Source: a virus
Taxonomy: Duplodnaviria; Caudoviricetes
IMG/VR virus record: IMGVR_UViG_3300025401_000648
Reading direction: 5' to 3' (one strand)
DNA: 64,000 bases
The notes under the pieces were generated by a model. It was not told the origin of the DNA. It saw only the letters and a list, made by a program, of their open reading frames with translations, and did no database searches. This document shows, one piece after another, positions 1 through 64,000 of the stretch. The translations under genes were made by a program, and so were the position numbers. Position 1 is the stretch's first letter. The number at the start of each line of letters is the position of its first letter.

Positions 1-288
1 TATGTGGATGAGATCCTAATCTATGAAACTGAATACGACTTGCTACAGTTGTTACAAACTCAAACTATTCATATTCGTTTCCTAAGTGAAGAATACCTCA
101 ATAGAGATTTCACAGGCAAACAGTGGTGTATGAATAATGGTATTGAGCTACACTATCATAAACGACAGCATGATTATAGTTCCAGCGAACTACGAGCAAG
201 AACAGCCAAATTAGAAAATGCCAAAGACAAAGATTCTAGTAAGGCATTACCACAATACAGTCCAGAATTAATCAAGGCTCCAGAATGA
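1..288 (+). CDS. Cytidylyltransferase-like protein, C-terminal part (5' truncated by window edge)
   Basis: Frame open from base 1; YVDEILIYETEYDL...RQHDYSSSELR parallels the C-terminal half of the TagD-like paralog at 22389-22853. Confidence 0.75.
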   Translation, partial: YVDEILIYETEYDLLQLLQTQTIHIRFLSEEYLNRDFTGKQWCMNNGIELHYHKRQHDYSSSELRARTAKLENAKDKDSSKALPQYSPELIKAPE

Positions 289-1064
289 TTGCTCTTATCG
301 GCCACGGCTACGTAGCCAAACATATTGCCTGTGAATTAGAAGGGCAGGGACTGGAATATGTTTGGATCACACATCGTGATCCTGTTCCACAATGCTTGTC
401 AATTATCAATGCCGCAGGCTACACAGGATCACCTAATGTAGATGCTTGTGAAACTTACAAACAAGAAACAATTGATGGCAATGTGATCTGGCCTGTGCAA
501 CTTGAACTAGCCAATCCCAACAAGCCTATTGTACATATCAGCAGTGGGTGTGTGTATTCAGGTTATGATAAAGAGTATACCGAATATGATGAGCCTAATT
601 TTGATTTTGGCAATGGCAGTTTCTATAGTGGATCAAAAGCATTAGGTCAAAAAATGCTGATGCCATTTTTGTACAAGAGTTATCTATTACGGATTCGTAT
701 GCCCTTTGGTGACTATGAAGATACTAAAAACTTCTTGACCAAAATGAAACGCTACGACAAATTAATCAGTTATGACAACAGTTTAAGCTACATGCCGGAT
801 GTGGCTCGATTTGCTGTGGCCTGTGCTCTAGGTAAAATTAGTCCTAAAGGAATTTACAATGTGTGTAATCCTGGTTTCAGTAACGCTAGAGAAATAGTCA
901 GCATGATGGGCATAGATAAAGAGTTCTTTACTGACGAAGAGTTTAAACAGGCTGTGGTAGCTCCTAGAAGTAATTGTATTTTAAGTACAAAAAAACTACA
1001 ATCTGTATTTGACATACAGGATGTAAAAACAGCATTAACGACTGCGATTGGAAATTTAAAATGA
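285..1064 (+). CDS. NDP-4-keto-6-deoxyglucose 3,5-epimerase/4-reductase (NRS/ER, RmlD-like SDR)
   Basis: GHGYVA Rossmann start; [32 protein letters not shown] (YxxxK) match the NRS/ER type of rhamnose-pathway reductase. Confidence 0.75.
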
Positions 1065-1999
1065 AAAAAATATTAGTAACCGGTGGTGCCGGATTCCTAG
1101 GTAGCCATCTCTGTGAGCGACTGGTTCTAGAAGGACATCATGTGCTTTGTGTGGACAACTACTTTACAGGTAGTAAAAAGAATATTGAACACCTGCTAGA
1201 TTACAAAAACTTCGAAGTAATCCGCCAAGATATTTGTTTTCCCTTGTATGTGGAAGTAGATGAAATTTATAATTTGGCATGCCCTGCTAGTCCCTTTTAC
1301 TATCAGTGGGATCCAATCCAAACTATGAAAACCAGTGTATTGGGTGCTTATAACATGTTGGGTTTGGCCAAACGTACTGGTGCTAAGATTCTTCAAGCAT
1401 CAACCAGTGAGATCTACGGTGATCCACAGTTACATCCACAGACTGAAGACTATTGGGGCAATGTAAATCCCATAGGTATTCGCAGTTGTTATGATGAAGG
1501 AAAACGTGCCGCCGAAACTCTGTTCATGGATTACTGGCGAGTACATTCAGTAGATGTTCGCATTGTGCGTATTTTTAATACCTATGGGCCAAGAATGGCC
1601 ACACAGGATGGACGTGTGGTCAGTAACTTCATTGTACAAGCTCTACAAAACAAGGACATCACCGTCTACGGTTCAGGACTACAGACTCGTAGTTTTTGCT
1701 ACGTAGACGATCTTATTGAAGGTATGGTACGTTATATGGCTGTGGATGGTGATGTTACTTTCCCAGGACCTATTAATTTGGGAAATCCTGGAGAGTTCAC
1801 TATGCTAGAACTGGCACAAAAGGTCATCGAACTCACAGGCACAGACAGTAGAATAGTACAAAGCACACTGCCACAAGACGATCCTAAACAGCGCCGGCCC
1901 GATATTTCAGTGGCTAGATCCAAATTAAATTGGGAACCCACTATTGAATTAGCCGAGGGACTACAAAAGACCATTGACTATTTTCGTAAAATAGTGTAA
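1061..1999 (+). CDS. UDP-glucuronate decarboxylase (UDP-xylose synthase)-like SDR
   Basis: [66 protein letters not shown] are UXS-family signatures. Confidence 0.9.
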
Positions 2000-2023
2000 A
2001 ATATAGTTTTAGCAGGAGACAAC

Positions 2024-2209
2024 ATGACACAGCGTTGGGTTGTGACACTCGAAGAAGCCGATGACGGCAGTGAAGATTTGGTACTCCCTCTACCGCAGGA
2101 CTTACTTGAACAAGTAGGTTGGGCTGAGGGCGATGTGTTAGAATGGTCTGATAACAAGGATGGAACATACTACATCCAGAAAGTCAAAGATGAAAAAGAT
2201 CTATTATGA
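2024..2209 (+). CDS. Small AbrB/SpoVT-like protein
   Basis: LVLPLPQDLLEQVGWAEGDVLEW resembles the swapped-hairpin motif; SD GGAG upstream. Confidence 0.55.
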   Translation: MTQRWVVTLEEADDGSEDLVLPLPQDLLEQVGWAEGDVLEWSDNKDGTYYIQKVKDEKDLL

Positions 2210-2648
2210 AAAAATTGGACGAAGGTATGTGCCTGTAGCCGAATATGATAACGATTTTTTGGACAGCTTTCCAAAAGGCAATCATTTGGTTATGTCTTAT
2301 CCCGGAGGTACTAGTCGTAGGTTTAATATTGACCCTAACTATGCGGCTATGATTGCCGCAGGTCGAGTGGCTGAAGATGCTATATGCAAGGCTATTAGTA
2401 AGGCCAGTGAACTGCGTCCTAAACAAACTCCTATCACCCCTAAACAGAAACGAGCATGGGAAGCGTTGGCTGAAGCATTTGGTGATGAACTTTGTACGCT
2501 ACACGGGCTCAGTGTACATGACTGTGCTGAAGCTGGGGTCAAAGCCATGATGGCAGAGGCCGACAAGTTGATGACCAACCCCGCAGTTCGTAAGTCTTAT
2601 GAACAATTTCAAATGGTATGTGCGTTAACTAAAGAAAGTCAAAAGTGA
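2190..2648 (+). CDS. Hypothetical protein
   Basis: ORF track 2160-2648; start moved to ATG 2190 (MKKIYYEK). Confidence 0.7.
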   Translation: MKKIYYEKIGRRYVPVAEYDNDFLDSFPKGNHLVMSYPGGTSRRFNIDPNYAAMIAAGRVAEDAICKAISKASELRPKQTPITPKQKRAWEALAEAFGDELCTLHGLSVHDCAEAGVKAMMAEADKLMTNPAVRKSYEQFQMVCALTKESQK

Positions 2649-3676
2649 ATAAAAAAATTGGTTTTGCCTGTAAATGGATTGATCATCCAGGACAAGTCGA
2701 TGGCATCAAAGCCACAGATGATGCCAAAAAGTATAACACAGGCGGCACAACTGTTGCTTGGTTAAATAGACAAAAGAAAGATGTAGCAGAACAAAAGCTC
2801 TGGGACATCATGGTACAAAATATTGAATCAACTAGACTATTGGTGGAACGAGTTGGAAATCTTGAAGAAAATCTTAAAATGGTTCGCCTTAGTAGCGATA
2901 TTTTACCTGTGTATACCCAGCGTGATTGGAGTTATTTTTGGCGTCGAAGCGATGTTGTTAACTATTGCGAATCTGCTTTTAAACGTATTGGTGACCTTGC
3001 TAGATCTCGTGGTGTACGCACTAGCTTTCATCCGGGACAGTTTACAGTACTCGCCAGCGACAATCCCGACATCGTGGATCGAAGCATAGAGGAATTTGAA
3101 TATCATGCTGATATGGCACGTTGGATGGGTTACGGGGTTACTTTCCAAGACTTTAAAATCAACGTCCACATATCGGGTAGAGCCGGTCCAGCCGGTATTA
3201 AAAGCGCCTACAGTCGCCTCTCACCCGAAGCCCGCAACTGTATTACAATTGAAAACGAGGAAATAAGTTATGGATTGGATGATTGCCTTGAGCTTGGTGA
3301 TGTGGTTCCTATCGTATTGGATATTCACCACCATGGGATTAAATCAGGAGGAGAATACATCTCCCCCTTGGACCCCCGCGTTGCAAGTGTGGTGCGGTCT
3401 TGGCGTGGTATTCGGCCTACTTGTCATTATTCAGTTAGCCGTGAAGATTATCTTGTGGGTCATAGCACTACTACCCGGCCTGCGATTGATCTTCTTTTAG
3501 AACAAGGATATAAGAAACAAAAACTGCGTGCTCATTCAGATTTTATGTGGAATACCGCAGTCAATGATTGGGCATTGGGATTTTTAGATCAGTTTGATAT
3601 AATGGTCGAATGCAAGTCAAAGAATCTTGGTTCATTTGCTCTTGCTGAATATGCTAAACAATTAGGTGTTCTTTAA
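2645..3676 (+). CDS. uvsE: UV-damage endonuclease
   Basis: IGFACK, VRLSSDILP, RTSFHPGQF, ITIENEE, VLDIHHH, AHSDF, DIMVECKSK motifs of the UvsE/UVDE TIM barrel. Confidence 0.92.
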   Translation: MNKKIGFACKWIDHPGQVDGIKATDDAKKYNTGGTTVAWLNRQKKDVAEQKLWDIMVQNIESTRLLVERVGNLEENLKMVRLSSDILPVYTQRDWSYFWRRSDVVNYCESAFKRIGDLARSRGVRTSFHPGQFTVLASDNPDIVDRSIEEFEYHADMARWMGYGVTFQDFKINVHISGRAGPAGIKSAYSRLSPEARNCITIENEEISYGLDDCLELGDVVPIVLDIHHHGIKSGGEYISPLDPRVASVVRSWRGIRPTCHYSVSREDYLVGHSTTTRPAIDLLLEQGYKKQKLRAHSDFMWNTAVNDWALGFLDQFDIMVECKSKNLGSFALAEYAKQLGVL

Positions 3677-3941
3677 ACTCAGGAAATAGTTCAAATATAC
3701 GATGTAATCCAGACCTAAGTTTATTAATAGTAGCATAATCTATTTTCATTAGTTTTGTGATTTCTTTATTAGTTTGACATTCTCGAATTATTTCTGTAGT
3801 GTAATCAATGCCATGCTCTTTAAGATGTGTTTTCCAATCTGCACCAGATCCATGATAAGCATGAGGATCTTGGTTCGTAGTTTTGCCGAGGTATTTTAAC
3901 CCAGTTTTATTATGGGTTTTGACGTATAGGTAAATAGTCAT
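3654..3941 (-). pseudogene. Internally deleted GIY-YIG (Seg-like) homing endonuclease remnant
   Basis: MTIYLYVKTHNKTGLKYLGKT...YHGSG..WKTHLKEHG N-terminus runs abruptly into an HTH-like tail; only 95 aa; ends in TAG inside the uvsE 3' end. Confidence 0.7.
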
Positions 3942-4013
3942 GCTGTAAGTTCCTTTATAACTTGTAGAGAGGATGGATATGTCCAGTATCGCGATCCTCA
4001 CTTTTATTTAGTC

Positions 4014-4037
4014 AAAAAGAAAAGGCCCCGAAGAGCC
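4014..4037 (-). terminator. Intrinsic terminator with UUCG tetraloop
   Basis: Minus strand GGCTC-TTCG-GGGCC followed by TTTTCTTTTT, just after the 4057-4395 stop. Confidence 0.85.
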
Positions 4038-4056
4038 AATCCTTAGAGCTAAAGAA

Positions 4057-4395
4057 TTAAGCCTTCTTTGAACGTGGAGCACGTGGCTTCTTAACAGCAG
4101 GAGTCTTTTCAGTTTTAACAGCAGTCTTACGAGGAGCTCTAGCTTTTGCTGGAGCTTTTTCTTTAACTGCTACTTCTGCTTTAGGAGTACGTGGCTTACG
4201 AGTTTTCTTAACAGGCTCTGCTGTAGCTGGTTCAACTACTTCAGGAGCAACTGGTAATACAACAGGTTCTTCAACTACTGGCGTTTCAACTGCGGGCGTT
4301 TCGACTACAGGTGTGCTGGCTACTGCTTTGGGCTTTCTATTAAAATAGATGGCAGCGGCAAAGGCAACAACAGCAATTAATATAATGATTTCCAT
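4057..4395 (-). CDS. Membrane-anchored protein with Pro/Glu linker and Lys/Arg-rich histone-like tail
   Basis: Hydrophobic N-terminus (IIILIAVVAFAAAIYF), VETP repeats, KKTRKPRTPK...KKPRAPRSKKA tail; SD AAGGA; followed by a terminator. Confidence 0.75.
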   Translation of the reverse strand: MEIIILIAVVAFAAAIYFNRKPKAVASTPVVETPAVETPVVEEPVVLPVAPEVVEPATAEPVKKTRKPRTPKAEVAVKEKAPAKARAPRKTAVKTEKTPAVKKPRAPRSKKA

Positions 4396-4576
4396 GGAAA
4401 TTCCTTTTTATGTAAAAATGTATTGTTATTTAATGGGCACTAAATACTGATATGCAAAAAATGAAATCAAGTGCCAATTTACCTTTAAGCCACATTGGCT
4501 GTACTACGAAAAAACAGGGAAAGCTCGTAGTTAGGGGTCCTTGGATGCCCTGTTAACCACTTGATGAAATATTTAT

Positions 4577-5134
4577 ATGTACAACTTTATTAAATCCTTA
4601 ACTGAAGGTAAAATCAAACAGGAATTGGTACAGGCCACTTTACCTTATGCTCGAGATGGTTTGGGCAGAAGTCTTAGTAAATCTGCTATAGATTATCACT
4701 ATGGTAAATTATATAAGGGCTATGTTGATCGATTTAACTCTGGTGAAGGCGATCCAGATTTTAACGAAGCTGGCGCATTTTTACACAGCATCTATTTTCC
4801 ACAACTACGTCCGCCAAGAAGCAGTAATAAACCTGATGGCTTGATTTTAGAGTTTATCAACCAGCATTTTAAAAGTTTTGATAAATTCAAAGAGGAGTTC
4901 AAAAAAGTTGCCATGAAAATTCAAGGCAGCGGTTGGGTATATCTTGCCCGTGATGGTAAAATTAAAACCATAGTCAATCATGAAATCAAGCAGGATATAC
5001 TGGTACTTATTGATTGGTGGGAACATGCTTGGGCATTAGACTATCAAGCAGACAAAGAAAAATACCTGGACAATCAATGGAAAATCATTGATTGGGACAG
5101 AATTAATATCAAAATGGAGGGCATTCAAAGTTAA
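4577..5134 (+). CDS. sod: Fe/Mn superoxide dismutase with N-terminal extension
   Basis: LPY, YHYGK (His), LHSIYF (His), QGSGWVYL and IDWWEHAWALDY (Asp, His): all four metal ligands present. Confidence 0.9.
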   Translation: MYNFIKSLTEGKIKQELVQATLPYARDGLGRSLSKSAIDYHYGKLYKGYVDRFNSGEGDPDFNEAGAFLHSIYFPQLRPPRSSNKPDGLILEFINQHFKSFDKFKEEFKKVAMKIQGSGWVYLARDGKIKTIVNHEIKQDILVLIDWWEHAWALDYQADKEKYLDNQWKIIDWDRINIKMEGIQS

Positions 5135-5185
5135 TACGCAGGGTTCAGATATTCACGAAAGTTGATAACCACAAACGGAGGCGGT

Positions 5186-5410
5186 ATGTCCAACAATAAT
5201 TTAGAAGCATTAGTTAGCATTGAAGAATACGAAGAAGACGATGATTACGGGCCAGATGATTTTGGATTTGTAATAGGGCCAGATGGTAGTTTAAAATCGT
5301 TTATGATCCCACAACATTTAATGGAAGATCCTCCAGAAGAAATACAATTAATTCTAAGTATATTTGGTATTGAAAATATACACGATTTAGAGCATAGAAC
5401 CCTACACTGA
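5186..5410 (+). CDS. Small acidic hypothetical protein
   Basis: ATG 5186 after GGAGG; D/E-rich. Confidence 0.7.
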   Translation: MSNNNLEALVSIEEYEEDDDYGPDDFGFVIGPDGSLKSFMIPQHLMEDPPEEIQLILSIFGIENIHDLEHRTLH

Positions 5411-5429
5411 TTTTACTGGCCATTTTAGG

Positions 5430-5457
5430 TAAATACCTCTATAGTAGCCTATAGAGG
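5430..5457 (+). promoter_or_regulatory. T4-like late promoter core (TAAATA) plus SD-sequestering hairpin
   Basis: TAAATA 5430-5435, then CCTCTATAG/TAGC/CTATAGAGG 9-bp stem covering GAGG of the 5468 gene. Confidence 0.7.
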
Positions 5458-5467
5458 AATAATCTCA

Positions 5468-7786
5468 ATGAGTCAACAATTAGTCAATATCGGTGGTCAG
5501 GCAAATGATGGCACCGGCGATAGTATTCGAACTGCGTTCGATAAAATCAATACCAATTTCACTGAAGTTTACAGTGATTTAACTTTTATAAACAGTGTTT
5601 TTTCTAATACTAATTCATCTACGATTGGTACTAGCACTATTAACACAATACTATCAGAGTATGCTGGAGTCACAGCCACTCTTGCCTTGTTCCAAAATAG
5701 CCTTAACACGCTTAGTGCTTATGTAAGTACATTTGCCACACAGACCTATGTCGACGACCATATCAGTGCCGAATTAGGACTAGTTGAACAAAGTGCTACT
5801 ATTTTTTACTCAACTATAACTTTTGTTCATTCTGCGCTGTTTACTAATACCAACGCCACCTCAACAACATCAGGTGCTTTGCAAGTAGTAGGTGGTGCCG
5901 GCATTGGTGGTGATCTATATGTTGGCGGCAATATCAACTCTGGCGGTGGATTCAATGCGAAAGGAAATATTACTGTTATTAGTGGGACCAATAGCTTGCT
6001 GGATTTGAATATTATCAATAACAGTACAGGGAACACAGCCTCAGCCGGCGTATCTGCTCAATCAAGTGGTACATCAATTGGGTTGTTCACTTATCCGATT
6101 GCGTCCACAGTGAACTCAGGAACTTTCCTATATTCAAATAATCCTGGAGGTTTGACCATTGAACAAAACGGCAGTTCTAGCACCGGCATCAACTTTGTGC
6201 TGCCTTACTCCTATGATAATGGTGCCTATCCCCGCGTGAAAATCAATTCAACCGGTAGTATTTTAGAAATCAATCTAGATACGGCACCGTTGTACGGAGG
6301 GATTCATCAGTTTGGTAACAGTGTAGATCAAGGATATAGTCGCGGAGCCACTATCACGTACACAGGCGGAGAACCTAAATTTGGCAATTGGCGACAGTAC
6401 CACAATGCCGAAGAATGGAGTTGGGCTTTAGTTTACAACACCGCAGTCAATCCGCATACTGTTTTTCCCGCAACATACAGTGCTCGCGATACCACTGATG
6501 GTACTGCCGACATTGTGTTTGCCAATAGAATTGATGTAGCGGAAGGGCATAGCGGACAAAACTTCTGGGGAGCTGAGTGGGCGCCGGCTAACGATACAGT
6601 TCCTGCTACACAACCAGATTGGGCCGCGGGCAGTTCCATGCGCTACTATGATGGTGGAGTACTAGCACTGTCAAATAGTTGGGGAAATAGTGCTCAATGG
6701 TCATCTTCTGGAGATCCCAAATATCAACCTTCAGGAACATTTAGAGATTCAGCAATACAACTGATAAGTGGAGAAACTGTTGCGGGTCCGAATAATAATG
6801 GTTACTCACATGTCATGCGTACATCTGCTACAGACGGATCATTTAAGATTCAGGATGTAACTGCATTTAAAAACAGTTCTACATATTGGATTCCAATAAC
6901 ACCACCAACACAAGTGGGAATACTTGACCGTATGGTAATTGATACTAGCGGAAATGTATCTTTCCCAGGTGGAAATATAACTTCAGGCGGCAAAGTAATT
7001 TCAGGCGGGGACATACAGGTACCATCCAGCCATGCTCTAGTACTTTTCAATTCTGACAATACTAGTCATGCCAATGTAACGTATGATGGTACAATGGTTA
7101 AGATTTCCAAACCATATGGTGGTGGTGGCTCAGGCCTTGGGGTACAGATCGGAAACTTACAACGTGCCACCCTGAGCACTGTTGGATTTACCGGAAACAC
7201 CAGCACAGTGGTGTGTGACACAGGCACTGAGATCCTGTTCTTGGATTATAGTACAGCCTCTATAATTGTAGTATTTCCGGCAAATCCGGTAAATGGCCAA
7301 ACATTGAAAATTGGAACATTTGGCGCAACTATTACTGGTATTACATTTATACCAGGTCTAGGTAGTAGTTATATTGGTGCAGTACCCGCTAGCATAACAC
7401 AAAATACTCCCATAGAATATACATATTATTCTGGAACAAGTGCTTGGTTTACTAGTGGAGGTAGTATTCCTTCTACTACTATTAAAGGGCTAGGATATAA
7501 CGGTGAAACATGGCATGATGTCACAGCATCTAGAGTGTTAGGTGGTGGATATACAAATTCCCATACGTACCCAATCATGGTGGCTGTAAGTTGCACAAGT
7601 ATCGGATTAAGTGCAGGTAGCTTTGATCTTAACGCATACATTAATGGTTATAACATATTGAATATAGGCGGGGGTGGCTTGGGAAATATCGGCGGAATTT
7701 CCTTTATTGTTCCACCAGGAGCAATCTATGAGGTCGGGTCCAGCGGCGCAACAACAACTCTTACCTTATGGACAGAACTTTATTAA
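5468..7786 (+). CDS. Baseplate/tail fibre protein (T4 gp9/gp10-like N-terminus, fibre-tip C-terminus)
   Basis: VNIGGQANDGTGDSIRTAFDKINTNF baseplate-attachment motif; C-terminal WHDVTASRV...YTNSHTYPIMV...SFIVPPGAIY fibre-tip motif. Confidence 0.75.
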   Translation: MSQQLVNIGGQANDGTGDSIRTAFDKINTNFTEVYSDLTFINSVFSNTNSSTIGTSTINTILSEYAGVTATLALFQNSLNTLSAYVSTFATQTYVDDHISAELGLVEQSATIFYSTITFVHSALFTNTNATSTTSGALQVVGGAGIGGDLYVGGNINSGGGFNAKGNITVISGTNSLLDLNIINNSTGNTASAGVSAQSSGTSIGLFTYPIASTVNSGTFLYSNNPGGLTIEQNGSSSTGINFVLPYSYDNGAYPRVKINSTGSILEINLDTAPLYGGIHQFGNSVDQGYSRGATITYTGGEPKFGNWRQYHNAEEWSWALVYNTAVNPHTVFPATYSARDTTDGTADIVFANRIDVAEGHSGQNFWGAEWAPANDTVPATQPDWAAGSSMRYYDGGVLALSNSWGNSAQWSSSGDPKYQPSGTFRDSAIQLISGETVAGPNNNGYSHVMRTSATDGSFKIQDVTAFKNSSTYWIPITPPTQVGILDRMVIDTSGNVSFPGGNITSGGKVISGGDIQVPSSHALVLFNSDNTSHANVTYDGTMVKISKPYGGGGSGLGVQIGNLQRATLSTVGFTGNTSTVVCDTGTEILFLDYSTASIIVVFPANPVNGQTLKIGTFGATITGITFIPGLGSSYIGAVPASITQNTPIEYTYYSGTSAWFTSGGSIPSTTIKGLGYNGETWHDVTASRVLGGGYTNSHTYPIMVAVSCTSIGLSAGSFDLNAYINGYNILNIGGGGLGNIGGISFIVPPGAIYEVGSSGATTTLTLWTELY

Positions 7787-7792
7787 TTTGAT

Positions 7793-10075
7793 ATGACTGT
7801 ACAATGGACTACACCTGCAGGGCTACTTTTTACCGCTACTGAAGCAGTAAGCACATCGGTGGCAGTAATGGCCACTGGTACTAACATTTCCTATAGTTTG
7901 ATCAGCGGACAGTTATCATCTGGTTTAACAATAAATTCTTCTGGAGTTATTTCTGGTGTTCCCGACAATGTGTTTATTCCCACAACCAGCACATTTGTAA
8001 TTAGAGCAACAGATAGTGTTAATGTAATTGATAGAACATTTAGTTCCACGATTTACAATAACGGTGGAGTACAATGGGTAACCACTGCGTCAGTTATTTC
8101 AACTTCCACAAATACAACTTCAACATTTTTGCCAGCAGGGTACAGTGGTGTGGAATATATTTTTAATAATCAGTGGGTTGATTATCCCTTAAAGGCTATA
8201 CCTGTTGGTGATCCAAATACAGCCACAATAACCTATCATTTAAGTACTGGCACATTACCACCCGGATTGACACTAAGTTCCACTGGCACAATTTCAGGAT
8301 TTGTCAAGGATCATTTGACTTTCCCTGGATTTGCCAGCACAACAGGTGGGTACGATACAGAATCATTTGATGATTATAGTTATGATCCTGCTGTGTTATC
8401 TTTTTATGGAACATTGACAGAAGTACAGCTGGTATCGGTTCCAAAAATTTATCAGTTCAGTGTAGCAGCCACTGATGGATATAATACTTCTACTAATAGA
8501 TTTGAAATGTTGGTGATCAATCCAGACATGCTTAGAGCGGATTCTGTATTTTTAAGTTATGATGTTAGTATACTCAGTACCGACGTTGTTCCTGCCTCGG
8601 CCAGTTTTCTAGAGTTGCCACAATTTTTAAACAGTTCAAATTTTGGTATCATTCGAGCAGGTGAAAAAACAGATCTAGATGTGTCCGCTTATAACGGTAC
8701 ACCACAAGAGGGCAAAATAACCTATAGTTTAATTACCACAACAAATTTACTAACACAGTTACCCCCTGATTTGGTTTTAGACCCAATATCAGGTCATATT
8801 TCTGGATATGTGGAATTTCAACCAGCATACACAAAAACCTACACACTAACTGTCGCAGCCACCAAATCAGATTATACATCAACAGCCACTACCACAGTGA
8901 CAAATACATTCACATTGTTTGTTCAAGGCAATGTGTACAGCAGTATTGAATGGGTCACAGGCAGTGATCTTGGCAGCATCGAAACACAAACTGTCAGTGA
9001 TCTGTATGTTGAAGCCAGAGAAATTTCCGCAGACTATAATATCAAATATCAGTTAGATGGCGGCGCACTGCCATCAGGGTTAACTTTAGATAGAGATGGC
9101 AGTATTACTGGGCAAGTGGATTTTAATGCCACTGGTACATACACATTTACAGTACTGGCCAGCGACATTTATGATTTGGGTGCTATCAGCAAGACATTTA
9201 CACTGTCAGTAGCACAAACAACTAGCACACAATACACCAGTATATATGCTAGACCGTTTATGAACTCAACACAACGACAGAGTTTTCAAGACTTTATCAG
9301 CAATACTAAAATATTTGAACCTAGTTTGATCTATAGATATTTTGATCCTAATTTTGGTGTTCAATATAATATGAAAATGTATTTGGAATATGGCATAGAA
9401 AAACTAAATTTAGATTCATATTTTTCGGCACTATTTCAAAACTTTTATCCAACTACATTGTATTTTGGCGATGTTAAGGTGGCAGTGGCTAAAGACATAC
9501 ATGGCGATTCCATTTATGAAGTAATCTATGTCGATGTCATAGATCCGTTAGTTACTAGTACTGGTACCAGTGTTTCATTGAATACTGAAATTAATAACAG
9601 TCTTTATTATCCTGCTAGCATACAAAATATGCGTAAGAGACTGGAATCGTTGATTTTGAATGATCAATATATCACAGTCAACGAATATAATCTACCACTG
9701 TTCATGCGTACACCGCAGGCAGGACAATATAGACCTCCAGAATATATGCCTGTGATACCATTATGCTATACACTACCAGGACAAAGTTCTAAAATTGTTG
9801 ATAGAATTAAATTGTCAGGATTTAATTTTACCAGTTTGAACTTTGAAATAGATCGAATCATAGTATCAAGTAGCCTGGATAATTCAGCCGATAAATATTT
9901 GATATTTGAACGCAGAGATATATCAAATATTGTTCCAGAAGATTTCGAATTGTTTGGACCAGATGGAGTTGGATTCAATGTTGGGCCATATCAAGATAAT
10001 TCTGGCCCAGTCATTGATGATGAGAGTGGCAATATACTAACTGATCAAAGCGGAATACCTTTTGAAGGCAATTAA
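7793..10075 (+). CDS. Virion structural protein with repeated Ig-like (He_PIG-type) domains, probable baseplate wedge
   Basis: Four LPxGLTLxxxGxISG-type repeats, Thr/Ser-rich beta composition, structural context. Confidence 0.65.
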   Translation: MTVQWTTPAGLLFTATEAVSTSVAVMATGTNISYSLISGQLSSGLTINSSGVISGVPDNVFIPTTSTFVIRATDSVNVIDRTFSSTIYNNGGVQWVTTASVISTSTNTTSTFLPAGYSGVEYIFNNQWVDYPLKAIPVGDPNTATITYHLSTGTLPPGLTLSSTGTISGFVKDHLTFPGFASTTGGYDTESFDDYSYDPAVLSFYGTLTEVQLVSVPKIYQFSVAATDGYNTSTNRFEMLVINPDMLRADSVFLSYDVSILSTDVVPASASFLELPQFLNSSNFGIIRAGEKTDLDVSAYNGTPQEGKITYSLITTTNLLTQLPPDLVLDPISGHISGYVEFQPAYTKTYTLTVAATKSDYTSTATTTVTNTFTLFVQGNVYSSIEWVTGSDLGSIETQTVSDLYVEAREISADYNIKYQLDGGALPSGLTLDRDGSITGQVDFNATGTYTFTVLASDIYDLGAISKTFTLSVAQTTSTQYTSIYARPFMNSTQRQSFQDFISNTKIFEPSLIYRYFDPNFGVQYNMKMYLEYGIEKLNLDSYFSALFQNFYPTTLYFGDVKVAVAKDIHGDSIYEVIYVDVIDPLVTSTGTSVSLNTEINNSLYYPASIQNMRKRLESLILNDQYITVNEYNLPLFMRTPQAGQYRPPEYMPVIPLCYTLPGQSSKIVDRIKLSGFNFTSLNFEIDRIIVSSSLDNSADKYLIFERRDISNIVPEDFELFGPDGVGFNVGPYQDNSGPVIDDESGNILTDQSGIPFEGN

Positions 10076-10078
10076 TAA

Positions 10079-13000
10079 ATGACCAAGATAACAGATTTAC
10101 CAGTAACGCAGAATATAAGCACAACAAGTGTATTCTTGGTGGTTGATAATAATGTGGCCAAGCAATTCAGCTATAGTTCTTTAAAACAAGAATTAGGAGT
10201 TGCTGGCGGATATGCTGGCAGCGCAGGTCCCATTGGATTTACTGGCAGTATTGGATCCACAGGATACTGGGGAAGTGTAGGGTACGGTGGTAGCATAGGC
10301 TATACTGGTAGCATAGGCTATACTGGATCAGCTAGTGATGTTTCTGGGCCAGTAGGATATACAGGCAGTCAAGGCACTCCTGGTGGCCCACAGGGACCAG
10401 TTGGATACACTGGCAGTCAAGGATTGGGATTTACTGGCAGTACTGGTGCTCAAGGATATACAGGTAGTTCTGGATTAGGCTACAGTGGAAGTTTAGGATA
10501 TTCTGGTAGTGTGGGTGCACAAGGACCACAGGGCTATACTGGAAGCACTGGTCCACAAGGACCACAAGGATATAGTGGCAGTATTGGTCCGCAAGGACCG
10601 CAGGGCTATACAGGCAGTGTTGGCTATGCTGGTAGTGTTGGTGCTCAGGGCCCACAGGGATATAGTGGTAGTAAGGGCGATGCTGGCGGATATACTGGTT
10701 CAGCAAGTACTGTAAGTGGACCACAAGGACCACAGGGCTATACTGGATCATTAGGTCCACAAGGATACACCGGTAGCGTTGGTGGAGTAGGTTTTACTGG
10801 ATCGGGCGGATTAGGCTATAGTGGCAGTGTTGGACCAGTCGGTCCACAAGGGTACACTGGCAGTATTGGCGGTACAGGTTATTCTGGAAGTGTTGGTACT
10901 GGATTAACTATCAAGGGAACCATTCAAAGTAATGGTTCTACAGGTAACGCATCAACACCTGGTACAGCAGTGTACTTACTGGTACAAACAGGCGACACCA
11001 CAATAGGTGATGGCTATGTTGATATAACCACAGGCAATTTATGGTTTTATGGAGCTTCAAGAAATAACAGCGGTTGGGTCGATGCTGGAGGCATCCAAGG
11101 ACCAACCGGACCACAGGGTTATACTGGTTCTGGTGGATTAGGTTACAGCGGCAGTACAGGGTTCACTGGCAGTACAGGTTATGCCGGCAGTACAGGGTTC
11201 ACTGGCAGTACAGGTTATGCCGGTAGTTTAGGATTTAGCGGCAGTTTAGGGTTTACAGGTAGCACAGGTTATGCCGGCAGCGCTGGACCACAAGGACCAC
11301 AAGGACCACAGGGGTATGCTGGAAGCATAGGTGGTGCTGGGCAAATAGGCTATGCAGGTAGTGTGGGCTATAGCGGAAGTAACGGTTATCTAGGCAGTAC
11401 TGGGTTCACAGGTAGCATAGGTTTTACAGGCAGCGTCGGTGGTCAAGGCGGATTAGGTTATACCGGATCACTTGGTCCACAAGGTCCACAAGGATATACC
11501 GGCAGCAAAGGCTATGTAGGTAGTCAAGGTACATCGTTTACTATTAAGGGATCAATAGCAACATATACCGGTTTACCATCATCTGGTGCTGTTAACGGCG
11601 ATTCTTACATCACTGTGGATACTGGTGATTTATGGGTATATACTGGTGGTACTGGTACCAGTGGTCCAGCTGTAGGTGATTATTATAATGGTTTCCTTAA
11701 CGCAGGTGTCATAGCAGGCCCTACAGGATTTACTGGCAGTCAAGGCTATGCTGGATCAGCTGGCTATTGGGGTAGTTTTGGTTATACAGGTAGCCAAGGC
11801 TATTCTGGATCACAGGGATACTGGGGTAGTATTGGCTACGCTGGTAGTGTGGGTGCTGTTGGTTATACTGGTAGCCAAGCCTATACTGGTTCACAAGGAT
11901 ACGCAGGCAGTGCTGGTTTTGTGGGTAGTGCCGGATACAACGGAAGTGTGGGATTTACAGGAAGTTTTGGTTTTACTGGTTACACTGGTTCAGCAAGTAG
12001 TGTAGCTGGTCCAAGTGGACCTTTGGGATACACAGGCAGTCAAGGTTTTGCTGGCAGTGCTGGATCAACAGGTACTAACGGATTTTCTGGAAGTACAGGA
12101 TTTACTGGAAGTGTGGGACAGGCTGGCCTTATTGGATATTCAGGTAGTGTTGGAGCGCAAGGACCACAGGGCTATACAGGAAGTATAGGTGGTGCTGGAC
12201 AGATAGGCTATACAGGCAGTGTGGGATACACAGGCAGTGCTGGAGCTGCCGCAGCCGTGGGTTACGCTGGAAGTAATGGATTCTCAGGAAGTAATGGGTT
12301 TGCTGGAAGTGTGGGATATACTGGAAGCCAAGGAACTCCAGGTATTGGCACACAGGGGTTTGCTGGCAGTGGCGGCTACACTGGTAGCGCAGGGTATGTT
12401 GGAAGTCAAGGATTTGCTGGCAGTCAAGGCTATGCTGGATCTGCTAGTACACAAACAGGATATACTGGTAGTATTGGTCCACAAGGATATAGTGGCAGTA
12501 AAGGCGATGCGGGCGGATATACAGGCAGTATCGGTGCTGTTGGGTTTACAGGCAGTCGTGGATTTCTTGGATTTACAGGTAGCAAAGGTGACCCAGGTGG
12601 ATACACTGGTAGTGTGGGTTATGATGGTAGTCAAGGATTTATTGGCTATGCGGGTAGTCAAGGTTACACTGGTTCAACTGGCACAGTGTCTGTGGCCTAT
12701 GGCAATACCTTTGCCGGCTATCAACCAGTATTGTTCAGTGGCCTCAATTCAAACCTTTTAGTAACATCTAATGGGGTACAGGTATATCCTTCCACAGGCG
12801 GAATATATTCATTTATATCTGGAGTTGGCACAACTACCAATTATGCAGGAGAAGTATTAACTGTCAAAGGCGGGGCCTACATCAACGGTGTTTTAACTGC
12901 TACCAGTGTGTACATCAATGGATTTGCTGTCAGTACCAGCACTGGTGGAGGTTTTGGATACACAGGTAGCCAAGGAACTCCAGGCGGTTACACAGGTAGT

Positions 13001-14923
13001 GCTGGCAGTATAGGTTATGCTGGAAGTCAAGGCACACCAGGTGGCTATACAGGTAGTCGTGGCTACGCAGGCAGTCAAGGCTATGCTGGGTCACAAGGAA
13101 CAACAGGATTTACTGGCAGTGCTGGGTATTCAGGCAGTAATGGCAGTCAAGGATTTGCTGGGTCACAAGGATATTGGGGTAGTGTTGGTGCTCAGGGCCC
13201 TATAGGATATTTTGGTAGCGCAGGTTATCAAGGAAGCACAGGGTTCACTGGCAGTATTGGATATTCAGGTAGTACTGGGTTTACTGGATCAGCTGGTGCC
13301 GGTTATGGTGGTAGTACAGGTTACTCAGGTAGTGCTGGATTTACTGGAAGTTTGGGGTATACTGGATCAGTTGGCTATTCAGGATCAATTGGCGGATTAG
13401 GATTCAGTGGTAGTTTAGGCTATGCTGGCAGCGGTGGTTATTGGGGATCAGTAGGCTATACTGGCAGTAGTGGTTATGCTGGCAGTAGTGGTTACGCTGG
13501 TAGTATTGGTCCACAAGGCCCTTCAGGGTATGCAGGCAGTGCTGGTTTTGTTGGAAGTACTGGTTATTGGGGTAGTGTTGGTTATACCGGAAGCATTGGA
13601 CCACAAGGGCCATCGGGACCAGGAGGACCACAAGGGCCATCAGGATACGCAGGCAGTGCAGGAAGTCAAGGGCCGTCAGGTTATACCGGGTCAGCCAGCA
13701 CACAAGCAGGGTATGTTGGATCAAAAGGATCTACAGGATATGCCGGAAGTGTAGGATATGCTGGATCAATAGGACCAATAGGTTACAGCGGAAGTGCTGG
13801 TCCTTTATATACTAGCACAGTAAACATTATTAATTATGGTGCTGATGCCACAGGTGCTAGCGATTCTTCCTCTGCTATACAAAGTGCTATTAATAGTTTA
13901 AGTTCTGGAGTGGTATTATTCCCACCAGGAACCTATTTAATAAACACTGGGTTGACTATGAAGCCTGGTGTGGAATTACATGGAGTTGGATATAACAATG
14001 TTACACTGACTGCTGGCAACAATTCCATGACTTTGATATCTTACCTTAACAATTCAGCTGCCTATGCCAGCAATTTTGTTGTAGAAAACTTAACCTTAAG
14101 TGCTAACGGAAAAACTAACTGTACAGGTATAGCCTTGATGGGTTCGGATACAAGTCATAGATTAAATGATGTCAAAATTAACAATTCAACATTTAATGGG
14201 GCATTTAATACAGGCACATACCTAGCATATTCTGCCAATAATTTCTTAAACAATGTAGCAGTTACATCAGCTGTTAACGGCATTTTTATCAACGTATGTA
14301 CTGATACTAACATTGTAGATTGTAATGTACAGTTAGGTACCAATGCGGGATTCTTAATTCAAGGCAATGCCACCGATAATGCTAATGCTTTTGACGAAGG
14401 CACTAGGCTAGTGGGCTGTACCACTAACGGCCAAACCTATGGATTATATTTGAACACCGTTAATTGGGGAGTAGTAAGCGGATGCAGTTTTACTACTGAC
14501 CCAAGTAGTGGAAATAGCCTTTATGCTACAGGTGCTTGTCAACATTGGAAATTTGTTGGATGCGAATTTGCCAGCGGCACTGGGGGTGGATACGGTGTAA
14601 ATATTGTGTCAAGTACAGTACAGGGTTTGGTGTTTTCTGGTTGTGAAGTGGCTGTAAGCACATTTGGCTTAGTATCGGCAGGAACAGATATTGTTATTAA
14701 TGGCTGTAATTTCAATAATAACACTAATGTAGACATTGACCTACAATCTGGTGCCAGCAAGCATTTGATTGTGGGCAATATACTACAGAGTAGTGGATCG
14801 GCATTTTCAATCGTAGAATCTAGTGGAGCTGACTATACTCTAGTAGGAAGCAACATGATCAAAGGTTCTGTATCGTTAACTGGTTCCCATTCTACGCAAA
14901 ATAACAATATGGCAATCACATAA
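10079..14923 (+). CDS. Collagen-like fibre protein (1614 aa) with C-terminal pectate-lyase-like beta-helix
   Basis: Long Gly-X-Y runs (GYT-GSX, GPQ); two homologous globular knots; C-terminal VNIINYGADATGASDSSSAIQSAINSLSSGVVLFPPGTYLI beta-helix start. Confidence 0.85.
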   Translation: MTKITDLPVTQNISTTSVFLVVDNNVAKQFSYSSLKQELGVAGGYAGSAGPIGFTGSIGSTGYWGSVGYGGSIGYTGSIGYTGSASDVSGPVGYTGSQGTPGGPQGPVGYTGSQGLGFTGSTGAQGYTGSSGLGYSGSLGYSGSVGAQGPQGYTGSTGPQGPQGYSGSIGPQGPQGYTGSVGYAGSVGAQGPQGYSGSKGDAGGYTGSASTVSGPQGPQGYTGSLGPQGYTGSVGGVGFTGSGGLGYSGSVGPVGPQGYTGSIGGTGYSGSVGTGLTIKGTIQSNGSTGNASTPGTAVYLLVQTGDTTIGDGYVDITTGNLWFYGASRNNSGWVDAGGIQGPTGPQGYTGSGGLGYSGSTGFTGSTGYAGSTGFTGSTGYAGSLGFSGSLGFTGSTGYAGSAGPQGPQGPQGYAGSIGGAGQIGYAGSVGYSGSNGYLGSTGFTGSIGFTGSVGGQGGLGYTGSLGPQGPQGYTGSKGYVGSQGTSFTIKGSIATYTGLPSSGAVNGDSYITVDTGDLWVYTGGTGTSGPAVGDYYNGFLNAGVIAGPTGFTGSQGYAGSAGYWGSFGYTGSQGYSGSQGYWGSIGYAGSVGAVGYTGSQAYTGSQGYAGSAGFVGSAGYNGSVGFTGSFGFTGYTGSASSVAGPSGPLGYTGSQGFAGSAGSTGTNGFSGSTGFTGSVGQAGLIGYSGSVGAQGPQGYTGSIGGAGQIGYTGSVGYTGSAGAAAAVGYAGSNGFSGSNGFAGSVGYTGSQGTPGIGTQGFAGSGGYTGSAGYVGSQGFAGSQGYAGSASTQTGYTGSIGPQGYSGSKGDAGGYTGSIGAVGFTGSRGFLGFTGSKGDPGGYTGSVGYDGSQGFIGYAGSQGYTGSTGTVSVAYGNTFAGYQPVLFSGLNSNLLVTSNGVQVYPSTGGIYSFISGVGTTTNYAGEVLTVKGGAYINGVLTATSVYINGFAVSTSTGGGFGYTGSQGTPGGYTGSAGSIGYAGSQGTPGGYTGSRGYAGSQGYAGSQGTTGFTGSAGYSGSNGSQGFAGSQGYWGSVGAQGPIGYFGSAGYQGSTGFTGSIGYSGSTGFTGSAGAGYGGSTGYSGSAGFTGSLGYTGSVGYSGSIGGLGFSGSLGYAGSGGYWGSVGYTGSSGYAGSSGYAGSIGPQGPSGYAGSAGFVGSTGYWGSVGYTGSIGPQGPSGPGGPQGPSGYAGSAGSQGPSGYTGSASTQAGYVGSKGSTGYAGSVGYAGSIGPIGYSGSAGPLYTSTVNIINYGADATGASDSSSAIQSAINSLSSGVVLFPPGTYLINTGLTMKPGVELHGVGYNNVTLTAGNNSMTLISYLNNSAAYASNFVVENLTLSANGKTNCTGIALMGSDTSHRLNDVKINNSTFNGAFNTGTYLAYSANNFLNNVAVTSAVNGIFINVCTDTNIVDCNVQLGTNAGFLIQGNATDNANAFDEGTRLVGCTTNGQTYGLYLNTVNWGVVSGCSFTTDPSSGNSLYATGACQHWKFVGCEFASGTGGGYGVNIVSSTVQGLVFSGCEVAVSTFGLVSAGTDIVINGCNFNNNTNVDIDLQSGASKHLIVGNILQSSGSAFSIVESSGADYTLVGSNMIKGSVSLTGSHSTQNNNMAIT
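11149..11220 (+). repeat. Perfect 36-nt tandem duplication within collagen-like gene
   Basis: CGGCAGTACAGGGTTCACTGGCAGTACAGGTTATGC twice in tandem. Confidence 0.85.
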
Positions 14924-14957
14924 TTTTCATTAAATAATAGGATACCAGGACACTAAA

Positions 14958-16526
14958 ATGACACAAATAATTGACTTACCACTACTAACTACATCCACTG
15001 CTGTTAATATCACAGTGCCTGTGGCCAATTTGAACTACACTCCTGGGCGTACACAGCAAATAAGTTTGGCAAATATTGTTACATTGGCCCAAGGATATAC
15101 TGGATCAATAGGCTACGACGGTAGTGTTGGTCAGTCAGGTAATCACGGATATGATGGTAGCCAAGGCCCACAGGGCTATACCGGCAGCCAAGGAATTTTT
15201 GGATTTACTGGTAGTAAAGGATACACTGGCAGTGCCGGACCACAGGGATTCAGCGGAAGTATTGGCTACAGTGGAAGTATTGGTGCTAGAGGATTTATTG
15301 GCTACAGTGGTAGTTTAGGTTATACTGGTAGCGTTGGCTATACCGGTTCAGTGGGAGCGCAAGGACCACAAGGTTATACTGGTTCAGCTAGTACACAAAC
15401 AGGCTTTACTGGTAGTGTGGGATTTACAGGCAGTGTTGGTTACGCTGGTAGTTACGGACATACAGGATATACTGGTTCAGCTAGTACACAAACAGGCTTT
15501 ACTGGTAGTGTAGGTTATTATGGAAGTTCTGGTTATACTGGATCTGCGGGTCCACAAGGACCACAAGGTCCGCTGGGATACACTGGAAGTCAAGGCACAG
15601 TGGGCTATGTAGGTAGTCAAGGAAGCCCAGGCGGCTATACTGGTAGCGTGGGGGATCAAGGACCTATAGGATTTACAGGTAGTCGTGGAGTTTTTGGCTA
15701 TGCTGGTAGTGCTGGATCTTTAGGTTACACAGGTAGTTTAGGCTATACTGGTAGTATTGGTGCGGCCAGTGCTATCGGGTATACTGGTAGTGCTAGTACA
15801 CAAACTGGATATTCTGGCAGTACTGGCTATACTGGTAGCGCAGGGTCTAATGGATTTAATGGCAGTGTTGGATTTACAGGCAGTCGTGGATTTACTGGTT
15901 CTGCTAGTACAGTACCTGGTCCAGTAGGGTATGCTGGAAGTCAAGGAACTCCAGGCGGCTACACAGGTAGCGCAGGATACAACGGAAGCCACGGATATAC
16001 AGGTAGTCAAGGTCCACAAGGCCCTGCTGGCGGATACACCGGAAGTCAGGGTAATTTAGGATTCAGTGGTAGCTTAGGATATACTGGCAGCAGGGGTTAT
16101 ACAGGTTCGGCTAGTACAGCAACTGGTTATACTGGATCAGCTAGTACAGTTACTGGTTACACCGGTAGTTTAGGTATTACTGGTTACACTGGATCGGCTA
16201 GTACAGCCACCGGCTATACTGGAAGTTTGGGCAATATTGGTTACACCGGATCAGCTAGTACAGCAACTGGTTATACTGGTAGTAAAGGATTAATTGGCTA
16301 CGCAGGAAGTCAAGGGCCACAAGGACCAGCAGGCGGATATAGCGGTAGTGTAGGCTACACCGGCAGTGTTGGTTCAACATTAAGCGTACAAAATGCCACA
16401 CTAACACCAAACAGCGCAGGCAGTACAGGACAAATTGCTTGGGATAGTAACTTTGTATATATTTGTGTAGATACGAATACCTGGGTTAGATTGGGTAATA
16501 TTTCTACAGATATCACAACTTGGTAA
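14958..16526 (+). CDS. Collagen-like fibre protein (522 aa)
   Basis: MTQIIDLP N-domain like the neighbours; Gly-X-Y repeats; short C-terminal GSTGQIAWDSNFVYICVDTNTW domain. Confidence 0.85.
   Translation: MTQIIDLPLLTTSTAVNITVPVANLNYTPGRTQQISLANIVTLAQGYTGSIGYDGSVGQSGNHGYDGSQGPQGYTGSQGIFGFTGSKGYTGSAGPQGFSGSIGYSGSIGARGFIGYSGSLGYTGSVGYTGSVGAQGPQGYTGSASTQTGFTGSVGFTGSVGYAGSYGHTGYTGSASTQTGFTGSVGYYGSSGYTGSAGPQGPQGPLGYTGSQGTVGYVGSQGSPGGYTGSVGDQGPIGFTGSRGVFGYAGSAGSLGYTGSLGYTGSIGAASAIGYTGSASTQTGYSGSTGYTGSAGSNGFNGSVGFTGSRGFTGSASTVPGPVGYAGSQGTPGGYTGSAGYNGSHGYTGSQGPQGPAGGYTGSQGNLGFSGSLGYTGSRGYTGSASTATGYTGSASTVTGYTGSLGITGYTGSASTATGYTGSLGNIGYTGSASTATGYTGSKGLIGYAGSQGPQGPAGGYSGSVGYTGSVGSTLSVQNATLTPNSAGSTGQIAWDSNFVYICVDTNTWVRLGNISTDITTW
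15375..15511 (+). repeat. 44-nt direct repeat 93 nt apart within collagen-like gene
   Basis: TATACTGGTTCAGCTAGTACACAAACAGGCTTTACTGGTAGTGT at 15375-15418 and 15468-15511. Confidence 0.8.
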
Positions 16527-16531
16527 ACACA

Positions 16532-16569
16532 TAAATACACTATCAATTTGTATGATAGGTACCTAAATA
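16532..16569 (+). promoter_or_regulatory. Late promoter cores plus short hairpin upstream of 16570 gene
   Basis: TAAATA 16532-16537, CTATCA/TGATAG stem 16540-16558 overlapping AGGT, second TAAATA 16564-16569. Confidence 0.5.
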
Positions 16570-18417
16570 ATGACTAATAGACCAGATCTAACCAGCTTAC
16601 CCGTTTTAACCAATCCCACGACAGCGACTACCTTGTTCATTGTTCAAGACGGCGGTGTAGATGAAACTATTACAGTCTCGCAAGTAGCAACTCTAGTAAA
16701 TGCTCAAGGTTCACCTGGTCCGCAAGGGCCTAGCGGTCCAATTGGATATACTGGTAGTCTTGGTCCACAGGGACCAATCGGGTATAGTGGTAGCATGGGT
16801 CCATCAGGACTGGGCTATACAGGCAGTCAAGGTTCAGGCTATACAGGGTCAGCCAGTACAGTTCCAGGCTATACAGGCAGTATTGGGGGACTGGGCTATA
16901 CCGGTTCAGTGGGTTATACTGGATCAGTTGGCGCGGCCAGTGCTATTGGTTTTTCTGGATCAGTAGGATCTCAAGGTCCAAGAGGTTATGATGGCAGCGT
17001 GGGCTACACTGGTAGTGCTAGTTCAATTAGCGGACCTACTGGTTATTCTGGAAGCGTAGGATACACAGGCAGTCAAGGTTACGCTGGTTCAGCTAGTACA
17101 CAAACAGGATTTAGTGGCAGTATAGGTTTCAGTGGCAGTATAGGATACACAGGTAGTGTAGGCTACACTGGTTCAGCAGGTGTTCAAGGGCCTACAGGAT
17201 ACAGTGGAAGTTTTGGTTACACTGGCAGTATAGGATACACCGGAAGTCGTGGTCCAATTGGATATGCTGGTAGTATTGGTCCACAAGGTTATACTGGTAG
17301 TGTTGGCGATTTGGGTTATTCAGGTAGTGTTGGCCCACAAGGATATACTGGTAGTTTAGGTGATTTAGGATATACTGGTAGCATTGGCTATACAGGGTCG
17401 GTAGGCTATACAGGCTCGGCAAGCACAGCTCCAGGATATACAGGAAGCATAGGATATAGTGGGTCAGCAAGCAGTGTTAGCGGACCATTAGGCTATACCG
17501 GTAGTTTAGGCTATACCGGTAGTCAAGGCGTTATTGGGTATTCTGGTAGTATTGGAACTAACGGTTACGCAGGATCTTTAGGTATCAATGGATATGATGG
17601 CAGTATTGGGCCCATTGGCTATTCAGGTAGTTTAGGCTACACAGGTTCAAAAAGTACTGTAAGTGGACCGTCTGGACCATTAGGGTATACCGGTAGTTTA
17701 GGTTACACAGGTAGTGCTAGTACGGTGTCAGGTCCATTGGGCTATACAGGATCGGCTAGTACAGTTAGTGGTCCGTCTGGTTCAATAGGATATACAGGTA
17801 GTCAAGGCTACGATGGTTCAATAGGAGTCAGAGGTATTGCTGGCCCAACAGGTCCACAGGGACCATTTGGTTATACCGGTAGTGTTGGTTTAGGCGCTAC
17901 AGGCTATTCAGGCAGCGTAGGCGGGTTAGGCTATAGCGGCAGTATTGGCTATGCTGGATCAGTAGGTCCGGTAGCAGGCACTGATAGAGAAATTATATAC
18001 AATTATTCAGGTGCTGCAACAGGTACTAATAGTTTAACATGGGACTATAATAATAATATTCTTTATGTAAATGGCAGTATAAATGCCACAGGTGATATCA
18101 CAGCATTCTATGCGGCGCCCTCTGACATTAGATTAAAAACCAATATTACAAATATTAGCAATGGTTTGGCCAAGGTATTAGAATTAAACGGTATTACTTA
18201 TAATTGGAATGATTTGGCTGCCACTATTGGCAAAGACAGTCAGGAAACTGAGGCAGGGGTTATTGCTCAAGAAGTACAACGAGTATTACCAGAAGTGGTA
18301 GTAGTTCGTGAAGATGGATACTTGACCGTTCGATATGAAAAACTAGTGCCATTATTAATAGAAGCTATTAAAGAACTCAGTGCCGAGCTTGAAATAATTA
18401 AGAAAAAATTGCCATGA
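16570..18417 (+). CDS. Collagen-like fibre protein with C-terminal peptidase S74 intramolecular chaperone
   Basis: Gly-X-Y repeats; SDIRLKTNI...GVIAQEVQRVLPEVV...VRYEKLVPLLIEAIKEL is the S74 autocleaving chaperone signature. Confidence 0.88.
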   Translation: MTNRPDLTSLPVLTNPTTATTLFIVQDGGVDETITVSQVATLVNAQGSPGPQGPSGPIGYTGSLGPQGPIGYSGSMGPSGLGYTGSQGSGYTGSASTVPGYTGSIGGLGYTGSVGYTGSVGAASAIGFSGSVGSQGPRGYDGSVGYTGSASSISGPTGYSGSVGYTGSQGYAGSASTQTGFSGSIGFSGSIGYTGSVGYTGSAGVQGPTGYSGSFGYTGSIGYTGSRGPIGYAGSIGPQGYTGSVGDLGYSGSVGPQGYTGSLGDLGYTGSIGYTGSVGYTGSASTAPGYTGSIGYSGSASSVSGPLGYTGSLGYTGSQGVIGYSGSIGTNGYAGSLGINGYDGSIGPIGYSGSLGYTGSKSTVSGPSGPLGYTGSLGYTGSASTVSGPLGYTGSASTVSGPSGSIGYTGSQGYDGSIGVRGIAGPTGPQGPFGYTGSVGLGATGYSGSVGGLGYSGSIGYAGSVGPVAGTDREIIYNYSGAATGTNSLTWDYNNNILYVNGSINATGDITAFYAAPSDIRLKTNITNISNGLAKVLELNGITYNWNDLAATIGKDSQETEAGVIAQEVQRVLPEVVVVREDGYLTVRYEKLVPLLIEAIKELSAELEIIKKKLP

Positions 18418-18451
18418 AATCAATTACGGTAAATATTAAAAACAACGGAGA

Positions 18452-20179
18452 TTGATAGTGACAATATCTGCAACAACAGCTGGCGCTTATATTAATAATA
18501 TAAATTTGACTTTCCCGGTTCCTGGGCAAGATAATAACAGCCAGACTTTTAGAGACAACTGGGAAAACATTTCTAACGCATTGACTGAAATTAATTCAGC
18601 TACAAATTACCTTAGTTCATATGCTGTTGATGTTACAAATACAACAACTACATTTAATGGTAATACCATTTCTGATGTAAATTTAGTAAATGTTTCTGAA
18701 ACATTATGGGAAAATGGCGCACAAAGTGGCGACATTACCATTGACTATAGTTTAGGAAATTATCAAAATATTGAATTAAATTCTGGTGTACATAACATCA
18801 CAGTGGCCAATTGGCCCGGACAAGGACTGGCTTCGGAATTAACTTTGCTAATTACACCCACAGGATCAGGGGCAACCAGTGTTAATTTTGTAGGCGCTAC
18901 TGCTTTGGGGCCATCAGCCAATCCATATTTGTTGACCGCACCAACTAGTGTGTTTACACTACTAAATGAATTTTCTGCTACAGCATCTACAGCAACCACA
19001 TTTGTTCATCTAGTAAATGAATTAATTATTAGTAGCACAAGCACAGTTACCCAGGTAGCTTCGCAGTATGTTGTATCAAATCCCAACGGTAACGTTTCAA
19101 ATAACCAATTTTATTCAATTAGCACAACTTCAGGTGCTAATGGCGTATTAAGAGTAACATCACAATTAAACAGTAATCTAGTAGCAGGCAATGTAGCCTT
19201 TACTCCAAATTATATTACTGCCAACATTGTGGCAGGCAACTGGTCAAGCCCCAGTGCTACTACCGCTACACAATTCCAAGTAGACTCTGTCAATGGTATC
19301 ATTGTTGGGGCGACATTTGGAGTTAAGACAACCAGTACTGTGTTAACAGTGGTAAATGTTAATTCAACCAATTCTACAATTACTTGTACTCCTGCCTTCC
19401 CAGATGGTATTGGTACTGGACAAGTAATTTTTAGAAATCCCACATTCCGTGATTATGGTGAATCCACTGCGTTCCCAATCCTAGCCACTAAGGCCACTCA
19501 TGCTGCCAATACATATACTGGAACAGCAACTAATTTTGAAGGAGCAATTTATGCCAATCAAAATTATATTGAAATCACTTACGCTAATTATGGTCAGCAA
19601 ACTACAAATACATTTGTAGCCAGTACTATGGCTGTGACTACTACCACAGATAACAGTACTAATTTGGCCAACACTAACTTTGTACACCAAGTACTACCTT
19701 ATGGTAGTATTATCATGTGGTACGGATCTGTAGCAAGTATTCCCTATGGTTGGGCTCTATGTAATGGTACAAATGGAACTCCTAATTTGGTAAATCAATT
19801 TGTAATTGGTGCTGGATCTGATTTCCAAGGATCTGCGGTAACTTCAATTACAAACACTGCCACACAAACAGGTGGTAGTGCTGATGCCATAGTTCCATTA
19901 CACACTCACGCTACAATTGAGCCAAACGAAGGTGCTGGACACGAACACCAATTTAACTATTACACCACTAGTAGTGGAAATGTAGCGGCTGGTTCTAACC
20001 TAACTGGCGGTAACGATACACAGCTAGCTTCATCTTATACACTATATGCTAATGCCAATATTACTATTGCCTCAACTGGTACTAGCACAACCTACGCAAA
20101 CCTTCCTCCATACTATGCCCTTTGCTATATTATGAAGGTCACAGGAAACACTACCACACAGCCAAATCAAGGTAGCTAA
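18452..20179 (+). CDS. Baseplate/short fibre protein with tail-collar domain
   Basis: FPVPGQDNNSQTFRDN N-motif; LPYGSIIMWYGS..IPYGWALCNGTNGTPNL...NLPPYYALCYIMK tail-collar motif; true start may be GTG 18458. Confidence 0.75.
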   Translation: MIVTISATTAGAYINNINLTFPVPGQDNNSQTFRDNWENISNALTEINSATNYLSSYAVDVTNTTTTFNGNTISDVNLVNVSETLWENGAQSGDITIDYSLGNYQNIELNSGVHNITVANWPGQGLASELTLLITPTGSGATSVNFVGATALGPSANPYLLTAPTSVFTLLNEFSATASTATTFVHLVNELIISSTSTVTQVASQYVVSNPNGNVSNNQFYSISTTSGANGVLRVTSQLNSNLVAGNVAFTPNYITANIVAGNWSSPSATTATQFQVDSVNGIIVGATFGVKTTSTVLTVVNVNSTNSTITCTPAFPDGIGTGQVIFRNPTFRDYGESTAFPILATKATHAANTYTGTATNFEGAIYANQNYIEITYANYGQQTTNTFVASTMAVTTTTDNSTNLANTNFVHQVLPYGSIIMWYGSVASIPYGWALCNGTNGTPNLVNQFVIGAGSDFQGSAVTSITNTATQTGGSADAIVPLHTHATIEPNEGAGHEHQFNYYTTSSGNVAAGSNLTGGNDTQLASSYTLYANANITIASTGTSTTYANLPPYYALCYIMKVTGNTTTQPNQGS

Positions 20180-20421
20180 TGTTTAATCCGTTGATAGGCG
20201 ATTTATCTAAGTTAAAAGATGCCGAACTTGAGCTTAAAGTATTAGATTTAGGCAAAAAATACAATTCGGCTATGAGATTAGGCATGGGCGGGGCGGCTCA
20301 ACAAATTGCCATGACCTTGGATATGTATAGATATGAATTAAACAAGCGACAACGTGAATCCATGGAAGCCACCATGACAAAACAAAATAAAGACCTAGAC
20401 GGTCTAATTAATGTAGATTAA
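20179..20421 (+). CDS. Hypothetical helical protein
   Basis: 80-aa ORF coupled by TAATG overlap. Confidence 0.7.
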   Translation: MFNPLIGDLSKLKDAELELKVLDLGKKYNSAMRLGMGGAAQQIAMTLDMYRYELNKRQRESMEATMTKQNKDLDGLINVD

Positions 20422-20422
20422 A

Positions 20423-20968
20423 ATGTCACAATTCATTTGGCCAGCATCGTTTGCTTGTACTCTTGTTAACGAAAAAATTATTTTACCCACAACATACAAT
20501 ATTAGTGTGAGTATTGCTCCCGAGTATAAGGGACGCCCTGATGTTAATATAGGACTAAGAAAATTAAAAGCATTTATTGATATTAGACTACAAAATAGTA
20601 TATTTGTTTTTAACGATAACCCCCTAGTCAAAACATTAGATGGTGTGGTCAATAACGCAGTTATGTTTCCATCAGAACCTTACGATTATTTTGTAGGGTG
20701 TGTATTATTTCGAAAATTCTTGGTAATTACTCAAAATTATTTAGACATTGAATTTATTTCTATTGACAGCCTTGTTGGCGGCCATGTACAATACAGTATA
20801 GAAGATCCAGAAGAATCCGGTTTAGATCTAGACGGAAACTTTTGGTGGAATTTAGATACTTTGTATACAGGATCGTTAAATGATGTTAAATGGGATGACC
20901 TCAACATTGACACTGGTCCAAAATTTGAACCAAAGATTGTTCGAGGCGGATTGAGTGAAAACAAATAA
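20423..20968 (+). CDS. Hypothetical protein
   Basis: 181-aa ORF tightly packed in operon. Confidence 0.7.
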   Translation: MSQFIWPASFACTLVNEKIILPTTYNISVSIAPEYKGRPDVNIGLRKLKAFIDIRLQNSIFVFNDNPLVKTLDGVVNNAVMFPSEPYDYFVGCVLFRKFLVITQNYLDIEFISIDSLVGGHVQYSIEDPEESGLDLDGNFWWNLDTLYTGSLNDVKWDDLNIDTGPKFEPKIVRGGLSENK

Positions 20969-21473
20969 GTATGGGCAAGTAACAATTACAGAACAAGAGG
21001 CAGTTAATGCCTTATACGAAGGTGTGATTGACAACTTGGAAAACGTCTATATTGATAACATCGATGTAATCACCAAATATAACCAATCCCGCGAAATAAA
21101 CGCTGATCGAATTCCCGAACTAAAAATCCCAGATTTATTATCAATTTCCATAGAGGAATTTGATAAAATTAACCAAAGTATTTGGTTTATGCCTGGGGAG
21201 TATAAAAATTTAGATATAGATTTTATCTATTCTAAATGTAGTACACCAGAACAACATGCCAGGGTTACAGAGGAATTAGAACTGTTCTATCAACATAATA
21301 TGATCGACCTGTTGAAGTATATTAAATACTTGGTAGATACTATGCGTAAAAATAATATTGTTTGGGGTGTAGGACGTGGAAGTAGTGTAGCAAGTTATGT
21401 ACTATTTCTATTAGGTGTACACAAAGTTGACAGTATTAAATATAACCTAGATATAAATGAATTCTTAAAATAA
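20955..21473 (+). CDS. Stand-alone fragment homologous to DNA polymerase III alpha (DnaE) palm region
   Basis: RVTEELELF...NNIVWGVGRGSSVASYVLFLLGVHKVDSIKYNLDINEFLK aligns with DnaE GPGRGSxAGSLVAY.L.IT..DP....LLFERFL and stops there. Confidence 0.8.
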   Translation: MKTNKYGQVTITEQEAVNALYEGVIDNLENVYIDNIDVITKYNQSREINADRIPELKIPDLLSISIEEFDKINQSIWFMPGEYKNLDIDFIYSKCSTPEQHARVTEELELFYQHNMIDLLKYIKYLVDTMRKNNIVWGVGRGSSVASYVLFLLGVHKVDSIKYNLDINEFLK

Positions 21474-21484
21474 GGAGAAACAAT

Positions 21485-21766
21485 ATGGTATACAAAACAA
21501 TGCGTGGTAAACCGATTGATATGGACAAATTAAAGGGCCAACATGAGCTCATGCCAGCTATTGGCAACATGAAAGTAAATGCTCGTGGAGATAAGTTAGG
21601 TCCAGGTGGACAGATAGTAAAAAAGCGTGAAGAAATTGTAGCCGAATATTATCAGCACAATCCCAAGGCTAGGGTTGAAGTAAAGCAAGAGACTGCTCCT
21701 GCGGTTGAACCAGAAGTAGTTAAGCCAGCATCAACTGCTCCAAAAAAAGTACCAGCGAGTGAATAA
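21485..21766 (+). CDS. Hypothetical protein
   Basis: Strong SD AAGGAG; 93 aa. Confidence 0.75.
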   Translation: MVYKTMRGKPIDMDKLKGQHELMPAIGNMKVNARGDKLGPGGQIVKKREEIVAEYYQHNPKARVEVKQETAPAVEPEVVKPASTAPKKVPASE

Positions 21767-22111
21767 ATGACAAAAGTAATAGGAACTATTAAACCATTAG
21801 GTGCCAAAGTATTTGTATCTGATATGGATTTTGGATCACAACAAACTAGCAGTGGTATCTATATACCTAGCACAGACGGTAAGCCTGAAGGTATTTCTCC
21901 ACGCTGGGGCAAGGTTTGGGCAGTGGGCCCAGATCAAACAGATGTTAGTATTGGAGAATGGATCCTAGTTGAACATGGACGATGGACTCGTACTGTCGAA
22001 GTTGAACAAGAGGATGGCAGTATTTTAAAAGTACGCATGGTAGACGCTAACGATATCATGATGAGTGCTGACGAAAAACCTCAAGATCAAATCTATCGTA
22101 GATTGGATTAA
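21767..22111 (+). CDS. groES: GroES-like co-chaperonin
   Basis: IKPLGAKVFV, TSSGIYIP mobile loop, GKVWAVGP, VSIGEWIL. Confidence 0.8.
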   Translation: MTKVIGTIKPLGAKVFVSDMDFGSQQTSSGIYIPSTDGKPEGISPRWGKVWAVGPDQTDVSIGEWILVEHGRWTRTVEVEQEDGSILKVRMVDANDIMMSADEKPQDQIYRRLD

Positions 22112-22117
22112 AAACAT

Positions 22118-22147
22118 TTGACATTGTAATAGATCCCATGTTACTAT
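22118..22147 (+). promoter_or_regulatory. Sigma70-type promoter
   Basis: TTGACA-18nt-TACTAT with TGn extended -10. Confidence 0.65.
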
Positions 22148-22153
22148 AAACAC

Positions 22154-22402
22154 ATGGGATTCAAATACTGTTACAATATAGAAAACGCTGTCCGTGAGAT
22201 ACACAGGGCAACAAGAGACGCCACTAACCCACTTAATGATGGGTTTATCATGTGGGGCGCAAAACAAGATTTATATAGACTAAAATGGATTTTAGAAGAT
22301 TCATTGCGTCGTTGTGGATCATTTGGTTCTACGGAACAGGAATGGCTCAAAGAACAAGAGCAAGAAAAAATAATAAAAATTTTAAAAAATGATATTCAAT
22401 AA
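22154..22402 (+). CDS. Hypothetical protein
   Basis: 82-aa ORF directly after promoter. Confidence 0.65.
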   Translation: MGFKYCYNIENAVREIHRATRDATNPLNDGFIMWGAKQDLYRLKWILEDSLRRCGSFGSTEQEWLKEQEQEKIIKILKNDIQ

Positions 22403-22853
22403 AGTAAAACAACTAAAAGCAGATGGTAAAAAGATTGGTATAGTCTTTAGTCAATTTGATTTGCTTCATGCTGGGCACATTGCTATGTTGGCCGAAGTTA
22501 AAAACCATTGTGATTATCTAATTGCAGGTCTACAAACTAGTGCGGCAATTGATCGTCCAGATAGTAAAAATCCGCCAGTACAAAGTATTGTAGAAAGACA
22601 AATCCAATTAGCCGCAGTACGTTATGTGGATGAAATAGTTGTCTACCAAACTGAAAAAGACCTAGAAGATATCTTGCTTACATTGCCAATAGATGTTAGA
22701 ATATTAGGTGTAGAGTACAAAGACAAAGCATTTACCGGCAAAGACATTTGCAATATGCGTGGTATTCAAATTGTCTATAACGGCAGGGATCATAGTTTCT
22801 CATCAAGTAGCCTGCGTAAACGTGTGGCAGAAGCAGAAAGGACAAAGAAATGA
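22389..22853 (+). CDS. Cytidylyltransferase (TagD/glycerol-3-phosphate CT-like)
   Basis: FDLLHAGH (HxGH), AGLQT, ERQIQL..VRYVDEI, GRDHSFSSSSLR. Confidence 0.88.
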   Translation: MIFNKVKQLKADGKKIGIVFSQFDLLHAGHIAMLAEVKNHCDYLIAGLQTSAAIDRPDSKNPPVQSIVERQIQLAAVRYVDEIVVYQTEKDLEDILLTLPIDVRILGVEYKDKAFTGKDICNMRGIQIVYNGRDHSFSSSSLRKRVAEAERTKK

Positions 22854-23257
22854 GCCAGTACGGTACAGCATACGCAACAACAGCAAAACTCAGTAGTGGT
22901 AATAGGAAAAGACGTATTGGTTCAGTAAAACCAGCGACTTCACTAGGGTGGGATGAAGAACCAAAGGAAAAGAAAATGAATTTTTTAAAACGATGGCTAG
23001 TTAATATTGGCAAACGAGCCTATGAAGAAGAAAACATCCTAGCAATTAATGAAGCCACGGTTCAGGATTATCCAAGGTTAGATGGTAATCCACTACGGTT
23101 AAATGTGTATCGTGCTAGTGGCGGAACTATTGTTGAAACTAGTCAATATGATCAAATTAAAGATCGTAATTTTAATCAATTACATATTGTCACACATGAT
23201 CAGGATTTAGGTCAAAGTTTAGCAAAAATTATTACAATGGAGAGTTTACGTGGATAA
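22850..23257 (+). CDS. Hypothetical protein
   Basis: 135-aa ORF, ATGA overlap. Confidence 0.7.
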   Translation: MSQYGTAYATTAKLSSGNRKRRIGSVKPATSLGWDEEPKEKKMNFLKRWLVNIGKRAYEEENILAINEATVQDYPRLDGNPLRLNVYRASGGTIVETSQYDQIKDRNFNQLHIVTHDQDLGQSLAKIITMESLRG

Positions 23258-23402
23258 ATGTCCAACATGTGGTGAAAAACTTTCAGAAGACACTGTGATG
23301 GCGTGTGTTTGGCAACAGGGTCGATGCCCCTATCGACCACCGATGATTGATCTCGGGCAGGTGTTTAATAAATTAATTAATTGGCTCAAAGGAAAAAAAT
23401 GA
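23250..23402 (+). CDS. Small Cys-containing protein (below ORF-track cut-off)
   Basis: GTG start; MDKCPTCGEKL...ACVWQQGRCP, 50 aa, exactly fills the gap and overlaps both neighbours. Confidence 0.6.
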   Translation: MDKCPTCGEKLSEDTVMACVWQQGRCPYRPPMIDLGQVFNKLINWLKGKK

Positions 23403-24319
23403 AAGAACTATGGGTAGAGAAGTATCGTCCAAAAACTATTGATGGCTATGTTTTTAAAGACACCGCGCACAAACGGCAAATTTCAGAGTGGATCAAAGAA
23501 GGCACCATTCCGCATTTGTTGATGAGTGGACCACCCGGTATTGGCAAAACTACCTTGGCCAAGATCCTACTTAATGAACTTGAAATATCAGAGTATGACG
23601 TTTTAGAAGTTAATGCCAGTCGAGAAACAGGTATTGATTTTATTCGTGATAAGATTGTACCATTTATCAGCATGATCCCGTTTGGTCCATTTAAAGTTGT
23701 ATTACTAGATGAGGCAGATCGATTGAGTCAAAACGCACAGGATAGTCTAAAAGGTATTATTGAAGAATACTCTGCTCACGCAAGATTTATTTTAACCTGT
23801 AATAATCCCAATCGTGTACAAAAACCATTACATAGTCGTTGTACACCCATGCACTTTGTCAGTGTTGATCAAACAGAATTTACTGCTAGAGCCGCAACTA
23901 TTCTAGTTGAAGAAGGCATTGATTTTGATTTAGATACTTTGGATACTTATGTTAAGGTAACTTATCCAGATTTGCGTAAATGTATTAAACTTTTACAGAG
24001 CAACTGTGTTGCCGGTAAATTATTAAATCCAAGAGACGAAGATGTTGGTGTAAGTGATTACAAACTTGAAATGGTTGAACTTTTTAAACGAGGAGACATT
24101 CAAGGCGCAAGAAAATTGTTGTGTAGTAGAGCTCAAGAAGATGATATGGAAATGATCTTCCGTTGGCTGTATGATAATTTAGATATATTTGGTAGTGATG
24201 AACAGACTAAAGATTCTGCTATATTGATTATTAAACAAGGCCTAGTTGATAATTCTTTATGTGCTGATCATGAAATTAATTTGGCCGCAACACTGATCAA
24301 ACTGGCAAGGCTACAATGA
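23399..24319 (+). CDS. Clamp loader AAA+ subunit (RFC small / T4 gp44-like)
   Basis: LWVEKYRP, GPPGIGKTT, EVNAS, VLLDEAD, FILTCN, SRC. Confidence 0.92.
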   Translation: MKELWVEKYRPKTIDGYVFKDTAHKRQISEWIKEGTIPHLLMSGPPGIGKTTLAKILLNELEISEYDVLEVNASRETGIDFIRDKIVPFISMIPFGPFKVVLLDEADRLSQNAQDSLKGIIEEYSAHARFILTCNNPNRVQKPLHSRCTPMHFVSVDQTEFTARAATILVEEGIDFDLDTLDTYVKVTYPDLRKCIKLLQSNCVAGKLLNPRDEDVGVSDYKLEMVELFKRGDIQGARKLLCSRAQEDDMEMIFRWLYDNLDIFGSDEQTKDSAILIIKQGLVDNSLCADHEINLAATLIKLARLQ

Positions 24320-24666
24320 ACTCTAATCAAATATTATACGGAACACTAGTTTGGGCTGTACTGATTGGTATTACTTATACACATTGCAAATGGTCCAACA
24401 TAAAAAATTGTTTTAAAATGTGGTTTACCAAAGAGTATTGGACAGATTACAACACCGTTGAAGCCGCTAGTTGGTTTGCTAAAGCTGTGATCATAGTGCC
24501 TGGATTAATATTCGGAATACAAATTTGGTGGCTTTATTTTTTAACATTGGCCACTAGTGTTAGTTTGATTTGGGCCAGTAACAAAAAATTACTGCCAACA
24601 CTTGTGGGATTCAATACTCTATGGGTATGGATTAGTTGTATGGTGTTGGCACAGCATTTACTATAA
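24316..24666 (+). CDS. Hypothetical membrane protein
   Basis: Several hydrophobic segments. Confidence 0.7.
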   Translation: MNSNQILYGTLVWAVLIGITYTHCKWSNIKNCFKMWFTKEYWTDYNTVEAASWFAKAVIIVPGLIFGIQIWWLYFLTLATSVSLIWASNKKLLPTLVGFNTLWVWISCMVLAQHLL

Positions 24667-24670
24667 AATA

Positions 24671-24706
24671 ACCGCACAGTCGATAGCAGGTCGAATACTG
24701 TGCGGT
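24671..24706. terminator. Hairpin between convergent genes (possible terminator or processing site)
   Basis: ACCGCACAGT (24671-24680) pairs with ACTGTGCGGT (24697-24706), plus inner CGA/TCG. Confidence 0.5.
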
Positions 24707-24728
24707 GATTTCGTTAGTAAATTTGTTG

Positions 24729-25487
24729 TTACTCGATATCCGATTCCTTGTAAATTTTTAATATTTCCTTAACCACTGGATGACGTTCAACATCCTTGGC
24801 TTCAAACCGTGCCATAGCTATCATACGATAATCACCTCCTTGGCCGTATAATGAGCAGAATTCTAGCAGTCCATTCTCTCTTGGACGATCAGCTTGATTT
24901 AAATCTCCAGTTACTACCATTCGGCTACCATCTCCCAATCTGGTTAATAACATTTTCATCTGACTTGGTGTAGCATTTTGCATTTCGTCAGCGATGACAA
25001 AAGCATTTTTGAAAGTGCGTCCACGCATATAGGCTAATGGGCTAATTTCAATGACACCATCTTCCAACATTTCAGCAATTTCTTTTGGATGGAAATATTC
25101 TTCAAACACATCCATAATAGGACGGGTCCAAGGTTCCATCTTTTGATTTAAGGTTCCTGGTAAAAATCCATGTTCCTCATCTACACTTACAGCTGGCCTT
25201 GTGACTACAATTTTACTAATCACCCCCTCTTTTAGATTTTTAATGGCCATCTGTACACCCAACATAGTTTTACCTGTACCGGCTGGGCCGATAGCAAAAA
25301 CAATGTATTTTTTGGGGTTTTTTAACAATTCTAGGTAGTTTTCCTGCGCAATACTGCGTGGAACTATAAGAACTTGTTGCTTTTTTTTCAGGTAAGGTTT
25401 GATAGCAATCATGTTACCTGCTTCAGGTTGGAATCGTGGGTCACGATAAACCTGGTCTTTTTCATTGCGTCTTCTTGCTCTGGACAA
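24729..25487 (-). CDS. phoH: PhoH-like ATPase
   Basis: GPAGTGKT, IVVTRPAV, GFLPG, LAYMRGRTF, ADEMQN, VTGDLNQAD, RHPVV; TTG start after GGAGG. Confidence 0.93.
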   Translation of the reverse strand: MSRARRRNEKDQVYRDPRFQPEAGNMIAIKPYLKKKQQVLIVPRSIAQENYLELLKNPKKYIVFAIGPAGTGKTMLGVQMAIKNLKEGVISKIVVTRPAVSVDEEHGFLPGTLNQKMEPWTRPIMDVFEEYFHPKEIAEMLEDGVIEISPLAYMRGRTFKNAFVIADEMQNATPSQMKMLLTRLGDGSRMVVTGDLNQADRPRENGLLEFCSLYGQGGDYRMIAMARFEAKDVERHPVVKEILKIYKESDIE

Positions 25488-25613
25488 ATTATGCCTCCAT
25501 TAATTGAAGATCGACCTGCATGGATATTTAATTTGAAATCAAAAAACATACCCAAAACGGGTAAAAATTGAACCTAGTACCAAGAGCATAAATAATACAG
25601 TAAAGAGAAAACT

Positions 25614-26138
25614 ATGCATGATATCCTTGATGTAATTAAAAACCTCCAAACACTAAGTGAAAACAATAGTGCCTTTAATACCCTGAAAGATTTTGAAAGG
25701 GTCATTGATGAGCTTGATATCTATGTTTACAAGAATTGGTTGGATGGAGAACTAGTAGCAGGCCCAGATGTTAGCCGATATGGTGTAACATGTAGTTTCA
25801 TGTGGCCTAGACAAGATATGCCTGACCCACAAGGTGCTAAACGCCTATCAGACTATGGCTGTGAAGTACTGTATAAAAAAGAACATGTACTAGTTCCAAG
25901 AAAAATTAAAACTCCTGGAGATTATCGTCCAGGAACTAAGAAAGGTAAAATTGATGCGCATCCAGTTTGGGTAGTAGAAATTACCATGCCTAAGAAACTA
26001 ATGCAGGATATCTACGTTGGTAAAGAAAATAGAACACATAATCAAATGGCTGAATTAATGAAGTATAACAACACTGATACTATGATGCCAGATGAAACCG
26101 CACAGGAGTCGCCGCAAGATGTCGAACCAACCACGTAA
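25614..26138 (+). CDS. Hypothetical protein (late)
   Basis: ATAAATA upstream at ~25588; 174 aa. Confidence 0.75.
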   Translation: MHDILDVIKNLQTLSENNSAFNTLKDFERVIDELDIYVYKNWLDGELVAGPDVSRYGVTCSFMWPRQDMPDPQGAKRLSDYGCEVLYKKEHVLVPRKIKTPGDYRPGTKKGKIDAHPVWVVEITMPKKLMQDIYVGKENRTHNQMAELMKYNNTDTMMPDETAQESPQDVEPTT

Positions 26139-26871
26139 ATTAAACGAAAGCCTAAGACATGGTGACCTTAAGAATTATGTCAACGAAGTATTCACTGTGG
26201 ATCAATACAAAAGCAAAATGGGCGAAGATCAGGACATCGTTGTTCTGGGATTCCGTGTTAAAGAAAAATACCCAGCAATAGATCTAGTTGAGTTTATTGA
26301 AAAAGGATTCACATTTGTACTTGATGCTGATATGAGTACTGGTGAAGAACATGACGGGCAATATCAAGTTTTTGTTGAAATGGAACGTAATCATAGTTTA
26401 CCAGGCCATTTAAAGACTCTGTTGAATGGTATTAGCCAACTAACTGATAACCATGATTGGAAATATCGTTATCAAAAATCATCAGAAGTTGTAGATTTTA
26501 ACCTAACATCTATTACAGAACATATTCCTACTACCCCAGAAGAATACAAGGCTAAGATTTTAGAATTTAAAACACAAGATGTTCAAGAATTTTTTGATCA
26601 AGGCGCTATAGAAGTTGCCCTAGAATCTGATAACACCTTGACTTTTAGTAAACCATATAGTGGCGACTTAACAGCAAAATTTGTCGCTATTGGAGATTAT
26701 GAAGATGTAAAACAAACTGTACCAGGTCCATTAGCATTAGATGAAGCTAGTAACAGTCATGTAACATTTTTTAACAAATATTTAGGTAACTACGATATAA
26801 ACAAGGTTGGAGACAAGTTTTTGATTAGAAACGGTACCCGAGCGGTTGTCATCCAAAAAGATAGGTGGTAA
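26119..26871 (+). CDS. Hypothetical protein (N-terminus MSNQPRKLNES)
   Basis: ORF track 26092; start moved to ATG 26119. Confidence 0.7.
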   Translation: MSNQPRKLNESLRHGDLKNYVNEVFTVDQYKSKMGEDQDIVVLGFRVKEKYPAIDLVEFIEKGFTFVLDADMSTGEEHDGQYQVFVEMERNHSLPGHLKTLLNGISQLTDNHDWKYRYQKSSEVVDFNLTSITEHIPTTPEEYKAKILEFKTQDVQEFFDQGAIEVALESDNTLTFSKPYSGDLTAKFVAIGDYEDVKQTVPGPLALDEASNSHVTFFNKYLGNYDINKVGDKFLIRNGTRAVVIQKDRW

Positions 26872-26872
26872 T

Positions 26873-27337
26873 GTGTGGTTTTTAAACTTCATTCCAGATA
26901 GTTTATTACAATTTGCAATTTTAAGTGTTTTATTTACAGGCATAGGTTTATATATCCTAGGCATTTTTATAAACTTTTTCCCAGTATTTTATCCCTATAA
27001 AGAACCAATTCGCATACTAGCAACAATATTAATTGTAGCAGGTGTTTATGGAGAAGGCAGTTATGCTAATGAAATGTCATGGCGTATGAAAATTGCCGAA
27101 GCACAGGCCAAAATAGCACAGGCTGAGGCTAAATCAGCAGAAGTTAACACGGTCATTGAAACCAAAATTGTAAAACAAAAACAAATTGTACACGATAAAC
27201 AAATTGTGATACAAAAAGAAATACAAGTCAATGAAAAATTAATCGACGCTGAGTGTAAATTAAATCCTGTGGTTATCACAATTTTAAATGATGCGGCTAC
27301 AAATCCATTCTTAAAATCAACAGGAGATAAAAAATGA
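26873..27337 (+). CDS. Inner-membrane spanin (Rz-like)
   Basis: N-terminal TM segments, then coiled coil AEAQAKIAQAEAKS; upstream of lipoprotein and endolysin. Confidence 0.6.
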   Translation: MWFLNFIPDSLLQFAILSVLFTGIGLYILGIFINFFPVFYPYKEPIRILATILIVAGVYGEGSYANEMSWRMKIAEAQAKIAQAEAKSAEVNTVIETKIVKQKQIVHDKQIVIQKEIQVNEKLIDAECKLNPVVITILNDAATNPFLKSTGDKK

Positions 27338-27609
27338 AAAAACTTCTTTTAGTGTGTTCATTTTTAATTCTAACCGGGTGCGCTAGTCAAGGTGTACCAG
27401 TTACATATAAATTTCCAGAAGCTCCTGCCGACCTATTAGCAGTATGTCCAGATCTAGCACAATTAGATCCAGCTCAAACTAAGGAACTAAGCCAAGTACT
27501 AACCGGGGTAACTGCTAACTACTCACAATATTATGAGTGTAAGGCCAAAGTAGATAATTGGATTGAATGGTATAATTCGCAACAAAAGATTTTCAACGAT
27601 ATAAAATAA
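27334..27609 (+). CDS. Outer-membrane spanin lipoprotein (Rz1-like)
   Basis: Lipobox LTGC, Pro-rich FPEAPADLLAVCPDL, second Cys. Confidence 0.65.
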   Translation: MKKLLLVCSFLILTGCASQGVPVTYKFPEAPADLLAVCPDLAQLDPAQTKELSQVLTGVTANYSQYYECKAKVDNWIEWYNSQQKIFNDIK

Positions 27610-27618
27610 GGTAAACAC

Positions 27619-28023
27619 ATGAAACAAATATTCCTAGCAGTAATGATTTCAATGTTATCAGGATGTGCGGTATATGATGCTTACATGATGACACACTATG
27701 ATCCAAACGAATATGTTTTGATCACAAGTATTCGCGCAGAAGCACAGGCGTTTAAAACACAATGTGATGATGCCGCGATCAGCAAATTAAATGCTGTCAA
27801 ACTAGCCAGTGACACTCAGTTATTTGTGCTATATAGCGAACACATTCCAAAAAATGATAATTTGATATCAGCAAGCAAGGATTTACATACTATAGCACAG
27901 GGTCTAGCAGATCAATATGCTAAGTTTGATAAAGTGAGTCCAGGGTTTTGTAAAATTAAATTTACCAGCGTAGAGTCAAACGCTGACAAGATGCAAACAA
28001 CCATCGCAAGGAGACCAAGATGA
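27619..28023 (+). CDS. Predicted lipoprotein
   Basis: MKQIFLAVMISMLSGC lipobox. Confidence 0.7.
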   Translation: MKQIFLAVMISMLSGCAVYDAYMMTHYDPNEYVLITSIRAEAQAFKTQCDDAAISKLNAVKLASDTQLFVLYSEHIPKNDNLISASKDLHTIAQGLADQYAKFDKVSPGFCKIKFTSVESNADKMQTTIARRPR

Positions 28024-28280
28024 GCGTAGAAACATATCAAGGCCAATTGGGACAGGCCTACACAAGTCCTGATCCAGCAATCCAACAAGCGGCCAGTACT
28101 GCTAATCAATATACAGAAATGTTTAAAGCAGGTCAGCTTACCAAAGAAGAATACATGCAGGCTGTGGCAGATCTTAACAATACAGCACGAATTCAACAAT
28201 CCATGAATGATATGGCTAACTTAGAAATGTTAAATACAGCTATTAATGGATTGATTACATTAGCAAGTTTAGCGGGGTAA
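28020..28280 (+). CDS. Hypothetical helical protein
   Basis: 86-aa ORF, ATGA overlap. Confidence 0.7.
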   Translation: MSVETYQGQLGQAYTSPDPAIQQAASTANQYTEMFKAGQLTKEEYMQAVADLNNTARIQQSMNDMANLEMLNTAINGLITLASLAG

Positions 28281-28284
28281 AAAA

Positions 28285-28899
28285 ATGGCAGAACTAACAA
28301 AAGAACAACTAGCACAAATTATACCAGGTAATCCTTATTTGGATCACTGGTTTTCAGCATTATCACAAGCATTGCCCGACTACGATATCAATACGCCACA
28401 ACGTATGGCAGCTTTCCTAGCACAATGCGCTCACGAAAGTGGTGGATTCACTGCTATCAAAGAAAACTTAAACTACCAAGCGGCAAGTTTATGCCGTGTT
28501 TGGCCACATTATTTTAATGCTGGCAACGCCGACGGTTATGCTCATCAACCTGAAAAAATTGCTAATAGAGCGTATGCTAATCGCATGGGTAACGGTCCTG
28601 AAGAATCAGGCGACGGATATCGTTTCTGTGGTCGTGGCCTAATTCAATTGACTGGACGTAGCAACTATCAAGCATTTGCCGACAGTATTCAAGAAGATAT
28701 CAACAATTTACCAGACTACCTAGCAACATTTGAAGGCTGTGTACAATCAGCTTGTTGGTTCTGGGAAGCCAATAACTTAAATTCTGTGGCCGACGCCGGC
28801 GATATTCTTAGAATGACAAAAATTATTAATGGCGGGACATTGGGATTAGATGATCGCACAGCAAGGTATAAACACGCACTACAAGTTTTAGGAGCATAA
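28285..28899 (+). CDS. Glycoside hydrolase family 19 endolysin
   Basis: AAFLAQCAHESGGF, ENLNY, YANRMGNG, GRGLIQLTGRSNY, SACWFW, TKIINGG..GLDDR. Confidence 0.92.
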   Translation: MAELTKEQLAQIIPGNPYLDHWFSALSQALPDYDINTPQRMAAFLAQCAHESGGFTAIKENLNYQAASLCRVWPHYFNAGNADGYAHQPEKIANRAYANRMGNGPEESGDGYRFCGRGLIQLTGRSNYQAFADSIQEDINNLPDYLATFEGCVQSACWFWEANNLNSVADAGDILRMTKIINGGTLGLDDRTARYKHALQVLGA

Positions 28900-28903
28900 C
28901 ACT

Positions 28904-29494
28904 ATGGCATTATTAGATTCAGTATTAGGGTTGGTCACTAAACAACCTAAAGACCCAAACGCAGTTAAACCACCAGTTGGTTCACGTAGCGAACGAGAAG
29001 CAAAAGTTAAAGATAAAGCAGGTATGGTCATTAACATATTTGCTCTATTGTTGGCTGTAAACGTCTGGTACGGTGGCAAACTATCCAGCACAGTATTAAA
29101 CAACACAATCAAGGCCAGTGATGTTTATAGTTTTTATCAAGCCAAGAGTATCAAACAAACTCTAGCAGAAACAGCCTTATATGAAGCACAACAAAAGGGC
29201 GACAAACAACGTGTTGAATCACTTCAAGCCAAGATTGATCGTTATGAAAGCGACCCTAAGACAGGTGAAGGCAAAAAAGAATTACTGGCCAAAGCACAAA
29301 AACTAGAAGCTGAACGTGATGATGCTAAACAACGTAGCCCATGGATTGGATATGCTAGTACAGCGTATCAATTAAGCATTGTGGTATTATCAGCAAGTAT
29401 CCTTGCTGTCAGCATGCCAATGTTTTGGAGTAGTTTTGTTGTAGCAGGTATTGGCTTGGTATTGAGCCTAAACGGTTTATTTTTATGGTTTTAA
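28904..29494 (+). CDS. Membrane protein with periplasmic coiled coil (DUF4337-like)
   Basis: TM, then ASDVYSFYQAKSIKQ helical domain, then two C-terminal TMs. Confidence 0.6.
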   Translation: MALLDSVLGLVTKQPKDPNAVKPPVGSRSEREAKVKDKAGMVINIFALLLAVNVWYGGKLSSTVLNNTIKASDVYSFYQAKSIKQTLAETALYEAQQKGDKQRVESLQAKIDRYESDPKTGEGKKELLAKAQKLEAERDDAKQRSPWIGYASTAYQLSIVVLSASILAVSMPMFWSSFVVAGIGLVLSLNGLFLWF

Positions 29495-29505
29495 GGAGAG
29501 ATTAA

Positions 29506-30129
29506 ATGGCAAGTAGAAACGATAATTGGATGCAGACATTATGGCGCCCTATGATGGGGTGGATGTACATGTTGATTTGTACACTGGACATGGCAGTATT
29601 CCCTGTGCTATGGGCATTGTGGCAAGGTATGAATCATGTGCCTATTACACAATGGAATCCACTAACACTTCAAGGTGCTGGACTATTCCATATTGCCATG
29701 GGTGCTGTATTAGGTATCAGCGCATTTGGTCGCACACAAGAAAAACTAGCAGGAACAGCCGCAAACCCAACTGCTACAGAATCAATTACTCAAAATACCA
29801 CTAACATGAGTGGTGTACCAGCAGGAGGATTTGGCAATGGAAACAACTCATCATTCGGCGGGGCTCCAGCATTTGGCGCACCTTCAGCAGGAGGCTTCGG
29901 TTCCTCAGGCGGTTTTGGTTCACCAGCAACATCAGGGTTTGGAAACACCACGCTTGGCGGAAACAGCGCAAGTGGATTCGGCGGAGGGTTTGGGGCTACT
30001 ACGCCAAGCATGGCACCAACTCCAGCTCCAACAGCTTCAGCCCCAGCACCAGCACCAGTTACAGGCCAAGTGGCAGCAGGGTTTGGGGGAAAATTAGGAC
30101 CAGTCCCTGCGGCTGATCCAATCATTTAA
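29506..30129 (+). CDS. Holin-like protein (3TM type) with FG-rich disordered tail
   Basis: WRPMMGWMY...FHIAMGAVLGISAFGRTQEK resembles 3TM holins; located in lysis cassette. Confidence 0.65.
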   Translation: MASRNDNWMQTLWRPMMGWMYMLICTLDMAVFPVLWALWQGMNHVPITQWNPLTLQGAGLFHIAMGAVLGISAFGRTQEKLAGTAANPTATESITQNTTNMSGVPAGGFGNGNNSSFGGAPAFGAPSAGGFGSSGGFGSPATSGFGNTTLGGNSASGFGGGFGATTPSMAPTPAPTASAPAPAPVTGQVAAGFGGKLGPVPAADPII

Positions 30130-30139
30130 AGGAAATAAA

Positions 30140-30319
30140 ATGAAAAAATTACTATTAGCAGTATCAATGTTAGCATTTTTAGGCACAGCATTTGCTGAAG
30201 CTGAAACAAAAAAAGTTTGTCATAATGAAGTTAAAAATGGCAAAACCGTTGAAGTTTGCAAAACTATCAAAGTACATAAAAAGCTAGAAGGCAATGACAA
30301 GGTCCCAGTTAAGAAATAA
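30140..30319 (+). CDS. Small secreted protein (below ORF-track cut-off)
   Basis: SD AAGGA; MKKLLLAVSMLAFLGTAFA signal peptide; 59 aa with two Cys. Confidence 0.75.
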   Translation: MKKLLLAVSMLAFLGTAFAEAETKKVCHNEVKNGKTVEVCKTIKVHKKLEGNDKVPVKK

Positions 30320-30326
30320 TTAATTC

Positions 30327-30371
30327 TTGACACTACACAAAAGGTATAGTATATTAGTTACTATACCTTTT
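30327..30371 (+). promoter_or_regulatory. Sigma70-type promoter overlapped by 12-bp inverted repeat
   Basis: TTGACA-17-TATATT; AAAAGGTATAGT-N9-ACTATACCTTTT at 30339-30371. Confidence 0.7.
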
Positions 30372-30381
30372 CTTATCACAT

Positions 30382-31200
30382 ATGGCAGATCATTATCAAA
30401 CATTAGGCGTAGATAAAAACGCAAGCGCAGACGATATCAAACGAGCATATCGAAAACTTGCCAGTCAGCATCACCCTGATAAAGGTGGCGATACTCGTAA
30501 GTTCCAAGAAGTTGAAGAAGCATATCGTACGCTAAGTAATCCCGAATCTCGAGCACAATACGATAATCCACAGCCACAATTTGGGGGTGGGTTTGGCGGT
30601 ATGCCTCCAGGATTTGACGATATAGTAAGTCAAATGTTTGGGCACAGTAGCCCATTTGGGTGGGGTCGTCCCCAACAACCAAGAAACAGAACATTAAACA
30701 TACAAACTTCTATCACATTGGAAGAAGCATTTTATGGCAAAGACATGATTGCCAATCTGCAATTACCCAGTGGACGAGACCAAGTATTAGAAATTAAAAT
30801 ACCGGCAGGTATCATAGACGGCACAACATTAAGACTAGCCGGCATGGGCGATGACTCTGTGTCTAATGCTCCAAGAGGAGATATACATTTAACAATCAGT
30901 GTTCAACCACACAGTAAATTCACACGCCAAGGTGATGACCTTGTAATGAATCTTAAGTTGAATTGTATAGATGCTATTTTAGGTAAGACTGAAACAGTTA
31001 CTACTATTGATAACAAAACATTGGACATTAAGATCAATCCAGGTACACAGCATGGACAAATGCTAGCGGCATCTGGTTATGGTATGCCTAAAATGGCAGA
31101 CAACCGATTCAAAGGCAGGATGCTGGTACAAATACAAATTGTTATTCCCGCAAATCTTACACCAGCACAATTAGATAAATTAAAAAACTTATATAACTAA
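30382..31200 (+). CDS. dnaJ: DnaJ/CbpA-type chaperone (no Zn finger)
   Basis: DHYQTLGV, IKRAYRKLASQHHPDKGG (HPD), G/F region, C-terminal RGDIHL and GMP motifs. Confidence 0.92.
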   Translation: MADHYQTLGVDKNASADDIKRAYRKLASQHHPDKGGDTRKFQEVEEAYRTLSNPESRAQYDNPQPQFGGGFGGMPPGFDDIVSQMFGHSSPFGWGRPQQPRNRTLNIQTSITLEEAFYGKDMIANLQLPSGRDQVLEIKIPAGIIDGTTLRLAGMGDDSVSNAPRGDIHLTISVQPHSKFTRQGDDLVMNLKLNCIDAILGKTETVTTIDNKTLDIKINPGTQHGQMLAASGYGMPKMADNRFKGRMLVQIQIVIPANLTPAQLDKLKNLYN

Positions 31201-31204
31201 TATT

Positions 31205-31726
31205 ATGAACATAGTAAAATTTCCAGATCCTATACTACGAGAAAAAATAGAAGAATTTGATTTTACCAATCCTCCTATTGATCCAGAGCAGTTAGAAAAA
31301 GATATGATAGAACTTATGTTGAAACATGACGGCATAGGTTTGGCAGCAACACAGGTTGGTATTAGGGCCAGGATGTTTGTCATGGGGCATACTGAATATC
31401 CCGAACAGGCACAGGCATTTTATAACCCCGTAGTTGTTGCTAACACAGAAGCAGTGGAAGATTTAGAGGAAGGGTGTTTGAGTTTTCCAGGCATTTTTGT
31501 TAACATTAAAAGGCCTAAGGCAATTAAAGCTAGATGGCAAAATAGTAAAGGAGAGTGGCAAGAAAGTGAATTCGACGGATACAACTGTAAATGTTTCCTA
31601 CATGAATTAGATCATTTAGAAGGCATTGTGTTTCAAGATAGAGTTAGTACATTAAAATGGTCATTGGCTGTTAAAAAATCAAAACCCAAAAAACCAAGAA
31701 CTATAAGAGTAAAAAGGAAATATTAA
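31205..31726 (+). CDS. def: Peptide deformylase
   Basis: GIGLAATQVG, EGCLSFPG, HELDHLEG. Confidence 0.95.
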   Translation: MNIVKFPDPILREKIEEFDFTNPPIDPEQLEKDMIELMLKHDGIGLAATQVGIRARMFVMGHTEYPEQAQAFYNPVVVANTEAVEDLEEGCLSFPGIFVNIKRPKAIKARWQNSKGEWQESEFDGYNCKCFLHELDHLEGIVFQDRVSTLKWSLAVKKSKPKKPRTIRVKRKY

Positions 31727-31728
31727 TA

Positions 31729-33993
31729 ATGTTAGAACCCAGCAAGGACCTAGAAAAGATTTTTGAGAAGGCAGTATCTGAAGCCTCTGAAAGACATCAT
31801 GAATATATTACCATAGAACATATATTACATAGTATGGTCCAAAATGAATCATTTGTTAATATTCTAAAGGCATTTGGTGCCGATGTGGATACATTAAAAC
31901 AAGATATTACAAACTACGTTGACAATGAGTTAACAGAGCTAGTCAACGAGCAAGCAATTAAGCCTAGAAAAACAAATACTGTTGATAGGATGCTACATCG
32001 TTCTTTTAAAAATGTAATGATGAACAAGCGTCAAATTATTGAACCAGTTGATTGCTTTATCAGTATGCTAGATGAAAAGAAAAGTTTCGCAAACTTTTTT
32101 ATTCAAAAAGCAAAAATAGATAAAGATAAATTTATTACTTTCTTAAACAAAGAATCAATCATCGAGGAAGAAGAAGCCAACGCAGAACATGCGGATCGAT
32201 TGGAAAGAATGATTATACAATTCTGCTTAAATTTAAGTGCCCGTGCTAAGGCCAAAAAGATTGATCCAGTGATTGGTCGAGAAAAAGAGATTGAAGAAAT
32301 CCAATTAGTGTTAGCCCGACGAACCAAGGCCAATGCTATCTTGATTGGAGATCCAGGCGTAGGTAAAACTGCTATCGCTGAAGGACTAGCCCGTAAAATA
32401 CATGAAGGCAAGGTTCCTAAATTTATTCAAAATCATGTGGTCTATAGTTTAGATATCAGTGCCATGCTGGCTGGTAGTAAGTACCGTGGCGATTTTGAAG
32501 AAAGACTAAAAACTGTCATCAATGCTCTTGAAAAGAAAGGCAACTGTATTTTGTTCATTGACGAAGCACACATGATGAGTGGTGCTGGAGCAAGTAGTAG
32601 CGGCAGTAATGATATGGCCAATATGCTTAAATCAGCATTGGGCAAAGGCGGCATTAAGGTTATTGCTAGTACTACCTGGGATGAATATAGAAAGTATTTT
32701 GAAAAGGACCGGGCTTTAATGCGTCGATTCCAACGTGTTACTATCGATGAACCAGATGAAGACACTGCCATTAAAATTATCAAAGGTCTTAGAAAGTATT
32801 ACGAAAAACATCACGGTGTTAAAATTACCAACCAGGCTGTAATTGATTCCGTCAAGTATTCTGTCAAATATATCAGTGATAAAAAATTACCTGATAAGGC
32901 TATTGATCTGATTGACTGTGCCTGTGCTAGATTCAAGATACGTGATGAAGAAAATGGTGTTGTTGATCATGCTGAGATATTATTTGAAATCAGCAAAATT
33001 TCTAATTTGCCACTGGAGCAAATTACTAATAAAGAAACTGCCAACATGGCCAATTTAGAAAAGAACATGAAGGCCAAAGTTTACGGACAAGAAAAGGCCA
33101 TTGAAAGTCTATTGGATAAAGTCTTTATTGCTCAGGCAGGTCTCAAATCATTAAACAAACCTGTAGGCACGTTCCTATTTGTTGGACCAACTGGTGTAGG
33201 TAAGACCGAAGCCGCTAAACAACTTGCCAGCAACCTAGGAGTCAAACTTGTTCGTTTTGATATGAGTGAATATCAGGAACAACATAGTGTATCTAAATTT
33301 ATTGGGGCTCCTCCAGGATATGTTGGTTTTGAAGATAATGCTGGCCAACTTATCACACAGCTACAGGAAAATCCTAATTGTGTGTTGTTGTTAGATGAAG
33401 TAGAAAAAGCTCACCCCAGTGTGCTTACTGTGTTACTACAGTTAATGGACAATGGGTTTATCACAGGCAGTAATGGTAAGAAGGCCGACGGTCGCAATGC
33501 TATTATTATTATGACCAGTAACCTGGGTGCTAGTGATGCTGAAAAGAATTCAGTAGGATTTGGTAGTTTAGAACGTGATGGTGATCCTAAAGATGCTGTC
33601 AACAAATTCTTTGCTCCAGAGTTCCGCAATCGCCTAGATGGTATCATCCGCTTTGGCAAGTTGGATCACGCTACTATGATTATGATTGTTAAGAAGTTTA
33701 TTGACGAGCTTAACCAATTGGTTGGTGATAAAAACATATTTGTCAAACCTACGGAGCTAGCATTAGACTATCTAGTGAACAAGGGATTTGATAGCAAAAT
33801 GGGTGCTCGTCCGTTACAGCGTACTATCGACGATATGATTAAACGCCCATTAAGTAAAGAAATATTGTTTGGCCGGTTAACCAATGGTGGTATTGTTGAA
33901 ATTGATATTGTCGATGACAAAATAATATTAAACTTTATTGATCCATTACCTATTCCAGATAAGCCTGTTGTAGATAGCGCTGAAACTATCTAA
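31729..33993 (+). CDS. clpA: ClpA-like AAA+ chaperone
   Basis: N-domain HEYITIEH; GDPGVGKT/LFIDEAH; GPTGVGKT/LLDEVEK; SVGF loop; FAPEFRNRLD; GARPL. Confidence 0.92.
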   Translation: MLEPSKDLEKIFEKAVSEASERHHEYITIEHILHSMVQNESFVNILKAFGADVDTLKQDITNYVDNELTELVNEQAIKPRKTNTVDRMLHRSFKNVMMNKRQIIEPVDCFISMLDEKKSFANFFIQKAKIDKDKFITFLNKESIIEEEEANAEHADRLERMIIQFCLNLSARAKAKKIDPVIGREKEIEEIQLVLARRTKANAILIGDPGVGKTAIAEGLARKIHEGKVPKFIQNHVVYSLDISAMLAGSKYRGDFEERLKTVINALEKKGNCILFIDEAHMMSGAGASSSGSNDMANMLKSALGKGGIKVIASTTWDEYRKYFEKDRALMRRFQRVTIDEPDEDTAIKIIKGLRKYYEKHHGVKITNQAVIDSVKYSVKYISDKKLPDKAIDLIDCACARFKIRDEENGVVDHAEILFEISKISNLPLEQITNKETANMANLEKNMKAKVYGQEKAIESLLDKVFIAQAGLKSLNKPVGTFLFVGPTGVGKTEAAKQLASNLGVKLVRFDMSEYQEQHSVSKFIGAPPGYVGFEDNAGQLITQLQENPNCVLLLDEVEKAHPSVLTVLLQLMDNGFITGSNGKKADGRNAIIIMTSNLGASDAEKNSVGFGSLERDGDPKDAVNKFFAPEFRNRLDGIIRFGKLDHATMIMIVKKFIDELNQLVGDKNIFVKPTELALDYLVNKGFDSKMGARPLQRTIDDMIKRPLSKEILFGRLTNGGIVEIDIVDDKIILNFIDPLPIPDKPVVDSAETI

Positions 33994-33998
33994 AAGTG

Positions 33999-34033
33999 TC
34001 CTGATTTAGCATAAATACTTGTCTAAATCAGGA
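33999..34033 (+). promoter_or_regulatory. Late promoter inside the loop of an SD-sequestering hairpin
   Basis: TCCTGATTTAG (33999-34009) / CTAAATCAGGA (34023-34033), 11 bp; TAAATA 34012-34017 in loop; AGGA is the SD of the 34040 gene. Confidence 0.7.
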
Positions 34034-34039
34034 ACCTAT

Positions 34040-34447
34040 ATGTCAGCCCTAAGTCAAAGTTTAACATTTCCTATATACAATAGCACTTCAAGTGTACAGG
34101 TTGTATATCCAAATTCAGCCACTAATACTATGAACTATATTAGTTATCAAGTGGAAGGGGATGGCTACTATGGCGCTAGTGATGGATTACATACTGTGAT
34201 GTATACAACCACAGACAACTTTGTTGGCACAGTGACCATGCAGGCCAGTTTGGCCACTGTTCCTGCTGATAGTGATTGGTTTACAGTTAATGGTACTACT
34301 TTTGTTGTTAGTACCAGCACATATTACGATAATATTTCAAGTTCTAGCACAGTAAATTGCTACAATTTCACCGGTAACTTTGTATGGGTCCGCGGAGTCG
34401 TAGCCATCAATAATGGTACTGTCGAGTCCATACTCTATAATCACTAA
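34040..34447 (+). CDS. Probable virion structural protein
   Basis: Beta-rich Thr/Ser composition, late promoter; start moved to ATG 34040. Confidence 0.6.
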   Translation: MSALSQSLTFPIYNSTSSVQVVYPNSATNTMNYISYQVEGDGYYGASDGLHTVMYTTTDNFVGTVTMQASLATVPADSDWFTVNGTTFVVSTSTYYDNISSSSTVNCYNFTGNFVWVRGVVAINNGTVESILYNH

Positions 34448-34520
34448 ATTTCTATTTGGTAAAAGTTGAATAAATAGTTTATATGTTGAGCTACGGCCAA
34501 CAATTTTAAAGTAGACTACT

Positions 34521-34895
34521 ATGAAACTAATGGAATTTTTCGGCAAGCCCGTCGATATCAACAAAGAAATGTCCAAGGATCGTGAAGATTCTAAAATAGG
34601 TGATGATTTATTCTGGTTCATTGTCGATCATGATCGACTACACAAGGATTTCTTTCATCCTATTGCTGTAAAAATTCACCGAGCACAAAAATCTAATAAA
34701 CTAGATAAAGAAGAAATTGTCAAAGATTTTATGCCCATGGTTATTAAAGGGTGTAAAGAGTTTTTTAGAAAACATAAAATGCTAGGCAACATTAAAGAAA
34801 CTTTCCCCAAAGAACTACGCAAAGATGTTTGCGAAAAACTATTTGATCATTATCGTGAAGATATTATCAAAGGCAAATATAAGATAGGAATTTAA
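34521..34895 (+). CDS. Hypothetical late protein (MKLMEFF N-terminus)
   Basis: TAAATA at 34471; 124 aa. Confidence 0.7.
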   Translation: MKLMEFFGKPVDINKEMSKDREDSKIGDDLFWFIVDHDRLHKDFFHPIAVKIHRAQKSNKLDKEEIVKDFMPMVIKGCKEFFRKHKMLGNIKETFPKELRKDVCEKLFDHYREDIIKGKYKIGI

Positions 34896-34896
34896 T

Positions 34897-37800
34897 ATGT
34901 TTCTAAGAGATATTTTTAAACGTATAGTTGTTGAAGGTGGCAATTTAGAATTACCTAATCCTCAAAACGCCAACGAACCACATCGTGCTGATGAAATAGA
35001 TCTACAGGTTCACAACCGTAGTTTTATAGTTCCAATATTAGATAAACTATTAAAAGACATCAACAATTCATTTAAGGCCAAATATAAAACTCCTATTTGG
35101 AGTCAAGACCTTTTGACCAGCAAACAATTTTTAGGCGGCAGTAGTTTACATTTCTTCAATACCAAAGGCATCAACGATCAACAATTTACTGCCAAGAAGC
35201 CCAAGGTAGGTGATATCGATACGCAGTGCAATAAAGAACAAGAAGAACAAATAAAAGAATTTTTAACTGTTTATACAAATAAACAAATTGGTGACACAAC
35301 GTTATTGGGATTTAGCGCAGGCAATGAACAATTCAATGCCCTGTTTCAATTCCAAGATCCGCCAATGAAAATACAGGTTGATTTTGAGTTTGGCCGATAT
35401 AATCCAGAAACAAACACACCAGATGAGTGGTTTAGATTCAGTCATAATAGTGAATGGAATGATATTGATGCCGGTATCAAGGGAGTGTTCCACAAATATC
35501 TTTATAGATCTTTAAGTGGTATATCGTCACGTAGAGCATATATTGCCAAACTGGCAGGACGTGGTAAAGCACGTGCCATACAAATTTCTGATGAACCAGA
35601 AGAAGTTAACTTAATCTCTTTTGCTGTGGCAAGCAAACAAGGTGGTGGTGTTAGTCAAAAATATAAACCCTATATTGATCCAAATACCAATAAGCCCATG
35701 GTGAAAGATAATTTACCAGTATTGGAGCCAGTAGCGCCTGCTGATAGACAATATGAACAAAGATTAAGCAAACAATTTGAAATGTTTTTTGGCCGTGTTC
35801 CTACTCCTGAAGATTCTAAACTACAACAAAGTTTTTTAGGCACATTAGACTTAATTAACAGATATGTTGAAAATTCTAAAAAGGCAGGAATAGTTGAAGA
35901 TTTCTTAGATATTTGTTTTGAACAAGGTAGTCAAATGATTACCCGAGACGATCCTAAACGTGATGCTGAAACTAAATTTATAGCCATAGATGTAATGCTA
36001 GAAAAATTAGGCATGCGATCCATGCGCCCCAAGGCCATTGAAATGGCCAAGGCCTATGAGCAAGATTATAATGATGTCGAAGCATTTAAGAAAGCCAATC
36101 CAGGTGTATCACAACCACGTGCCGCGATGAAAAAAATGGCTGTTCGAGAAGCTGAAGGTGATGCCCCGGCAGTTAAAGCACAACTACGCAAAGGTATGCC
36201 TCACCTTCGTGATCTAAAACCTGCGGACTTTTTAGATCTAATCGATGAGTTACATGATGGCAATGGTAATTTTAAATTACAAAATATTCCATTAAATGTC
36301 AAAATAGATGGATTTGGTGGACGCTTTGGTAAAAACGCAGATGGTAAACCATTCATGGGCACTAGCCGTACTGAGCCACGTTACGAGCCAGGTTTTCTAA
36401 AGTATCATCAAGAAAAAGGCACAACTGATCCAGAAATATTGGGTCGCGCTCAATCTTTTGACAAGTTGTTTGATGAAATGATGAACGCTATTAAAGTAGT
36501 TGATAGTACTTTAGGTCCAGATTTTCTAAAAGATAGACAGGTCACCTGCGAGGTATTATTTTTACCATTTGCCACACAAACTGAAGAAGGCAAATTAAAA
36601 TTTGTAGGTATTGAATATGATCAACTGCCAAAAGGTGTTAATCTTGTGCTGGTACCTTTTCGCATTGTAGAAGGTAGTACAGGTGAGGACATACCTGACA
36701 GTGACAGAGTTATTCAAGAATTATCAAACTTAGGACAGAATGGTAGTGTGGCATTCATGAGCAACAGGCTGGTACAAAAACAAGGCTTGGATGTTACAGA
36801 AATTATCAACCCGTTAGACAACATTGAAGAATTAAAACAAATTGTCAGCGGAGCCGCAGGTAAACGAGACAAAGCCAGTTTACAACTGCGTAGAGAAGTT
36901 GAGGAAAAGTTAAAGCCTATACAAATAGCATTAGAAAAAGCCATTGATGAAGATCCTAACATTATTGGCAAAGACATGTTGGGGCAAGACTACGAGGGTA
37001 TTGTTATCAATAGTCGATTGGGACCAATCAAGGTCACAAGTCAACGCCAAAAAGATATTATCACCGCTAAGAATGCCGCTAAGAAAAATGCCCGTACAGA
37101 ACGCCCACGCAGTGAAAACAAAACAGCAGTAGTGGCCATTGGCAGTTTTGTTGGACATAAAGGCCATCAACAATTATTTGATTACACAATTAAGAAGGCC
37201 AAGGAATTGAATGGCGACCCGTATTTGTTTATGGGCAATGCTGTAGGAAAAGATGATCCAATTCCAGTCGCTGATAAAATTAAAACTTGGCAAATGCTGT
37301 ATCCACAATATGCCAACAATATCAGTGCTGTAACAATGGAAGGTGGAACACTCATGCAGAAAATCAAACATGAGTTAATCAATCCATTGCCAGGTAAACT
37401 GCCACGCTATGATAACATTATTATTATGGTTGGGGAAGATCAGGCCAAGATGCCAATAGCAGGCGCATTGATGAAAGCAGTTAATAAATTTCCAGGCTAT
37501 GAGAATGTCAAAGTTCATTTAGAAGTTACCCCGCGTGGAACTGGAATGAGTTTTACCAAATTACGTGATATTTTAAAAACAGGTAATCCTGATCAAGCAT
37601 TTCAATTATGGAATGATGCGTTTAACGGTGGTCAGTTTGGTGCCAAACAACTACCACCAGAATGGATACGACACCTAATGGATGTAACAAGGAACGGTAT
37701 GGGAATCAAAGAGCCACAAAAACAACAACCTGTTGCTGAACAGAGGTTGTTTAATTCGTTGTTGCGCCCACAAGTAAAGAAAGAAAAGCAAGGTGTGGCG

Positions 37801-38298
37801 GAGACTACAGGAGATAAACCGTTTGATAACATGATGAAAACTATTAAAACGGGTACAAAAAAACAAGCCACCGCAGATAGACGAGAACAAAAAAAGCAAG
37901 ATCAAGAAAGAACAAGAGCCGCTATTAGCAATATGTTTGGCAATAGTATGGATCACTTAAAAAATTTAAAAATTAAAGAGCGAAGTGTGGCAGAAAAGAT
38001 GATGCCTGCCGGTAATTTTTCTAGCACACCCAAAAACAAACTAGGCCCAGCAGGACAGCTAAAGGGCAAGATGAAGCGTCCAGCACGGGCAGGTGATCTA
38101 GTGGGTGGTGCTGAAGAAAGTTATGACGGCGGTAGTTATACCTCACACAAACCAGGATTTGGTGGACAAGGTAGATACACTGATTCTGTGAGAACACAGT
38201 TTAATATTGGTGAAAACAAACTAGTGCCTATTGGTGAAGATCTAGAATTAAAAATGGCCGAAGCTGTGTTAAAACTGATGGAAAATACCTTAAAATGA
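34897..38298 (+). CDS. Multidomain nucleotidyltransferase: pol-beta-type NTase + ligase-type (KxDG) NTase + HxGH cytidylyltransferase/NMNAT-like domain
   Basis: GGSS...GDIDT...QVD; KIDG...CEVLF...EGIVI...IKV; GSFVGHKGH; low-complexity C-tail with QGVAE. Confidence 0.7.
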   Translation: MFLRDIFKRIVVEGGNLELPNPQNANEPHRADEIDLQVHNRSFIVPILDKLLKDINNSFKAKYKTPIWSQDLLTSKQFLGGSSLHFFNTKGINDQQFTAKKPKVGDIDTQCNKEQEEQIKEFLTVYTNKQIGDTTLLGFSAGNEQFNALFQFQDPPMKIQVDFEFGRYNPETNTPDEWFRFSHNSEWNDIDAGIKGVFHKYLYRSLSGISSRRAYIAKLAGRGKARAIQISDEPEEVNLISFAVASKQGGGVSQKYKPYIDPNTNKPMVKDNLPVLEPVAPADRQYEQRLSKQFEMFFGRVPTPEDSKLQQSFLGTLDLINRYVENSKKAGIVEDFLDICFEQGSQMITRDDPKRDAETKFIAIDVMLEKLGMRSMRPKAIEMAKAYEQDYNDVEAFKKANPGVSQPRAAMKKMAVREAEGDAPAVKAQLRKGMPHLRDLKPADFLDLIDELHDGNGNFKLQNIPLNVKIDGFGGRFGKNADGKPFMGTSRTEPRYEPGFLKYHQEKGTTDPEILGRAQSFDKLFDEMMNAIKVVDSTLGPDFLKDRQVTCEVLFLPFATQTEEGKLKFVGIEYDQLPKGVNLVLVPFRIVEGSTGEDIPDSDRVIQELSNLGQNGSVAFMSNRLVQKQGLDVTEIINPLDNIEELKQIVSGAAGKRDKASLQLRREVEEKLKPIQIALEKAIDEDPNIIGKDMLGQDYEGIVINSRLGPIKVTSQRQKDIITAKNAAKKNARTERPRSENKTAVVAIGSFVGHKGHQQLFDYTIKKAKELNGDPYLFMGNAVGKDDPIPVADKIKTWQMLYPQYANNISAVTMEGGTLMQKIKHELINPLPGKLPRYDNIIIMVGEDQAKMPIAGALMKAVNKFPGYENVKVHLEVTPRGTGMSFTKLRDILKTGNPDQAFQLWNDAFNGGQFGAKQLPPEWIRHLMDVTRNGMGIKEPQKQQPVAEQRLFNSLLRPQVKKEKQGVAETTGDKPFDNMMKTIKTGTKKQATADRREQKKQDQERTRAAISNMFGNSMDHLKNLKIKERSVAEKMMPAGNFSSTPKNKLGPAGQLKGKMKRPARAGDLVGGAEESYDGGSYTSHKPGFGGQGRYTDSVRTQFNIGENKLVPIGEDLELKMAEAVLKLMENTLK

Positions 38299-38606
38299 AG
38301 CAATTTAGGATTACTTCAGAAAATAGCCAACCCATAGACAGTAGTGAAGATTGTGTACTACCTCCAGACGACTATGCTCACGAGCTAAAGCGTTTACAGT
38401 ATTTGGGCGGTTTAGGTGGAGAGGCAAGGCTTCAAGAATACCGTGCTCATCAAAATGCGGTAAATAAAGGAAGCAATGTCAGTGTTACAGGTACTGAAAA
38501 GGCTCAACTGATGAAGCAGAATAATATTAAACCAGGAACTCCAGAATGGTTTCAACTTTGGTTTAGTAGACCGTATCTAACACATGAGAAACCAGTAGGA
38601 AAATAA
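38295..38606 (+). CDS. Hypothetical protein
   Basis: 103 aa, ATGA overlap. Confidence 0.75.
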   Translation: MKQFRITSENSQPIDSSEDCVLPPDDYAHELKRLQYLGGLGGEARLQEYRAHQNAVNKGSNVSVTGTEKAQLMKQNNIKPGTPEWFQLWFSRPYLTHEKPVGK

Positions 38607-38607
38607 T

Positions 38608-38973
38608 ATGAGAGCAAAAGAATTTATCCGTGAATCATTAGGGTCACAAAACATGGCCAAGGATCAAGTGACTAGTATTCCTAATGCTCACTATTTTCCT
38701 GATTTGGATAACAGTAGTGGTTATGAAGCATATCGTTGGGGTGTGGCTTTGGCAGGTATGCCAGATTACCCAATGCCGCAAGATGGCACTACAGGACAAA
38801 AATTAGTTACAATTGGCTATACTGAAGCAGATGATTTAATTATAGACAGCACCAGTAAATTATTTGGTGCTAGAAAAGTAAGATTGACCCCACGCGGTAG
38901 TACAGAGTTGAAAGACACAAACAAAACTAGCCCCGTGGCTAATTGGATGGGAAAAGAGAAAAACAATGACTAA
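38608..38973 (+). CDS. Hypothetical protein with CTS-like N-terminus (MRAKEFIRES)
   Basis: Resembles T4 internal-protein capsid-targeting sequence MKTYQEFIAE. Confidence 0.7.
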   Translation: MRAKEFIRESLGSQNMAKDQVTSIPNAHYFPDLDNSSGYEAYRWGVALAGMPDYPMPQDGTTGQKLVTIGYTEADDLIIDSTSKLFGARKVRLTPRGSTELKDTNKTSPVANWMGKEKNND

Positions 38974-41287
38974 CGAATTTAAAAAAATCTCCAAGGGTAC
39001 AGAAACCCGTTATATTCTAGAAAGCGAAACTGCTGGTGCCACTGGCAGTGGATCTATTGCCACTGTGCCAGGTGGTATGGGTGGTGTTCGTAAACGTGGC
39101 GGAAACTTGTTAGCTCAGGAAGGCAATAAAGAAAAAGTTCCTGCTACTAAGCCAAGAAACTTTGTGGCCAAGAATGCCAAGATGGGCGGTGCTGGCGCAC
39201 ACAAGGATAAGAAGAAGGCTGAGAAGCAGGGTGATGTAAAACATCGTAAACCATTTGCCGAACAAGGTGTGGCGGAAGGCTCCGGAGGCAATTGGTATAT
39301 TCGGGTCAACGGTAAAATCCTCAATGACACCAAGTATAAGCCAGAGATTTTCTCATCTGAGGACGAGGCAAGAAGTCACGCAATGAAACTTGCTGATAAG
39401 AAACGCATACCGTTGTCACAAATTAAATTAACAAAAAGTTGGATGGATGCTCCTGAGCAAGGTGTGGCGGAAGGCAGTATATCTGACTTATTGAATAAAG
39501 ATTCAGCATCACCAAAATTCAATGACCATCCAGCACCACTCAAAACAAAACATTCTGGTAGCATTCCAACGCCCTACGAAAAAGGTAGATTAGATGCTCA
39601 TAGAAAAAAGCCATATAACAATATCCACAAAGACAAGCAAGATGCGGAAGATTATAAAACTGGTTATGGGCACGTTAAATCTAAGCAAGGTGTGGCGGAA
39701 GGCTCGGGAAAGAATGTAGTCAAGTCAGTCAAGGTAGGAAACTTTAGACACGATTTGGTCAATACTGGAATGGGTTGGCAGGTTCGTATCTATAACGGTG
39801 ATGAACTTTATGATACTGGGTTGAGCAAGAACTCTGAAGAAAAAGGTTTAGCCGCATTGGATAACTCAGTGGCATACACTAAAAAGCAACTAAACATTAA
39901 AGAGCAAGGTGTGGCGGAAGGCGCTCCAGAACTATTGAAGAAAGAAATGCCACTACATCGTCATGCTGAAAAATTATTAGCACAAAATGGCGTCAGTAAA
40001 GATGATCCAGATTATCGCCATCATCTTGGTAACACGATAAAACATCTTCGTCAGTTTGGTAATATTGATTTGATTAACAAGAGTGACGAGCAAGGTGTGG
40101 CGGAAGAGTGGAGTCAAAAATATAAATCTAGTATCAACTGCTCACATCCAAAAGGTTTCTCACAAAAGGCTCACTGTGCAGGCAAGAAAAAGCACACGGA
40201 AAGTATGATGACAATGGAAGCAGTATGTCCTGATTGTGGTATGTGCCAAACACACGGCAACTTGAATGAGATCAAGAAAGGTGCTAAAGACAGTAATGGA
40301 TTTACCAAATGCTGGCCTGGACATCATGCGGCAGGTACTAAGAAAGGTAAGAACGGTGGACAAGTTCGTAACTGTGTGCCTAATGAAAGTTTGTCAGAAG
40401 GTTGGGGTATGGGCGGTTATGAAACTGCCAAGGTACAGCCAATTGAACCAGGCAAAGGCATTGATAAAGAAATAGGTGAAAATCCAGATTGGTACAATGA
40501 CGAAGCAAATAGCATGAGCACTGCTCAACTAAAGAGTTTGGTCAAACATGCTACTAAGCTCCGCCATGCTGTCAAACAAATGCAAGCACAAGGCGATACA
40601 TTAGAACCTTGGCAACAAAGCAAAGTTACCAAAGCCGCAGATTATTTAGATGCTGTATTCAATGCTGTAGATGACGAACATGACATGGACGAAGAGGAAG
40701 GAGCAGGCGGAATGTTAAGCCCTATATCAGAAGCTCCAATTGATATGGATCCGTCCGAACCAATGAATCCAATGATATACGGACATCAAGGTGTTAATCC
40801 TGCTAAACTAAAAGATCGAATGATGAGGGCCGCTGGTCAATTAAAAGATCTAGCACAAAGAGCAGAATCAGGAAGTGCGTTAGGCTGGGAAAGTATCACT
40901 CGTCACTTTGAAGAATTGGCAATGAACATTGAACAAATACGTCATGCTTTAGAAGAGCTGGCTAACAAACGTAAGAAAGGTGGCATTGGTTCAAGAGGTA
41001 TTGATCCACACATTGGCGAAAGTGATCATCCTGATGAAAAAGAAGATAAAGCACTTATTCGTAAAATGGTCAAGGCACAAGCATTGAAACAAGAAGACAG
41101 TTATATGGCTGAGCTACAGGCCAAACTAGCTGAAAAGATTCCCAAGAATGCTCCTGTAGATGTTTATATCAAAGATTTTGAAAAATCCAATGCTCCACAG
41201 TTCCGTGGTAAGACAAAGGAAAAACGTCGTCAAATGGCCATTGCCGCCAGTTACGGTGCTAAAAATCCTAGCAAGAAGAAAAAATGA
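38966..41287 (+). CDS. Modular polyprotein, probable internal head protein
   Basis: 773 aa; five QGVAE linkers separating unrelated ~60-70 aa modules, followed by basic Cys/Lys-rich modules. Confidence 0.75.
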   Translation: MTNEFKKISKGTETRYILESETAGATGSGSIATVPGGMGGVRKRGGNLLAQEGNKEKVPATKPRNFVAKNAKMGGAGAHKDKKKAEKQGDVKHRKPFAEQGVAEGSGGNWYIRVNGKILNDTKYKPEIFSSEDEARSHAMKLADKKRIPLSQIKLTKSWMDAPEQGVAEGSISDLLNKDSASPKFNDHPAPLKTKHSGSIPTPYEKGRLDAHRKKPYNNIHKDKQDAEDYKTGYGHVKSKQGVAEGSGKNVVKSVKVGNFRHDLVNTGMGWQVRIYNGDELYDTGLSKNSEEKGLAALDNSVAYTKKQLNIKEQGVAEGAPELLKKEMPLHRHAEKLLAQNGVSKDDPDYRHHLGNTIKHLRQFGNIDLINKSDEQGVAEEWSQKYKSSINCSHPKGFSQKAHCAGKKKHTESMMTMEAVCPDCGMCQTHGNLNEIKKGAKDSNGFTKCWPGHHAAGTKKGKNGGQVRNCVPNESLSEGWGMGGYETAKVQPIEPGKGIDKEIGENPDWYNDEANSMSTAQLKSLVKHATKLRHAVKQMQAQGDTLEPWQQSKVTKAADYLDAVFNAVDDEHDMDEEEGAGGMLSPISEAPIDMDPSEPMNPMIYGHQGVNPAKLKDRMMRAAGQLKDLAQRAESGSALGWESITRHFEELAMNIEQIRHALEELANKRKKGGIGSRGIDPHIGESDHPDEKEDKALIRKMVKAQALKQEDSYMAELQAKLAEKIPKNAPVDVYIKDFEKSNAPQFRGKTKEKRRQMAIAASYGAKNPSKKKK

Positions 41288-41568
41288 AAATTGTAGAGTT
41301 GATCAATGAGAGTGATGACAATTGGGATGAGTTATCTCAAAAAGTATCAAAAAAATCAGCTGATCAAGCAATCAAACATCTTCAAAAGGATTTAAAAGAT
41401 CCTATTGGATATGAAGCAGTGGACCATATGATGACCAGTATAGCTAAAAAATACAATATGACTCCTCATGACCTACATTTATTATTTGTAGAAAAAGTTG
41501 GCACTACACCAGATGTTTGGATTAGAAAAATCGGTCCAAGTTTAGACAAGTGGATTAACAAAAAATGA
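41284..41568 (+). CDS. Hypothetical protein with CTS-like N-terminus (MKIVELINES)
   Basis: ATGA overlap; KKYNMTPHDLHLLFVEK..TPDVWI domain homologous to next gene. Confidence 0.7.
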   Translation: MKIVELINESDDNWDELSQKVSKKSADQAIKHLQKDLKDPIGYEAVDHMMTSIAKKYNMTPHDLHLLFVEKVGTTPDVWIRKIGPSLDKWINKK

Positions 41569-42002
41569 AAATCCGTGAACTAGTTGAGGCTATGAAGCCG
41601 GAACATGTGTCAGGTAAGGAAAAACCTGGTGCCGTAGATGCATTAGAAAAAAGATTATTGGCTGCTAAAAAATCTGGTACAAAATTCAACTACGACGTCA
41701 TTGATCAAATGATGCAAAAAATCTGTAGAGAATTTAATCTCACAGGCGATAAACTTCATAATGATTTTGTAAAGAAACATAATCTTGTTCCAGACAATTG
41801 GATTAAGAAAGATCTTAACGTAGAAGAAAACTTTGCTGATGGTAAGCATCCAGGACGTAAAGGATTAGCCAAACGCAGTGGTGTAAATACAAAAGCCAGT
41901 GTTAGTAGCCTACGCAAAACTGCCAAACACAGCACAGGTGAAAAACAACGTATGGCACATTGGTTGGCCAATATGAAAGCAGGGAGAGCCAAGAAAAAAT
42001 GA
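41565..42002 (+). CDS. Hypothetical protein with CTS-like N-terminus (MKIRELVEA)
   Basis: REFNLTGDKLHNDFVKKH..VPDNWI domain plus basic C-terminal module after NVEEN. Confidence 0.7.
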   Translation: MKIRELVEAMKPEHVSGKEKPGAVDALEKRLLAAKKSGTKFNYDVIDQMMQKICREFNLTGDKLHNDFVKKHNLVPDNWIKKDLNVEENFADGKHPGRKGLAKRSGVNTKASVSSLRKTAKHSTGEKQRMAHWLANMKAGRAKKK

Positions 42003-42418
42003 GAGCATCAGAATTCATAATTGAAACAGCCGCTTGGCAAAAATCATCAGGTAAAAATAAAAATGGTGGTTTAAACAAAAAAGGTGTGGCCAGTTATCGT
42101 AGAGAGCATCCTGGATCAAAATTACAAACTGCTGTGACCACTAAGCCCAGCAAGTTGAAAAAAGGTAGCAAAGCCAGTAAACGTCGAGCAAGTTTTTGTG
42201 CTCGTATGAAAGGTATGAAAAAACATCGTACAGGAGCCTCCACCAAGAGAGATCCAAACAGTCGCATAAACAAAAGTCTACGCAAGTGGCATTGTGAAAG
42301 TGTTGAGCAATTATACGGCGTGTTACAAGCATTGAGAGAAGCAGCCAATCCAGCACAGCAGGCTGCTATTGCTATCAATATGAAGAAGAATCATAAAAAG
42401 CCTAAGAATACAAAATAA
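41999..42418 (+). CDS. Basic hypothetical protein with CTS-like N-terminus (MRASEFIIET)
   Basis: Start moved to ATG 41999 (ATGA overlap); GGLNKKG...RRASFCARM...SLRKWHC module. Confidence 0.7.
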   Translation: MRASEFIIETAAWQKSSGKNKNGGLNKKGVASYRREHPGSKLQTAVTTKPSKLKKGSKASKRRASFCARMKGMKKHRTGASTKRDPNSRINKSLRKWHCESVEQLYGVLQALREAANPAQQAAIAINMKKNHKKPKNTK

Positions 42419-42422
42419 AAAT

Positions 42423-42752
42423 ATGTCAAATAACTATAATTGGATTATTTCAAAATTAGATTGTATTCCCAATGCCAATGGTTTGGAAAATGTGATTCAA
42501 TCAATACATTGGAGATTTGGTGGTACTGACGGCACTAACTATGCCGATGTATTTGGGGAAGTTATACTGGATAGTCCGGATCCTGATTCATTCATATTAT
42601 ATAAAGATTTGAGTGAAGAGCAAATTATAAACTGGATCACCGCATCATTAGGTGAAGAAGCAATAATATCTTTTAAGAAAACAATAGATGCCAAAATTTC
42701 CGCAATAGTCAACCCACCCGTGGTAAATCCTGCGTTTCCTTGGGTTATTTAA
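42423..42752 (+). CDS. Hypothetical protein, possibly fibre-associated
   Basis: YNWIISKLDC...IHWRF...LPW-like end; 109 aa. Confidence 0.6.
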   Translation: MSNNYNWIISKLDCIPNANGLENVIQSIHWRFGGTDGTNYADVFGEVILDSPDPDSFILYKDLSEEQIINWITASLGEEAIISFKKTIDAKISAIVNPPVVNPAFPWVI

Positions 42753-42778
42753 ATTAATATCTAAAAATTCCAAAACAC

Positions 42779-42807
42779 TTGATCTCCTGACTTCACTAGC
42801 GTATAGT
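42779..42807 (+). promoter_or_regulatory. Sigma70-type promoter
   Basis: TTGATC-17-TATAGT. Confidence 0.55.
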
Positions 42808-42829
42808 AAGTGAATAAGGAGATTTTTTT

Positions 42830-43102
42830 ATGAGTAAAGCGTTCGGCGCCCCAGAACAGGCAAAGATTAAACAGATTGTAGCAGAAGGTATGACTGTGAT
42901 GCAGGAAATTCAAGACCTTACTGAGGGGTTGAATGATACAATTAAAGCAGTAGCCGAAGAATTGGAAGTCAAACCCAGTGTTATTAAGCGGGCCATTAAA
43001 ATTGCCCAAAAAGATCAATGGGATCAAGTATTCCGTGAATTTGATGATTTGGAAACTATCGTTGATATTGCCGGACACGCAAATCGTCGACAAGACGTTT
43101 GA
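42830..43102 (+). CDS. Small DNA-binding protein (T4 DsbA-like)
   Basis: EIQDLTEGLNDTIKAVAEELEVKPSVIKRAIKIA helical pattern; SD AAGGAG. Confidence 0.55.
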   Translation: MSKAFGAPEQAKIKQIVAEGMTVMQEIQDLTEGLNDTIKAVAEELEVKPSVIKRAIKIAQKDQWDQVFREFDDLETIVDIAGHANRRQDV

Positions 43103-43134
43103 TAAAAGTACTTGATATTAATTAACCAATTTAC

Positions 43135-43163
43135 TTGATCTATCTTACACAGATCTGTAATAT
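43135..43163 (+). promoter_or_regulatory. Sigma70-type promoter
   Basis: TTGATC-17-TAATAT. Confidence 0.5.
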
Positions 43164-43208
43164 AACTAATAACTGATGTATATCAGCATACAACAAAAGG
43201 AAATAAAG

Positions 43209-43481
43209 ATGAAAACAATTAGTCAAGAAACAAAAACATACAAGCTATTGACCGCATTAAAGAGCGGCGAAAAGTTTACAGCATCACAAGCTGAAAAGCG
43301 TTTTGGTATCAAGAACATCAGCGCAGAAGCAAGTCGTCTTCGTCAAGCTGGACACGCTATCTATGCTCGTAGCCGTAAAGCTGGCAACGGTGTTAATGTA
43401 ACTGAGTATCACTTGGATCGTCCAACCCGCAAGATGGTTGCTTTGGCATACAAGGCACAAAGCCTAGGCATTACACTGTAA
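43209..43481 (+). CDS. Small winged-HTH-like protein
   Basis: LLTALKSGEKFTASQAEKRFGIKNISAEASRLRQAGHAIY; SD AAGGA; followed by terminator. Confidence 0.6.
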   Translation: MKTISQETKTYKLLTALKSGEKFTASQAEKRFGIKNISAEASRLRQAGHAIYARSRKAGNGVNVTEYHLDRPTRKMVALAYKAQSLGITL

Positions 43482-43501
43482 TTTGAGCTTGCTCAGTAAT
43501 C

Positions 43502-43523
43502 AACCCGCTTAGGCGGGTTTTTT
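43502..43523 (+). terminator. Intrinsic terminator between convergent genes
   Basis: AACCCGC-TTAG-GCGGGTT followed by TTTT. Confidence 0.85.
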
Positions 43524-44583
43524 ATTGACTTTTGTAGTCTCGGTATCGTTGTCCGGACACTTCGCCTGAGAATAATTTTTTAACATATTCCAGACCTTTG
43601 GTCAATGCGTCTCTATCTTTGACAGCGCGGGCTTGACTGGCATCTGTACTAGCCTTGTCACGTTTGGGCGCAGTGATAGCATGTTGCGATTTTTCTACAT
43701 AGTGATTGGCAAATTGATTAATAAAGTCATCGGCAGAACTGAATCGTTCCAAATCACCCTTACCAAACATTCCATTTAATTCACAGCTACGAGCAAACCC
43801 CTTAACACCATTAACCAAACGTTCTACATTAACATTCATTGTGTCAACACCAGGATTGGCCTTTAGTAGTGGATCAATCTTGGGATTTTCTATTCCAAGT
43901 TCTTCTGCCTCATGTAGGAATATGTCTAATACCCAGCGTTTGATATCTTGCCCTACTGTGTGTAGGTTGTAATTCTTAAGCGTCTTGCCATAATTAACTT
44001 TTTTTCCATTTACAGTTTTGTATTGGATGCCCTTGTGCTGCAGGTTAACTGGAATCAATTCGCTCATTGTGGCAAAGATATTACCGTTTAGTAAACCTTT
44101 TAATCCATGTTCTCCTGTGGCACGATAACGGCCCCATTCGGCAGTCTTTTCTGGATGCGGCATAATATCTACTTGTACCTTACTACCATCACCCAATATG
44201 AACATGGGCTGTGCTCCTCGACTTTCAGCTTTATCAATATAGGATAAATTTGAATCTTGAATAAATTTATTGATTAATGTGCCCCAGCGACCCTGAACTT
44301 GCCCACTGGTCATATCATCATATTCTGGTAAATCTGGAATAATAACCTGTAGATCCATGTCACCATATATGGTGTTTTCTGGATCATCGAGTTCATGATA
44401 AGCGGCGGATCCTGTGGGATGACCAACTTTCATAGGTCCAAGCCCCTGTTGTTTTAACCAAGGATTGAAATCTTTAAGGAAATTATCTACTGCAACAATT
44501 CCCTGTTTTACCACTTTGGCTTTGATGCCAGGATTATCTCCGGTGGTCCACCCGCCTTCAACAATTAATTCTCTAATTTTCAT
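43522..44583 (-). CDS. Pol-beta superfamily nucleotidyltransferase with CTS-like N-terminus (MKIRELIVEGG)
   Basis: PTGS...YGDMDLQV...VQVDI catalytic pattern; TAAATA late core 7 nt before ATG 44583. Confidence 0.7.
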   Translation of the reverse strand: MKIRELIVEGGWTTGDNPGIKAKVVKQGIVAVDNFLKDFNPWLKQQGLGPMKVGHPTGSAAYHELDDPENTIYGDMDLQVIIPDLPEYDDMTSGQVQGRWGTLINKFIQDSNLSYIDKAESRGAQPMFILGDGSKVQVDIMPHPEKTAEWGRYRATGEHGLKGLLNGNIFATMSELIPVNLQHKGIQYKTVNGKKVNYGKTLKNYNLHTVGQDIKRWVLDIFLHEAEELGIENPKIDPLLKANPGVDTMNVNVERLVNGVKGFARSCELNGMFGKGDLERFSSADDFINQFANHYVEKSQHAITAPKRDKASTDASQARAVKDRDALTKGLEYVKKLFSGEVSGQRYRDYKSQ

Positions 44584-44606
44584 AGTAAAGTATTTATTCA
44601 AAACAG

Positions 44607-44635
44607 TTGTGTCAAATTGCTATAGCTGTTATACT
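44607..44635 (+). promoter_or_regulatory. Sigma70-type promoter (extended -10), divergent from a late promoter on the minus strand
   Basis: TTGTGT-17-TATACT with TGn; TATTTA (minus-strand TAAATA) at 44591-44596. Confidence 0.55.
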
Positions 44636-44640
44636 TGTTT

Positions 44641-44937
44641 ATGAATGAATTATTTAGACCCACCTTAGAATGGATACGCGATGATTATCGAAGTAACCCT
44701 TTTCGTTTTTTTGTTGAGCTTGTTGCTTGGGCGATTAGTATTGGCTGTAGTATCACAATGGCCTTTACTGTTCCCAATCCACCTCTCATTATTCTTTATC
44801 CTATTTGGATTAGTGGCTGTGCCATGTATGCTTGGTCTGCTTATACTAGGCAATCATTTGGCATGCTGGCTAACTACATCTTGCTAGTAAGCATAGATTC
44901 TGTTGGCTTAATTAGAATGTTAGCTAAATATTTGTGA
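44641..44937 (+). CDS. Hypothetical membrane protein
   Basis: Three hydrophobic segments; ATG 44641 sits at the predicted TSS (possibly leaderless). Confidence 0.7.
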   Translation: MNELFRPTLEWIRDDYRSNPFRFFVELVAWAISIGCSITMAFTVPNPPLIILYPIWISGCAMYAWSAYTRQSFGMLANYILLVSIDSVGLIRMLAKYL

Positions 44938-44947
44938 GAAAGGTACA

Positions 44948-44997
44948 GCGAGCCATAAATCGCATCATGGTATTTGAGAGCCGTAAATCTCAAGGAG
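44948..44997 (+). promoter_or_regulatory. Tandem RNA hairpins with identical-type loop in DNA polymerase leader
   Basis: GCGA-GCCATAAA-TCGC and TTGAGA-GCCGTAAA-TCTCAA, immediately followed by GGAG SD. Confidence 0.65.
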
Positions 44998-45006
44998 AAA
45001 AATAAT

Positions 45007-47676
45007 ATGAGTTATGTTGATGCCATTTGGGATCGCGAAAAAGACATTGTCAAAGTCATTGAGCGTGATCCAAAACAGGGTAGACTCTATCAAGAGTACA
45101 ATGCCCGCTATCTATTTTATTATCCAGACCAACGAGGAAAATTCAAAAGCATCTTTGGAGAAAACTTATCCAAAGTAACTGCTCGTAGCTGGAAAGAATT
45201 CATTAAAGAACAAAAAATCCATTCTTCTCATAAACTATATGAGAGCGATATCAATCCTGTATTCCGTTGTTTAGAAGAAAACTATCTTGGCAAAGATGCT
45301 CCAAAATTAAATGTAGCATTTTTTGATATTGAGGTGGACTTTGATCCAGAACGTGGCTACGCAAGTCCAGACGATGCGTTTATGCCAATTACTGCGATTG
45401 CTGTCCACCTACAATGGATGGATACTCTAGTATGCCTTGCTGTTCCTCCAAAGACTTTAACCATGGAACAAGCACAAGATCAAGTTAAAGAATTTCCCAA
45501 CACTATACTGTTTGAAACAGAATACGAAATGTTGGATACATTCTTAAATCTAATTGAAGATGCTGATGTGCTAAGTGGATGGAACAGTGAAGGGTTTGAT
45601 ATTCCCTATACTGTTAATCGTGTTACAAAAGTTCTAAGTAAAGAAGATACCCGTAGATTTTGTCTTTGGGGAGCCATGCCAAAGAAACGTGAATTTGAAA
45701 AATATGGAAAAACTGCTGTTACCTATGACCTTGTTGGTCGTGTTCACCTTGATAGTCTCGAGTTGTACAGAAAATATACCTATGAAGAACGCCACACATA
45801 TCGACTGGATGCAATTGGAGAGATGGAAATAGGCGAAAGCAAGACTGTTTACGAAGGTACGTTGGACCAGTTATACAATAATGATTTCCGTAAATTTATT
45901 GAATATAATAGACAAGACTGTGCCTTGCTTGATAAGTTGGATAAAAAGTTAAAATTCATTGACCTTGCTAATACTGTTGCTCACGAAAATACTGTGTTAC
46001 TACAAACTACAATGGGTGCTGTGGCTGTTACAGAACAGGCTATTGTAAATGAAGCACATCACAGAGGTATGATGGTACCAAGTCGCCCCAAACGAGATGA
46101 TACCGTAAGTAATCAGGCGGCAGGTGCGTATGTTGCTTATCCAAAAAAAGGCATCCATGACTACATTGGATCAATGGATATTAACAGTTTGTACCCGTCT
46201 GTGATTCGTGCGCTGAACATGGGTCCAGAAACGATTGTGGGTCAGTTACGCCAAGATTATACTAAAGAAGAAATTGAAAACAAAATGGCCAAGAAAGAAA
46301 GTTTCGCTGGCGCATGGGAAGGTAAGTTTGGCAGTAATGAATATGAATTTGTTATGAACCGAGATCGAAGTCATGATATTATCATTGATTGGGAGAATGG
46401 CGAAACCACTATTATGAGTGGTGCTCAAATTTATGAACTTATCTTTGAAAGTAATAATCCATGGATGCTAAGTGCCAATGGTACTATCTTTACCTATGAA
46501 AAAGAAGGTATCATTCCTGGTTTACTAAAACGTTGGTATAGTGAACGTAAAGAAATGCAGGCCAAGCTCAAAGAAGCAATTAAAGCGGAGAATAAAATTG
46601 AAGAAGAATACTGGGACAAAAGACAACTGGTTAAAAAAATTAACCTCAATAGCCTATATGGTGCTATTCTTAACGCTGGTTGTAGGTTCTTTGATAATCG
46701 TATTGGACAATCCACAACTCTTTCCGGACGTGGTATCGCCCGCCATATGGCCGCAAAGATAAATGAAGTTATCACTGGAGAGTACAACCATATTGGTAAA
46801 AGCATTATCTATGGTGATACTGACTCTGCCTACTTTAGTGCTTATTCATCTTTAAAGAACGAAATTGCCAAAGGTGAAATTCCTTGGAACAAGGACACAG
46901 TGGTTCAACTATATGATACCATTGCTGAAGAAGTAAATTCAACATTCCCAGATTTCATGCTAGAAGCACATCACTGTCCTCGCAGCCGTGGCGATGTTAT
47001 CCGTGCTGGTCGTGAAATTGTTGCTATCAAAGGCCTGTTTATTACCAAGAAGCGTTATGCCGTACTGTATTATGACAAGGAAGGCAAACGCAGTGACGTA
47101 GATGGCAAGCCAGGTAAGATCAAGGCCATGGGCTTGGATTTGAAACGCAGTGACACTCCTGAATTTATGCAGAAGTTTTTGGAAGAAGTTCTTACCAAAG
47201 TACTCAATGGTAGTGAAGAAAAAGAAATTCTAGAGATGATCAGTGAATTCCGTACAGAATTTAAAGCCCGACCAGGTTGGGAGAAAGGAAGTCCAAAACG
47301 TGCCAACAACATTACAGAATATCAAGAAAAAGAGAAGAAATTTGGCAAGGCTAATATGCCTGGTCATGTTAGAGCAAGTATTAATTGGAATACGCTCAAA
47401 AGAATGAATGGTGACAAATACAGTCAGCAAATTGTTGATGGTATGAAAGTTATCGTTTGTAAACTAAAGGGTAACCCCTTGGGATATACATCAGTAGCAT
47501 ATCCTGTGGACGAACTACGGTTGCCTAAATGGTTTCAAGAACTTCCGTTTGATCATGAAGAAATGGAAGCTACCATTATTAACAATAAGATTGAAAACCT
47601 TATTGGCGTATTAGAATGGGACTTGAGCAGTACTACTGAGACTAATACGTTTGGCAACTTGTTTTCGTTTGATTAA
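45007..47676 (+). CDS. Family B DNA polymerase (T4 gp43-like)
   Basis: Exo FFDIEVD, GWNSEGFD; motif A DINSLYPS, motif B KKINLNSLYG, motif C YGDTDS; start moved to ATG 45007. Confidence 0.96.
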   Translation: MSYVDAIWDREKDIVKVIERDPKQGRLYQEYNARYLFYYPDQRGKFKSIFGENLSKVTARSWKEFIKEQKIHSSHKLYESDINPVFRCLEENYLGKDAPKLNVAFFDIEVDFDPERGYASPDDAFMPITAIAVHLQWMDTLVCLAVPPKTLTMEQAQDQVKEFPNTILFETEYEMLDTFLNLIEDADVLSGWNSEGFDIPYTVNRVTKVLSKEDTRRFCLWGAMPKKREFEKYGKTAVTYDLVGRVHLDSLELYRKYTYEERHTYRLDAIGEMEIGESKTVYEGTLDQLYNNDFRKFIEYNRQDCALLDKLDKKLKFIDLANTVAHENTVLLQTTMGAVAVTEQAIVNEAHHRGMMVPSRPKRDDTVSNQAAGAYVAYPKKGIHDYIGSMDINSLYPSVIRALNMGPETIVGQLRQDYTKEEIENKMAKKESFAGAWEGKFGSNEYEFVMNRDRSHDIIIDWENGETTIMSGAQIYELIFESNNPWMLSANGTIFTYEKEGIIPGLLKRWYSERKEMQAKLKEAIKAENKIEEEYWDKRQLVKKINLNSLYGAILNAGCRFFDNRIGQSTTLSGRGIARHMAAKINEVITGEYNHIGKSIIYGDTDSAYFSAYSSLKNEIAKGEIPWNKDTVVQLYDTIAEEVNSTFPDFMLEAHHCPRSRGDVIRAGREIVAIKGLFITKKRYAVLYYDKEGKRSDVDGKPGKIKAMGLDLKRSDTPEFMQKFLEEVLTKVLNGSEEKEILEMISEFRTEFKARPGWEKGSPKRANNITEYQEKEKKFGKANMPGHVRASINWNTLKRMNGDKYSQQIVDGMKVIVCKLKGNPLGYTSVAYPVDELRLPKWFQELPFDHEEMEATIINNKIENLIGVLEWDLSSTTETNTFGNLFSFD

Positions 47677-47684
47677 TTTAATCA

Positions 47685-47713
47685 TTGACTTTTTCGCTTG
47701 ACCTAAATAAACT
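47685..47713 (+). promoter_or_regulatory. Sigma70-type promoter with embedded TAAATA
   Basis: TTGACT-17-TAAACT; TAAATA at 47704-47709. Confidence 0.55.
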
Positions 47714-47731
47714 TATATAAAGGAAAATATT

Positions 47732-48466
47732 ATGCAAGACTTACTTAAAGATATCGTGTCGCACACAAATAAACTGGGATTTCTTAACATTGTTAAGATC
47801 ACAGGCACTGATGAAGAAACATTAATCGACAGCATGGCTGAAGACCGTACTGTTGTTATGTACGCAAAAACTGCCAATCCTTATCCACAATTAATTGGTA
47901 GTTTTGGTATGCCACAACTTGAAAAATTACGCTACTTGTTAGAAGGTAAAGAATATCAAGAAGATGCCAAGATTGATTTGGTAACTGCTACCCGTAACAA
48001 TGAAACAATTCCGGTTGGACTTCACTTTGAAAACAAAGATGGCGATTTCAAAAATGATTATCGTTTCATGAACAAGGAAGTCATTGACGAAAAATTGAAA
48101 ACAGTTAAATTCAAAGGTGTCAATTGGAATGTCACAGTTAGCCCAAGTGTTAATTCAACACAACGTTTCCAATTCCAGTCAGGTGCTAATACAGAACATA
48201 CACACTTCTTGGCTAAAACAGATGGCGATAAATTGATTTTCTCATTCGGTGATGTAGCAAGTCACGCTGGTGAGTTTGTGTTTGCCACAGGCGTTACAGG
48301 TAAAATTAGCAAGTCCTGGACATATCCAGTTGTGCCTGTACTGAGCATTTTGAAAATTGCCGATGCTAACAATACAAAAATGAGTTTTAGTGATGGTGGT
48401 GCTCTACGTCTTGAATTAGACAGCGGCATTGCTACTTATGAATACATTGTTCCAGCCAAGGTATGA
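47732..48466 (+). CDS. Sliding clamp (gp45/PCNA-like)
   Basis: 244 aa next to PolB, beta-rich, ends GIATYEYIVPA; clamp loader present in window. Confidence 0.65.
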   Translation: MQDLLKDIVSHTNKLGFLNIVKITGTDEETLIDSMAEDRTVVMYAKTANPYPQLIGSFGMPQLEKLRYLLEGKEYQEDAKIDLVTATRNNETIPVGLHFENKDGDFKNDYRFMNKEVIDEKLKTVKFKGVNWNVTVSPSVNSTQRFQFQSGANTEHTHFLAKTDGDKLIFSFGDVASHAGEFVFATGVTGKISKSWTYPVVPVLSILKIADANNTKMSFSDGGALRLELDSGIATYEYIVPAKV

Positions 48467-48837
48467 TAAAGGGTATAAATCAGGGCGGGAGATATATTAG
48501 TGTTACCGGCGGAATGCCGGGCAGTAATTATATTAACAATTACTCTGGCGCACAAGGTATCGGTAACATGCGATTCAATACTTCTACACAAAATGTGGAA
48601 GTATGGGATGGCAATAATTGGATGACCTTACAAACATCTTATGCTACAGTTCAATTAGATAGTGAAGCAACAAGTCTACTAGATTGGGCTAAAGAAAAAC
48701 GTGATGAAGAATGGAAGATGCAGGAGTTGATTAAAACCAATCCTGCTGTTAAAATAGCGTATGACAATGTTTTGAAAGCACAAGAACAATTAAAGATAAC
48801 AACTATATTGAGTACAGATGAAAAAACCACCAGTTAA
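48463..48837 (+). CDS. Hypothetical protein
   Basis: 124 aa, ATGA overlap. Confidence 0.7.
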   Translation: MIKGINQGGRYISVTGGMPGSNYINNYSGAQGIGNMRFNTSTQNVEVWDGNNWMTLQTSYATVQLDSEATSLLDWAKEKRDEEWKMQELIKTNPAVKIAYDNVLKAQEQLKITTILSTDEKTTS

Positions 48838-50356
48838 TTTGACACCATTACAAATGGATTATGCTGTATATTTGCCAGCCATTAGTAGTTTTTATGGCAC
48901 ATATATTGCTAAACAGAGATTAGAAGAATTTATTCCTAAGGATCGTATACCCACTGGGTTTGATCGAGGCATTGAAGGAATGAATTTCTTAAATGAAGAA
49001 GATGGGTACTTTACTTACAAATATGGTCTTTATTCAGCAGGTCACGCAACTCTAGACCTAAATAAGACTATGACAAAAGAAAGTATGATTCAACAACGTG
49101 ATAGAAATAAAACTCTAATACTTGGCGATTCAGGCGGATTCCAAATTGGTAAGGGCGTACTTAAATTTGATTGGTTAAATTTTGAAGGTCCTTCAGCTAC
49201 CAAGGTACGTCAAAGTATTTTAGAATGGCTAGAAGTAACTGCTGATTGGAGTATGATGTTGGACGTTCCTACGTGGGCGTGTGATCATAATCATACAGCC
49301 AAGACTGGACTAAAAACATTTGAAGATTGTTTGGATAAAACAAAATACAATAACAAATATTTCCTAGACAACCGCTTAGGTCAGACCAAGTTCCTAAACG
49401 TGCTACAAGGTGGCGACTGGGATCGTGCTGAACAATGGTATAATGGTGTTAAAGAATTTAGCGATCCTAAGATATGGGGCGACAAAGCCGCTGAAGGCTG
49501 GGCCATGGGCGGTGCTAATATGAGCATGATGGATGTTACTCTTAAACGTCTAATGACAATGAGAGACGACGGCATGCTAGTGGGTAAAGACTGGATGCAC
49601 TTTTTGGGTACAGCACAATTAGATTGGGCCTGCTACTTAACTTTGATTCAACGACAAATTAGGAAACATATCAATGAAAACTTCACCATCTCTTTTGATT
49701 GCGCCTCACCGTTTATCGCAACAGCACACGGACTTGTCTACACAAACCCACAGTTCTCGCCAAAACGGTGGAGTACTATTATGGAAAAAGCCACAGACAA
49801 CAAGGCACTCGCAACAAGCAAGACTCCTTTCCCCTGGGAAAGTGAAATTGGAAGCCGCTTGACAATGGGTGATATCTGCTGGTATCAGCCAGGCATGTTA
49901 AACAAGATTGGCAAAGAAGGCAAAACATCATGGGATAGTTTTAGCTATGCTCTTATGATGGCACATAATGTTAACAGTCACATTTCCAGTGTACAACGTG
50001 CTAATCATTTAGTAGATATCGAATGTACAAGATATCAGCCAAATTGGAAGTTATGGGGAATTGAAGGTAAGAAAGAAAAAGAATACAGTGACTGGGTTCC
50101 ACGTAGGATTTTATACTTTAGCCGTTTTATCAAAGAGCTGTTTGAAACAACATCAAAACAAGAAGCATTTGATATGATTGAAGAAGGTATTGGATTTTTA
50201 CGTAGCCTAGAAGGCACACGTAGCCAAGATGGTATGGCACGTAATACATTCTTTAATTTATTTGAAGAAGAAGCTAAAGATGAAAATGATTTAGACTTGT
50301 CTAATCCCGACGATGACGAATTACGTGCTTTAGAAGAAAGTGTTGACAGTGAATAA
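48818..50356 (+). CDS. tRNA-guanine transglycosylase-like protein (DpdA-type base exchanger)
   Basis: ILGDSGGFQIG, SMMLDVP, LNVLQG, GWAMGG, MHFLG, ISFDCASP correspond to TGT/DpdA barrel motifs; QueE and QueD-like genes nearby. Confidence 0.75.
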   Translation: MKKPPVNLTPLQMDYAVYLPAISSFYGTYIAKQRLEEFIPKDRIPTGFDRGIEGMNFLNEEDGYFTYKYGLYSAGHATLDLNKTMTKESMIQQRDRNKTLILGDSGGFQIGKGVLKFDWLNFEGPSATKVRQSILEWLEVTADWSMMLDVPTWACDHNHTAKTGLKTFEDCLDKTKYNNKYFLDNRLGQTKFLNVLQGGDWDRAEQWYNGVKEFSDPKIWGDKAAEGWAMGGANMSMMDVTLKRLMTMRDDGMLVGKDWMHFLGTAQLDWACYLTLIQRQIRKHINENFTISFDCASPFIATAHGLVYTNPQFSPKRWSTIMEKATDNKALATSKTPFPWESEIGSRLTMGDICWYQPGMLNKIGKEGKTSWDSFSYALMMAHNVNSHISSVQRANHLVDIECTRYQPNWKLWGIEGKKEKEYSDWVPRRILYFSRFIKELFETTSKQEAFDMIEEGIGFLRSLEGTRSQDGMARNTFFNLFEEEAKDENDLDLSNPDDDELRALEESVDSE

Positions 50357-50825
50357 ATTTACAGATTTTCCAGAACAACCTAGAGTAATGCGTGACGCAG
50401 AGGGCGAAGCATATTTTAGTATTATGCTGGCCCAAATTGCAGATTTCAATCCTAACGAAATCATTGCTGTGGCACGTAGCGGATTTAGTTATGCTATGTG
50501 GGTAGCGCAAATGCTTAAATTACCATTAGGTGCTTATTGGGCAGAGCGAGGTGAACTGGTCACCGGCAGTGATCCAGAACGTATTGTATTTGTAGATGAC
50601 AATATTGTATCTGGTAGTACATATAAAGATACAAAACTTTTTATGGAACGGTATTATCCCAATACTGAATGGCGTTGGGCTGTATTATTTACTGACTGGC
50701 ATACTCCGAAAGAAATATGCGATGAAGTCATTCAAGGTGTAAAACTTCCTTACTTTGCTGAAGAGCCAATGTGGGGTAGCAAAAAAATTAGTCAAGATTA
50801 TGGCATAAGGTACAGAGATGAATAA
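50340..50825 (+). CDS. Type I phosphoribosyltransferase-like protein
   Basis: IIAVARSG and IVFVDDNIVSGST PRPP-binding loop; start may be GTG 50349. Confidence 0.75.
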   Translation: MLTVNKFTDFPEQPRVMRDAEGEAYFSIMLAQIADFNPNEIIAVARSGFSYAMWVAQMLKLPLGAYWAERGELVTGSDPERIVFVDDNIVSGSTYKDTKLFMERYYPNTEWRWAVLFTDWHTPKEICDEVIQGVKLPYFAEEPMWGSKKISQDYGIRYRDE

Positions 50826-51234
50826 TATTAGAATCGCATTTGATATGGACGGGGTATTACTACCCGATTTTCATAAAATTCCTCAGTTAAATGATGATGA
50901 ATTTTTCGAGCATACATTATATGCTAGGCCCATGTTTTCGCCAGTTGGTGTTTTTGATGTGGTCACTGCCCGTACAGAAGATCGTCGGCCAGTTACACTA
51001 GAATGGCTCAAACAGTTATCCACTCCGCCACAAAATTTGTTTATGAAGCCTGTGAATAGTGATGAAACTCCAGCTGAATACAAATATCGTAAGTGTATTG
51101 AAGAAGGTTATAAAATTTTTGTAGAAAGCGAACCCAGTATTGTTTTAGAAATGCGTGAAATGGCATTGATTGATAACACAGACTTAATGGTTATTCATTT
51201 TTCTGGTTTCGTTTCAAGAGGATTTGAATTGTGA
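50818..51234 (+). CDS. HAD-superfamily phosphatase
   Basis: IAFDMDGVL (DxDG), VVTAR, KYRK, FVES. Confidence 0.75.
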   Translation: MNNIRIAFDMDGVLLPDFHKIPQLNDDEFFEHTLYARPMFSPVGVFDVVTARTEDRRPVTLEWLKQLSTPPQNLFMKPVNSDETPAEYKYRKCIEEGYKIFVESEPSIVLEMREMALIDNTDLMVIHFSGFVSRGFEL

Positions 51235-52112
51235 AAAGTCTAATCGTAGGTATGGGGATTGGCAATCTCTACAAAGCAGTATTAACTAATTTAGGACACG
51301 AAGTTGTTACTGTGGATATCAATCCATCAGCAAATGCTGACTATCCCACAATTGGAGACGCTTGCCTTAAGCACAAACATTTTGATACCGCACACATTTG
51401 TACTCCAAATTATCTACATAATATTCATGCTAGGTCTGCGGCCAATTGTGCTAAAATTATATTTGTGGAAAAACCAGGTGTTGCTAATGCCAAAGATTGG
51501 TTGGAGTTAGTCAGCTATTTTCCTAAAACAAGATTCATGATGGTTAAAAATAACCAATGGCGAGATAATATTGAACGTATGCGTGAATTGATGATTGACT
51601 CAGATTCAATATCAATTGATTGGTTAAATCAAGATCGTGTGCCCAATCCTGGAACATGGTTTACCACAAAACACTTGGCATATGGCGGAGTTAGTAGAGA
51701 TTTAATGCCTCACTTGTTGAGCTTGTTTATGGCTTTAGACCCAGAATACATGACATCACGTGAATTAGAAAGATCGATTGACCGTAAATGGAAATTGTGT
51801 GATCTCACAAAGACAGATTATGGCAGAGTTAACGAACATGGCACATATGATGTCGATGACTACTTTAAATTAAATTTCATGTGTAATGATCGAGCTTGGA
51901 GTTTGACCGCAGACTGGCGTACTCTAAAAGAAGATCGTAGAGCTATTACATTTAATTTAAAAGATGGCGGTGCTGAAGTTATTGAATTAGGATTATGTCC
52001 AGAAGAAGCATACCAAGTCATGATCAAAGATGCTATTGATAATTTAGAAAATAATTTATTTTGGAATAACCAATTACTACAGGATTACTGGATTCACAGT
52101 AAGATAGAATGA
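51231..52112 (+). CDS. Gfo/Idh/MocA-family oxidoreductase
   Basis: IVGMGIG, ICTPNYLH, IFVEKPG, GGVSRDLMPH. Confidence 0.82.
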   Translation: MKSLIVGMGIGNLYKAVLTNLGHEVVTVDINPSANADYPTIGDACLKHKHFDTAHICTPNYLHNIHARSAANCAKIIFVEKPGVANAKDWLELVSYFPKTRFMMVKNNQWRDNIERMRELMIDSDSISIDWLNQDRVPNPGTWFTTKHLAYGGVSRDLMPHLLSLFMALDPEYMTSRELERSIDRKWKLCDLTKTDYGRVNEHGTYDVDDYFKLNFMCNDRAWSLTADWRTLKEDRRAITFNLKDGGAEVIELGLCPEEAYQVMIKDAIDNLENNLFWNNQLLQDYWIHSKIE

Positions 52113-53002
52113 ACGTAAGACTACTACATACTACCGGAAACGGAATATTTGAAGAAACCATTTGGGAAAAGCCTGAACCTTCTGATAACGAAATTGAAGT
52201 ACGTGCTGTTATGACAGGTGTTTGCCGAAGCGACATCGACATGATGATGGGCAATTTTGGGCCACTACCATTACACATGCAGGGGCATGAAGGATTGGGC
52301 ATAGTAACCAAAGTTGGTAGTGATATCACTGATATTGCCATTGGAAATTTTGTTGCTACACGCGGTGAACCCGCTTATGCAGATTTTTATAATGTACGCA
52401 ACACTGAATACACATGGGTTCCTGAACTACACCCTCGCTATATTATTGAGCCAGTAGCCTGCGGTATCAATATTATAGATCAAGCATGGCAACAAATTAG
52501 AGAAAGATCTAATGGAAAAATACTAATCATAGGCAGTGGATTCCTTGCCTGGGTGGCGTTTAATAGATTAAAATCACAACGATCAAATGCCAGTGTTGAT
52601 GTATTAGGATCAAGTAATTTAGAATTATGGGGAGATCAACTGCTGTTAGGAACCAGTGAAAGTTATGATGTGGTCATTGACCTAACTGGAAAATATGCGT
52701 TAGGCTTAGACATTAAACTAAACAACAACGCAATAATTATAGACGGCGTTGGCAAAGCAATTAGTAGAGAGGAAGCACAGCAACAACTTTGGAAAGCCTG
52801 TACTACAATTCGTCCAAGTCCTCGAAATCCAAAATTTCATCAATGTATGAAAGAAGCAGTTTGGATGATTGAAAATTATCATTTAGCTATTGACAATTTC
52901 TGGACTAAAGCGTATAATAGAGATACAGAATGGCAACAAGCGTTTGCGGATGGTAAGGATCGTCCAAACGGTTATAGCCGAGGTTACATTGTATGGGATT
53001 GA
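52109..53002 (+). CDS. Zn-dependent medium-chain (sugar/alcohol) dehydrogenase
   Basis: GVCRSD, GHEGLG, EPVAC, IIGSGFLA. Confidence 0.82.
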   Translation: MNVRLLHTTGNGIFEETIWEKPEPSDNEIEVRAVMTGVCRSDIDMMMGNFGPLPLHMQGHEGLGIVTKVGSDITDIAIGNFVATRGEPAYADFYNVRNTEYTWVPELHPRYIIEPVACGINIIDQAWQQIRERSNGKILIIGSGFLAWVAFNRLKSQRSNASVDVLGSSNLELWGDQLLLGTSESYDVVIDLTGKYALGLDIKLNNNAIIIDGVGKAISREEAQQQLWKACTTIRPSPRNPKFHQCMKEAVWMIENYHLAIDNFWTKAYNRDTEWQQAFADGKDRPNGYSRGYIVWD

Positions 53003-53532
53003 ATACTGAAGAACGACAAGGAGTCGTTTACTTTACAGGTTATGAAGTAGAACATACTATTTGTCATGGTATGTATACATTGTTTGTTGTAGGCACACCT
53101 CCTGTAGAAGATATCCTACGTATTGCCAACGACTCACAAGCAATGTTAGACGAGTCTAAACGTATCAAACATATCTACTTTGGTACTAGCCAAAGTTTTA
53201 ATCCTCAAGGTATTACATTTCAAGAATACCGGGCATGGGACGATGTCATTCTTCCATGTTTAAAAGCAGACTACTGGGTGACATTAGACTTTGATGTCAA
53301 ACACGCCGAAGGAGTGCTCGAATCTGGATATTCTGAATATCCTAGATTTGTTCCGATGATTAGTGTTAAGCTACCTTACATTAATCAATTTAACTATAAC
53401 GCCACACTTAAACTGGACGACCTCACATGGGGTAAGACTAATCCGGGTGTGTGGACTCATCAACTACATGATCTAATGAGTAAAGACAAATATACTTACT
53501 GGGATCAATATACACAGGACACAGAACTATGA
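52993..53532 (+). CDS. Hypothetical protein in DNA-modification cluster
   Basis: 179 aa, tightly coupled to neighbours. Confidence 0.7.
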   Translation: MGLNTEERQGVVYFTGYEVEHTICHGMYTLFVVGTPPVEDILRIANDSQAMLDESKRIKHIYFGTSQSFNPQGITFQEYRAWDDVILPCLKADYWVTLDFDVKHAEGVLESGYSEYPRFVPMISVKLPYINQFNYNATLKLDDLTWGKTNPGVWTHQLHDLMSKDKYTYWDQYTQDTEL

Positions 53533-53894
53533 CAACAAATACATATATCAAAATTCGCACAGAATTTGAAGGTTTTCATTTTTACCCCGACGCAGGTAAA
53601 ATTGATCCACGCATTGAATTTTTAGAACACGAACATCGCCATATGTTCAAGGTCGAAGTTAAAATCTCTGTCACGCATTTGGATCGTGAACTAGAGTTCT
53701 TCCTTGTCAAATGGGCACTACAAGATTTTATCCGAGCAGGCGACCAAAATCATAAGTCCTGCGAAATGATAGCAACAGATATTTTGCAGGACCATTTAAT
53801 TCCTCTTTACGGACCAAATCGATCTTATGAGATCGTAGTATCCGAAGATGGGGAATCAGATGGTATTGTGGAATATACTCCGTCTTTTCATTAA
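53529..53894 (+). CDS. QueD/PTPS-like T-fold protein
   Basis: FEGFH, HEHRH (like HGH), SCEMIA (like TAENIA), VSEDGES (like V.ET) spaced as in QueD. Confidence 0.55.
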   Translation: MTTNTYIKIRTEFEGFHFYPDAGKIDPRIEFLEHEHRHMFKVEVKISVTHLDRELEFFLVKWALQDFIRAGDQNHKSCEMIATDILQDHLIPLYGPNRSYEIVVSEDGESDGIVEYTPSFH

Positions 53895-53920
53895 CTCCTA
53901 TTTTAACAGGAAAATTTAAA

Positions 53921-54184
53921 ATGGCATTGCCAAACTATATTACAAAAACTCTTCAACTGAAGCCCGAAGTCAACAAGATCTTTAATGATCTAGATCGTTG
54001 GTTGGATCACTGTAGGATTAACCTACTGCCCTATAACCCTGCGGACTTGTATCGTAGTCCAGAGTATAGGAAGTTCCAACAGGAGCAAGAGTACTTAGAA
54101 CGTAAAGCACGTCGTGAACGTGAAGGACGTCCAGAGCCAGTTAAACAACGCGAATTCCGCGGCAACTTCAAGCCACGGTATTGA
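53921..54184 (+). CDS. Hypothetical protein
   Basis: 87 aa, SD CAGGA. Confidence 0.7.
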   Translation: MALPNYITKTLQLKPEVNKIFNDLDRWLDHCRINLLPYNPADLYRSPEYRKFQQEQEYLERKARREREGRPEPVKQREFRGNFKPRY

Positions 54185-54185
54185 T

Positions 54186-55253
54186 ATGGCAAATATCTTT
54201 CTAATCGATTTAGAAAGTGTAGAAACTAGGTACACGGGGCAATGGAAGTCCCATGTACCTAATATCTTACGAAAGGCAGGACACGATGTTAGAGTTATTT
54301 CCGGACCTGGAGATATTCCTCCAGCAACTACGCCAGGAGCTTTTCTTAACTTTGGTGGCACCAATATATACAAGGCTAATCAAGTTGAACAGATTAGTCG
54401 TTTGTTTTGCTCCGGAGCAGTCAAGCCTGGCGATCATTTTTTGTTCACAGATGCTTGGCATCCCGGAATCATAAATTTAAAATACATGAGTGAACTACTG
54501 GGAATCCCAGTAACTACACACGGCTTATGGCATGCTGGCAGTTATGATCCTCAAGATTTTCTTGGACGTCTTGTAGGAGATAAGCCATGGGTAAGACATG
54601 CTGAGAAAAGTTTTTATGAAGCATTTGATCATAACTACTTTGCCACACAGTTCCATATTGATATGTTCTGTGAAAATTTGTTAGATCGTAAATCTGATAT
54701 CACCATCTATTTTGCCAAAGATAAAATTGTTCGCACAGGTTGGCCCATGGAGTATATGGATGAATTATTGGGCGGAGGAGGCCCGTATGCCAAAGACAAC
54801 CTAATTGTATTCCCGCACCGTATTGCTCCAGAGAAGCAGGTAGAAATTTTTAGAGATTTGGCTAATCATTTACCAGAATATGAATTTGTTGTTTGCCAGG
54901 ATCAATCACTGACTAAGAATGAATACCATACCTTGTTGAAACGTGCTAAGATTGTGTTCAGTGCTAACCTACAGGAAACACTAGGTATCAGTTGCTACGA
55001 AGGTGCTATGGTAGATACTATTCCCATGGTGCCTGATAGATTAAGCTACACAGAAATGTATTATGATACTTTCAAATATCCAAGCAAATGGACTGAAAGT
55101 TTTGAAGCATATCAATCATATCGTCCGCAACTTTGCTATAAATTGGTCAATTACTTAAAAAATTACGAAAAGTTTTTACCACAACTACACAAACAAACTC
55201 AAGACTTAACAGAAAGATTTTTCTCATGTCAAAACTTGCTGACAAAATTTTAA
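54186..55253 (+). CDS. GT-B fold glycosyltransferase
   Basis: FPHRIAPEKQ and QETLGISCYEG (ExxGxxxxE) C-domain motifs; start moved to ATG 54186. Confidence 0.75.
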   Translation: MANIFLIDLESVETRYTGQWKSHVPNILRKAGHDVRVISGPGDIPPATTPGAFLNFGGTNIYKANQVEQISRLFCSGAVKPGDHFLFTDAWHPGIINLKYMSELLGIPVTTHGLWHAGSYDPQDFLGRLVGDKPWVRHAEKSFYEAFDHNYFATQFHIDMFCENLLDRKSDITIYFAKDKIVRTGWPMEYMDELLGGGGPYAKDNLIVFPHRIAPEKQVEIFRDLANHLPEYEFVVCQDQSLTKNEYHTLLKRAKIVFSANLQETLGISCYEGAMVDTIPMVPDRLSYTEMYYDTFKYPSKWTESFEAYQSYRPQLCYKLVNYLKNYEKFLPQLHKQTQDLTERFFSCQNLLTKF

Positions 55254-55705
55254 ATTTGCTCGACCAAATGGGTCGTAAACGTGTTGTACTAGATCGAGAA
55301 GGAAATGAACCTTATCTTATACGCTATTATGTCTTTCTCAAAGACCGAAAGTTATTTCCATTTAATGTGTTTTTACACAAGTTTCTTAAGTCAGACCCCG
55401 ATGATGTGCATGATCATCCTTGGCCTTACGCTACACTAATTTTACGAGGTGGATATTACGAATGGATTCCAAAATTTAATGACAAAAAAGAAATGATTGG
55501 TGAAATTCGTAAATGGAGAGGCCCTGGTCATTTTCGTATATCTCGACCATCAAGCTATCATCGTATTGAATTACAAGAAGGAGTTACTCCTTGGACTCTG
55601 TTTATGCCTGGACCACAACAGCGTGAATGGGGATTTTTAGTTAATAATCAGTGGATACATAATGAACAATATTTGAAGGAAAGAAATGAACAAGCTCATA
55701 CTTAA
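55226..55705 (+). CDS. Cupin-like protein
   Basis: HDHPW..TLILRGGYYE...YHRIEL metal-binding double-stranded beta-helix pattern. Confidence 0.55.
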   Translation: MSKLADKILNLLDQMGRKRVVLDREGNEPYLIRYYVFLKDRKLFPFNVFLHKFLKSDPDDVHDHPWPYATLILRGGYYEWIPKFNDKKEMIGEIRKWRGPGHFRISRPSSYHRIELQEGVTPWTLFMPGPQQREWGFLVNNQWIHNEQYLKERNEQAHT

Positions 55706-56186
55706 TGATCAGGAGTACAAAGGCCTTGTTGGCAAAATATGTCGGGATATCGCCGTTAGCGGTTGGCGCCCGGATTATATTGTAGGCATCGGTCGTGGTG
55801 GGTTGTTGCCTGCTGTCATGATCAGTCAATATTTTGGTATCAAAATGTGTAGTTTAGATATCAGTCTGCGTGATGGTGGCGATACTGTTAGTAATTTTAG
55901 TATGAGTGAAGATGCGTTTAGCGGCAAAAAAATTCTAATCGTCGACGACATCAACGATACAGGAGCTACAATTAACTGGCTAATGAATGACTGGCGTAGC
56001 TCATGCCAACCCGAGCATCAGGTATGGGACGAAGGTGTGTGGAATGACAATGTTAAATTTGCTGTGGTTGTGGATAACTGGAGTAGCGCATGTCAAGTCA
56101 CTATGGATTTCACAGGGATGGAAGTAAACAAATCAGAACAAGACGTATGGATTGAATTTCCTTACGAGGAATGGTGGACCAAATGA
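55686..56186 (+). CDS. Purine phosphoribosyltransferase-like (Gpt-like)
   Basis: PDYIVGIGRGGLLPA, ILIVDDINDTGAT, WIEFPYE. Confidence 0.85.
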   Translation: MNKLILNDQEYKGLVGKICRDIAVSGWRPDYIVGIGRGGLLPAVMISQYFGIKMCSLDISLRDGGDTVSNFSMSEDAFSGKKILIVDDINDTGATINWLMNDWRSSCQPEHQVWDEGVWNDNVKFAVVVDNWSSACQVTMDFTGMEVNKSEQDVWIEFPYEEWWTK

Positions 56187-56593
56187 AAAAGACTGTACAG
56201 GATAAAATCTTTGATGGGCCGGATCATATCGATTGGGCTGATACCCCATGGACTGACTTAGAACGTGATGATTTTCATGTGGCTATCTACAGAGACAAAT
56301 ACCCCTGTACACCCGGACATTTATTGTTTGTGCCTAAATACAATACCATAGGAGTACTAAATGATGCGTTTGAAGATGCTGTTAGATACGGCAAAAAAAT
56401 GGTGGAAACCGGAGAATGGGACGGTTACAATATTGGACTTAATATGGGCCAGGCTGCTGGACAAACTATCAACTGGCCTCATGTCCATCTTATACCACGT
56501 AGGCGAGGTGACGTCGACGATCCGACGGGCGGCGTCAGAAATACAATACCAGGCAAAGGCAATTATAAATCGCCGGACTTTAGAGCAGATTAA
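56183..56593 (+). CDS. HIT-family nucleotide hydrolase
   Basis: DKYPCTPGHLLFVPK, YNIGLNMGQAAGQTINWPHVHLIPR. Confidence 0.9.
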   Translation: MKKTVQDKIFDGPDHIDWADTPWTDLERDDFHVAIYRDKYPCTPGHLLFVPKYNTIGVLNDAFEDAVRYGKKMVETGEWDGYNIGLNMGQAAGQTINWPHVHLIPRRRGDVDDPTGGVRNTIPGKGNYKSPDFRAD

Positions 56594-56636
56594 TCCTATT
56601 GAGTATGAATGGAGCTCTAATAACCATACAGGATTT

Positions 56637-57029
56637 ATGGCGCAAACTATTGGACCAGCCTATGGATATTATAATACAGCAGTTGGTAGTCAAGCAGGTC
56701 ATAGTTATCAACCTAATAATGTACAGTTTAATTCCAGTGGGCCTAAGACTGTGTTAACCATTACCGGAGACGGTGATGTTATTTGGACAGGAAAACCCAG
56801 TGAGGCCGCAGACATTCTAGTACGTAGTTTTCAAATGTCTGTAGAAGATGCCAAGGGTGTTACTAAAGCCGCTCGTCGCAGATATTATGCTCTAGCCTGT
56901 CGCAATATTTTGAGCAAAGCAGAAGATATGGAATATGAAGAGTTCCTTGCTTTCCTAAATAGAGAAGTGTATAATAGAGAACGTAAGGTCATTTTAGATT
57001 CATTAAAAGGAGAAGACAATGCTACATGA
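56637..57029 (+). CDS. Hypothetical protein
   Basis: ORF track 56361; 5' part shadows the HIT gene, so start moved to ATG 56637. Confidence 0.6.
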   Translation: MAQTIGPAYGYYNTAVGSQAGHSYQPNNVQFNSSGPKTVLTITGDGDVIWTGKPSEAADILVRSFQMSVEDAKGVTKAARRRYYALACRNILSKAEDMEYEEFLAFLNREVYNRERKVILDSLKGEDNAT

Positions 57030-57249
57030 TTCAATTAAAAATACATATAAAGAAATGGTCATTAAAGAAGATTCAGGATTTCGACTGGTGTTGAAGAAAC
57101 ATGAAGTGTTGAGTCCTAAAGGTCTTTTTAGTGTTAATTTAGAACAACAAAATTTACGAGATGGTGAAATCTCAGATGTTTCAACATATAACTTCTTTAT
57201 GACCAAAGAAGAAATTCAAGCACTAGCACATGGATTAACACATGAGTAA
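57019..57249 (+). CDS. Hypothetical protein
   Basis: 76 aa, SD AAGGAG. Confidence 0.7.
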   Translation: MLHDSIKNTYKEMVIKEDSGFRLVLKKHEVLSPKGLFSVNLEQQNLRDGEISDVSTYNFFMTKEEIQALAHGLTHE

Positions 57250-58093
57250 GATTAAAATAGCAGAACTATTTTATAGTATACAGGGAGAAGGACGTTATAT
57301 GGGCGTACCAAGTATCTTCTTAAGGACTTTCGGCTGCAATTTCCGCTGTGCAGGATTTGGTATGCCTAAAGGGCAATTGAGCGCAGAAGCAGAAGACATT
57401 GCCACCGTAGTGCATTTATATAACAAATATGAAGATTTGCCGCTAGTATCAACTGGTTGTGATAGTTATGCTAGTTGGCATCCTGATTTTAAAAACCTAA
57501 GTCCTATGTTGACTACGGATGCTATTGTTGAACGCATCATGGAGATATTGCCCTTCAATGAGTGGCGCAATGAACATCTTGTTATCACAGGTGGTGAACC
57601 GCTATTAGGTTGGCAACGTGCTTATCCTGACCTGTTGGATCATCCTAAAATGTCTAAACTAAAAGAAATTACATTTGAAACAAATGGTACTCAAAAGTTA
57701 ACACAAGATTTTAAAAATTATCTTGGAGTATGGAATGGCTTACCTAGGCAAAAACGAGAAATTACATTCAGTGTAAGTGCTAAGTTGCCAGCAAGTGGTG
57801 AAAAGTGGGAAGAAGCTATTCTTCCAGAAGTTGTTTGTGAATATGAAGAAGTAGGCACAGCATATCTTAAATTTGTGGTAGCCACAGAAGAGGACGTTAA
57901 AGATGCAGAACAAGCAATTGAACAATATAGAGCGGCTGGCTTTAAAGGTCACATATATCTTATGCCTGTTGGCGGTGTTGAGTCTGTTTACAATCTCAAT
58001 GCTAAATCCGTTGCCCTTGCCGCAATGAAACGCGGCCTACGTTATAGTGATCGACTACAAGTGCCCTTGTTCAAGAACGAGTGGGGCACTTGA
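57242..58093 (+). CDS. queE: 7-carboxy-7-deazaguanine synthase-like radical SAM enzyme
   Basis: ELFYSIQGEG, FLRTFGCNFRC...GCDS, VITGGEP, FETNGT, LMPVG, RLQVPLF; ~30-aa insert before third Cys. Confidence 0.85.
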   Translation: MSKIKIAELFYSIQGEGRYMGVPSIFLRTFGCNFRCAGFGMPKGQLSAEAEDIATVVHLYNKYEDLPLVSTGCDSYASWHPDFKNLSPMLTTDAIVERIMEILPFNEWRNEHLVITGGEPLLGWQRAYPDLLDHPKMSKLKEITFETNGTQKLTQDFKNYLGVWNGLPRQKREITFSVSAKLPASGEKWEEAILPEVVCEYEEVGTAYLKFVVATEEDVKDAEQAIEQYRAAGFKGHIYLMPVGGVESVYNLNAKSVALAAMKRGLRYSDRLQVPLFKNEWGT

Positions 58094-58380
58094 TGATGGG
58101 AGTAGGATACTACGGAAAAAAGGCTATGTCACATGATCGCCGGGGTGATGAAGTACAACAATCACCACCATCTGAAGACTGGGGATTACGCAGAGCACAA
58201 TATTGGAAACTTAAACTATGTTGGCTTCCAAAAAAGTGTTTTCTAACAAATAAGCCTCTTTGGGGTAAACTTGCGTATCACGGTGAAAACTGGATTACTG
58301 GTCCAGGTGATCCTGTTGTTAATCACTACTGGATAGAAAAAAATGAATTCTTAATGTGGAATTTGAGAGGAAGAAGATGA
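58093..58380 (+). CDS. Hypothetical protein
   Basis: TGATG overlap with queE. Confidence 0.65.
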   Translation: MMGVGYYGKKAMSHDRRGDEVQQSPPSEDWGLRRAQYWKLKLCWLPKKCFLTNKPLWGKLAYHGENWITGPGDPVVNHYWIEKNEFLMWNLRGRR

Positions 58381-58802
58381 ACAATTTATGGAAAAAGTTG
58401 ACAGGCATTGACAAGATTGAAAAAGAACGTGCTGATGCTGAAGCAGTACGGGAAGCCGCAAAACAGGCCGCGGCTGAAGCATTAGAAGCCGCTCGCATTG
58501 CCAAATTAACGCCAAAAGAAATTGCCACGGAGAAAAAAGAACCATGGGTCGCTGTATTAGACACGCATGTCAATATGGAAAATCTTAGAAACGGTTTCTT
58601 TGAACTTGACTGGAATGAGTACTTTGTAGTACAATTAAGAAGCGCTGGTTACGTAGGTGAAACAGACGAAGCAGTGGTTGATTCCTGGTTTACTGAATTA
58701 TGTCGTAATTTAGGATCAGAAGAAGGTGTTGATATGAGCCGTAGAGGATCAGGTTATATCAATATAAACAATTTAGGTGGCGGAAGATCGGAAATTTCTT
58801 AA
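58377..58802 (+). CDS. Hypothetical protein
   Basis: Start moved to ATG 58377 (ATGA overlap). Confidence 0.7.
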   Translation: MNNLWKKLTGIDKIEKERADAEAVREAAKQAAAEALEAARIAKLTPKEIATEKKEPWVAVLDTHVNMENLRNGFFELDWNEYFVVQLRSAGYVGETDEAVVDSWFTELCRNLGSEEGVDMSRRGSGYININNLGGGRSEIS

Positions 58803-59794
58803 TGACAAAAACATATATTCTTGTAGATACAGCTAACACATTCTTCCGTGCTAGACACGTGATTAGGGGTGACCTTAACGATAAAATTGGTATGAGTATT
58901 CATACTGTGTTAGGCAGTGTACGCAAAGCATGGCGTGATTTCAAAGGCGATCATGTGGTGTTCTGCCTTGAGGGTCGAAGCTGGCGCAAAGACTATTATG
59001 CTCCCTACAAACGCCAACGTGCTGAAGGACGTGCAGCGATGAGTCCCAGCGAGCAAGAAGAAGAAAGAGTATTTTGGGAAACCTTTGATAATTTCAAAGA
59101 CTTTATTATCAACAAGACCAACACCACCGTGCTTCAACATCCACAACTTGAAGCAGATGATTTAATTGCTGGTTTTATTCAAGCCCACCCCAATGACCAT
59201 CATGTGATTATTTCAACAGATGGTGATTTTGCACAATTGATTGCGCCTAACGTAAAACAATATAATGGGGTAATGGAAATTACGACTACACATGAAGGAT
59301 ACTTTGATGCCAAGGGTAAACGTGTCGTTGATAAGAAAACTAAACAAGACAAGCCCGCGCCGGATCCGTCCTGGTTACTATTTGAGAAGTGTATGCGTGG
59401 CGACACCTCCGACAATGTCTTTAGTGCTTATCCAGGAGTTCGTACTAAAGGGACAAAGAATAAAGTTGGTCTCCAGGAGGCCTATGCCGACAGAAACACA
59501 CGGGGATTCAATTGGAACAACATGATGTTGCAACGCTGGGTTGACCATAATGGTGAAGAACATCGTGTGTTGGATGACTATAATCGAAATGTCACACTGT
59601 GCGACTTGACAGCACAACCTGAAAATATTAAAGTTTTAATTAAAGAAACAATCACAACGGCAACTACCGCAGATAAAGATATTCCGCAGGTTGGTGTTAG
59701 ATTGTTGAAATTCTGTGCTGAATATGACATGCAGAAAATCAGTGAGCAGGTTCAGAGTTACGCAGAACCATTAAACGCAAGGTATGTAAAATAA
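58802..59794 (+). CDS. rnh: T4 RNase H-like 5'-3' exonuclease/flap nuclease
   Basis: ILVDTAN, YKRQR, LEADDLIA, STDGDFAQL, RGDTSDNV. Confidence 0.88.
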   Translation: MTKTYILVDTANTFFRARHVIRGDLNDKIGMSIHTVLGSVRKAWRDFKGDHVVFCLEGRSWRKDYYAPYKRQRAEGRAAMSPSEQEEERVFWETFDNFKDFIINKTNTTVLQHPQLEADDLIAGFIQAHPNDHHVIISTDGDFAQLIAPNVKQYNGVMEITTTHEGYFDAKGKRVVDKKTKQDKPAPDPSWLLFEKCMRGDTSDNVFSAYPGVRTKGTKNKVGLQEAYADRNTRGFNWNNMMLQRWVDHNGEEHRVLDDYNRNVTLCDLTAQPENIKVLIKETITTATTADKDIPQVGVRLLKFCAEYDMQKISEQVQSYAEPLNARYVK

Positions 59795-60285
59795 TGATAA
59801 CAAATGCCAAAATATTGATTCCAGAAAAAGAATGGTTAATTAAAAATGGTGACGAAAAATTAGGTAGCATTAGCAAAGTTAAAAAAGGTTACCTAGTTCT
59901 ACATCAAGGACAGGCTATCCCCTTTAAAGATCTATCTGAGATAAAAGCCAAACTTGGTATAGCATTGTTTGAAGAAAGTATTAAGAAAGCCAAAAAAGAT
60001 CTTGGTGAACCTATATCATACAGTATCTACGATTTTCCTTGTAAAAGTAAACCCTACGAACCCGTATACAATGTTCAAAAGAAACTGCCATTATATACCA
60101 AGCGTTCTAAAAGCAAAAGCCAGCATTGCGCTGGGCACTATATTATTAAATTCCGTAAAGGATGGGTCAAAAGTTTTTGCCCTAAGTTGATCACTTTGGA
60201 AAGATACCCCTACAAAGGTCCTTGGAAAACTGAAGAAGAATCAAAAATAGAACTAAGGAAAGCCAATCATAATGAAACAACTTAA
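59794..60285 (+). CDS. Hypothetical protein
   Basis: 163 aa, TAATG overlap. Confidence 0.7.
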   Translation: MITNAKILIPEKEWLIKNGDEKLGSISKVKKGYLVLHQGQAIPFKDLSEIKAKLGIALFEESIKKAKKDLGEPISYSIYDFPCKSKPYEPVYNVQKKLPLYTKRSKSKSQHCAGHYIIKFRKGWVKSFCPKLITLERYPYKGPWKTEEESKIELRKANHNETT

Positions 60286-60502
60286 TACATTACCTATTGA
60301 AGATTTTTTGGATCGTGCTAGAGTAGCAATTAAGACCAATCAAAAAAATGTCACGTTAACCATTAAAGAAGCCACTGATTTACAAAATAGTTTGGCAGTG
60401 GTAATGACCAGATTATCTGGTGAGTTGGATCAGCTTGTATCTTCTGCTGGTACAGCACAATCAGATACTATTCAAGTAAAAATGGACGGCGGAACTTTTT
60501 AA
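60272..60502 (+). CDS. Hypothetical protein
   Basis: 76 aa. Confidence 0.7.
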   Translation: MKQLNTLPIEDFLDRARVAIKTNQKNVTLTIKEATDLQNSLAVVMTRLSGELDQLVSSAGTAQSDTIQVKMDGGTF

Positions 60503-60510
60503 CATTCTGG

Positions 60511-60544
60511 ATAAATATATATACGCATATTTGGAGCGTATATA
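60511..60544 (+). promoter_or_regulatory. Late promoter core plus RBS hairpin
   Basis: ATAAATA 60511-60517; TATATACGC/GCGTATATA 9-bp stem whose loop and 3' arm carry GGAG and the spacer before GTG 60547. Confidence 0.65.
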
Positions 60545-60546
60545 AA

Positions 60547-60846
60547 GTGAGCAGACCTAAACCAACCGTTTTGTTAGAAATAACTAATAAAAAGACTTAT
60601 AAAACTGAACAGGTTTTAGAAGCAGAGGCGATTTGGGCCGTATTTTATAAAGATCTCCCAATTAATCTAAAAATTACCAGTTTGGTGGTACAACAATTAG
60701 GCCCAAAATATAAAAAAGTTAGTTTTAGTAATGCCGGACATGCCCTTAATCTTGCTAAAAAACTCAACAAACTATTTGGATGCCAGGACTTCTCTGTTTT
60801 TAAATTAACCACAGGTGAGAAGTTAATTGATGATTCAAAAAATTGA
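60547..60846 (+). CDS. Hypothetical protein
   Basis: GTG start, 99 aa. Confidence 0.72.
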   Translation: MSRPKPTVLLEITNKKTYKTEQVLEAEAIWAVFYKDLPINLKITSLVVQQLGPKYKKVSFSNAGHALNLAKKLNKLFGCQDFSVFKLTTGEKLIDDSKN

Positions 60847-61222
60847 AATAACCAAATACATCGCAGATCAATATAAGCTGGCTAGTGATGAAAAATCACT
60901 GAGAAAACTAGTGTCATTATGGTGGGTAAATCCTAGGAAAAAAGCCAAAGGTGGCTTGAGATTGACTGATGAAGGATTTGCTCGATTATCAGCACATATC
61001 AAATTCCATAAAGTTAAATTTACCGAAGGTCCTATTGAGTATAACAATCAGTTAATACTTCAATTAGATAATTTTATCAACTGCCCTTGGTATACGACCA
61101 AAAAAGAAATATTTGTGACCAATGACAAGATGGCTGTACAGTTGGTGTTGTTTTCTGGTAACATTGCTCGATTTAGTCATGCCAAGGCAAAAAGCATTAA
61201 AAATCATTTGACAGAACCCTAA
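60827..61222 (+). CDS. Hypothetical protein
   Basis: 131 aa. Confidence 0.68.
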   Translation: MMIQKIEITKYIADQYKLASDEKSLRKLVSLWWVNPRKKAKGGLRLTDEGFARLSAHIKFHKVKFTEGPIEYNNQLILQLDNFINCPWYTTKKEIFVTNDKMAVQLVLFSGNIARFSHAKAKSIKNHLTEP

Positions 61223-61236
61223 AATCCCTGTATAAT
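61208..61236 (+). promoter_or_regulatory. Consensus sigma70 promoter
   Basis: TTGACA-17-TATAAT exact. Confidence 0.85.
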
Positions 61237-61297
61237 TACTATATATTGAAACACTAATGCACTTCAATATTTTTTCAACTTTATAGAAAGAGATTTT

Positions 61298-62380
61298 ATG
61301 GCAGAGCAAATTAGCACTAATCGCACAGTTACGCCAAATGATGCTAAACGTAGCATTCGTAAGTGTATCAAAATCCAGCGCCCTGTATTCATGTGGGGGC
61401 CTCCGGGTATTGGTAAATCCGATATTGTTAAACAAATTGGCGACGAACAAGGACGTGAAGTCATTGACGTTCGTTTGAGTCTTTGGGAACCTACTGACAT
61501 CAAAGGTATCCCCTATTACAACAGTAATTCAAATACCATGACTTGGGCGCCGCCTGCCGAATTGCCCACAGATCCAGAATCAACTGCTATTTTGTTCCTA
61601 GACGAACTTAATTCCGCGGCTCCTGCTACGCAAGCCGCGGCTTTCCAATTGGTATTGAATCGCCGTGTTGGTACATATCAATTGCCTAAAGGTGTTAGTA
61701 TTGTTGCCGCAGGTAACCGTGAAACTGACAAGGGTGTTACTTATCGTATGCCTGCTCCATTGGCCAATCGTTTTGTACACTTGGAACTCAAGAGCGATTA
61801 CGATGACTGGTTGGAATGGGCTGTTAACAACAAGGTTCACGAACAAGTTGTTGGCTATGTTGGCTTTGCTAAACAGGATTTGTACGACTTTGATCCTAAG
61901 AGTGCAAGTCGTGCGTTTGCTACTCCACGTAGCTGGAGTTTTGTCAGTGACCTGCTTAAAGATGACGACCTTTCAGAAGGCACATTGACCGATTTGGTTG
62001 CTGGTGCTATTGGTGAAGGTCTTGCTGTTAAGTTTATGGCTCATCGTCGTGTTGCCAAACAGATGCCCAAACCAGAAGATATTTTGACAGGCAAAATTAC
62101 TAAGTGTGATATCAAAGAAATCTCAGCAATGTATTCTTTGACTGTGTCCATGTGCTATGAGCTCCAATCCTCTGACCAAAAGAAGGTCAAGAATTGGGAT
62201 AATATGGCAGATAACTTCTTTGCGTTCATGATGGATAACTTCCCAACTGAATTGGTTGTTATGGGTGCTAAGGTAGCATTGACCAGCTATAACTTGCCGT
62301 TTGATGCTAGTAAATTGAAGCATTTTGATCGCTTCCATGAGAAGTACGGCAAATATATTATCCAAGCAATGGAGAATTGA
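61298..62380 (+). CDS. MoxR-like AAA+ ATPase
   Basis: WGPPGIGKS, LFLDELN, AAGNR, PLANRF, TPRSW. Confidence 0.88.
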   Translation: MAEQISTNRTVTPNDAKRSIRKCIKIQRPVFMWGPPGIGKSDIVKQIGDEQGREVIDVRLSLWEPTDIKGIPYYNSNSNTMTWAPPAELPTDPESTAILFLDELNSAAPATQAAAFQLVLNRRVGTYQLPKGVSIVAAGNRETDKGVTYRMPAPLANRFVHLELKSDYDDWLEWAVNNKVHEQVVGYVGFAKQDLYDFDPKSASRAFATPRSWSFVSDLLKDDDLSEGTLTDLVAGAIGEGLAVKFMAHRRVAKQMPKPEDILTGKITKCDIKEISAMYSLTVSMCYELQSSDQKKVKNWDNMADNFFAFMMDNFPTELVVMGAKVALTSYNLPFDASKLKHFDRFHEKYGKYIIQAMEN

Positions 62381-62381
62381 T

Positions 62382-62403
62382 AAAAAGCCCCTAGGGGCTT
62401 TTT
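62382..62403 (+). terminator. Bidirectional-type intrinsic terminator
   Basis: AAAAAGCCC-CTAG-GGGCTTTTT. Confidence 0.85.
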
Positions 62404-62405
62404 AT

Positions 62406-62434
62406 TTGACTTTCAGGATAAATTCATGTATAAT
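62406..62434 (+). promoter_or_regulatory. Sigma70 promoter
   Basis: TTGACT-17-TATAAT. Confidence 0.8.
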
Positions 62435-62454
62435 AGTATTTTAGAAGGGTAAAA

Positions 62455-63708
62455 ATGTCAAACACTACAGCAAACAAAAAATTTAAACTTCCTGAAAAGC
62501 GGGAATTCACACAATCAGAAAAAAACAAGATTGTTGAAAAACTAATCACTGCTCGTGTGGGCTTGTTATTGCGCCATCCATTTTTTGGTAATATGGCCAC
62601 ACGTTTGAAATTGGTTGATGCTAGTGATTGGTGTAGCACACTGGCCACAGATGGTCGTACATTTTATTACAGCAACGATTTTGTAAACATGCTGACTCCA
62701 AAACAGTGCGAGTTTGGCTTCGCTCACGAAGTTCTACATAATGTGTTTGATCACTTGAGCCGACGTGAAAATCGAGATAGAAACCTCAGTAACATTGCCG
62801 CAGACTATGCTGTTAATCAAATCTTAAAAGATGAACGCATCGGTGAAGTTCCTAGCATGATTCAAATTTTCCAAGATAACAAATATCGAGGAATGAGCTA
62901 TGAACAAATTTATGACGATTTGGAACAAAAAGCTATCAAAATCAATATCAATGATCTAGGCGAGTTGCTCGACGATCACTTGGATGGCGACGATGAAGGC
63001 GGTGGTGGAGACGGCGAGCAAGTTGACGGAAATGGTAAAGGCCGTCCTAAACTTACCGCAGAAGAAAAGAAACAGATTCGAGACGAAATTAAAGAAGCTA
63101 TGGTTGCAGCCGCACAGGCCGCAGGAGCAGGACGTGTACCAGCTGGCGTGTCAAGAATGATTCAAATCTTTACAGAGCCAAAAATGGACTGGCGCCAAAT
63201 GTTGCGTATGAATATCCAAAGTATTCTAAAAAGCAACTTCAGTTTCAGCCGTCCAAATCGTAAAAGTCAACATTGCGGTGCTGTACTTCCAGGTATGATG
63301 AACGAAGAAACCATTGATGTCAGTGTAGCAATTGACATGTCAGGTAGTATTAGTGATAAAATGGCCATGGACTTCCTAAGCGAAGTCAAAGGTATCATGG
63401 AAGAATACAAAGACTTTAAGTTAGATTTGTTCTGCTTTGATACCGAAGTGTATAACTACGCACAATTTACTGGCGATAACGCAGATGATATCATGAGCTA
63501 CGAATGCAAAGGTGGCGGTGGCACCGACTTTGATGCCTGCTATAACTTTATGAAAGAAAATAGTATTGAGCCAAAGCGGTTCATTATGTTTACAGACGGA
63601 TATCCATGCGGTAGCTGGGGCGATGAGAATTATTGCGATACGCTGTTCATTGTACATGGCAACGATAGCATTGAAGCTCCATTTGGGCAAACTGCCCATT
63701 ATAAATAA
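62455..63708 (+). CDS. Metallopeptidase-like (HExxH) plus vWA domain protein, MoxR partner
   Basis: TLATDG, AHEVLH, NIAADYAVN; vWA MIDAS AIDMSGS, GGGTDF, MFTDG. Confidence 0.85.
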   Translation: MSNTTANKKFKLPEKREFTQSEKNKIVEKLITARVGLLLRHPFFGNMATRLKLVDASDWCSTLATDGRTFYYSNDFVNMLTPKQCEFGFAHEVLHNVFDHLSRRENRDRNLSNIAADYAVNQILKDERIGEVPSMIQIFQDNKYRGMSYEQIYDDLEQKAIKININDLGELLDDHLDGDDEGGGGDGEQVDGNGKGRPKLTAEEKKQIRDEIKEAMVAAAQAAGAGRVPAGVSRMIQIFTEPKMDWRQMLRMNIQSILKSNFSFSRPNRKSQHCGAVLPGMMNEETIDVSVAIDMSGSISDKMAMDFLSEVKGIMEEYKDFKLDLFCFDTEVYNYAQFTGDNADDIMSYECKGGGGTDFDACYNFMKENSIEPKRFIMFTDGYPCGSWGDENYCDTLFIVHGNDSIEAPFGQTAHYK

Positions 63709-63719
63709 GTGAGTAGTTA

Positions 63720-64000
63720 ATGGCATTAAGTAGAGGTGAACTCAATCCGCTAAGTGTTTTAAAATTGAGGAAGTTATCCTTTATACCCAATCACTTTGCC
63801 CGAATCACTATCAAAATACCAGAAACTGATACCAAGATATTAGATCAGTGGATTAACTACAACTTAAATAGTAGGTACGCTATAAAGAAAACGTTCACCT
63901 TAGATAACTCAAATAAAATGATTGAGGTATTAGAAGTTGGAATGGAAGATCCCAAAGAGATTACCATGTTTTCTTTAGGGTGTCCTTATATACATAAACA
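63720..64000 (+). CDS. Hypothetical protein, 3' truncated by window edge
   Basis: MALSRGELNPLSVLKLRKL... open to end of window. Confidence 0.65.
   Translation, partial: MALSRGELNPLSVLKLRKLSFIPNHFARITIKIPETDTKILDQWINYNLNSRYAIKKTFTLDNSNKMIEVLEVGMEDPKEITMFSLGCPYIHK

Follow-up and report, generated by a model that had tools for sequence, protein, structure and literature searches.

Putative capsid-targeting leaders and prohead-protease junctions in a variable candidate cargo locus of an uncultured jumbo phage

Introduction

The closest described counterparts of the leaders analyzed here are found in phage T4, whose internal proteins IPII and IPIII begin with MKTYQEFIAE↓A (arrow, cleavage position), as the first-pass annotation of our DNA had noted; gp24 and gp22 begin with MAKINELLRE↓S and MLKEQLIAE↓A, respectively (NC_000866). 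T4 gp21 cleaves after L/I-x-E, and in the capsid-targeting sequence (CTS), residues 4 and 7 serve targeting, with residues 8 and 10 required for processing (PMC9026906). According to Mullaney and Black (1996), as cited in PMC9026906, PMC3012670 and PMC5694885, the CTS of IPI, IPII and IPIII and the propeptides of gp24, gp22, gp67, gp68 and Alt are removed by gp21. For the ejection and inner-body propeptides of phiKZ, 201phi2-1 and SPN3US, gp175/gp245 cut after (S/A/G)-x-E (PMC5694885, PMC7411985).

Our literature search on capsid-targeting leaders in cyanophages, jumbo phages and metagenomes returned only the work on T4, phiKZ and SPN3US. Phage-packaged proteins are normally identified only through virion proteomics of cultured phages. 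Sequence-based prediction would extend to capsid-packed, probably host-delivered proteins in uncultured phages such as the water-sample phage described here. We analyzed a 64,000-nucleotide stretch of its DNA (IMG/VR record IMGVR_UViG_3300025401_000648; hereafter the window), with emphasis on a block of small and multi-module genes between positions 34521 and 44583.

Results

The first-pass annotation had grouped seven N-termini of this block under the pattern M-[KR]-x-x-E-[FL]-x(1-3)-E. All seven were found at the positions it gave, and five conform to the pattern: MRAKEFIRE (38608), MKIVELINE (41284), MKIRELVE (41565), MRASEFIIE (41999) and MKIRELIVE (44583, minus strand); those at 34897 and 34521 do not. 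A scan of all six frames of the 64-kb window with M-[KR]-x-x-E-[FLIV]-x(1-3)-E returned these five matches and none besides. All five are the starts of long open reading frames, lie within 6 kb, begin 2–19 codons past a stop and open frames of 94–353 codons. The chance expectation from shuffles was 0.21 matches anywhere in the six frames of the window and approximately 0.016 at the N-termini of its 78 genes. The motif is absent from all other called genes of the window. The leader observation is real and far beyond chance.

Leaders are 8–19 residues long, and the T4-like ending is present in the five strict matches and in two longer variants that close with V-x-E and I-x-E. The first of these, at 34897, reads MFLRDIFKRIVVE↓GG and lies outside the strict motif, with V-x-E followed by GG. 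The N-terminus at 34521, MKLMEFFGK, has no Glu within 1–3 residues and retains the putative targeting half only. Its gene (34521..34895, + strand) encodes a 124-aa basic protein. Across 84 homologues M-x-L-x-E-F-F-G is conserved, 77 carry a leader-like core near the start in which M1, L3, E5, F6 and F7 are invariant, and no conserved hydrophobic-x-Glu site follows the core.

Three of the five strict matches belong to proteins of 94–139 aa. The 121-aa protein (38608..38973, +) has its leader at 38608-38634 and a predicted cut before Ser10; the leader is kept in 102 of 106 homologues. Glu9 carries 3.4 bits of information content and the positions after it about 1 bit, and a hypervariable linker comes next. 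Its AF2 model had a low pLDDT of 63, and because of this low confidence the structure was not used as evidence. The 94-aa protein (41284..41568, +; leader at 41284-41310) is paralogous to the N-module encoded by the gene that follows, at 41565. The 139-aa protein (41999..42418, +; leader at 41999-42025; pI 11) matches Pfam DUF6321 (PF19846) with 61.2 bits against a gathering cut-off of 28.5. In T4-like cyanophages, the DUF6321 module occurs inside multi-module proteins, after VDE↓G or TNE↓S; podovirus DUF6321 homologues, which served as a control, are without a leader.

Leaders are attached to at least four families without detectable mutual similarity by PHROG, Pfam and profile comparison, and relatives place still other cargo behind them. 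Across hundreds of metagenomic homologues, conservation ends exactly at the Glu, and within one family MRAKEF-type and MKIxE-type leaders interchange. The conserved positions are 3, 6, 7 and 9, and also 5; residues 4, 7, 8 and 10 of the T4 CTS, shifted by one, fall on the first four of these. Synonymous codons vary among leaders while the residues are kept, and an mRNA-level start feature was rejected for this reason. A secretion signal was likewise rejected because the peptide is acidic and has no hydrophobic core. The syntenic 50 kb of the cultured phage Phosso, a second control, contained no leader match.

Modules that follow a leader in one protein lie inside multi-module proteins elsewhere, and in both settings an identical hydrophobic-x-Glu junction stands ahead of them. 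The 145-aa protein (41565..42002, +), matched by 2240 cluster representatives, carries its leader at 41565-41588, followed by module a, a VEE↓N junction with its Glu codon at 41826-41828, and the very basic module b (41829-41999). Upstream of module b, P1 is Glu in 155/155 cases and P3 is V, L, M or I in 93%, versus a 20% background; these cases comprise 107 distinct contexts, and the upstream element is an N-terminal leader in 4 of the 155. Since P1 Glu and the hydrophobic P3 are kept over 107 contexts and P2, P4 and P5 are free, the constraint acts at the protein level. The equivalence of leader and junction holds also for DUF6321 and for the GGW nucleotidyltransferase described below.

Two larger proteins extend this pattern. 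The 1133-aa multi-enzyme protein (34897..38298, +), with PHROG and Pfam hits, consists of a nucleotidyltransferase-like N-domain, a middle domain and a cytidylyltransferase-like domain; it has a 13-aa leader ending in VVE↓GG (34897-34935, +) and a QGVAE↓T junction (37789-37803, +). Its relatives begin with MLLNEFF..ITE↓GG (fragment L006), MLLSELF..LIE↓GG (fragment G006) and, in phage CP21, MKLSELILILE↓GG; the Vibrio phage Va1 homologue is leaderless and begins M-GG, at the predicted mature residue. The 773-aa multi-module basic protein (38966..41287, +) has a 19-aa leader ending in ILE↓S (38966-39022, +), QGVAE junctions at 39263, 39458, 39686, 39905 and 40091 (+), and NCVPNE↓S..LSE↓G farther along. 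If cut, it is predicted to give mostly basic fragments of 62–85 aa and a 393-aa C-terminal piece. The reading of ILE, PNE and VEE motifs as module borders, proposed in the first-pass annotation, is confirmed: module 1 of the 773-aa protein, which follows ILE↓S, is a separate 59-aa frame behind a canonical leader in L006/L013, NCVPNE↓S is borne out by relatives, and at VEE↓N a Glu precedes module b without exception. Related multi-module proteins contain GNAT and deaminase domains. The sequences directly after the predicted Glu cut sites are SLGSQNMAK, GGWTTGDNPGIK, NFADGK.PGR and TAAWQK, and that of the capsid protein is AATAGATSSGNVATLNR.

The 353-aa protein (43522..44583, minus strand) has its leader at 44583-44557, with GGW directly after the predicted cut. 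Both its fold and its catalytic motifs confirm it as a nucleotidyltransferase of the Pol-beta superfamily. The leader core is present in 74 of 81 homologues, mostly ending ..E↓GGW. Its AF2 model has a pLDDT of 89 overall, with residues 1-14 below 50 and the leader disordered, and Foldseek retrieved Pol beta/lambda, OAS1 and cGAS (E 6e-5 to 1e-3, TM ~0.3). All 44 sequences compared keep G58, S59, D75, D77 and D139, giving the G-S ... D-x-D ... D motifs. Two Pol-beta nucleotidyltransferases had been proposed for the block; the second, the N-domain of the 1133-aa protein, is a candidate by motif likeness, in that it shares GGSS, GDID.Q and QVD in the same order with the 353-aa protein and both mature parts start with GG. 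An hhalign profile comparison of the 353-aa family with this N-domain was not significant (probability 2%).

DnaJ, peptide deformylase and ClpA genes stand directly upstream of the block here, in the related fragment L118 and in Phosso, and in relatives the locus between ClpA and the polymerase is plastic, varying highly even among close relatives. A virion-structural-like protein (34040..34447, +; PHROG 14467 'virion structural protein', E 5e-12) is encoded immediately ahead of the block and has its own ATAAATA at 34011. Further copies of ATAAATA, by position a candidate late promoter core, lie ahead of the block (34470..34476, +) and of the minus-strand gene (44591..44597, minus strand). The + strand of the window holds 7 copies versus 18 expected, and five of the seven are intergenic, just upstream of 16570 (tail-fibre), 25614 and 34040 (virion), 34521 (block) and 60547. 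The statement that most genes of the block follow TAAATA cores was too broad, as ATAAATA precedes 34040, 34521 and the minus-strand gene 44583 and no others there. The remaining genes are packed tightly, with overlapping stops and starts, and include two without leaders: one for a 103-aa protein in the same operon (38295..38606, +) and the operon's last gene, for a 109-aa acidic protein (42423..42752, +). A GC-rich hairpin between the convergent genes (43502..43519) is likely a bidirectional terminator. Sigma-70-type promoter matches in the block were not above shuffles (41 vs 33 ± 7).

Head genes were read in relatives of the same lineage, whose polymerase is 83-87% identical; those of the phage itself are located beyond the window. 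The first five related fragments examined were without head genes; among five large fragments of the lineage, three (G006, G007 and G010) encode a gp21-type Peptidase_S77 (E 1e-28) adjoining a gp23-type capsid protein. An S77 protease of the lineage is encoded at L104:8955-9587. In G006, matching predicted sites stand at T4-equivalent positions in three head proteins: the protease begins with MNKIQYLRE↓N and the scaffold with MIMDAFNQLVE↓S, while the capsid protein has KYLGE↓A shortly before the part that aligns with mature T4 gp23. From homology and site conservation we infer that the S77 protease would be specific for hydrophobic-x-Glu. The 773-aa protein contains, at residues 14-34, a copy of the predicted G006 capsid-protein cut site that extends to either side of the Glu (score 60 versus a best of 45 among 300 shuffles). 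Leader-bearing genes adjoin the portal gene in the G006 head cluster. Some leader-bearing G006 genes lie amid small genes without assigned timing, a point against the reading proposed below. When the G006 protease was modelled in complex with a leader-bearing substrate cut down to its first 40 residues, the score was 0.00; this was counted neither way.

Megablast of the block against 50,697 GenBank phages gave no match, and an exact-word scan of IMG/VR had no hit. Searches by tblastn with the 121-aa protein, the 353-aa protein and module b gave none among cultured phages, and no cultured model phage in that set carries these cargo families.

Discussion

Taken together, these results make it likely that the N-terminal leaders are capsid-targeting propeptides of the T4 type, that the junctions are sites of the head protease and that both belong to a late, variable locus of cargo genes. 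The first half of the leader (M, basic, hydrophobic, x, acidic, hydrophobic, hydrophobic) would dock the new protein on the assembling prohead core, and the closing hydrophobic-x-Glu would be the cut site of the gp21-type prohead protease, freeing the mature protein inside the head. Junctions of the form [V/L/M/I]-x-Glu, such as QGVAE, would punctuate the multi-module proteins in the same manner. Because leaders and polyproteins share this motif, a module could therefore be delivered as its own gene or as a polyprotein link with the same mature product. The genes from 34521 to 42752 and the convergent gene at 44583 would form a late-transcribed, rapidly reshuffled locus resembling the T4 internal-protein loci and larger. 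Its cargo would be of two kinds: small proteins of very basic character (DUF6321, module b), and enzymes, with a cytidylyltransferase-like domain and either one or two nucleotidyltransferases of the Pol-beta type. By analogy with T4, the proteins would bind the core, be cleaved, stay in the head and finally be ejected into the host. The proposal of a packaged, processed and injected block that includes enzymes is partly supported, by the modular leaders, the junctions, the S77/gp23 sites, the copied capsid-protein site, the candidate late-promoter motifs and one nucleotidyltransferase; the 34521 protein lacks a conserved cut site, and the operon genes at 38295 and 42423 have no leader.

The sites could be genuine prohead-protease sites in proteins that are not injected effectors. 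The 773-aa multi-cut protein in particular could be a core or scaffold-like component, its products expelled or condensing DNA as peptides: N-termini of this kind, along with many cuts, are also found in T4 gp22, gp67 and gp68 (PMC9026906), the predicted fragments are mostly basic, the capsid-protein site is copied in this very protein, and leader-bearing genes stand beside the G006 portal gene. Enzyme cargo is ill-suited to a scaffold, however, whether the nucleotidyltransferase here or the GNAT and deaminase domains of related multi-module proteins; the locus also varies among close relatives, unlike essential scaffold genes, and G006 has a separate gp22-like scaffold. We regard this explanation as unlikely. 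It is also conceivable that each module begins structurally with the conserved Glu and P3 residue, which would then mark no cut site.

We give still less credence to the leader as a recognition tag for another machine, such as a phage ClpA-type unfoldase or a modifying enzyme. The upstream DnaJ, deformylase and ClpA genes, the ClpS-like gene that G006 has three positions ahead of a gene with a leader, and a radical-SAM gene adjoining the leader-bearing homologue in phage CP21 point that way, but an N-terminal degron or tag leaves the identical junctions inside polyproteins and the copied capsid-protein site unexplained, Phosso retains the DnaJ-deformylase-Clp synteny yet has no leader, and no radical-SAM family is recorded among the block genes of the related fragments L012, L013 and L118. 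We consider it very improbable that the leader and QGVAE codons act mainly at the DNA level, as recombination cassettes for module shuffling, and that the peptide they encode serves no function itself. The six QGVAE copies are identical over their first 14 nucleotides (five over 15 or more) in an AT-rich genome, AAAAAATGA is common to three gene junctions, and the locus is heavily reshuffled; against this, leader codons differ synonymously with residues retained, and the P1 and P3 constraint before module b acts on protein. Recombination cassettes and capsid propeptides are not mutually exclusive.

Beyond the T4-type propeptide reading of this locus, we tentatively entertain, at slightly less than even chances, a broader one: that an abundant, uncultured aquatic lineage of T4-related jumbo phages uses a code of a 9-residue N-terminal address and [V/L/M/I]-x-Glu junctions to load into the capsid a large, quickly evolving, combinatorially shuffled repertoire of small basic proteins and enzymes, decoy copies of the capsid-protein site included. 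The enzymes would be nucleotidyltransferases, acetyltransferases, deaminases and possibly cell-wall hydrolases, encoded as single genes or as polyproteins cut by the head protease. Should this hold, one could read from sequence which effectors thousands of uncultured phages inject. A leader-plus-junction rule tied to the head protease would let packaged proteins be predicted from metagenomes, flag candidate counter-defence enzymes such as a packaged Pol-beta/cGAS-like nucleotidyltransferase, and provide natural tags for loading foreign proteins into non-model phage capsids. It would also explain the in-frame QGVAE repeat array of the window as protease-cut linkers.

Like the T4 CTS, the leader is a short N-terminal peptide of the same pattern that closes with hydrophobic-x-Glu, is common to unrelated, often basic proteins in variable loci, and occurs in a lineage with a gp21-type protease, seen in relatives. 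Unlike T4, the phage is a jumbo phage of about 350 kb by CheckV completeness estimates and lies far from the Tevenvirinae, with a polymerase nearest to Phosso, Atu_ph07 and Rak2-like phages, and its leader falls short of the T4 length by one residue. One MAG label points to a freshwater picocyanobacterium as the possible host. In Pfam and PHROG the cargo gave no hit to the families of T4 internal proteins; it would work like these proteins but does not belong to their families. It includes enzymes and multi-module polyproteins with predicted internal junction cuts, and its families number thousands of metagenomic proteins.

Encapsulin cargo-loading peptides are short and transferable and bring unrelated cargo into an HK97-fold shell; they are usually C-terminal and not removed, and neither a protease nor DNA delivery takes part. 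The leader is a comparably short, transferable address to a shell interior, but it is N-terminal and its removal by a protease is predicted. Iyer, Burroughs, Anand, de Souza and Aravind reportedly described, in 2017, polyvalent proteins of phages and conjugative elements as module chains presumed to enter together with the DNA and to be split up by processing. The proteins here likewise string together unrelated modules, both enzymatic and small ones, but their predicted junctions carry the head-protease motif together with an N-terminal capsid address, and no embedded peptidase domain was seen. The likeness to phiKZ, 201phi2-1 and SPN3US is that these are also giant phages and have a distant homologue of gp21, which cleaves proteins of the head and ejection proteins behind Glu at multiple sites per propeptide; phiKZ-type propeptides mostly exceed 100 residues and have a small P3, whereas the leaders here have 8–19 residues and a hydrophobic P3, as in T4.

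A leader motif confined to one gene block

A six-frame scan of the 64-kb window returned exactly five matches to the leader motif M-[KR]-x-x-E-[FLIV]-x(1-3)-E, at 38608, 41284, 41565, 41999 and 44583 (minus strand), all of which lie 2–19 codons past a stop and open ORFs of 94–353 codons. Chance would give 0.21 matches anywhere (shuffles) and about 0.016 at the N-termini of 78 genes. The first-pass annotation had assigned T4-like capsid-targeting N-termini to seven genes; all seven were found in place and these five fit the motif, whereas gene 34897 carries a longer variant, MFLRDIFKRIVVE/GG (a slash marks the predicted cut after Glu), and gene 34521 only the first half, MKLMEFFGK. Among 84 homologues of the latter's protein, M-x-L-x-E-F-F-G is near-invariant and a subsequent hydrophobic-x-Glu is absent. 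The motif is not equally common outside the block (34521–42752 plus the convergent gene 44583): no other called gene of the window has it.

The window comes from a T4-related myovirus and holds baseplate and tail-fibre genes (5468–20179), a ClpA-type ATPase (31729–33993), and clamp loader, endolysin, DnaJ, peptide deformylase and family-B DNA polymerase genes. No close relative was found among GenBank phages; by polymerase, the nearest jumbo phages are Sinorhizobium phage Phosso (52%), Agrobacterium phage Atu_ph07 (47%) and Rak2-like phages (44%), and related IMG/VR fragments point, by their CheckV completeness estimates, to a genome size of about 350 kb. The lineage is common in metagenomes, since polymerase search patterns matched at least 599 IMG/VR contigs, 595 of them encoding a relative (82–92% polymerase identity among the 80 matches listed). 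One homologue of the 38608–38973 protein, P0125, bears the label of a Synechococcaceae MAG (WB6_1A_059), which may reflect either a freshwater picocyanobacterium as host or a binning artefact.

Equivalence of leaders and internal junctions

The leader is a module separate from protein folds. The five to seven leader-type proteins fall into at least four unrelated families, the 94-aa protein (41284) and the N-module of the 145-aa protein (41565) being the sole paralogous pair. In the 121-aa family (38608) the leader persists in 102 of 106 homologues, even where overall identity is as low as 30%; conservation falls from 3.4 bits of information at Glu9 to about 1 bit ahead of a variable-length linker, and MRAKEF-type and MKIxE-type leaders are swapped within the family. 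The leader core is present in 74 of 81 homologues of the 353-aa protein (44583), mostly ending E/GGW, with E9, G10 and G11 invariant in 44 aligned sequences; the AF2 model has a pLDDT of 89 overall and below 50 for residues 1–14. Homologues of the 1133-aa N-domain (34897) begin MKLSELILILE/GG in Campylobacter phage CP21 and M-GG, exactly the predicted mature end, in Vibrio phage Va1. Podovirus homologues of DUF6321 (139 aa, 41999) carry no leader; the gene of one adjoins a capsid gene.

Leader and internal junctions are, moreover, the same thing. The 145-aa protein consists of leader, module a, VEE/N and module b, and its search gave 2240 matches among 1.8 billion cluster representatives. In the best 150 of these, Glu precedes module b in 155 of 155 occurrences and P3 is V/L/M/I in 93% (20% background), with P2, P4 and P5 free across 107 distinct contexts; this bears out VEEN as a module border. 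Module b also stands directly behind an N-terminal leader in four proteins (e.g., MRAKEFITE/NFADGK) and elsewhere often behind QGVAE. The module itself (41829–41999; NFADGK.PGRKGLAKRSGV...) is 80–95% identical in most of the best of the 2240 representatives, has no Pfam family and gave no tblastn match in 50,697 GenBank phages. DUF6321 is preceded by IIE/T in the window, by leaders in metagenomic proteins, and by VDE/G or TNE/S within multi-module proteins of T4-like cyanophages, one of them annotated as structural. A Cys-rich WS.KYK.SI.C module follows QGVAE/E in the window and leaders elsewhere.

Given this equivalence, the 773-aa protein (38966) reads as a 19-aa leader (ILE/S), five mostly basic modules of 62–85 aa each closed by QGVAE, and further modules beyond. 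The proposed ILES border holds: in relative L006/L013 the first module stands alone in a 59-aa gene, preceded by MKISELLE/S. GNAT and deaminase domains occur in long relatives. All six QGVAE junctions (37789, 39263, 39458, 39686, 39905 and 40091) share their first 14 nucleotides, CAAGGTGTGGCGGA, and five are identical further on. This stretch is GC-rich, though the genome is 39% GC, and QGVAE is entirely absent from G006, a large same-lineage fragment; the pattern suggests recent spread by recombination.

Prohead protease and capsid-protein sites

T4 gp21 cleaves after L/I-x-E. For packaging, the N-terminal 10 residues of IPIII are enough; within them, positions 4 and 7 act in targeting and positions 8 and 10 in processing (PMC9026906; also PMC3012670, PMC5694885). 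In NC_000866, the N-termini are MKTYQEFIAE/A (IPII/IPIII), MAKINELLRE/S (gp24), MLKEQLIAE/A (gp22) and MEGLIE/A (gp67). Shifted by one residue, the targeting and processing positions equal conserved window leader positions 3, 6, 7 and 9; position 5 is conserved too.

The phage's own head genes lie outside the window, and protease and capsid sites were taken from same-lineage fragments. Peptidase_S77 (E ~1e-28) sits beside a Gp23-family capsid gene in three of five large ones (polymerase 83–87% identical). G006 was read throughout. Its protease, with 32% identity to T4 gp21, begins MNKIQYLRE/N, a scaffold-like protein begins MIMDAFNQLVE/S, and the capsid protein has sites ALLE/G, VVLE/N and KYLGE/A, the last just N-terminal to the region aligned with mature T4 gp23. 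These sites match the window's junctions, and KYLGE/AATAGAT.SG..AT is copied, on both sides of the Glu, in residues 14–34 of the 773-aa protein (local score 60; maximum 45 in 300 shuffles). The shared pattern, [KR]Y[LI].E/..TAGAT.SG..AT, lies at 39005–39067 and, in the lineage's major capsid protein (L104:10823–10885), at the predicted maturation site; the copy may serve as a decoy or as a mimic for docking. Leader-bearing genes of G006 occur beside the portal gene, after the capsid gene and in the polymerase-proximal block. Another leader-bearing gene (352 aa, MRAKEFLKE...) sits among small genes at G006 47114–49662 (in L108), remote from the head and polymerase loci; three genes upstream of it is a gene for a ClpS-like adaptor.

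Locus structure and putative cargo

ATAAATA, a candidate late-promoter core of the lineage, is depleted overall (7 plus-strand copies, 18 expected) and clusters immediately ahead of structural genes. Five of the seven plus-strand copies (9891, 16531, 25588, 34011, 34470, 60511 and 63701) are intergenic and closely precede tail-fibre, virion and block genes; of the minus-strand copies (44597 and 4576), one is separated by 7 nt from the ATG of gene 44583, on its upstream side. Block genes overlap or abut, and a GC-rich hairpin (43502–43519) separates the convergent units. Three consecutive gene junctions (41276–41291, 41557–41572 and 41991–42006) share AAAAAATGA: a poly-Lys C-terminus is followed by a stop that overlaps the next ATG, after which comes a leader. 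The A-run could permit coupling or slippage fusing neighbours; mature products would be unchanged if the leader is cut.

The variable block is immediately preceded by DnaJ-like, deformylase and ClpA-type genes in a conserved order (window 30382–33993; L118:487–4040; L119:14032–17794). The cultured phage Phosso shares this order and keeps the polymerase, with no leader match in the syntenic 50 kb. The ClpA–polymerase interval varies greatly among relatives: in L006 the 94-, 145- and 139-aa genes are missing and the counterpart of the 773-aa gene encodes 263 aa, in G006 two genes take the place of the 1133-aa gene, and L118 carries about nine consecutive leader-bearing genes.

The proposal of two pol-beta nucleotidyltransferases stands for the 353-aa protein, which is modelled as a Pol-beta-type fold (best structural matches Pol beta/lambda, OAS1 and cGAS) with invariant G-S, D-x-D and D motifs. 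The 1133-aa N-domain has the same motif order, but profile comparison with the 353-aa family was not significant; this protein also has a cytidylyltransferase-like domain. DUF6321 (pI 11.1) and the module b-bearing 145-aa protein (pI 10.1) resemble DNA-associated internal proteins in strong basicity.

Alternative readings and comparison with T4

These data are probably best explained by a T4-type capsid-addressing and protease-processing system acting on a variable late cargo locus; for injection of the cargo into the host, the chances appear evenly balanced. Less probably, some members, chiefly the 773-aa protein, have a core or scaffold role, or the leaders and junctions are purely DNA-level shuffling cassettes. 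A further alternative, that the leader marks proteins for a modifying enzyme or for the ClpA-type machine encoded nearby, would leave both the internal junctions and the capsid cut-site copy unexplained. The leader-bearing homologue CP21_014 of Campylobacter phage CP21 (L001:1981–4140) directly follows radical-SAM gene CP21_015, an adjacency that may be coincidence though it bears on the modifying-enzyme alternative; no radical-SAM family is annotated in the blocks of L012, L013 or L118.

A literature search found no published description of this leader/junction system. The principle of capsid addressing with processing is already known from T4. What is new relative to T4 is that the lineage is one of jumbo phages distant from the T-even group, that the metagenomic proteins involved number in the thousands, that the putative cargo includes enzymes and that, as read from sequence, one site apparently doubles as polyprotein punctuation.

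Follow-up and report, generated by a model that had tools for sequence, protein, structure and literature searches.

By structure modelling, the product of one giant-phage reading frame is a chain of three enzymes: a Pol-beta-type nucleotidyltransferase, an RNA-ligase-type enzyme and an NMNAT-like enzyme. Comparison of its sequence with those of its relatives suggests that this polyprotein is probably loaded into the phage head, cut and injected with the DNA. Our best reading, which we hold tentatively, is that the ejected enzymes would form an RNA-end repair kit analogous to the pair of RlaP and RNA ligase.

Three nucleotidyltransferase folds in one protein

The window, that is the whole stretch of 64,000 nucleotides that was analysed, comes from a Caudoviricetes record (IMGVR_UViG_3300025401_000648). 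The ORF encoding the precursor, P0001, is genuine; its frame is open and its length is the 1133 amino acids given in the preliminary description. The positions reported there for GDID, KIDG, EGIVI and GHKGH were exact, and GGSS (G80-S83), QVD (D162), CEVLF (E552) and IKV (K712) were all found as well (Table 1). More than 1000 metagenomic relatives were detected at E<=1e-3, and the core (residues 1-945) is 40-75% identical to three-domain relatives. We sorted 267 relatives by architecture; about 150 were three-domain fusions, and the others had domain 1, domains 1 and 2, domains 2 and 3, domain 2 alone or domain 3 alone.

Table 1. Positions of the P0001 precursor, its parts and its motifs in the window
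Feature	Residues	Nucleotides	Strand	Basis
Upstream 124-aa ORF with its own CTS-like leader		34521..34895	+	sequence comparison
Whole ORF, polyprotein precursor P0001	1133 aa	34897..38298	+	open frame
N-terminal leader, T4 capsid-targeting-sequence-like, ending V-V-E13 before G14-G15-N16	1-13	34897..34935	+	comparative
Domain 1, Pol-beta-fold nucleotidyltransferase with C-terminal helical subdomain	~14-400	34936..36096	+	AF2 model, fold search
Domain 1, catalytic GS	G81, S82	35137-35142
Domain 1, GDID	G105-D108	35209 (start)
Domain 1, catalytic DxD	D106/D108	35212-35220
Domain 1, third catalytic Asp	D162	35380-35382
Domain 1-domain 2 linker, candidate cut sites V417-R-E419 and E-A-E421	~401-425	36097..36171	+	comparative
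Domain 2, ligase-type covalent nucleotidyltransferase	426-735	36172..37101	+	AF2 model, fold search
Domain 2, motif I (KIDG)	K469	36301-36303
Domain 2, motif III	E552	36550-36552
Domain 2, motif IV (EGIVI)	E700-G701	36994-36999
Domain 2, motif V	K712	37030-37032
Domain 3, HIGH-superfamily Rossmann-like nucleotidyltransferase	736-940	37102..37716	+	fold search, motifs
Domain 3, GHKGH	from G753	37153 (start)
Domain 3, HxGH	H754-H757	37156-37167
Domain 3, SFTKLR (ISxTxxR-type C-terminal motif)	S885-R890	37549-37566
Variable tail	941-1133	37717..38295	+	VAE sites, module matches
Tail, VAE site	946	37732-37740
Tail, VAE site (QGVAE)	967	37795-37803
Tail, VAE site	1031	37987-37995

Conservation was surveyed in alignments of 100 (domain 1), 62 (domain 2) and 65 (domain 3) diverse relatives, with mean column identities of 26-45%. 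Because the catalytic residues show no or almost no variation among the 60-100 relatives aligned per domain, the motifs of the three domains are, judged by conservation, not chance. The AF2 models reached pLDDT values of 95.1 and 94.0, and all three expected fold classes were matched in the fold searches made for each domain. The earlier proposal that three unrelated nucleotidyltransferase folds, each of a named superfamily, are joined in one protein was thus fully borne out. Domains 1 and 2 had no sequence match in Pfam or the PDB.

Domain 1 contains hG[GS], DxD and the third acidic residue of the Pol-beta superfamily; G81, S82, D106, D108, D162 and E164 are invariant in its 100-sequence alignment. 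GS and DxD lie 24 residues apart, more than usual. Its model had a pLDDT of 95.1, with low confidence for residues 1-8. The VIA structure matches included TUT7 (Z 8.3), Trf4 (7.5) and Pol beta (7.4, over 172 residues). The top Foldseek matches in the PDB were all Pol beta or PAP (E ~1e-3 to 1e-2); in the AFDB a "polymerase nucleotidyl transferase domain" protein was matched at 7e-7, and in Swiss-Prot poly(A) polymerases ranked first. The best characterised structural matches are RNA 3'-end transferases. On its model, domain 1 is a divergent member of the Pol-beta fold, with a palm-type match that is moderate, not strong. Identity with RlaP by Pfam was ruled out, as profile PF10127 matched none of the 100 domain 1 sequences at E<=1, and RlaP was not seen among the fold-search matches of this domain.

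Domain 2 has the complete motif set (I, III, IV and V) of the ligase/capping superfamily, and K469, D471, G472, R476, E552, E700, G701 and K712 are conserved in its 62-sequence alignment. Its best structural matches are RNA ligases. The VIA matches were the Naegleria RNA ligase 5cot (Z 10.5, 195 aligned residues), T. brucei REL1 1xdn (9.8) and T4 Rnl2 1s68 (9.4), followed by many DNA ligases at Z 8-9, and Foldseek found Trl1 (2.3e-4) and T4 Rnl1 (9e-4). When the Pfam ligase families (RNA_ligase, RNA_lig_T4_1, DNA_ligase_A_M and mRNA_cap_enzyme) were searched, only one of the 62 members was matched, by RNA_ligase at E 0.075. In the model covering domain 2 (pLDDT 94), a single long helix connects motif V to the Rossmann-like domain 3, and the OB-fold that is a trait of DNA ligases and capping enzymes is absent.

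In domain 3, G753, H754, G756, H757 and R890 are invariant and T887 is nearly so among 65 sequences; T887 and R890 were both invariant in a 20-sequence alignment. The HxGH motif aligns with that of RibF, whose profile was matched at 3e-4, and a PHROG "cytidyltransferase" was matched at 2.5e-11. No match to Pfam CTP_transf_like or FAD_syn passed the curated cut-off (FAD_syn, 19-22 bits against a cut-off of 27), and weak CTP_transf_like matches are on record for split homologues. The VIA scores (NadM NMNAT, Z 11.8; M. jannaschii NMNAT, 11.5; NaMNAT, 11.4; PPAT, 11.0; FAD synthetase, 10.0) do not separate NMNAT from PPAT, NaMNAT or FADS, and Foldseek gave a probability of 1.00 to FADS, PPAT and ATP sulfurylase. 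The gap between domains 2 and 3 was at most 20 residues in all 157 relatives; from these sequences, domain 3 appears always to be fused directly, and obligatorily, to domain 2.

Leader, linker and tail sites

The residue before GGN (P1) is E in 181 of the 182 leader-bearing relatives, and the complete P3-x-E/GGN pattern was kept in 180 of 181. Among cultured phages, Campylobacter phage CP220 has a homologue with a leader (gp100). At P3, L was found in 119, I in 55, V in 5 and M in 1 (L or I in 174 of 181); P0001 has V. The G14-G15-N16 that follows the leader is invariant, and leaderless homologues begin exactly with M-GGN. A [LIVM]-x-E site lies a few residues ahead of the first conserved segment of domain 2 in 141 of 141 relatives, in a linker that is itself unconserved and that holds extra small modules in 13 relatives. 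The QGVAE and VAE sites reported earlier in the tail are present. They bound two small modules (~970-1033 and 1034-1133) that are also found in other proteins: loci L015-L022 match residues ~950-1035 only, and P0203 and P0227 match residues 1026-1133 only. Tails differ between relatives and carry other enzymes, and the variable N-terminal, linker and tail modules of relatives bear HD_4, Amidoligase_2, a second NTP_transf_2 and DUF6934.

The 124-aa module encoded just upstream forms the N-terminal part of the polyprotein itself in P0024, P0030 and P0036; in P0024 the internal leader is lost and the site L-M-E/GGN is kept. The three genes of locus L003 are separate, and every one of them begins with a leader of the form M-x-x-F-K-x-[FY]-L..E; that of domain 2 ends at the position of the fused linker site.

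The gp21 motif L/I-x-E and the concept of a capsid-targeting sequence (CTS) are documented (PMC9026906, PMC9958956). Based on this pattern, we infer the following course of events. The leader would probably bring the precursor into the prohead, and a T4-type prohead protease would cut after the Glu of (L/I/V)-x-E at E13, in the linker between domains 1 and 2 and at the VAE sites of the tail. The products would be a Pol-beta-type nucleotidyltransferase starting at G14-G15-N16, an uncut ligase-HIGH enzyme and small tail modules. The released enzymes would be ejected with the DNA and might act before any phage gene is translated. Injection with the DNA is considered probable because the signals for head-loading and cutting are of the T4 style. 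The preliminary description had called the protein virion-delivered. This gained comparative support from the T4-CTS-like leader, from (L/I/V)-x-E at the module borders and from the leaderless homologues, whose start coincides with the predicted mature end; our literature search found no experiment and no virion proteome for any family member.

Alternatively, P0001 may be an ordinary cytoplasmic multi-enzyme that is neither packaged nor cleaved. The leader and the Glu-containing linkers would then be structural, and the conserved E before GGN could indeed have such a role. In line with this, the homologues of Xanthomonas phage BUDD, Stenotrophomonas phage Ps15 and Vibrio phage Va1 lack the leader, the gene lies between chaperone/lysis genes and replication genes and not in a head module, and the T4 late promoter TATAAATA was not seen, nor was any enrichment of it. 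The 64-kb window contains no prohead protease gene; a T4-type Peptidase_S77 is encoded in two viral records in which the tail modules also occur. We nevertheless regard a cytoplasmic enzyme as rather unlikely. Where homologues differ in having the leader, the boundary is exactly the E/GGN junction, and every separately encoded module has its own copy of it. The same leader motif occurs on six unrelated neighbouring ORFs, and all six QGVAE in the window are in this ORF and the next large one. Moreover, insertions are confined to the N-terminus, the domain 1-domain 2 linker and the tail, which are the predicted cut sites, and never occur between domains 2 and 3.

Module linkage and possible functions

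The order of the three domains is kept in separate adjacent genes in two metagenomic loci (L003 and L004) and in phages BUDD and Ps15, where the cassette has a CTP_transf_like protein above the Pfam cut-off as its fourth gene. We conclude from this that the three modules work together. Domain 1 is fused to or adjoins the ligase-fold domain 2, in the fusions and in the split operons, as in an RlaP-type neighbourhood, and the pairing of a Pol-beta nucleotidyltransferase with a ligase is the paradigm of RlaP and RNA ligase (PMC7824862; bioRxiv 10.64898/2025.12.29.696909). A HAD_SAK_2 "RNA repair" phosphatase was found 1.2 kb from a split domain 2-domain 3 pair, and Va1 has Rnl1 and a CCA-adding enzyme within 9 kb of its domain 1 homologue. 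These contexts lend some support to the earlier suggestion of RNA or tRNA end repair. Neither the protein nor its immediate neighbours were found to have a kinase or phosphoesterase domain that could heal 2',3'-cyclic-P/5'-OH ends. Canonical Rnl1 is encoded elsewhere in the BUDD and Ps15 genomes, and BUDD also has Rnl2; thus, the cassette is not the sole ligase there.

In the infected cell, the most likely task of the enzymes would be the repair of broken RNA, probably of tRNAs that host ribonucleases have cleaved. Like RlaP, domain 1 would restore missing nucleotides at the 3'-OH end, and domain 2 would join 5'-P and 3'-OH ends by way of a Lys469-AMP intermediate. Domain 3, the NMNAT-like adenylyltransferase obligatorily coupled to the ligase, would make a pyrophosphate-linked nucleotide product needed for the repair, with NAD+ as the leading candidate. 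To our knowledge, none of the known RNA repair schemes includes a HIGH-type enzyme.

The substrate might instead be the injected genome. Domain 1 would then be a Pol X-like gap-filling enzyme or terminal transferase and domain 2 a ligase of DNA nicks or ends, paired as in ASFV Pol X and ligase or in bacterial LigD, and together they would protect or mend phage DNA against host nucleases on entry. The longest domain 1 alignments were indeed with Pol beta, TdT, Pol lambda, Pol mu and ASFV Pol X (164-183 residues, Z 6.7-7.4), the span being longer for Pol X DNA polymerases (172-183 residues) than for RNA transferases. The DNA ligases matched by domain 2 at Z 8-9 include ASFV ligase and LigD, its motif I KxDG is followed by Arg as in DNA ligases, and delivery together with DNA would suit a DNA substrate. 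However, RNA ligases outscored DNA ligases for domain 2 (Z 10.5-9.4 versus <=9.1), the OB domain is missing from the model, an 8-kDa, lyase or fingers domain of Pol X was not detected, and the neighbours of relatives point to RNA repair. We therefore consider a DNA-end repair kit unlikely.

A role in nucleotide-cofactor counter-defence appears doubtful. In this scheme, domain 3 would act as a genuine NMNAT and restore NAD+ after attack by Thoeris, SIR2 or TIR NADases, and domains 1 and 2 would produce or recycle nucleotide intermediates and not act on polynucleotides. Phages are known to use NAD+ salvage (PMC7824862, PMC9503650), the best domain 3 matches are NadM and archaeal NMNATs, and the cassette equivalents of BUDD and Ps15 bear GRFQPxHxGH, the Ps15 gene being annotated as NMNAT. 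However, besides the split cassette, Ps15 has a canonical NadV/NatV pair for salvage elsewhere in its genome (PMC9025141). Its cassette enzyme is therefore redundant for salvage, and the NAD+ regeneration proposed at first was weakened. Furthermore, a NAMPT/PRPP-type partner is found neither in the fusion nor next to it, the scores of PPAT, NaMNAT and FADS come close to that of NMNAT, and an NMNAT role leaves the obligatory fusion to a ligase fold unexplained.

It is also conceivable, and we think quite improbable, that the ligase-HIGH enzyme performs an undescribed nucleic-acid end chemistry. The HIGH domain might put a nucleotide on a 5'- or 3'-phosphate (pre-activation or capping) or make NAD+ as the AMP donor for the fused ligase. 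The ejected trio could then repair or mark RNA where defences have already shut down the ATP or NAD+ pool and translation, which would be a new capsid-delivered repair pathway. Least likely is a host take-over set for early shutdown, whose nucleotidyltransferases would modify host tRNA acceptor ends or proteins in a MenT/AbiEii- or AMPylase-like manner: domain 1 has weak structural matches to these toxins and the effector-type tails of relatives (the HD_4 being ppGpp-hydrolase-like) follow the pattern of polyvalent injected proteins (PMC5512222), but PAP, TUTase and Pol X are matched better than the toxins, and the ligase domain has no role in the scheme. The protein nucleotidylation considered previously found no specific support.

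Significance and comparison with known systems

If the preferred reading of ejected RNA repair enzymes is true, the capsids of a very large clade of environmental giant phages contain ready-made enzymes for nucleic-acid repair, which could work even after the host blocks translation by cutting tRNA. This would answer how a phage escapes defences that stop the synthesis of its own counter-measures. Domains 1 and 2 constitute two protein families beyond the sequence reach of any Pfam model or solved structure, and the apparently obligatory ligase-HIGH fusion is newly defined. The leader and site rules might also allow the ejected proteome of uncultured T4-related giant phages to be listed at the sequence level.

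Domain 3 shares the Rossmann-like fold, HxGH and the C-terminal S-x-T-x-x-R with NadM and archaeal NMNAT, PPAT, NaMNAT and the FMNAT of RibF. It differs from them in a loop before HxGH that is one residue shorter (G-x-F-x-G-H-x-G-H), in the permanent fusion to a ligase domain and in having no Pfam match above cut-off. Domain 2 resembles Rnl2, REL1, Naegleria Rnl5, T4 Rnl1 and Trl1 in its adenylyltransferase fold and in the Lys, Glu, Glu-Gly and Lys of motifs I, III, IV and V. However, it lacks their accessory N- and C-terminal domains, has a helical insertion of ~50 residues between motifs III and IV, and has a HIGH nucleotidyltransferase as its C-terminal partner.

Repair modules of RlaP (PF10127) and RNA ligase are described from bacteria and jumbo phages, in the account of Burroughs and Aravind (2016) given by PMC7824862 and in Carruthers et al. 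(bioRxiv 2025). They share with P0001 the genetic coupling of a Pol-beta nucleotidyltransferase to an ATP-dependent ligase-fold enzyme, are likewise common in large phages, and resemble the P0001 family in the HAD "Swiss-army-knife" phosphatase near one split version. P0001 differs in that its domain 1 has no PF10127 match, its domain 2 has no Pfam ligase match, the HIGH enzyme is always on the ligase, and the enzymes are joined in a polyprotein that bears signals for head targeting and for cleavage.

Polyvalent proteins (Iyer et al. 2017, PMC5512222) are also large and multidomain, with a conserved core and exchanged effector domains, and are also predicted to enter the host with the DNA. Their targeting is through fusion to MuF or portal-associated domains, whereas that of P0001 is apparently through a T4-type CTS and protease sites, and its domain trio was not found among the polyvalent proteins described. 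The internal proteins IPI-III and Alt of T4, which are CTS-targeted, gp21-processed and injected, resemble P0001 in a short hydrophobic and acidic leader ending in (L/I)-x-E and in further Glu sites at the termini; delivery coupled to DNA at the start of infection is shared by analogy only. P0001 departs from these T4 proteins in having Val at P3 and in a cargo of three enzymes and small modules from one precursor.

Fold assignment and conservation of the three domains

We searched PDB chains by sequence with the whole polyprotein and with profiles of its Pol-beta-type nucleotidyltransferase domain (d1) and its ligase-type domain (d2), and found nothing meaningful. The sole exception in the PDB sequence searches was RibF, which matched the third domain (d3, a HIGH nucleotidyltransferase) at its HxGH motif. 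The only Pfam match of the protein, a sub-threshold one to FAD_syn, fell on the same motif. PHROGs annotated d3 as 'cytidyltransferase' (2.5e-11) and placed d1 and d2 in unknown families. Comparison of 100 d1 and 62 d2 sequences with Pfam gave noise only, with neither RlaP nor any ligase family among the matches. Since neither domain passed the tests for RlaP or the Pfam ligase families, each of the two represents a sequence family that is new, though its fold is known. DUF6267 (PF19782) was considered as a lead and dropped: it matched none of the cassette-bearing phage records and was never reported by hmmscan.

AlphaFold2 models built from these alignments were confident for both d1 (residues 1-425; pLDDT 95.1, pTM 0.91) and d2 plus d3 (residues 426-945; pLDDT 94.0). 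For d1, every informative structural match was a Pol-beta-superfamily enzyme, with moderate scores (Z of 8.3 for TUT7, 7.5 for Trf4, 7.4 over 172 residues for Pol beta and 7.3 for TdT). Foldseek matched it to a nucleotidyltransferase-domain protein in AFDB (7e-7), and poly(A) polymerases topped its Swiss-Prot matches. The d2 model was closest to the Naegleria nick-sealing RNA ligase (Z = 10.5), T. brucei REL1 (9.8) and T4 Rnl2 (9.4), followed by many DNA ligases (8-9), the Pnkp ligase (8.5) and Trl1 (about 8); Foldseek returned Trl1 and T4 Rnl1. In the model, d2 is not followed by an OB domain; a single long helix leads from motif V to d3. The d3 matches were NadM NMNAT (11.8), M. jannaschii NMNAT (11.5), NaMNAT (11.4), PPAT (11.0) and FAD synthetase (10.0), with a Foldseek probability of 1.00. 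Because of these structural matches, we consider the preliminary description right that three unrelated nucleotidyltransferase folds are predicted in one protein; the motifs it listed also lie where it had placed them.

The family is very large and purely metagenomic and phage. Among the scored candidates of a collection of 5.8 billion proteins, 661 matched it, and an exhaustive search yielded 1034 cluster representatives at E<=1e-3, 636 of them at E<=1e-10. Three-domain relatives are collinear and 40-75% identical over the first ~945 residues, whereas the tail is neither. Diverse alignments (100 sequences for d1, 62 for d2 and 65 for d3; mean column identity 26-45%) showed the following residues to be invariant or nearly so: G81, S82, D106, D108, D162, E164 and K195 in d1; K469, D471, G472, R476, E552, E700, G701 and K712 in d2; G753, H754, G756, H757 and R890 in d3. 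Against cultured phages, megablast gave zero matches and tblastn gave single modules only (24-27% identity). Of the virus records compared, the nearest (G001), a fragment of 45 kb, lacks the polyprotein gene, and a 524-kb record (G002) shares only the tail modules.

Module arrangement and gene neighbourhood

The reading frame is open over 1133 codons, and AGGA stands eight bases upstream of the ATG. About 150 of the 267 relatives fetched had all three domains; the others comprised d1 alone (56), d1d2 (10), d2d3 (13), d2 alone (3) and d3 alone (19). Where the modules are separate genes, they are adjacent and in unchanged order. Two cultured T4-like phages, Xanthomonas phage BUDD and Stenotrophomonas phage Ps15, carry such a cassette, in which an unrelated gene separates d1 from d2, and a small HIGH-type nucleotidyltransferase above the Pfam CTP_transf_like cut-off comes last (profile E-values in BUDD: 2.6e-78 for d1, 3.6e-40 for d2). 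The intervening genes ('B') of BUDD and Ps15 were dissimilar, local BLAST found nothing alike in the window, and Pfam was silent on their proteins. By eye, they contain D...E-x-K-like segments that could mark a nuclease. In 157 three-domain proteins, insertions were confined to the N-terminal side of d1, the d1-d2 linker and the region beyond d3, and at most 20 residues separated d2 from d3. Therefore, d2 and d3 make up a single unit, from which their partner d1 can be separated. The tails of relatives P0013, P0166, P0167 and P0056 carry exchanged enzymes, i.e. HD_4/HD (ppGpp-hydrolase-like), Amidoligase_2, a second NTP_transf_2 and DUF6934. At one relative's locus (L032), a gene for an NT5C-type HAD nucleotidase lies just downstream, after a 48-aa ORF.

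Coordinates and lengths of features in the window and in loci of relatives
Sequence	Position	Strand	Feature
Window	10079-14923	+	Collagen-like tail-fibre gene, 1614 aa
Window	22389-22853	+	CTP_transf_like enzyme, 154 aa, HAGH motif (Pfam 1.5e-9)
Window	30382-33993	+	DnaJ - (peptide deformylase) - ClpB-type double-AAA chaperone block
Window	34521-34895	+	124-aa ORF with leader
Window	34897-38298	+	Polyprotein
Window	35209	+	G105-D108 (d1)
Window	36301	+	K469 (d2)
Window	36994	+	E700 (d2)
Window	37153	+	G753 (d3)
Window	38608 (start)	+	ORF with leader
Window	38966-41287	+	773-aa ORF; [EK]-Q-G-V-A-E at residues 102, 167, 243, 316, 378
Window	41284 (start)	+	ORF with leader
Window	41565 (start)	+	145-aa ORF with leader
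Window	41960 (start, internal Met)	+	ORF with leader
Window	44635 (start)	+	ORF with leader
Window	44974-47676		Family-B DNA polymerase
Window	55686-58093	+	Phosphoribosyltransferase (Pfam 3.6e-13), HIT-domain (3e-9) and radical-SAM genes
L001, L030	5849-6850 (L001); 3127-4071 (L030)		Gene 'B' of the BUDD and Ps15 cassettes
L003			Split genes: minimal d1, 242 aa; d2, 306 aa; d3 (CTP_transf_like), 204 aa
L004			d1d2 fusion, then d3 of 374 aa

The phage to which the window belongs is large and related to T4. The closest relatives of its DNA polymerase are in giant phages, namely Sinorhizobium phage Phosso, Agrobacterium phage Atu_ph07, Vibrio phage 2.275.O and E. coli phages of 350-380 kb (44-52% identity). 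Around the polyprotein, tail-fibre, endolysin and holin genes are followed by a DnaJ/peptide deformylase/ClpB-type ATPase block, several small ORFs and the replication module. No tRNA genes were found in the window, and the T4 late promoter TATAAATA was not enriched (2 occurrences against 7.5 expected). The chaperone block just upstream of the polyprotein also occurs at loci L031 and L032, and the synteny persists in P0166, which is only 39% identical. The tail-fibre gene and the next two genes form a block of raised G+C content (0.43-0.48 versus ~0.38) with strong GC skew. A second, ordinary HIGH-type enzyme, above the Pfam cut-off, is encoded at a position unrelated to the polyprotein. The radical-SAM protein grouped with the phosphoribosyltransferase and HIT-domain genes has an N-terminal SIQGEG motif reminiscent of QueE and hence suggestive of base modification, by a 7-deazaguanine or another pathway. 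Similarly, queuosine-type genes lie a few kb from the split cassettes of BUDD and Ps15, and a radical-SAM gene adjoins the d1 homologue of Campylobacter phage CP220; both might be coincidence.

Leaders and predicted cleavage sites

The N-terminus of every close relative is a short leader, M-x-L-x-[DE]-[FIL]-[FI], followed by a variable stretch and an invariant E-G-G-N. Among 182 leader-bearing d1 sequences, P1 at the predicted cut site was Glu in 181, and P3 was Leu in 119, Ile in 55, Val in five and Met in one. This pattern matches L/I-x-E, the cleavage rule of the T4 prohead protease gp21 (PMC9026906). Leaderless homologues, namely those of BUDD, Ps15, Vibrio phage Va1 and several metagenomic proteins, begin exactly with M-G-G-N; thus the Glu and the residues before it are dispensable for the enzyme. 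The homologues of BUDD, Ps15 and Va1 are predicted to stay out of the head. In cultured Campylobacter phage CP220, the homologue gp100 starts with a leader whose last residues, L-E, precede GGN. On contig L003, each of the three separate enzymes has its own, very similar leader, and that of d2 ends at the position of the linker site in the fusions. The ORF just upstream of the polyprotein has a leader as well. In P0024, P0030 and P0036 its module is fused ahead of d1, and there the internal leader is lost and an L-M-E|GGN site kept.

The linker between d1 and d2 is conserved in neither sequence nor length. Nevertheless, [LIVM]-x-E was present a few residues ahead of the first conserved d2 segment in 141 of the 141 proteins examined, and small extra modules in the linker were flanked by such sites. 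VAE is present three times in the tail. Of the six QGVAE sites of the window, one belongs to the polyprotein and five to the next large ORF, where they divide the first half into a bead-like string of modules of ~62-76 residues; one of these modules weakly resembles the first tail module (28% identity, E 0.27). Similar leaders were found on six neighbouring ORFs, including the one just upstream, which are otherwise unrelated and small; their type, M-[KRF]-x-x-[DE]-[FL]-[FIV], recalls the T4 capsid-targeting sequence (CTS). On visual comparison, the 145-aa ORF looks similar to an extension that P0068 carries at the N-terminus of its polyprotein. Two viral records with the tail modules in common also encode a T4-type Peptidase_S77.

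The comparative evidence strongly suggests that the polyprotein enters the prohead by targeting and undergoes cleavage inside it, which would release d1, d2-d3 and small peptides. The predicted cuts lie after E13, within residues 417-421 and after E948, E969 and E1033, and none is predicted from residue 725 to 745. The proposed targeting and processing resemble those of the T4 internal proteins and Alt (PMC9958956). As no virion proteome of any family member was found in the literature searched, we infer packaging and cleavage from sequence comparison. Whichever function the protein has, we think it unlikely that it stays outside the capsid altogether.

Candidate functions and comparison with known systems

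As to function, RNA-end repair is our leading, though tentative, reading. The known precedent for a Pol-beta nucleotidyltransferase coupled to a ligase is RlaP with its RNA ligase, a pair common in jumbo phages: damaged RNA 3' ends are extended by RlaP with one or two nucleotides, and ligation then restores functional tRNA (PMC7824862; bioRxiv 10.64898/2025.12.29.696909). An RNA substrate is favoured by the best structural matches of d2, which are RNA ligases, and the best characterised ones of d1, which are RNA 3'-end transferases. In addition, a split d2-d3 pair has a phosphatase of HAD_SAK_2, a family whose name refers to RNA-repair proteins, at a distance of 1.2 kb (Pfam 2.4e-24), and the d1 gene of Vibrio phage Va1 is within 9 kb of Rnl1 and a CCA-adding enzyme. 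Where defences halt translation by cutting tRNA, it would be useful for a phage to bring finished repair enzymes in its capsid. However, d1 is not RlaP by the profile test, the protein has no end-healing kinase or phosphoesterase, and BUDD and Ps15 encode an ordinary Rnl1 elsewhere (BUDD also Rnl2). The alignment of d1 also spans more residues with Pol X DNA polymerases. Repair of DNA ends, with which that span would agree, nevertheless seems improbable to us given the RNA enzymes heading the matches.

In its model, d3 is closest to NadM-type NMNAT, with PPAT, NaMNAT and FADS scoring almost equally. This agrees with the earlier suggestion of NAD+ regeneration; but since Ps15 also carries the canonical NadV/NatV pair for salvage (PMC9025141), d3 probably does more than simply salvage NAD+. 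Counter-defence through nucleotide cofactors, which would draw on the same likeness, is still more doubtful than DNA-end repair. Under RNA-end repair, d3 might supply NAD+ for the KptA branch, which requires it (PMC9503650); it might also provide NAD+ as AMP donor for the fused ligase. Both candidate links are worth testing. Host-directed nucleotidylation, the weakest reading, is very improbable.

The literature searched contained no description of a constant ligase-HIGH fusion or of the tri-enzyme combination. The family is of high interest because it combines abundance and strong conservation with a lack of characterisation, and because it can be tested directly. By analogy, the polyprotein would work like two known systems combined. 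One is the RlaP/ligase repair module, which it resembles in working, although d1 falls outside the RlaP family and d2 outside the Pfam ligase families. The other is an injected head protein, led by a CTS and processed by a protease, or a polyvalent protein (PMC5512222).

What the first reader, a model, noticed from the sequence alone, without database searches (positions are those of the whole stretch)
39263..40106. In-frame cassette array: unrelated ~60-70 aa modules separated by a nucleotide-identical repeat coding QGVAEG
Seen: CAAGGTGTGGCGGAAGGC is identical at 39263, 39458, 39686 and 39905, and 16 nt of it recur at 40091. Spacings are 195, 228, 219 and 186 nt, all multiples of 3, and the intervening modules share no visible similarity. 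A 14-nt copy also sits in the tail of the 1133-aa gene (37789). All six copies use the same G-ending codons GTG GCG, which is unexpected in this AT-rich genome if only the peptide were conserved. Known: T4 prohead protease gp21 cuts after Glu in short hydrophobic-x-E motifs. Inference: the repeat may be both a recombination site that adds, drops or shuffles small domains in frame and a maturation-protease cut site. That would give an integron-like, variable polyprotein released as separate small proteins in the capsid and delivered on infection, for example as anti-defence effectors.
Basis: partly seen in the sequence, partly recalled or inferred. Interest (0 to 1): 0.88.

Follow-up and report, generated by a model that had tools for sequence, protein, structure and literature searches.

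The report
Shuffled protein cassettes joined by fixed linker
A large freshwater T4-related phage strings small unrelated proteins into one 773-residue precursor, joined by a six-residue linker (QGVAEG) whose DNA is fixed even at silent positions; related phages swap single modules exactly at this linker, which also looks like a cutting site for the phage head protease.

Summary
The 18-mer CAAGGTGTGGCGGAAGGC is exact at 39263, 39458, 39686 and 39905. A 16/18 copy lies at 40091 and a 14-nt copy at 37789. All are in frame, and the spacings are 195/228/219/186.

Comparative data support the cassette reading. In 47 related IMG/VR loci the junction codons are almost invariant (GTG 95%, GCG 92%; genome usage 15% and 8%), while module number, order and identity differ. 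Single cassettes are 94-99.6% identical between contigs whose flanks are about 70-80% identical. Half of all homology breakpoints fall on the junction (p about 1e-17).

The protease reading is indirect but coherent:
- Relatives encode a gp21-type protease.
- At decayed junctions Glu is kept far more than G, V or A.
- The same module start is preceded by QGVAE, by T4-CTS-like 9-residue leaders, or by other L-x-E sites.
- AlphaFold puts every junction in a flexible linker.
- The leader resembles the capsid protein's maturation site.

Cleavage, packaging and any anti-defence role remain untested. No integrase or attC-like element was seen, so "integron-like" is only an analogy.

This scan has noted the same GVAE junction in several other genomes. 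I class it as a new variant of known kinds: T4 internal proteins plus motif-mediated shuffling.

The parts
34470..34476 (+). ATAAATA, a T4-late-promoter-like box heading a tightly packed operon (34521 to about 42752) that contains the polyprotein gene
   Evidence: 7 plus-strand copies in the window, mostly 25-50 nt upstream of ORF starts. Gene gaps in the operon are -8 to +4 nt.
34897..38298 (+). 1133-aa multi-enzyme protein (cytidyltransferase-like part) whose C-terminal tail is joined on by the same junction
   Evidence: phrog_19290, phrog_3041. KQGVAE at aa 969; window module 1 occurs in a cytidyltransferase-bearing homologue, P0046.
37789..37802 (+). Sixth junction copy (14 nt, QGVAE-T) in the tail of the 1133-aa gene
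37981..37995 (+). Decayed junction copy (RSVAE), 3 nt away from the canonical core
   Evidence: family D6 (86% identity to 39891-39919); the same downstream module follows QGVAE in L012.
38608..38973 (+). 121-aa protein with a T4-CTS-like N-terminus, MRAKEFIRE|S
   Evidence: D4: its 5' end is similar at DNA level to the start of the DUF6321 gene. T4 CTS is MKTYQEFIAE (PMC8442874).
38966..41287 (+). 773-aa cassette polyprotein gene
38966..39277 (+). Conserved leader (aa 1-104). Aa 10-38 resemble the capsid protein gp23 around its predicted L-A-E|S maturation site. Aa 62-97 are DUF7230-like and basic.
   Evidence: leader conserved in relatives. (found in 99 of 120 homologues). (E 9e-6 and 2e-5 against gp23 of relatives)..
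39263..39280 (+). Junction 1 (QGVAEG)
39278..39472 (+). Module 1 (aa 105-169, 7.3 kDa, pI 9.1), a confident beta-beta-alpha-beta fold
   Evidence: pLDDT 85-94. (10 homologues at other positions)..
39458..39475 (+). Junction 2
39473..39700 (+). Module 2 (aa 170-245, pI 9.4), predicted disordered
   Evidence: L027 is 99.6% identical over 39465-39707 only.
39686..39703 (+). Junction 3
39701..39919 (+). Module 3 (aa 246-318, 8 kDa), four strands plus a helix, pLDDT 92-97
   Evidence: 94.6-98.7% identity in L001 and L028-L035, bounded by junctions 3 and 4; dN/dS 0.11.
39905..39922 (+). Junction 4
39920..40105 (+). Module 4 (aa 319-380, 7 kDa), three helices
   Evidence: L004-L007 are 92% identical over 39899-40106, at another position in their array; dN/dS 0.21.
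40091..40108 (+). Junction 5 (QGVAEE, 16/18)
40106..40399 (+). Module 5 (aa 381-478, EWSQKYKS..NCVPNE, Cys-rich), nearly universal in the family and also found in cyanophage proteins
   Evidence: 97 of 120. (S-SM2, P-TIM68).
40400..41284 (+). C-terminal helical modules. They are also reshuffled among relatives, at x-x-E borders that lack the 18-mer.
   Evidence: breakpoint clusters at 40387-40402 and 40472-40478..
41284..42002 (+). Two small genes (94 and 145 aa) with CTS-like starts, MKIVELINE|S and MKIRELVEA. Their modules lie inside long polyproteins in relatives.
   Evidence: L017
41999..42418 (+). DUF6321 protein starting MRASEFIIE|TAAW. The same module start follows QGVAE or L-x-E inside polyproteins of relatives.

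Best explanation
ORF 38966..41287 encodes a precursor of capsid-internal cargo proteins in a large (probably over 300 kb) freshwater myovirus with T4-type head genes.

Proposed protein-level steps:
1. A conserved N-terminal leader, resembling the maturation site of the major capsid protein, takes the precursor into the prohead. This is inferred.
2. The gp21-type prohead protease cuts after Glu of each V-A-E in the flexible QGVAE|G linkers. This is inferred.
3. Cutting releases 7-10 kDa, mostly basic modules that stay with the DNA and probably enter the host. This is inferred and untested.

Proposed DNA-level steps:
1. The linker is a fixed word of about 15-21 nt (RAG-NAA-GGT-GTG-GCG-GAR-G) present at every junction and in at least two genes per genome.
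2. It serves as a patch of micro-homology where the phage's general recombination machinery exchanges, inserts, deletes and reorders single modules in frame, between co-infecting relatives and between genes. The exchange pattern is shown by comparison; the enzymology is inferred.
3. Each successful exchange carries the word along, and this keeps its silent positions uniform.

The result is a combinatorial, fast-turning set of small packaged proteins.
For: Shown:
- (1) Across 99 distinct junction contexts in loci found through peptides unrelated to the junction, codons are GGT 98%, GTG 95%, GCG 92% and GAA 83%. The preceding codon is NAA in 97% (Q, E or K) and the following codon starts with G in 90% (G, E, A, D or V). 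Neighbouring third positions reach at most 0.33-0.47.
- (2) Controls use ordinary codons: GVAE inside the conserved NHGRGVAE context uses GTT plus GCA/GCT/GCC. GTG-GCG makes up 91% of [QEK]GVAE but 19% of other xVAE.
- (3) Arrays differ among relatives: window 0-72-23-1-3-0, L004 0-3-4-2-1-5-0, L021 0-4-7-2-1-3-8-0, L030 6-24-1-11-25-26-0. In the best 120 of at least 1649 homologues, 220 internal modules fall into 121 families with varying neighbours.
- (4) Identity jumps at the junction. L027 is 99.6% identical over 39465-39707 only. Eight loci are 94.6-98.7% identical over 39683-39922 only, while their leader and C-terminal parts are 70-80% identical. 44 of 89 HSP ends lie within 8 nt of a junction, against 12% expected (p 9e-18).
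- (5) In freshwater metagenome contigs, loose ends cluster at junction edges. Modules 3-4 have 3-40 times the summed contig depth of the flanks.
- (6) Modules are under purifying selection (dN/dS 0.11 and 0.21, with dS 0.18-0.24).
- (7) The exact 16-mer occurs in at least 120 further viral contigs: 165 of 175 copies are in long open frames read as GVAE, and 52 of 55 spacings are multiples of 3. In bacterial genomes it occurs only as single hits, at about the number I calculate for chance.

Supporting the protease step:
- Relatives carrying the same polyprotein family encode Peptidase_S77 (gp21), a scaffold protein and gp23 on the same contig.
- T4-type proteases cut after Glu in short motifs (PMC5694885, PMC9026906).
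- At 465 module starts not preceded by GVAE, P1 is Glu in 66% (background 7%), whereas V, A and G are kept in only 26%, 20% and 13%.
- The DUF6321 module start is preceded by Glu in 19 of 19 contexts: four T4-CTS-like 9-residue leaders, one canonical KQGVAE, and others of the L-x-E type (T4 CTS is MKTYQEFIAE).
- One relative's array gene starts MKTLRDYINLIESNEQGVAE.
- All five junctions lie in pLDDT<50 linkers between confident domains.
- The leader resembles gp23 around L-A-E|S.
- A late-promoter-like box heads the operon.
Against: - There is no direct evidence of cleavage, packaging or injection: no virion proteome, and no cultured relative carries the gene.
- The head genes lie outside this window. 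The protease is shown only in relatives.
- The gp23 cleavage site of this clade is predicted, not mapped. The HMMER alignment to mature T4 gp23 puts the T4-equivalent cut about 11 residues upstream.
- Breakpoints also cluster at borders that lack the 18-mer (40387-40402, 40472-40478). So survival of in-frame, domain-preserving recombinants contributes, and the word is not strictly required.
- 15-21 nt is short for efficient homologous recombination.
- Metagenome joints at junctions have sides of only about 20 nt and cannot prove deletion variants.
- Module functions are unknown.
Confidence: 0.58

Rival explanations
1. Uncut beads-on-a-string protein. The product works as one multi-domain (polyvalent-type) protein. 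QGVAEG is only a flexible linker and the DNA word only a recombination patch. No proteolytic release occurs.
For: The AlphaFold model is a chain of small domains on flexible linkers. Polyvalent phage proteins with 2-15 domains are known, and some are packaged unprocessed (PMC5512222). There are no cleavage data.
Against: Glu is kept far better than the other linker residues when the junction decays. The same module start is served by T4-CTS-like leaders, which are protease substrates in T4. The same modules occur either fused or as separate small genes. This is easiest to explain if fusion makes no difference after cutting.
Confidence: 0.2
2. A dedicated sequence-specific factor recognises the 15-21-nt word as DNA or RNA. 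It could be a nicking or homing endonuclease, or a recombinase, that triggers exchange at each junction, or an RNA-level signal. On this view the word is conserved for that factor, not as passive micro-homology.
For: Conservation extends to positions that change the amino acid only within a nucleotide-defined set: NAA before the core and G-starting codons after it. The word is strand-specific. T4-type phages carry many homing endonucleases, and one HNH gene lies at 62455-63708.
Against: No consistent RNA structure was found (z from -1.1 to +0.6). There is no antisense partner of 10 nt or more in the window and no Rfam match. No recombinase was identified next to the arrays. Cutting its own genome at six or more sites would need self-protection. 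Strand specificity follows trivially from the word being coding.
Confidence: 0.1
3. The word plays no role in exchange. Its uniformity reflects recent common descent, or selection for particular (partly rare) codons that slow translation between domains. Breakpoints at junctions arise because only recombinants joined in linkers survive.
For: GTG and GCG are rare codons. Breakpoints also cluster at borders without the word.
Against: Common codons are fixed as well (GGT 98% against 48% usage; NAA 97%). The word joins more than 100 unrelated module families, so descent alone cannot explain it. Module bodies have dS 0.18-0.24 while the word's silent sites stay unchanged.
Confidence: 0.1
4. Assembly artefact: the mosaics are chimeric metagenome contigs joined at a short repeat.
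For: All data are metagenomic. Logan contigs break at or near junctions.
Against: Identical arrays were assembled independently in two to four metagenomes (L004-L007; L021, L023 and L024; L030 and L031; L038 and L039). An independent contig with 0 mismatches spans junctions 1-3 of the window (record 3). The 18-mer is shorter than usual final k-mers. Frames stay open throughout.
Confidence: 0.02

Closest known systems
T4 internal proteins (IPI, IPII, IPIII, Alt) with the capsid targeting sequence, processed by prohead protease gp21
   Same: Both are small, mostly basic, non-structural proteins encoded in variable loci. They are targeted to the prohead by a short leader, cut after Glu by a T4-type protease and injected, and in T4 they act as anti-restriction factors (PMC9026906, PMC8442874, PMC3012670, PMC12373910). 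Neighbouring genes here start with CTS-like MRAKEFIRE, MRASEFIIE and MKIVELINE. Relatives encode gp21.
   Different: In T4 each IP is a separate gene with its own CTS and one cut. Here several unrelated modules are fused in frame and separated by a repeated internal site. That site is also conserved as DNA. The leader of the 773-aa protein resembles the capsid protein's maturation site rather than the T4 CTS. Cleavage and packaging are not shown here.
PeSL cassettes (promoter-early stem-loops) mediating modular shuffling in T4-type phages
   Same: A short conserved sequence flanks non-essential ORFs in hyperplastic regions. It serves as a recombination site for insertion, deletion and replacement, and has been compared with integrons. 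No dedicated recombinase is known (PMC2839356, PMC4122927).
   Different: PeSLs are intergenic regulatory elements (promoter plus terminator hairpin) that move whole genes. Here the word is coding, lacks a hairpin or promoter, lies inside an ORF and moves sub-gene protein modules in frame.
gp38 adhesin of T2/T6-type phages: glycine-rich motifs separating hypervariable segments
   Same: Conserved in-frame motifs separate variable segments, and genetic exchanges occur within or near the conserved motifs (PMC3157838).
   Different: GRMs keep a fixed order and form the structural core of one domain, and the variable segments are loops. Here the segments are autonomous folded domains of unrelated sequence, with free number and order. 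The motif is a flexible linker.
Polyvalent proteins of phages and conjugative elements (Iyer et al. 2017)
   Same: These are long mosaic phage proteins made of many unrelated domains. They are predicted to be packaged and delivered, with proposed proteolytic release of domains (PMC5512222).
   Different: None of the polyvalent-protein signature domains was detected. Release there is proposed to be autoproteolytic, by a built-in metallopeptidase. No DNA-conserved junction is described.
Ejection proteins of phiKZ- and SPN3US-type giant phages, processed at S/A/G-x-E
   Same: Many head-internal proteins are cut after Glu at a short motif by a gp21-related protease, sometimes at several sites (PMC5694885).
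   Different: Those are separate genes with propeptides, not arrays of exchangeable cassettes. No DNA-level junction conservation is reported.
Integron gene cassettes
   Same: Both are arrays of unrelated units separated by a recurring site, with variable number and order between relatives.
   Different: Integrons need an IntI tyrosine recombinase and folded attC sites, and they move whole promoterless genes. Here no attC-like structure exists, units are in-frame protein modules, and general recombination is the likely engine.

Membership tests
T4-type internal (capsid-targeted) proteins | N-terminal capsid targeting sequence of about 10 residues ending in hydrophobic-x-Glu | tested here: inconclusive
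   Neighbouring genes and some arrays in relatives have T4-like leaders: MRASEFIIE, MRAKEFIRE and MKTLRDYINLIE, against T4 MKTYQEFIAE. The 773-aa protein itself starts MTNEFKK..RYILE|S, a different leader that resembles gp23.
T4-type internal (capsid-targeted) proteins | A gp21-type (Peptidase_S77) prohead protease in the same genome | tested here: met
   PF03420 scores 95 and 91 bits in G004 and G006, the contigs that also carry the polyprotein loci L005 and L003. The window itself does not contain the head genes.
T4-type internal (capsid-targeted) proteins | Cleavage after Glu, presence in the mature head, and ejection into the host | not testable with these tools
   There is no proteome and no cultured member. 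Only indirect support exists.
T4-type internal (capsid-targeted) proteins | Small, mostly basic mature products | tested here: met
   Predicted products are 7-10.7 kDa. Five of six have pI 8.2-10.3.
PeSL regulatory cassettes | Intergenic sigma70-like promoter plus a terminator stem-loop flanking an ORF | tested here: not met
   The word lies inside an ORF. No stable or shared hairpin was found (z from -1.1 to +0.6).
Integron | attC-type imperfect inverted repeats at cassette borders | tested here: not met
   The junction is a direct repeat of about 18 nt without an inverted partner.
Integron | IntI tyrosine recombinase next to the array | not tested
   No integrase search was run. None of the ten ORFs around the array scanned against Pfam and PHROGs matched a recombinase.
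Polyvalent proteins (Iyer et al. 2017) | Signature domains (for example MuF, ART, MPTase or large polyvalent-protein-associated domains) combined in one polypeptide | tested here: not met
   Pfam finds only DUF7230, DUF6321, DUF5872 and GP88 in this protein and nine large relatives.
gp38-type motif-mediated shuffling | Conserved in-frame motifs at which exchanges between relatives map | tested here: met
   44 of 89 homology ends lie within 8 nt of a junction (p 9e-18). Single-cassette identity islands are seen. There is no sequence homology to gp38, so this is a likeness of mechanism only.

The most novel reading that the evidence does not exclude
The junction word is the recognition site of a dedicated, still unidentified phage function: a nicking or homing-type endonuclease or recombinase, possibly acting through excised cassette circles. 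That would make this a true 'protein-domain integron'. It would be a programmed system that builds combinatorial libraries of capsid-delivered effectors in frame, with the same six residues doubling as the release site for the head protease.
Probability: 0.12. Interest if true: 0.92.

Novelty: new variant of a known kind. Interest (0 to 1): 0.8.

Why it matters
If the model holds, one short sequence is selected at two levels: as a protease site in the protein and as an exchange site in the DNA. This lets a large clade of uncultured lake phages assemble, reorder and trade small packaged proteins as in-frame cassettes.

It would extend the T4 internal-protein paradigm from single genes to combinatorial polyproteins. 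T4 internal proteins are the only such cargo with known function, and they are anti-restriction factors.

It would also point to a very large pool of unannotated 7-10 kDa modules: 121 families in only 120 proteins, from at least 1649 homologues. These modules are candidates for early-acting host-takeover or counter-defence factors. The design also suggests a natural way to load phage capsids with several foreign proteins.

Tried and rejected
- RNA structure at the junctions: five 58-nt windows fold no better than shuffles. Rejected.
- Antisense or guide partner: no complementary word of 10 nt or more in the window.
- Rfam: nothing relevant in 37500-42500.
- Tandem repeat or internal duplication of modules: none.
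- Near-identical cultured phage: no megablast hit. tblastn finds only the EWSxKYK module in cyanophages.
- G001, the nearest held record, has no homologue.
- Fold searches of the whole AlphaFold model against BFVD and PDB gave no functional match. Hits to RNA-virus polyproteins only reflect the beads-on-a-string shape. The ESM Atlas gave only unnamed small viral proteins for module 3.
- Pfam on nine large relatives returned only DUFs and GP88.
- The metagenome 'joints' between junction copies have sides of about 20 nt, that is, only the repeat itself. I do not count them as deletion variants.
- The exact 16-mer in bacterial genomes gave single scattered hits in unrelated, mostly GC-rich taxa, about what I calculate chance would give in a 596-Gb collection. 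This offers no host clue.
- The canonical TATAAATA late promoter is not enriched. The shorter ATAAATA fits gene starts.
- The MAFFT alignment of fragments (A1) is noisy, so the AlphaFold model is used only for domain limits.
Full report
**Observation.** The 18-mer CAAGGTGTGGCGGAAGGC is exact at 39263, 39458, 39686 and 39905. It is 16/18 at 40091, and its first 14 nt recur at 37789. Chance gives 0.02 such matches per window. All copies are on the + strand. The five clustered copies lie in frame in ORF 38966..41287 (773 aa) as QGVAEG or QGVAEE, at spacings of 195, 228, 219 and 186 nt. The four enclosed modules are unrelated to each other. A decayed copy (RSVAE) lies at about 37981-37995.

**Setting.**
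- The window comes from a myovirus with T4-type genes: a gp43-like DNA polymerase, baseplate and collagen-like fibre genes, and a ClpA-like ATPase.
- The polymerase is closest to jumbo phages: Phosso 52%, Atu_ph07 47%, and 350-380-kb coliphages 44%.
- A related 141-kb contig is rated 39% complete (or 18 tables), so the genome is probably over 300 kb.
- The polyprotein gene sits in a tightly packed operon (gaps of -8 to +4 nt) behind an ATAAATA box at 34470.
- Its neighbours start with T4-CTS-like peptides (MRAKEFIRES, MKIVELINES, MRASEFIIET). The T4 CTS is MKTYQEFIAE (PMC8442874).
- Twenty-four freshwater metagenome runs hold the stretch.

**The junction is conserved as DNA.** A protein-based scan used peptides unrelated to the junction and returned 47 related IMG/VR loci. 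In 99 distinct junction contexts:
- Codons are GGT 98%, GTG 95%, GCG 92% and GAA 83%.
- The codon before is NAA in 97%. It encodes Q, E or K, so the amino acid varies while the two A's do not.
- The codon after starts with G in 90% (G, E, A, D or V).
- The codon two before is mostly RAG.
- Third positions of flanking codons reach only 0.33-0.47.

Genome usage is GTG 15%, GCG 8% and GGT 48%. As an internal control, GVAE within the conserved NHGRGVAE context uses GTT plus GCA, GCT or GCC. GTG-GCG makes up 91% of [QEK]GVAE but 19% of other xVAE. Module bodies show dS 0.18-0.24, yet the word's silent sites do not change.

**Modules behave as exchangeable cassettes.**
- Arrays differ in number, order and content. 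The window is 0-72-23-1-3-0, L004-7 are 0-3-4-2-1-5-0, L021 is 0-4-7-2-1-3-8-0, L030 is 6-24-1-11-25-26-0 and L033 is 0-57-1-58-7-59. Family 3 lies before family 4 in one array and after family 1 in others.
- Identity islands are bounded by the word. L027 matches at 99.6% over 39465-39707 only. Eight loci match at 94.6-98.7% over 39683-39922 only. L004-7 match at 92% over 39899-40106, at another array position. Leaders and C-terminal parts are 70-86% identical.
- 44 of 89 distinct HSP ends in 39100-40500 lie within 8 nt of a junction, against 12% expected (p 9e-18).
- The large protein database holds at least 1649 homologues, all unnamed, from contigs up to 393 kb. In the best 120, GVAE occurs 331 times against 2.4 expected, with up to 10 per protein and a median spacing of 73 residues. 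Their 220 internal modules form 121 families with varying neighbours.
- Window module 1 occurs in a cytidyltransferase-bearing protein elsewhere (P0046). So cassettes also move between the two gene types that carry the word.
165 of 175 copies are in long open frames read as GVAE, and 52 of 55 spacings are multiples of 3. In bacterial genomes it gives only single hits, about what I calculate for chance.
- In lake metagenome contigs, points of divergence from the window cluster at junction edges (39260/78, 39454/56, 39677-87, 39703/05, 39922, 40106/07). Modules 3-4 have 3-40 times the summed contig depth of their flanks. The cassettes therefore stand in more contigs, or more abundant ones, than this particular arrangement.
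- Identical arrays re-assembled in two to four metagenomes argue against chimeras.

**Modules are real proteins.** dN/dS is 0.11 and 0.21 for the families of window modules 3 and 4. AlphaFold2 (mean pLDDT 64) gives confident compact folds for module 1 (aa 109-160), module 3 (aa 250-313; pLDDT 92-97) and module 4 (aa 322-373). Module 2 is disordered. The C-terminal part holds a zinc-ribbon-like hairpin and helical hairpins. All five junctions fall in pLDDT<50 linkers. The predicted products are 7-10.7 kDa and mostly basic. No family or fold gives a function.

**The protease reading.** This reading is inferred, not shown.
- Relatives that carry the polyprotein (L005 in G004, L003 in G006) encode Peptidase_S77 (gp21), a gp22-like scaffold protein and gp23 on the same contig.
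- T4, phiKZ and SPN3US proteases all cut after Glu in three-residue motifs (PMC5694885; PMC9026906). V-A-E fits.
- Four new observations bear on this:
  - (a) Where a module that elsewhere follows GVAE is preceded by something else (465 cases), P1 is Glu in 66% (background 7%). V, A and G are retained in only 26%, 20% and 13%. Glu is therefore the residue under the strongest protein-level selection.
  - (b) The DUF6321 module start is preceded by Glu in all 19 distinct contexts. Four are 9-residue T4-CTS-like N-termini, including the window's own MRASEFIIE. One is a canonical KQGVAE inside a 1301-aa protein. The rest are L-x-E-type sites inside other proteins. The junction, the CTS and other x-x-E borders are therefore positionally interchangeable.
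  - (c) One relative's array gene starts MKTLRDYINLIESNEQGVAE, a CTS-like leader fused directly to the junction.
  - (d) Residues 10-38 of the conserved leader resemble gp23 residues 32-60 of relatives, around the predicted L-A-E|S site (E 9e-6 and 2e-5). The exact gp23 cut in this clade is unmapped.
- Modules that are separate genes here (145-aa and 152-aa ORFs) lie inside a single 1089-aa ORF in L017. This is expected if fusion is undone after translation.

**Limits.**
- Cleavage, packaging and injection are not shown.
- Breakpoints also cluster at borders without the word (40387-40402, 40472-40478). Selection for in-frame, domain-preserving recombinants therefore contributes.
- 15-21 nt is short for homologous recombination.
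- I found no RNA structure, antisense partner or Rfam family that would give the word another role. A dedicated DNA-recognising factor cannot be excluded.

**Comparison with known systems.** The system works like T4 internal proteins: a CTS, a gp21 cut, a variable locus and injected anti-restriction factors (PMC9026906, PMC12373910). Here, however, the units are fused in frame and separated by a repeated internal site. Its plasticity works like PeSL-mediated shuffling (PMC2839356) and like exchanges at the glycine-rich motifs of gp38 (PMC3157838). Here the conserved element is a coding linker between autonomous domains. It resembles polyvalent proteins (PMC5512222) in architecture but shares none of their signature domains. 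It is integron-like only by analogy.

**Earlier notes of this scan** describe the same GVAE junction in several other genomes, and a different linker (ESVNE) in another lake phage. They agree with this reading but are not independent evidence.

**Verdict.**
- The cassette-exchange role of the junction is well supported.
- The protease-site role is plausible and now backed by several indirect lines.
- The effector role is open.
- I class it as a new variant of known kinds, of high interest.

Noticed in passing
window 38993-39079 (aa 10-38 of the polyprotein); L048 and L049 (gp23 of relatives): The conserved leader of the polyprotein family (..TRYILE|SETAGATGSGSIATV) resembles the major capsid protein around its predicted maturation site (..RHLAE|SATAGATSAGNVATL). 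Pairwise E values are 9e-6 and 2e-5. It may be a substrate or targeting mimic of gp23.
   Followed up: partly
window 34897-38298: A 1133-aa protein combines a phrog_19290 N-domain, a cytidyltransferase-like part and further parts. It ends in a tail attached through the same junction. Homologues carry other cassettes in that tail (P0046). The minus-strand gene 43522-44601 starts with a similar ..VEGG leader.
   Followed up: partly
window 31729-33993: A full-length ClpA/ClpB-like AAA+ ATPase (phrog_4871, 823 bits) lies directly upstream of the cargo operon in this phage.
   Followed up: no
window 34011, 34470, 16531, 25588, 60511, 63701 (+) and 44591 (-): ATAAATA boxes lie mostly 25-50 nt upstream of ORF starts and look like this phage's late promoters. 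The full T4 consensus TATAAATA is not enriched (2 found, 7.5 expected).
   Followed up: partly
L054 (Synechococcus phage S-SM2, SSM2_108) and L055 (Prochlorococcus phage P-TIM68, gene after the capsid gene): The EWSxKYKxSIxCxxPKGFSQKAHCAG module of the polyprotein occurs in cyanomyovirus proteins with CTS-like N-termini (MKTLKQFLKE.., MMKSFIDFSE..). In P-TIM68 the gene sits right after the major head protein gene.
   Followed up: partly
window 38600-38637, 41276-41309, 41557-41572, 41991-42028: The 5' ends of the small CTS-type genes are similar to each other at DNA level (71-94% over 16-38 nt, covering the overlapping stop/start and the leader codons). This recalls the conserved 5' ends reported for T-even internal protein genes.
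   Followed up: no
window 10079-18417: Three long collagen-like (Gly-X-Y) tail-fibre genes have raised GC (0.43-0.48) and strong GC skew compared with the rest of the window (0.35-0.42).
   Followed up: no
window 39629-40114 in runs X1, X10 and X14: Modules 3 and 4 have 3-40 times the summed contig depth of the flanking parts of the same gene in lake metagenomes. These two cassettes stand in more contigs, or more abundant ones, than this particular array.
   Followed up: partly
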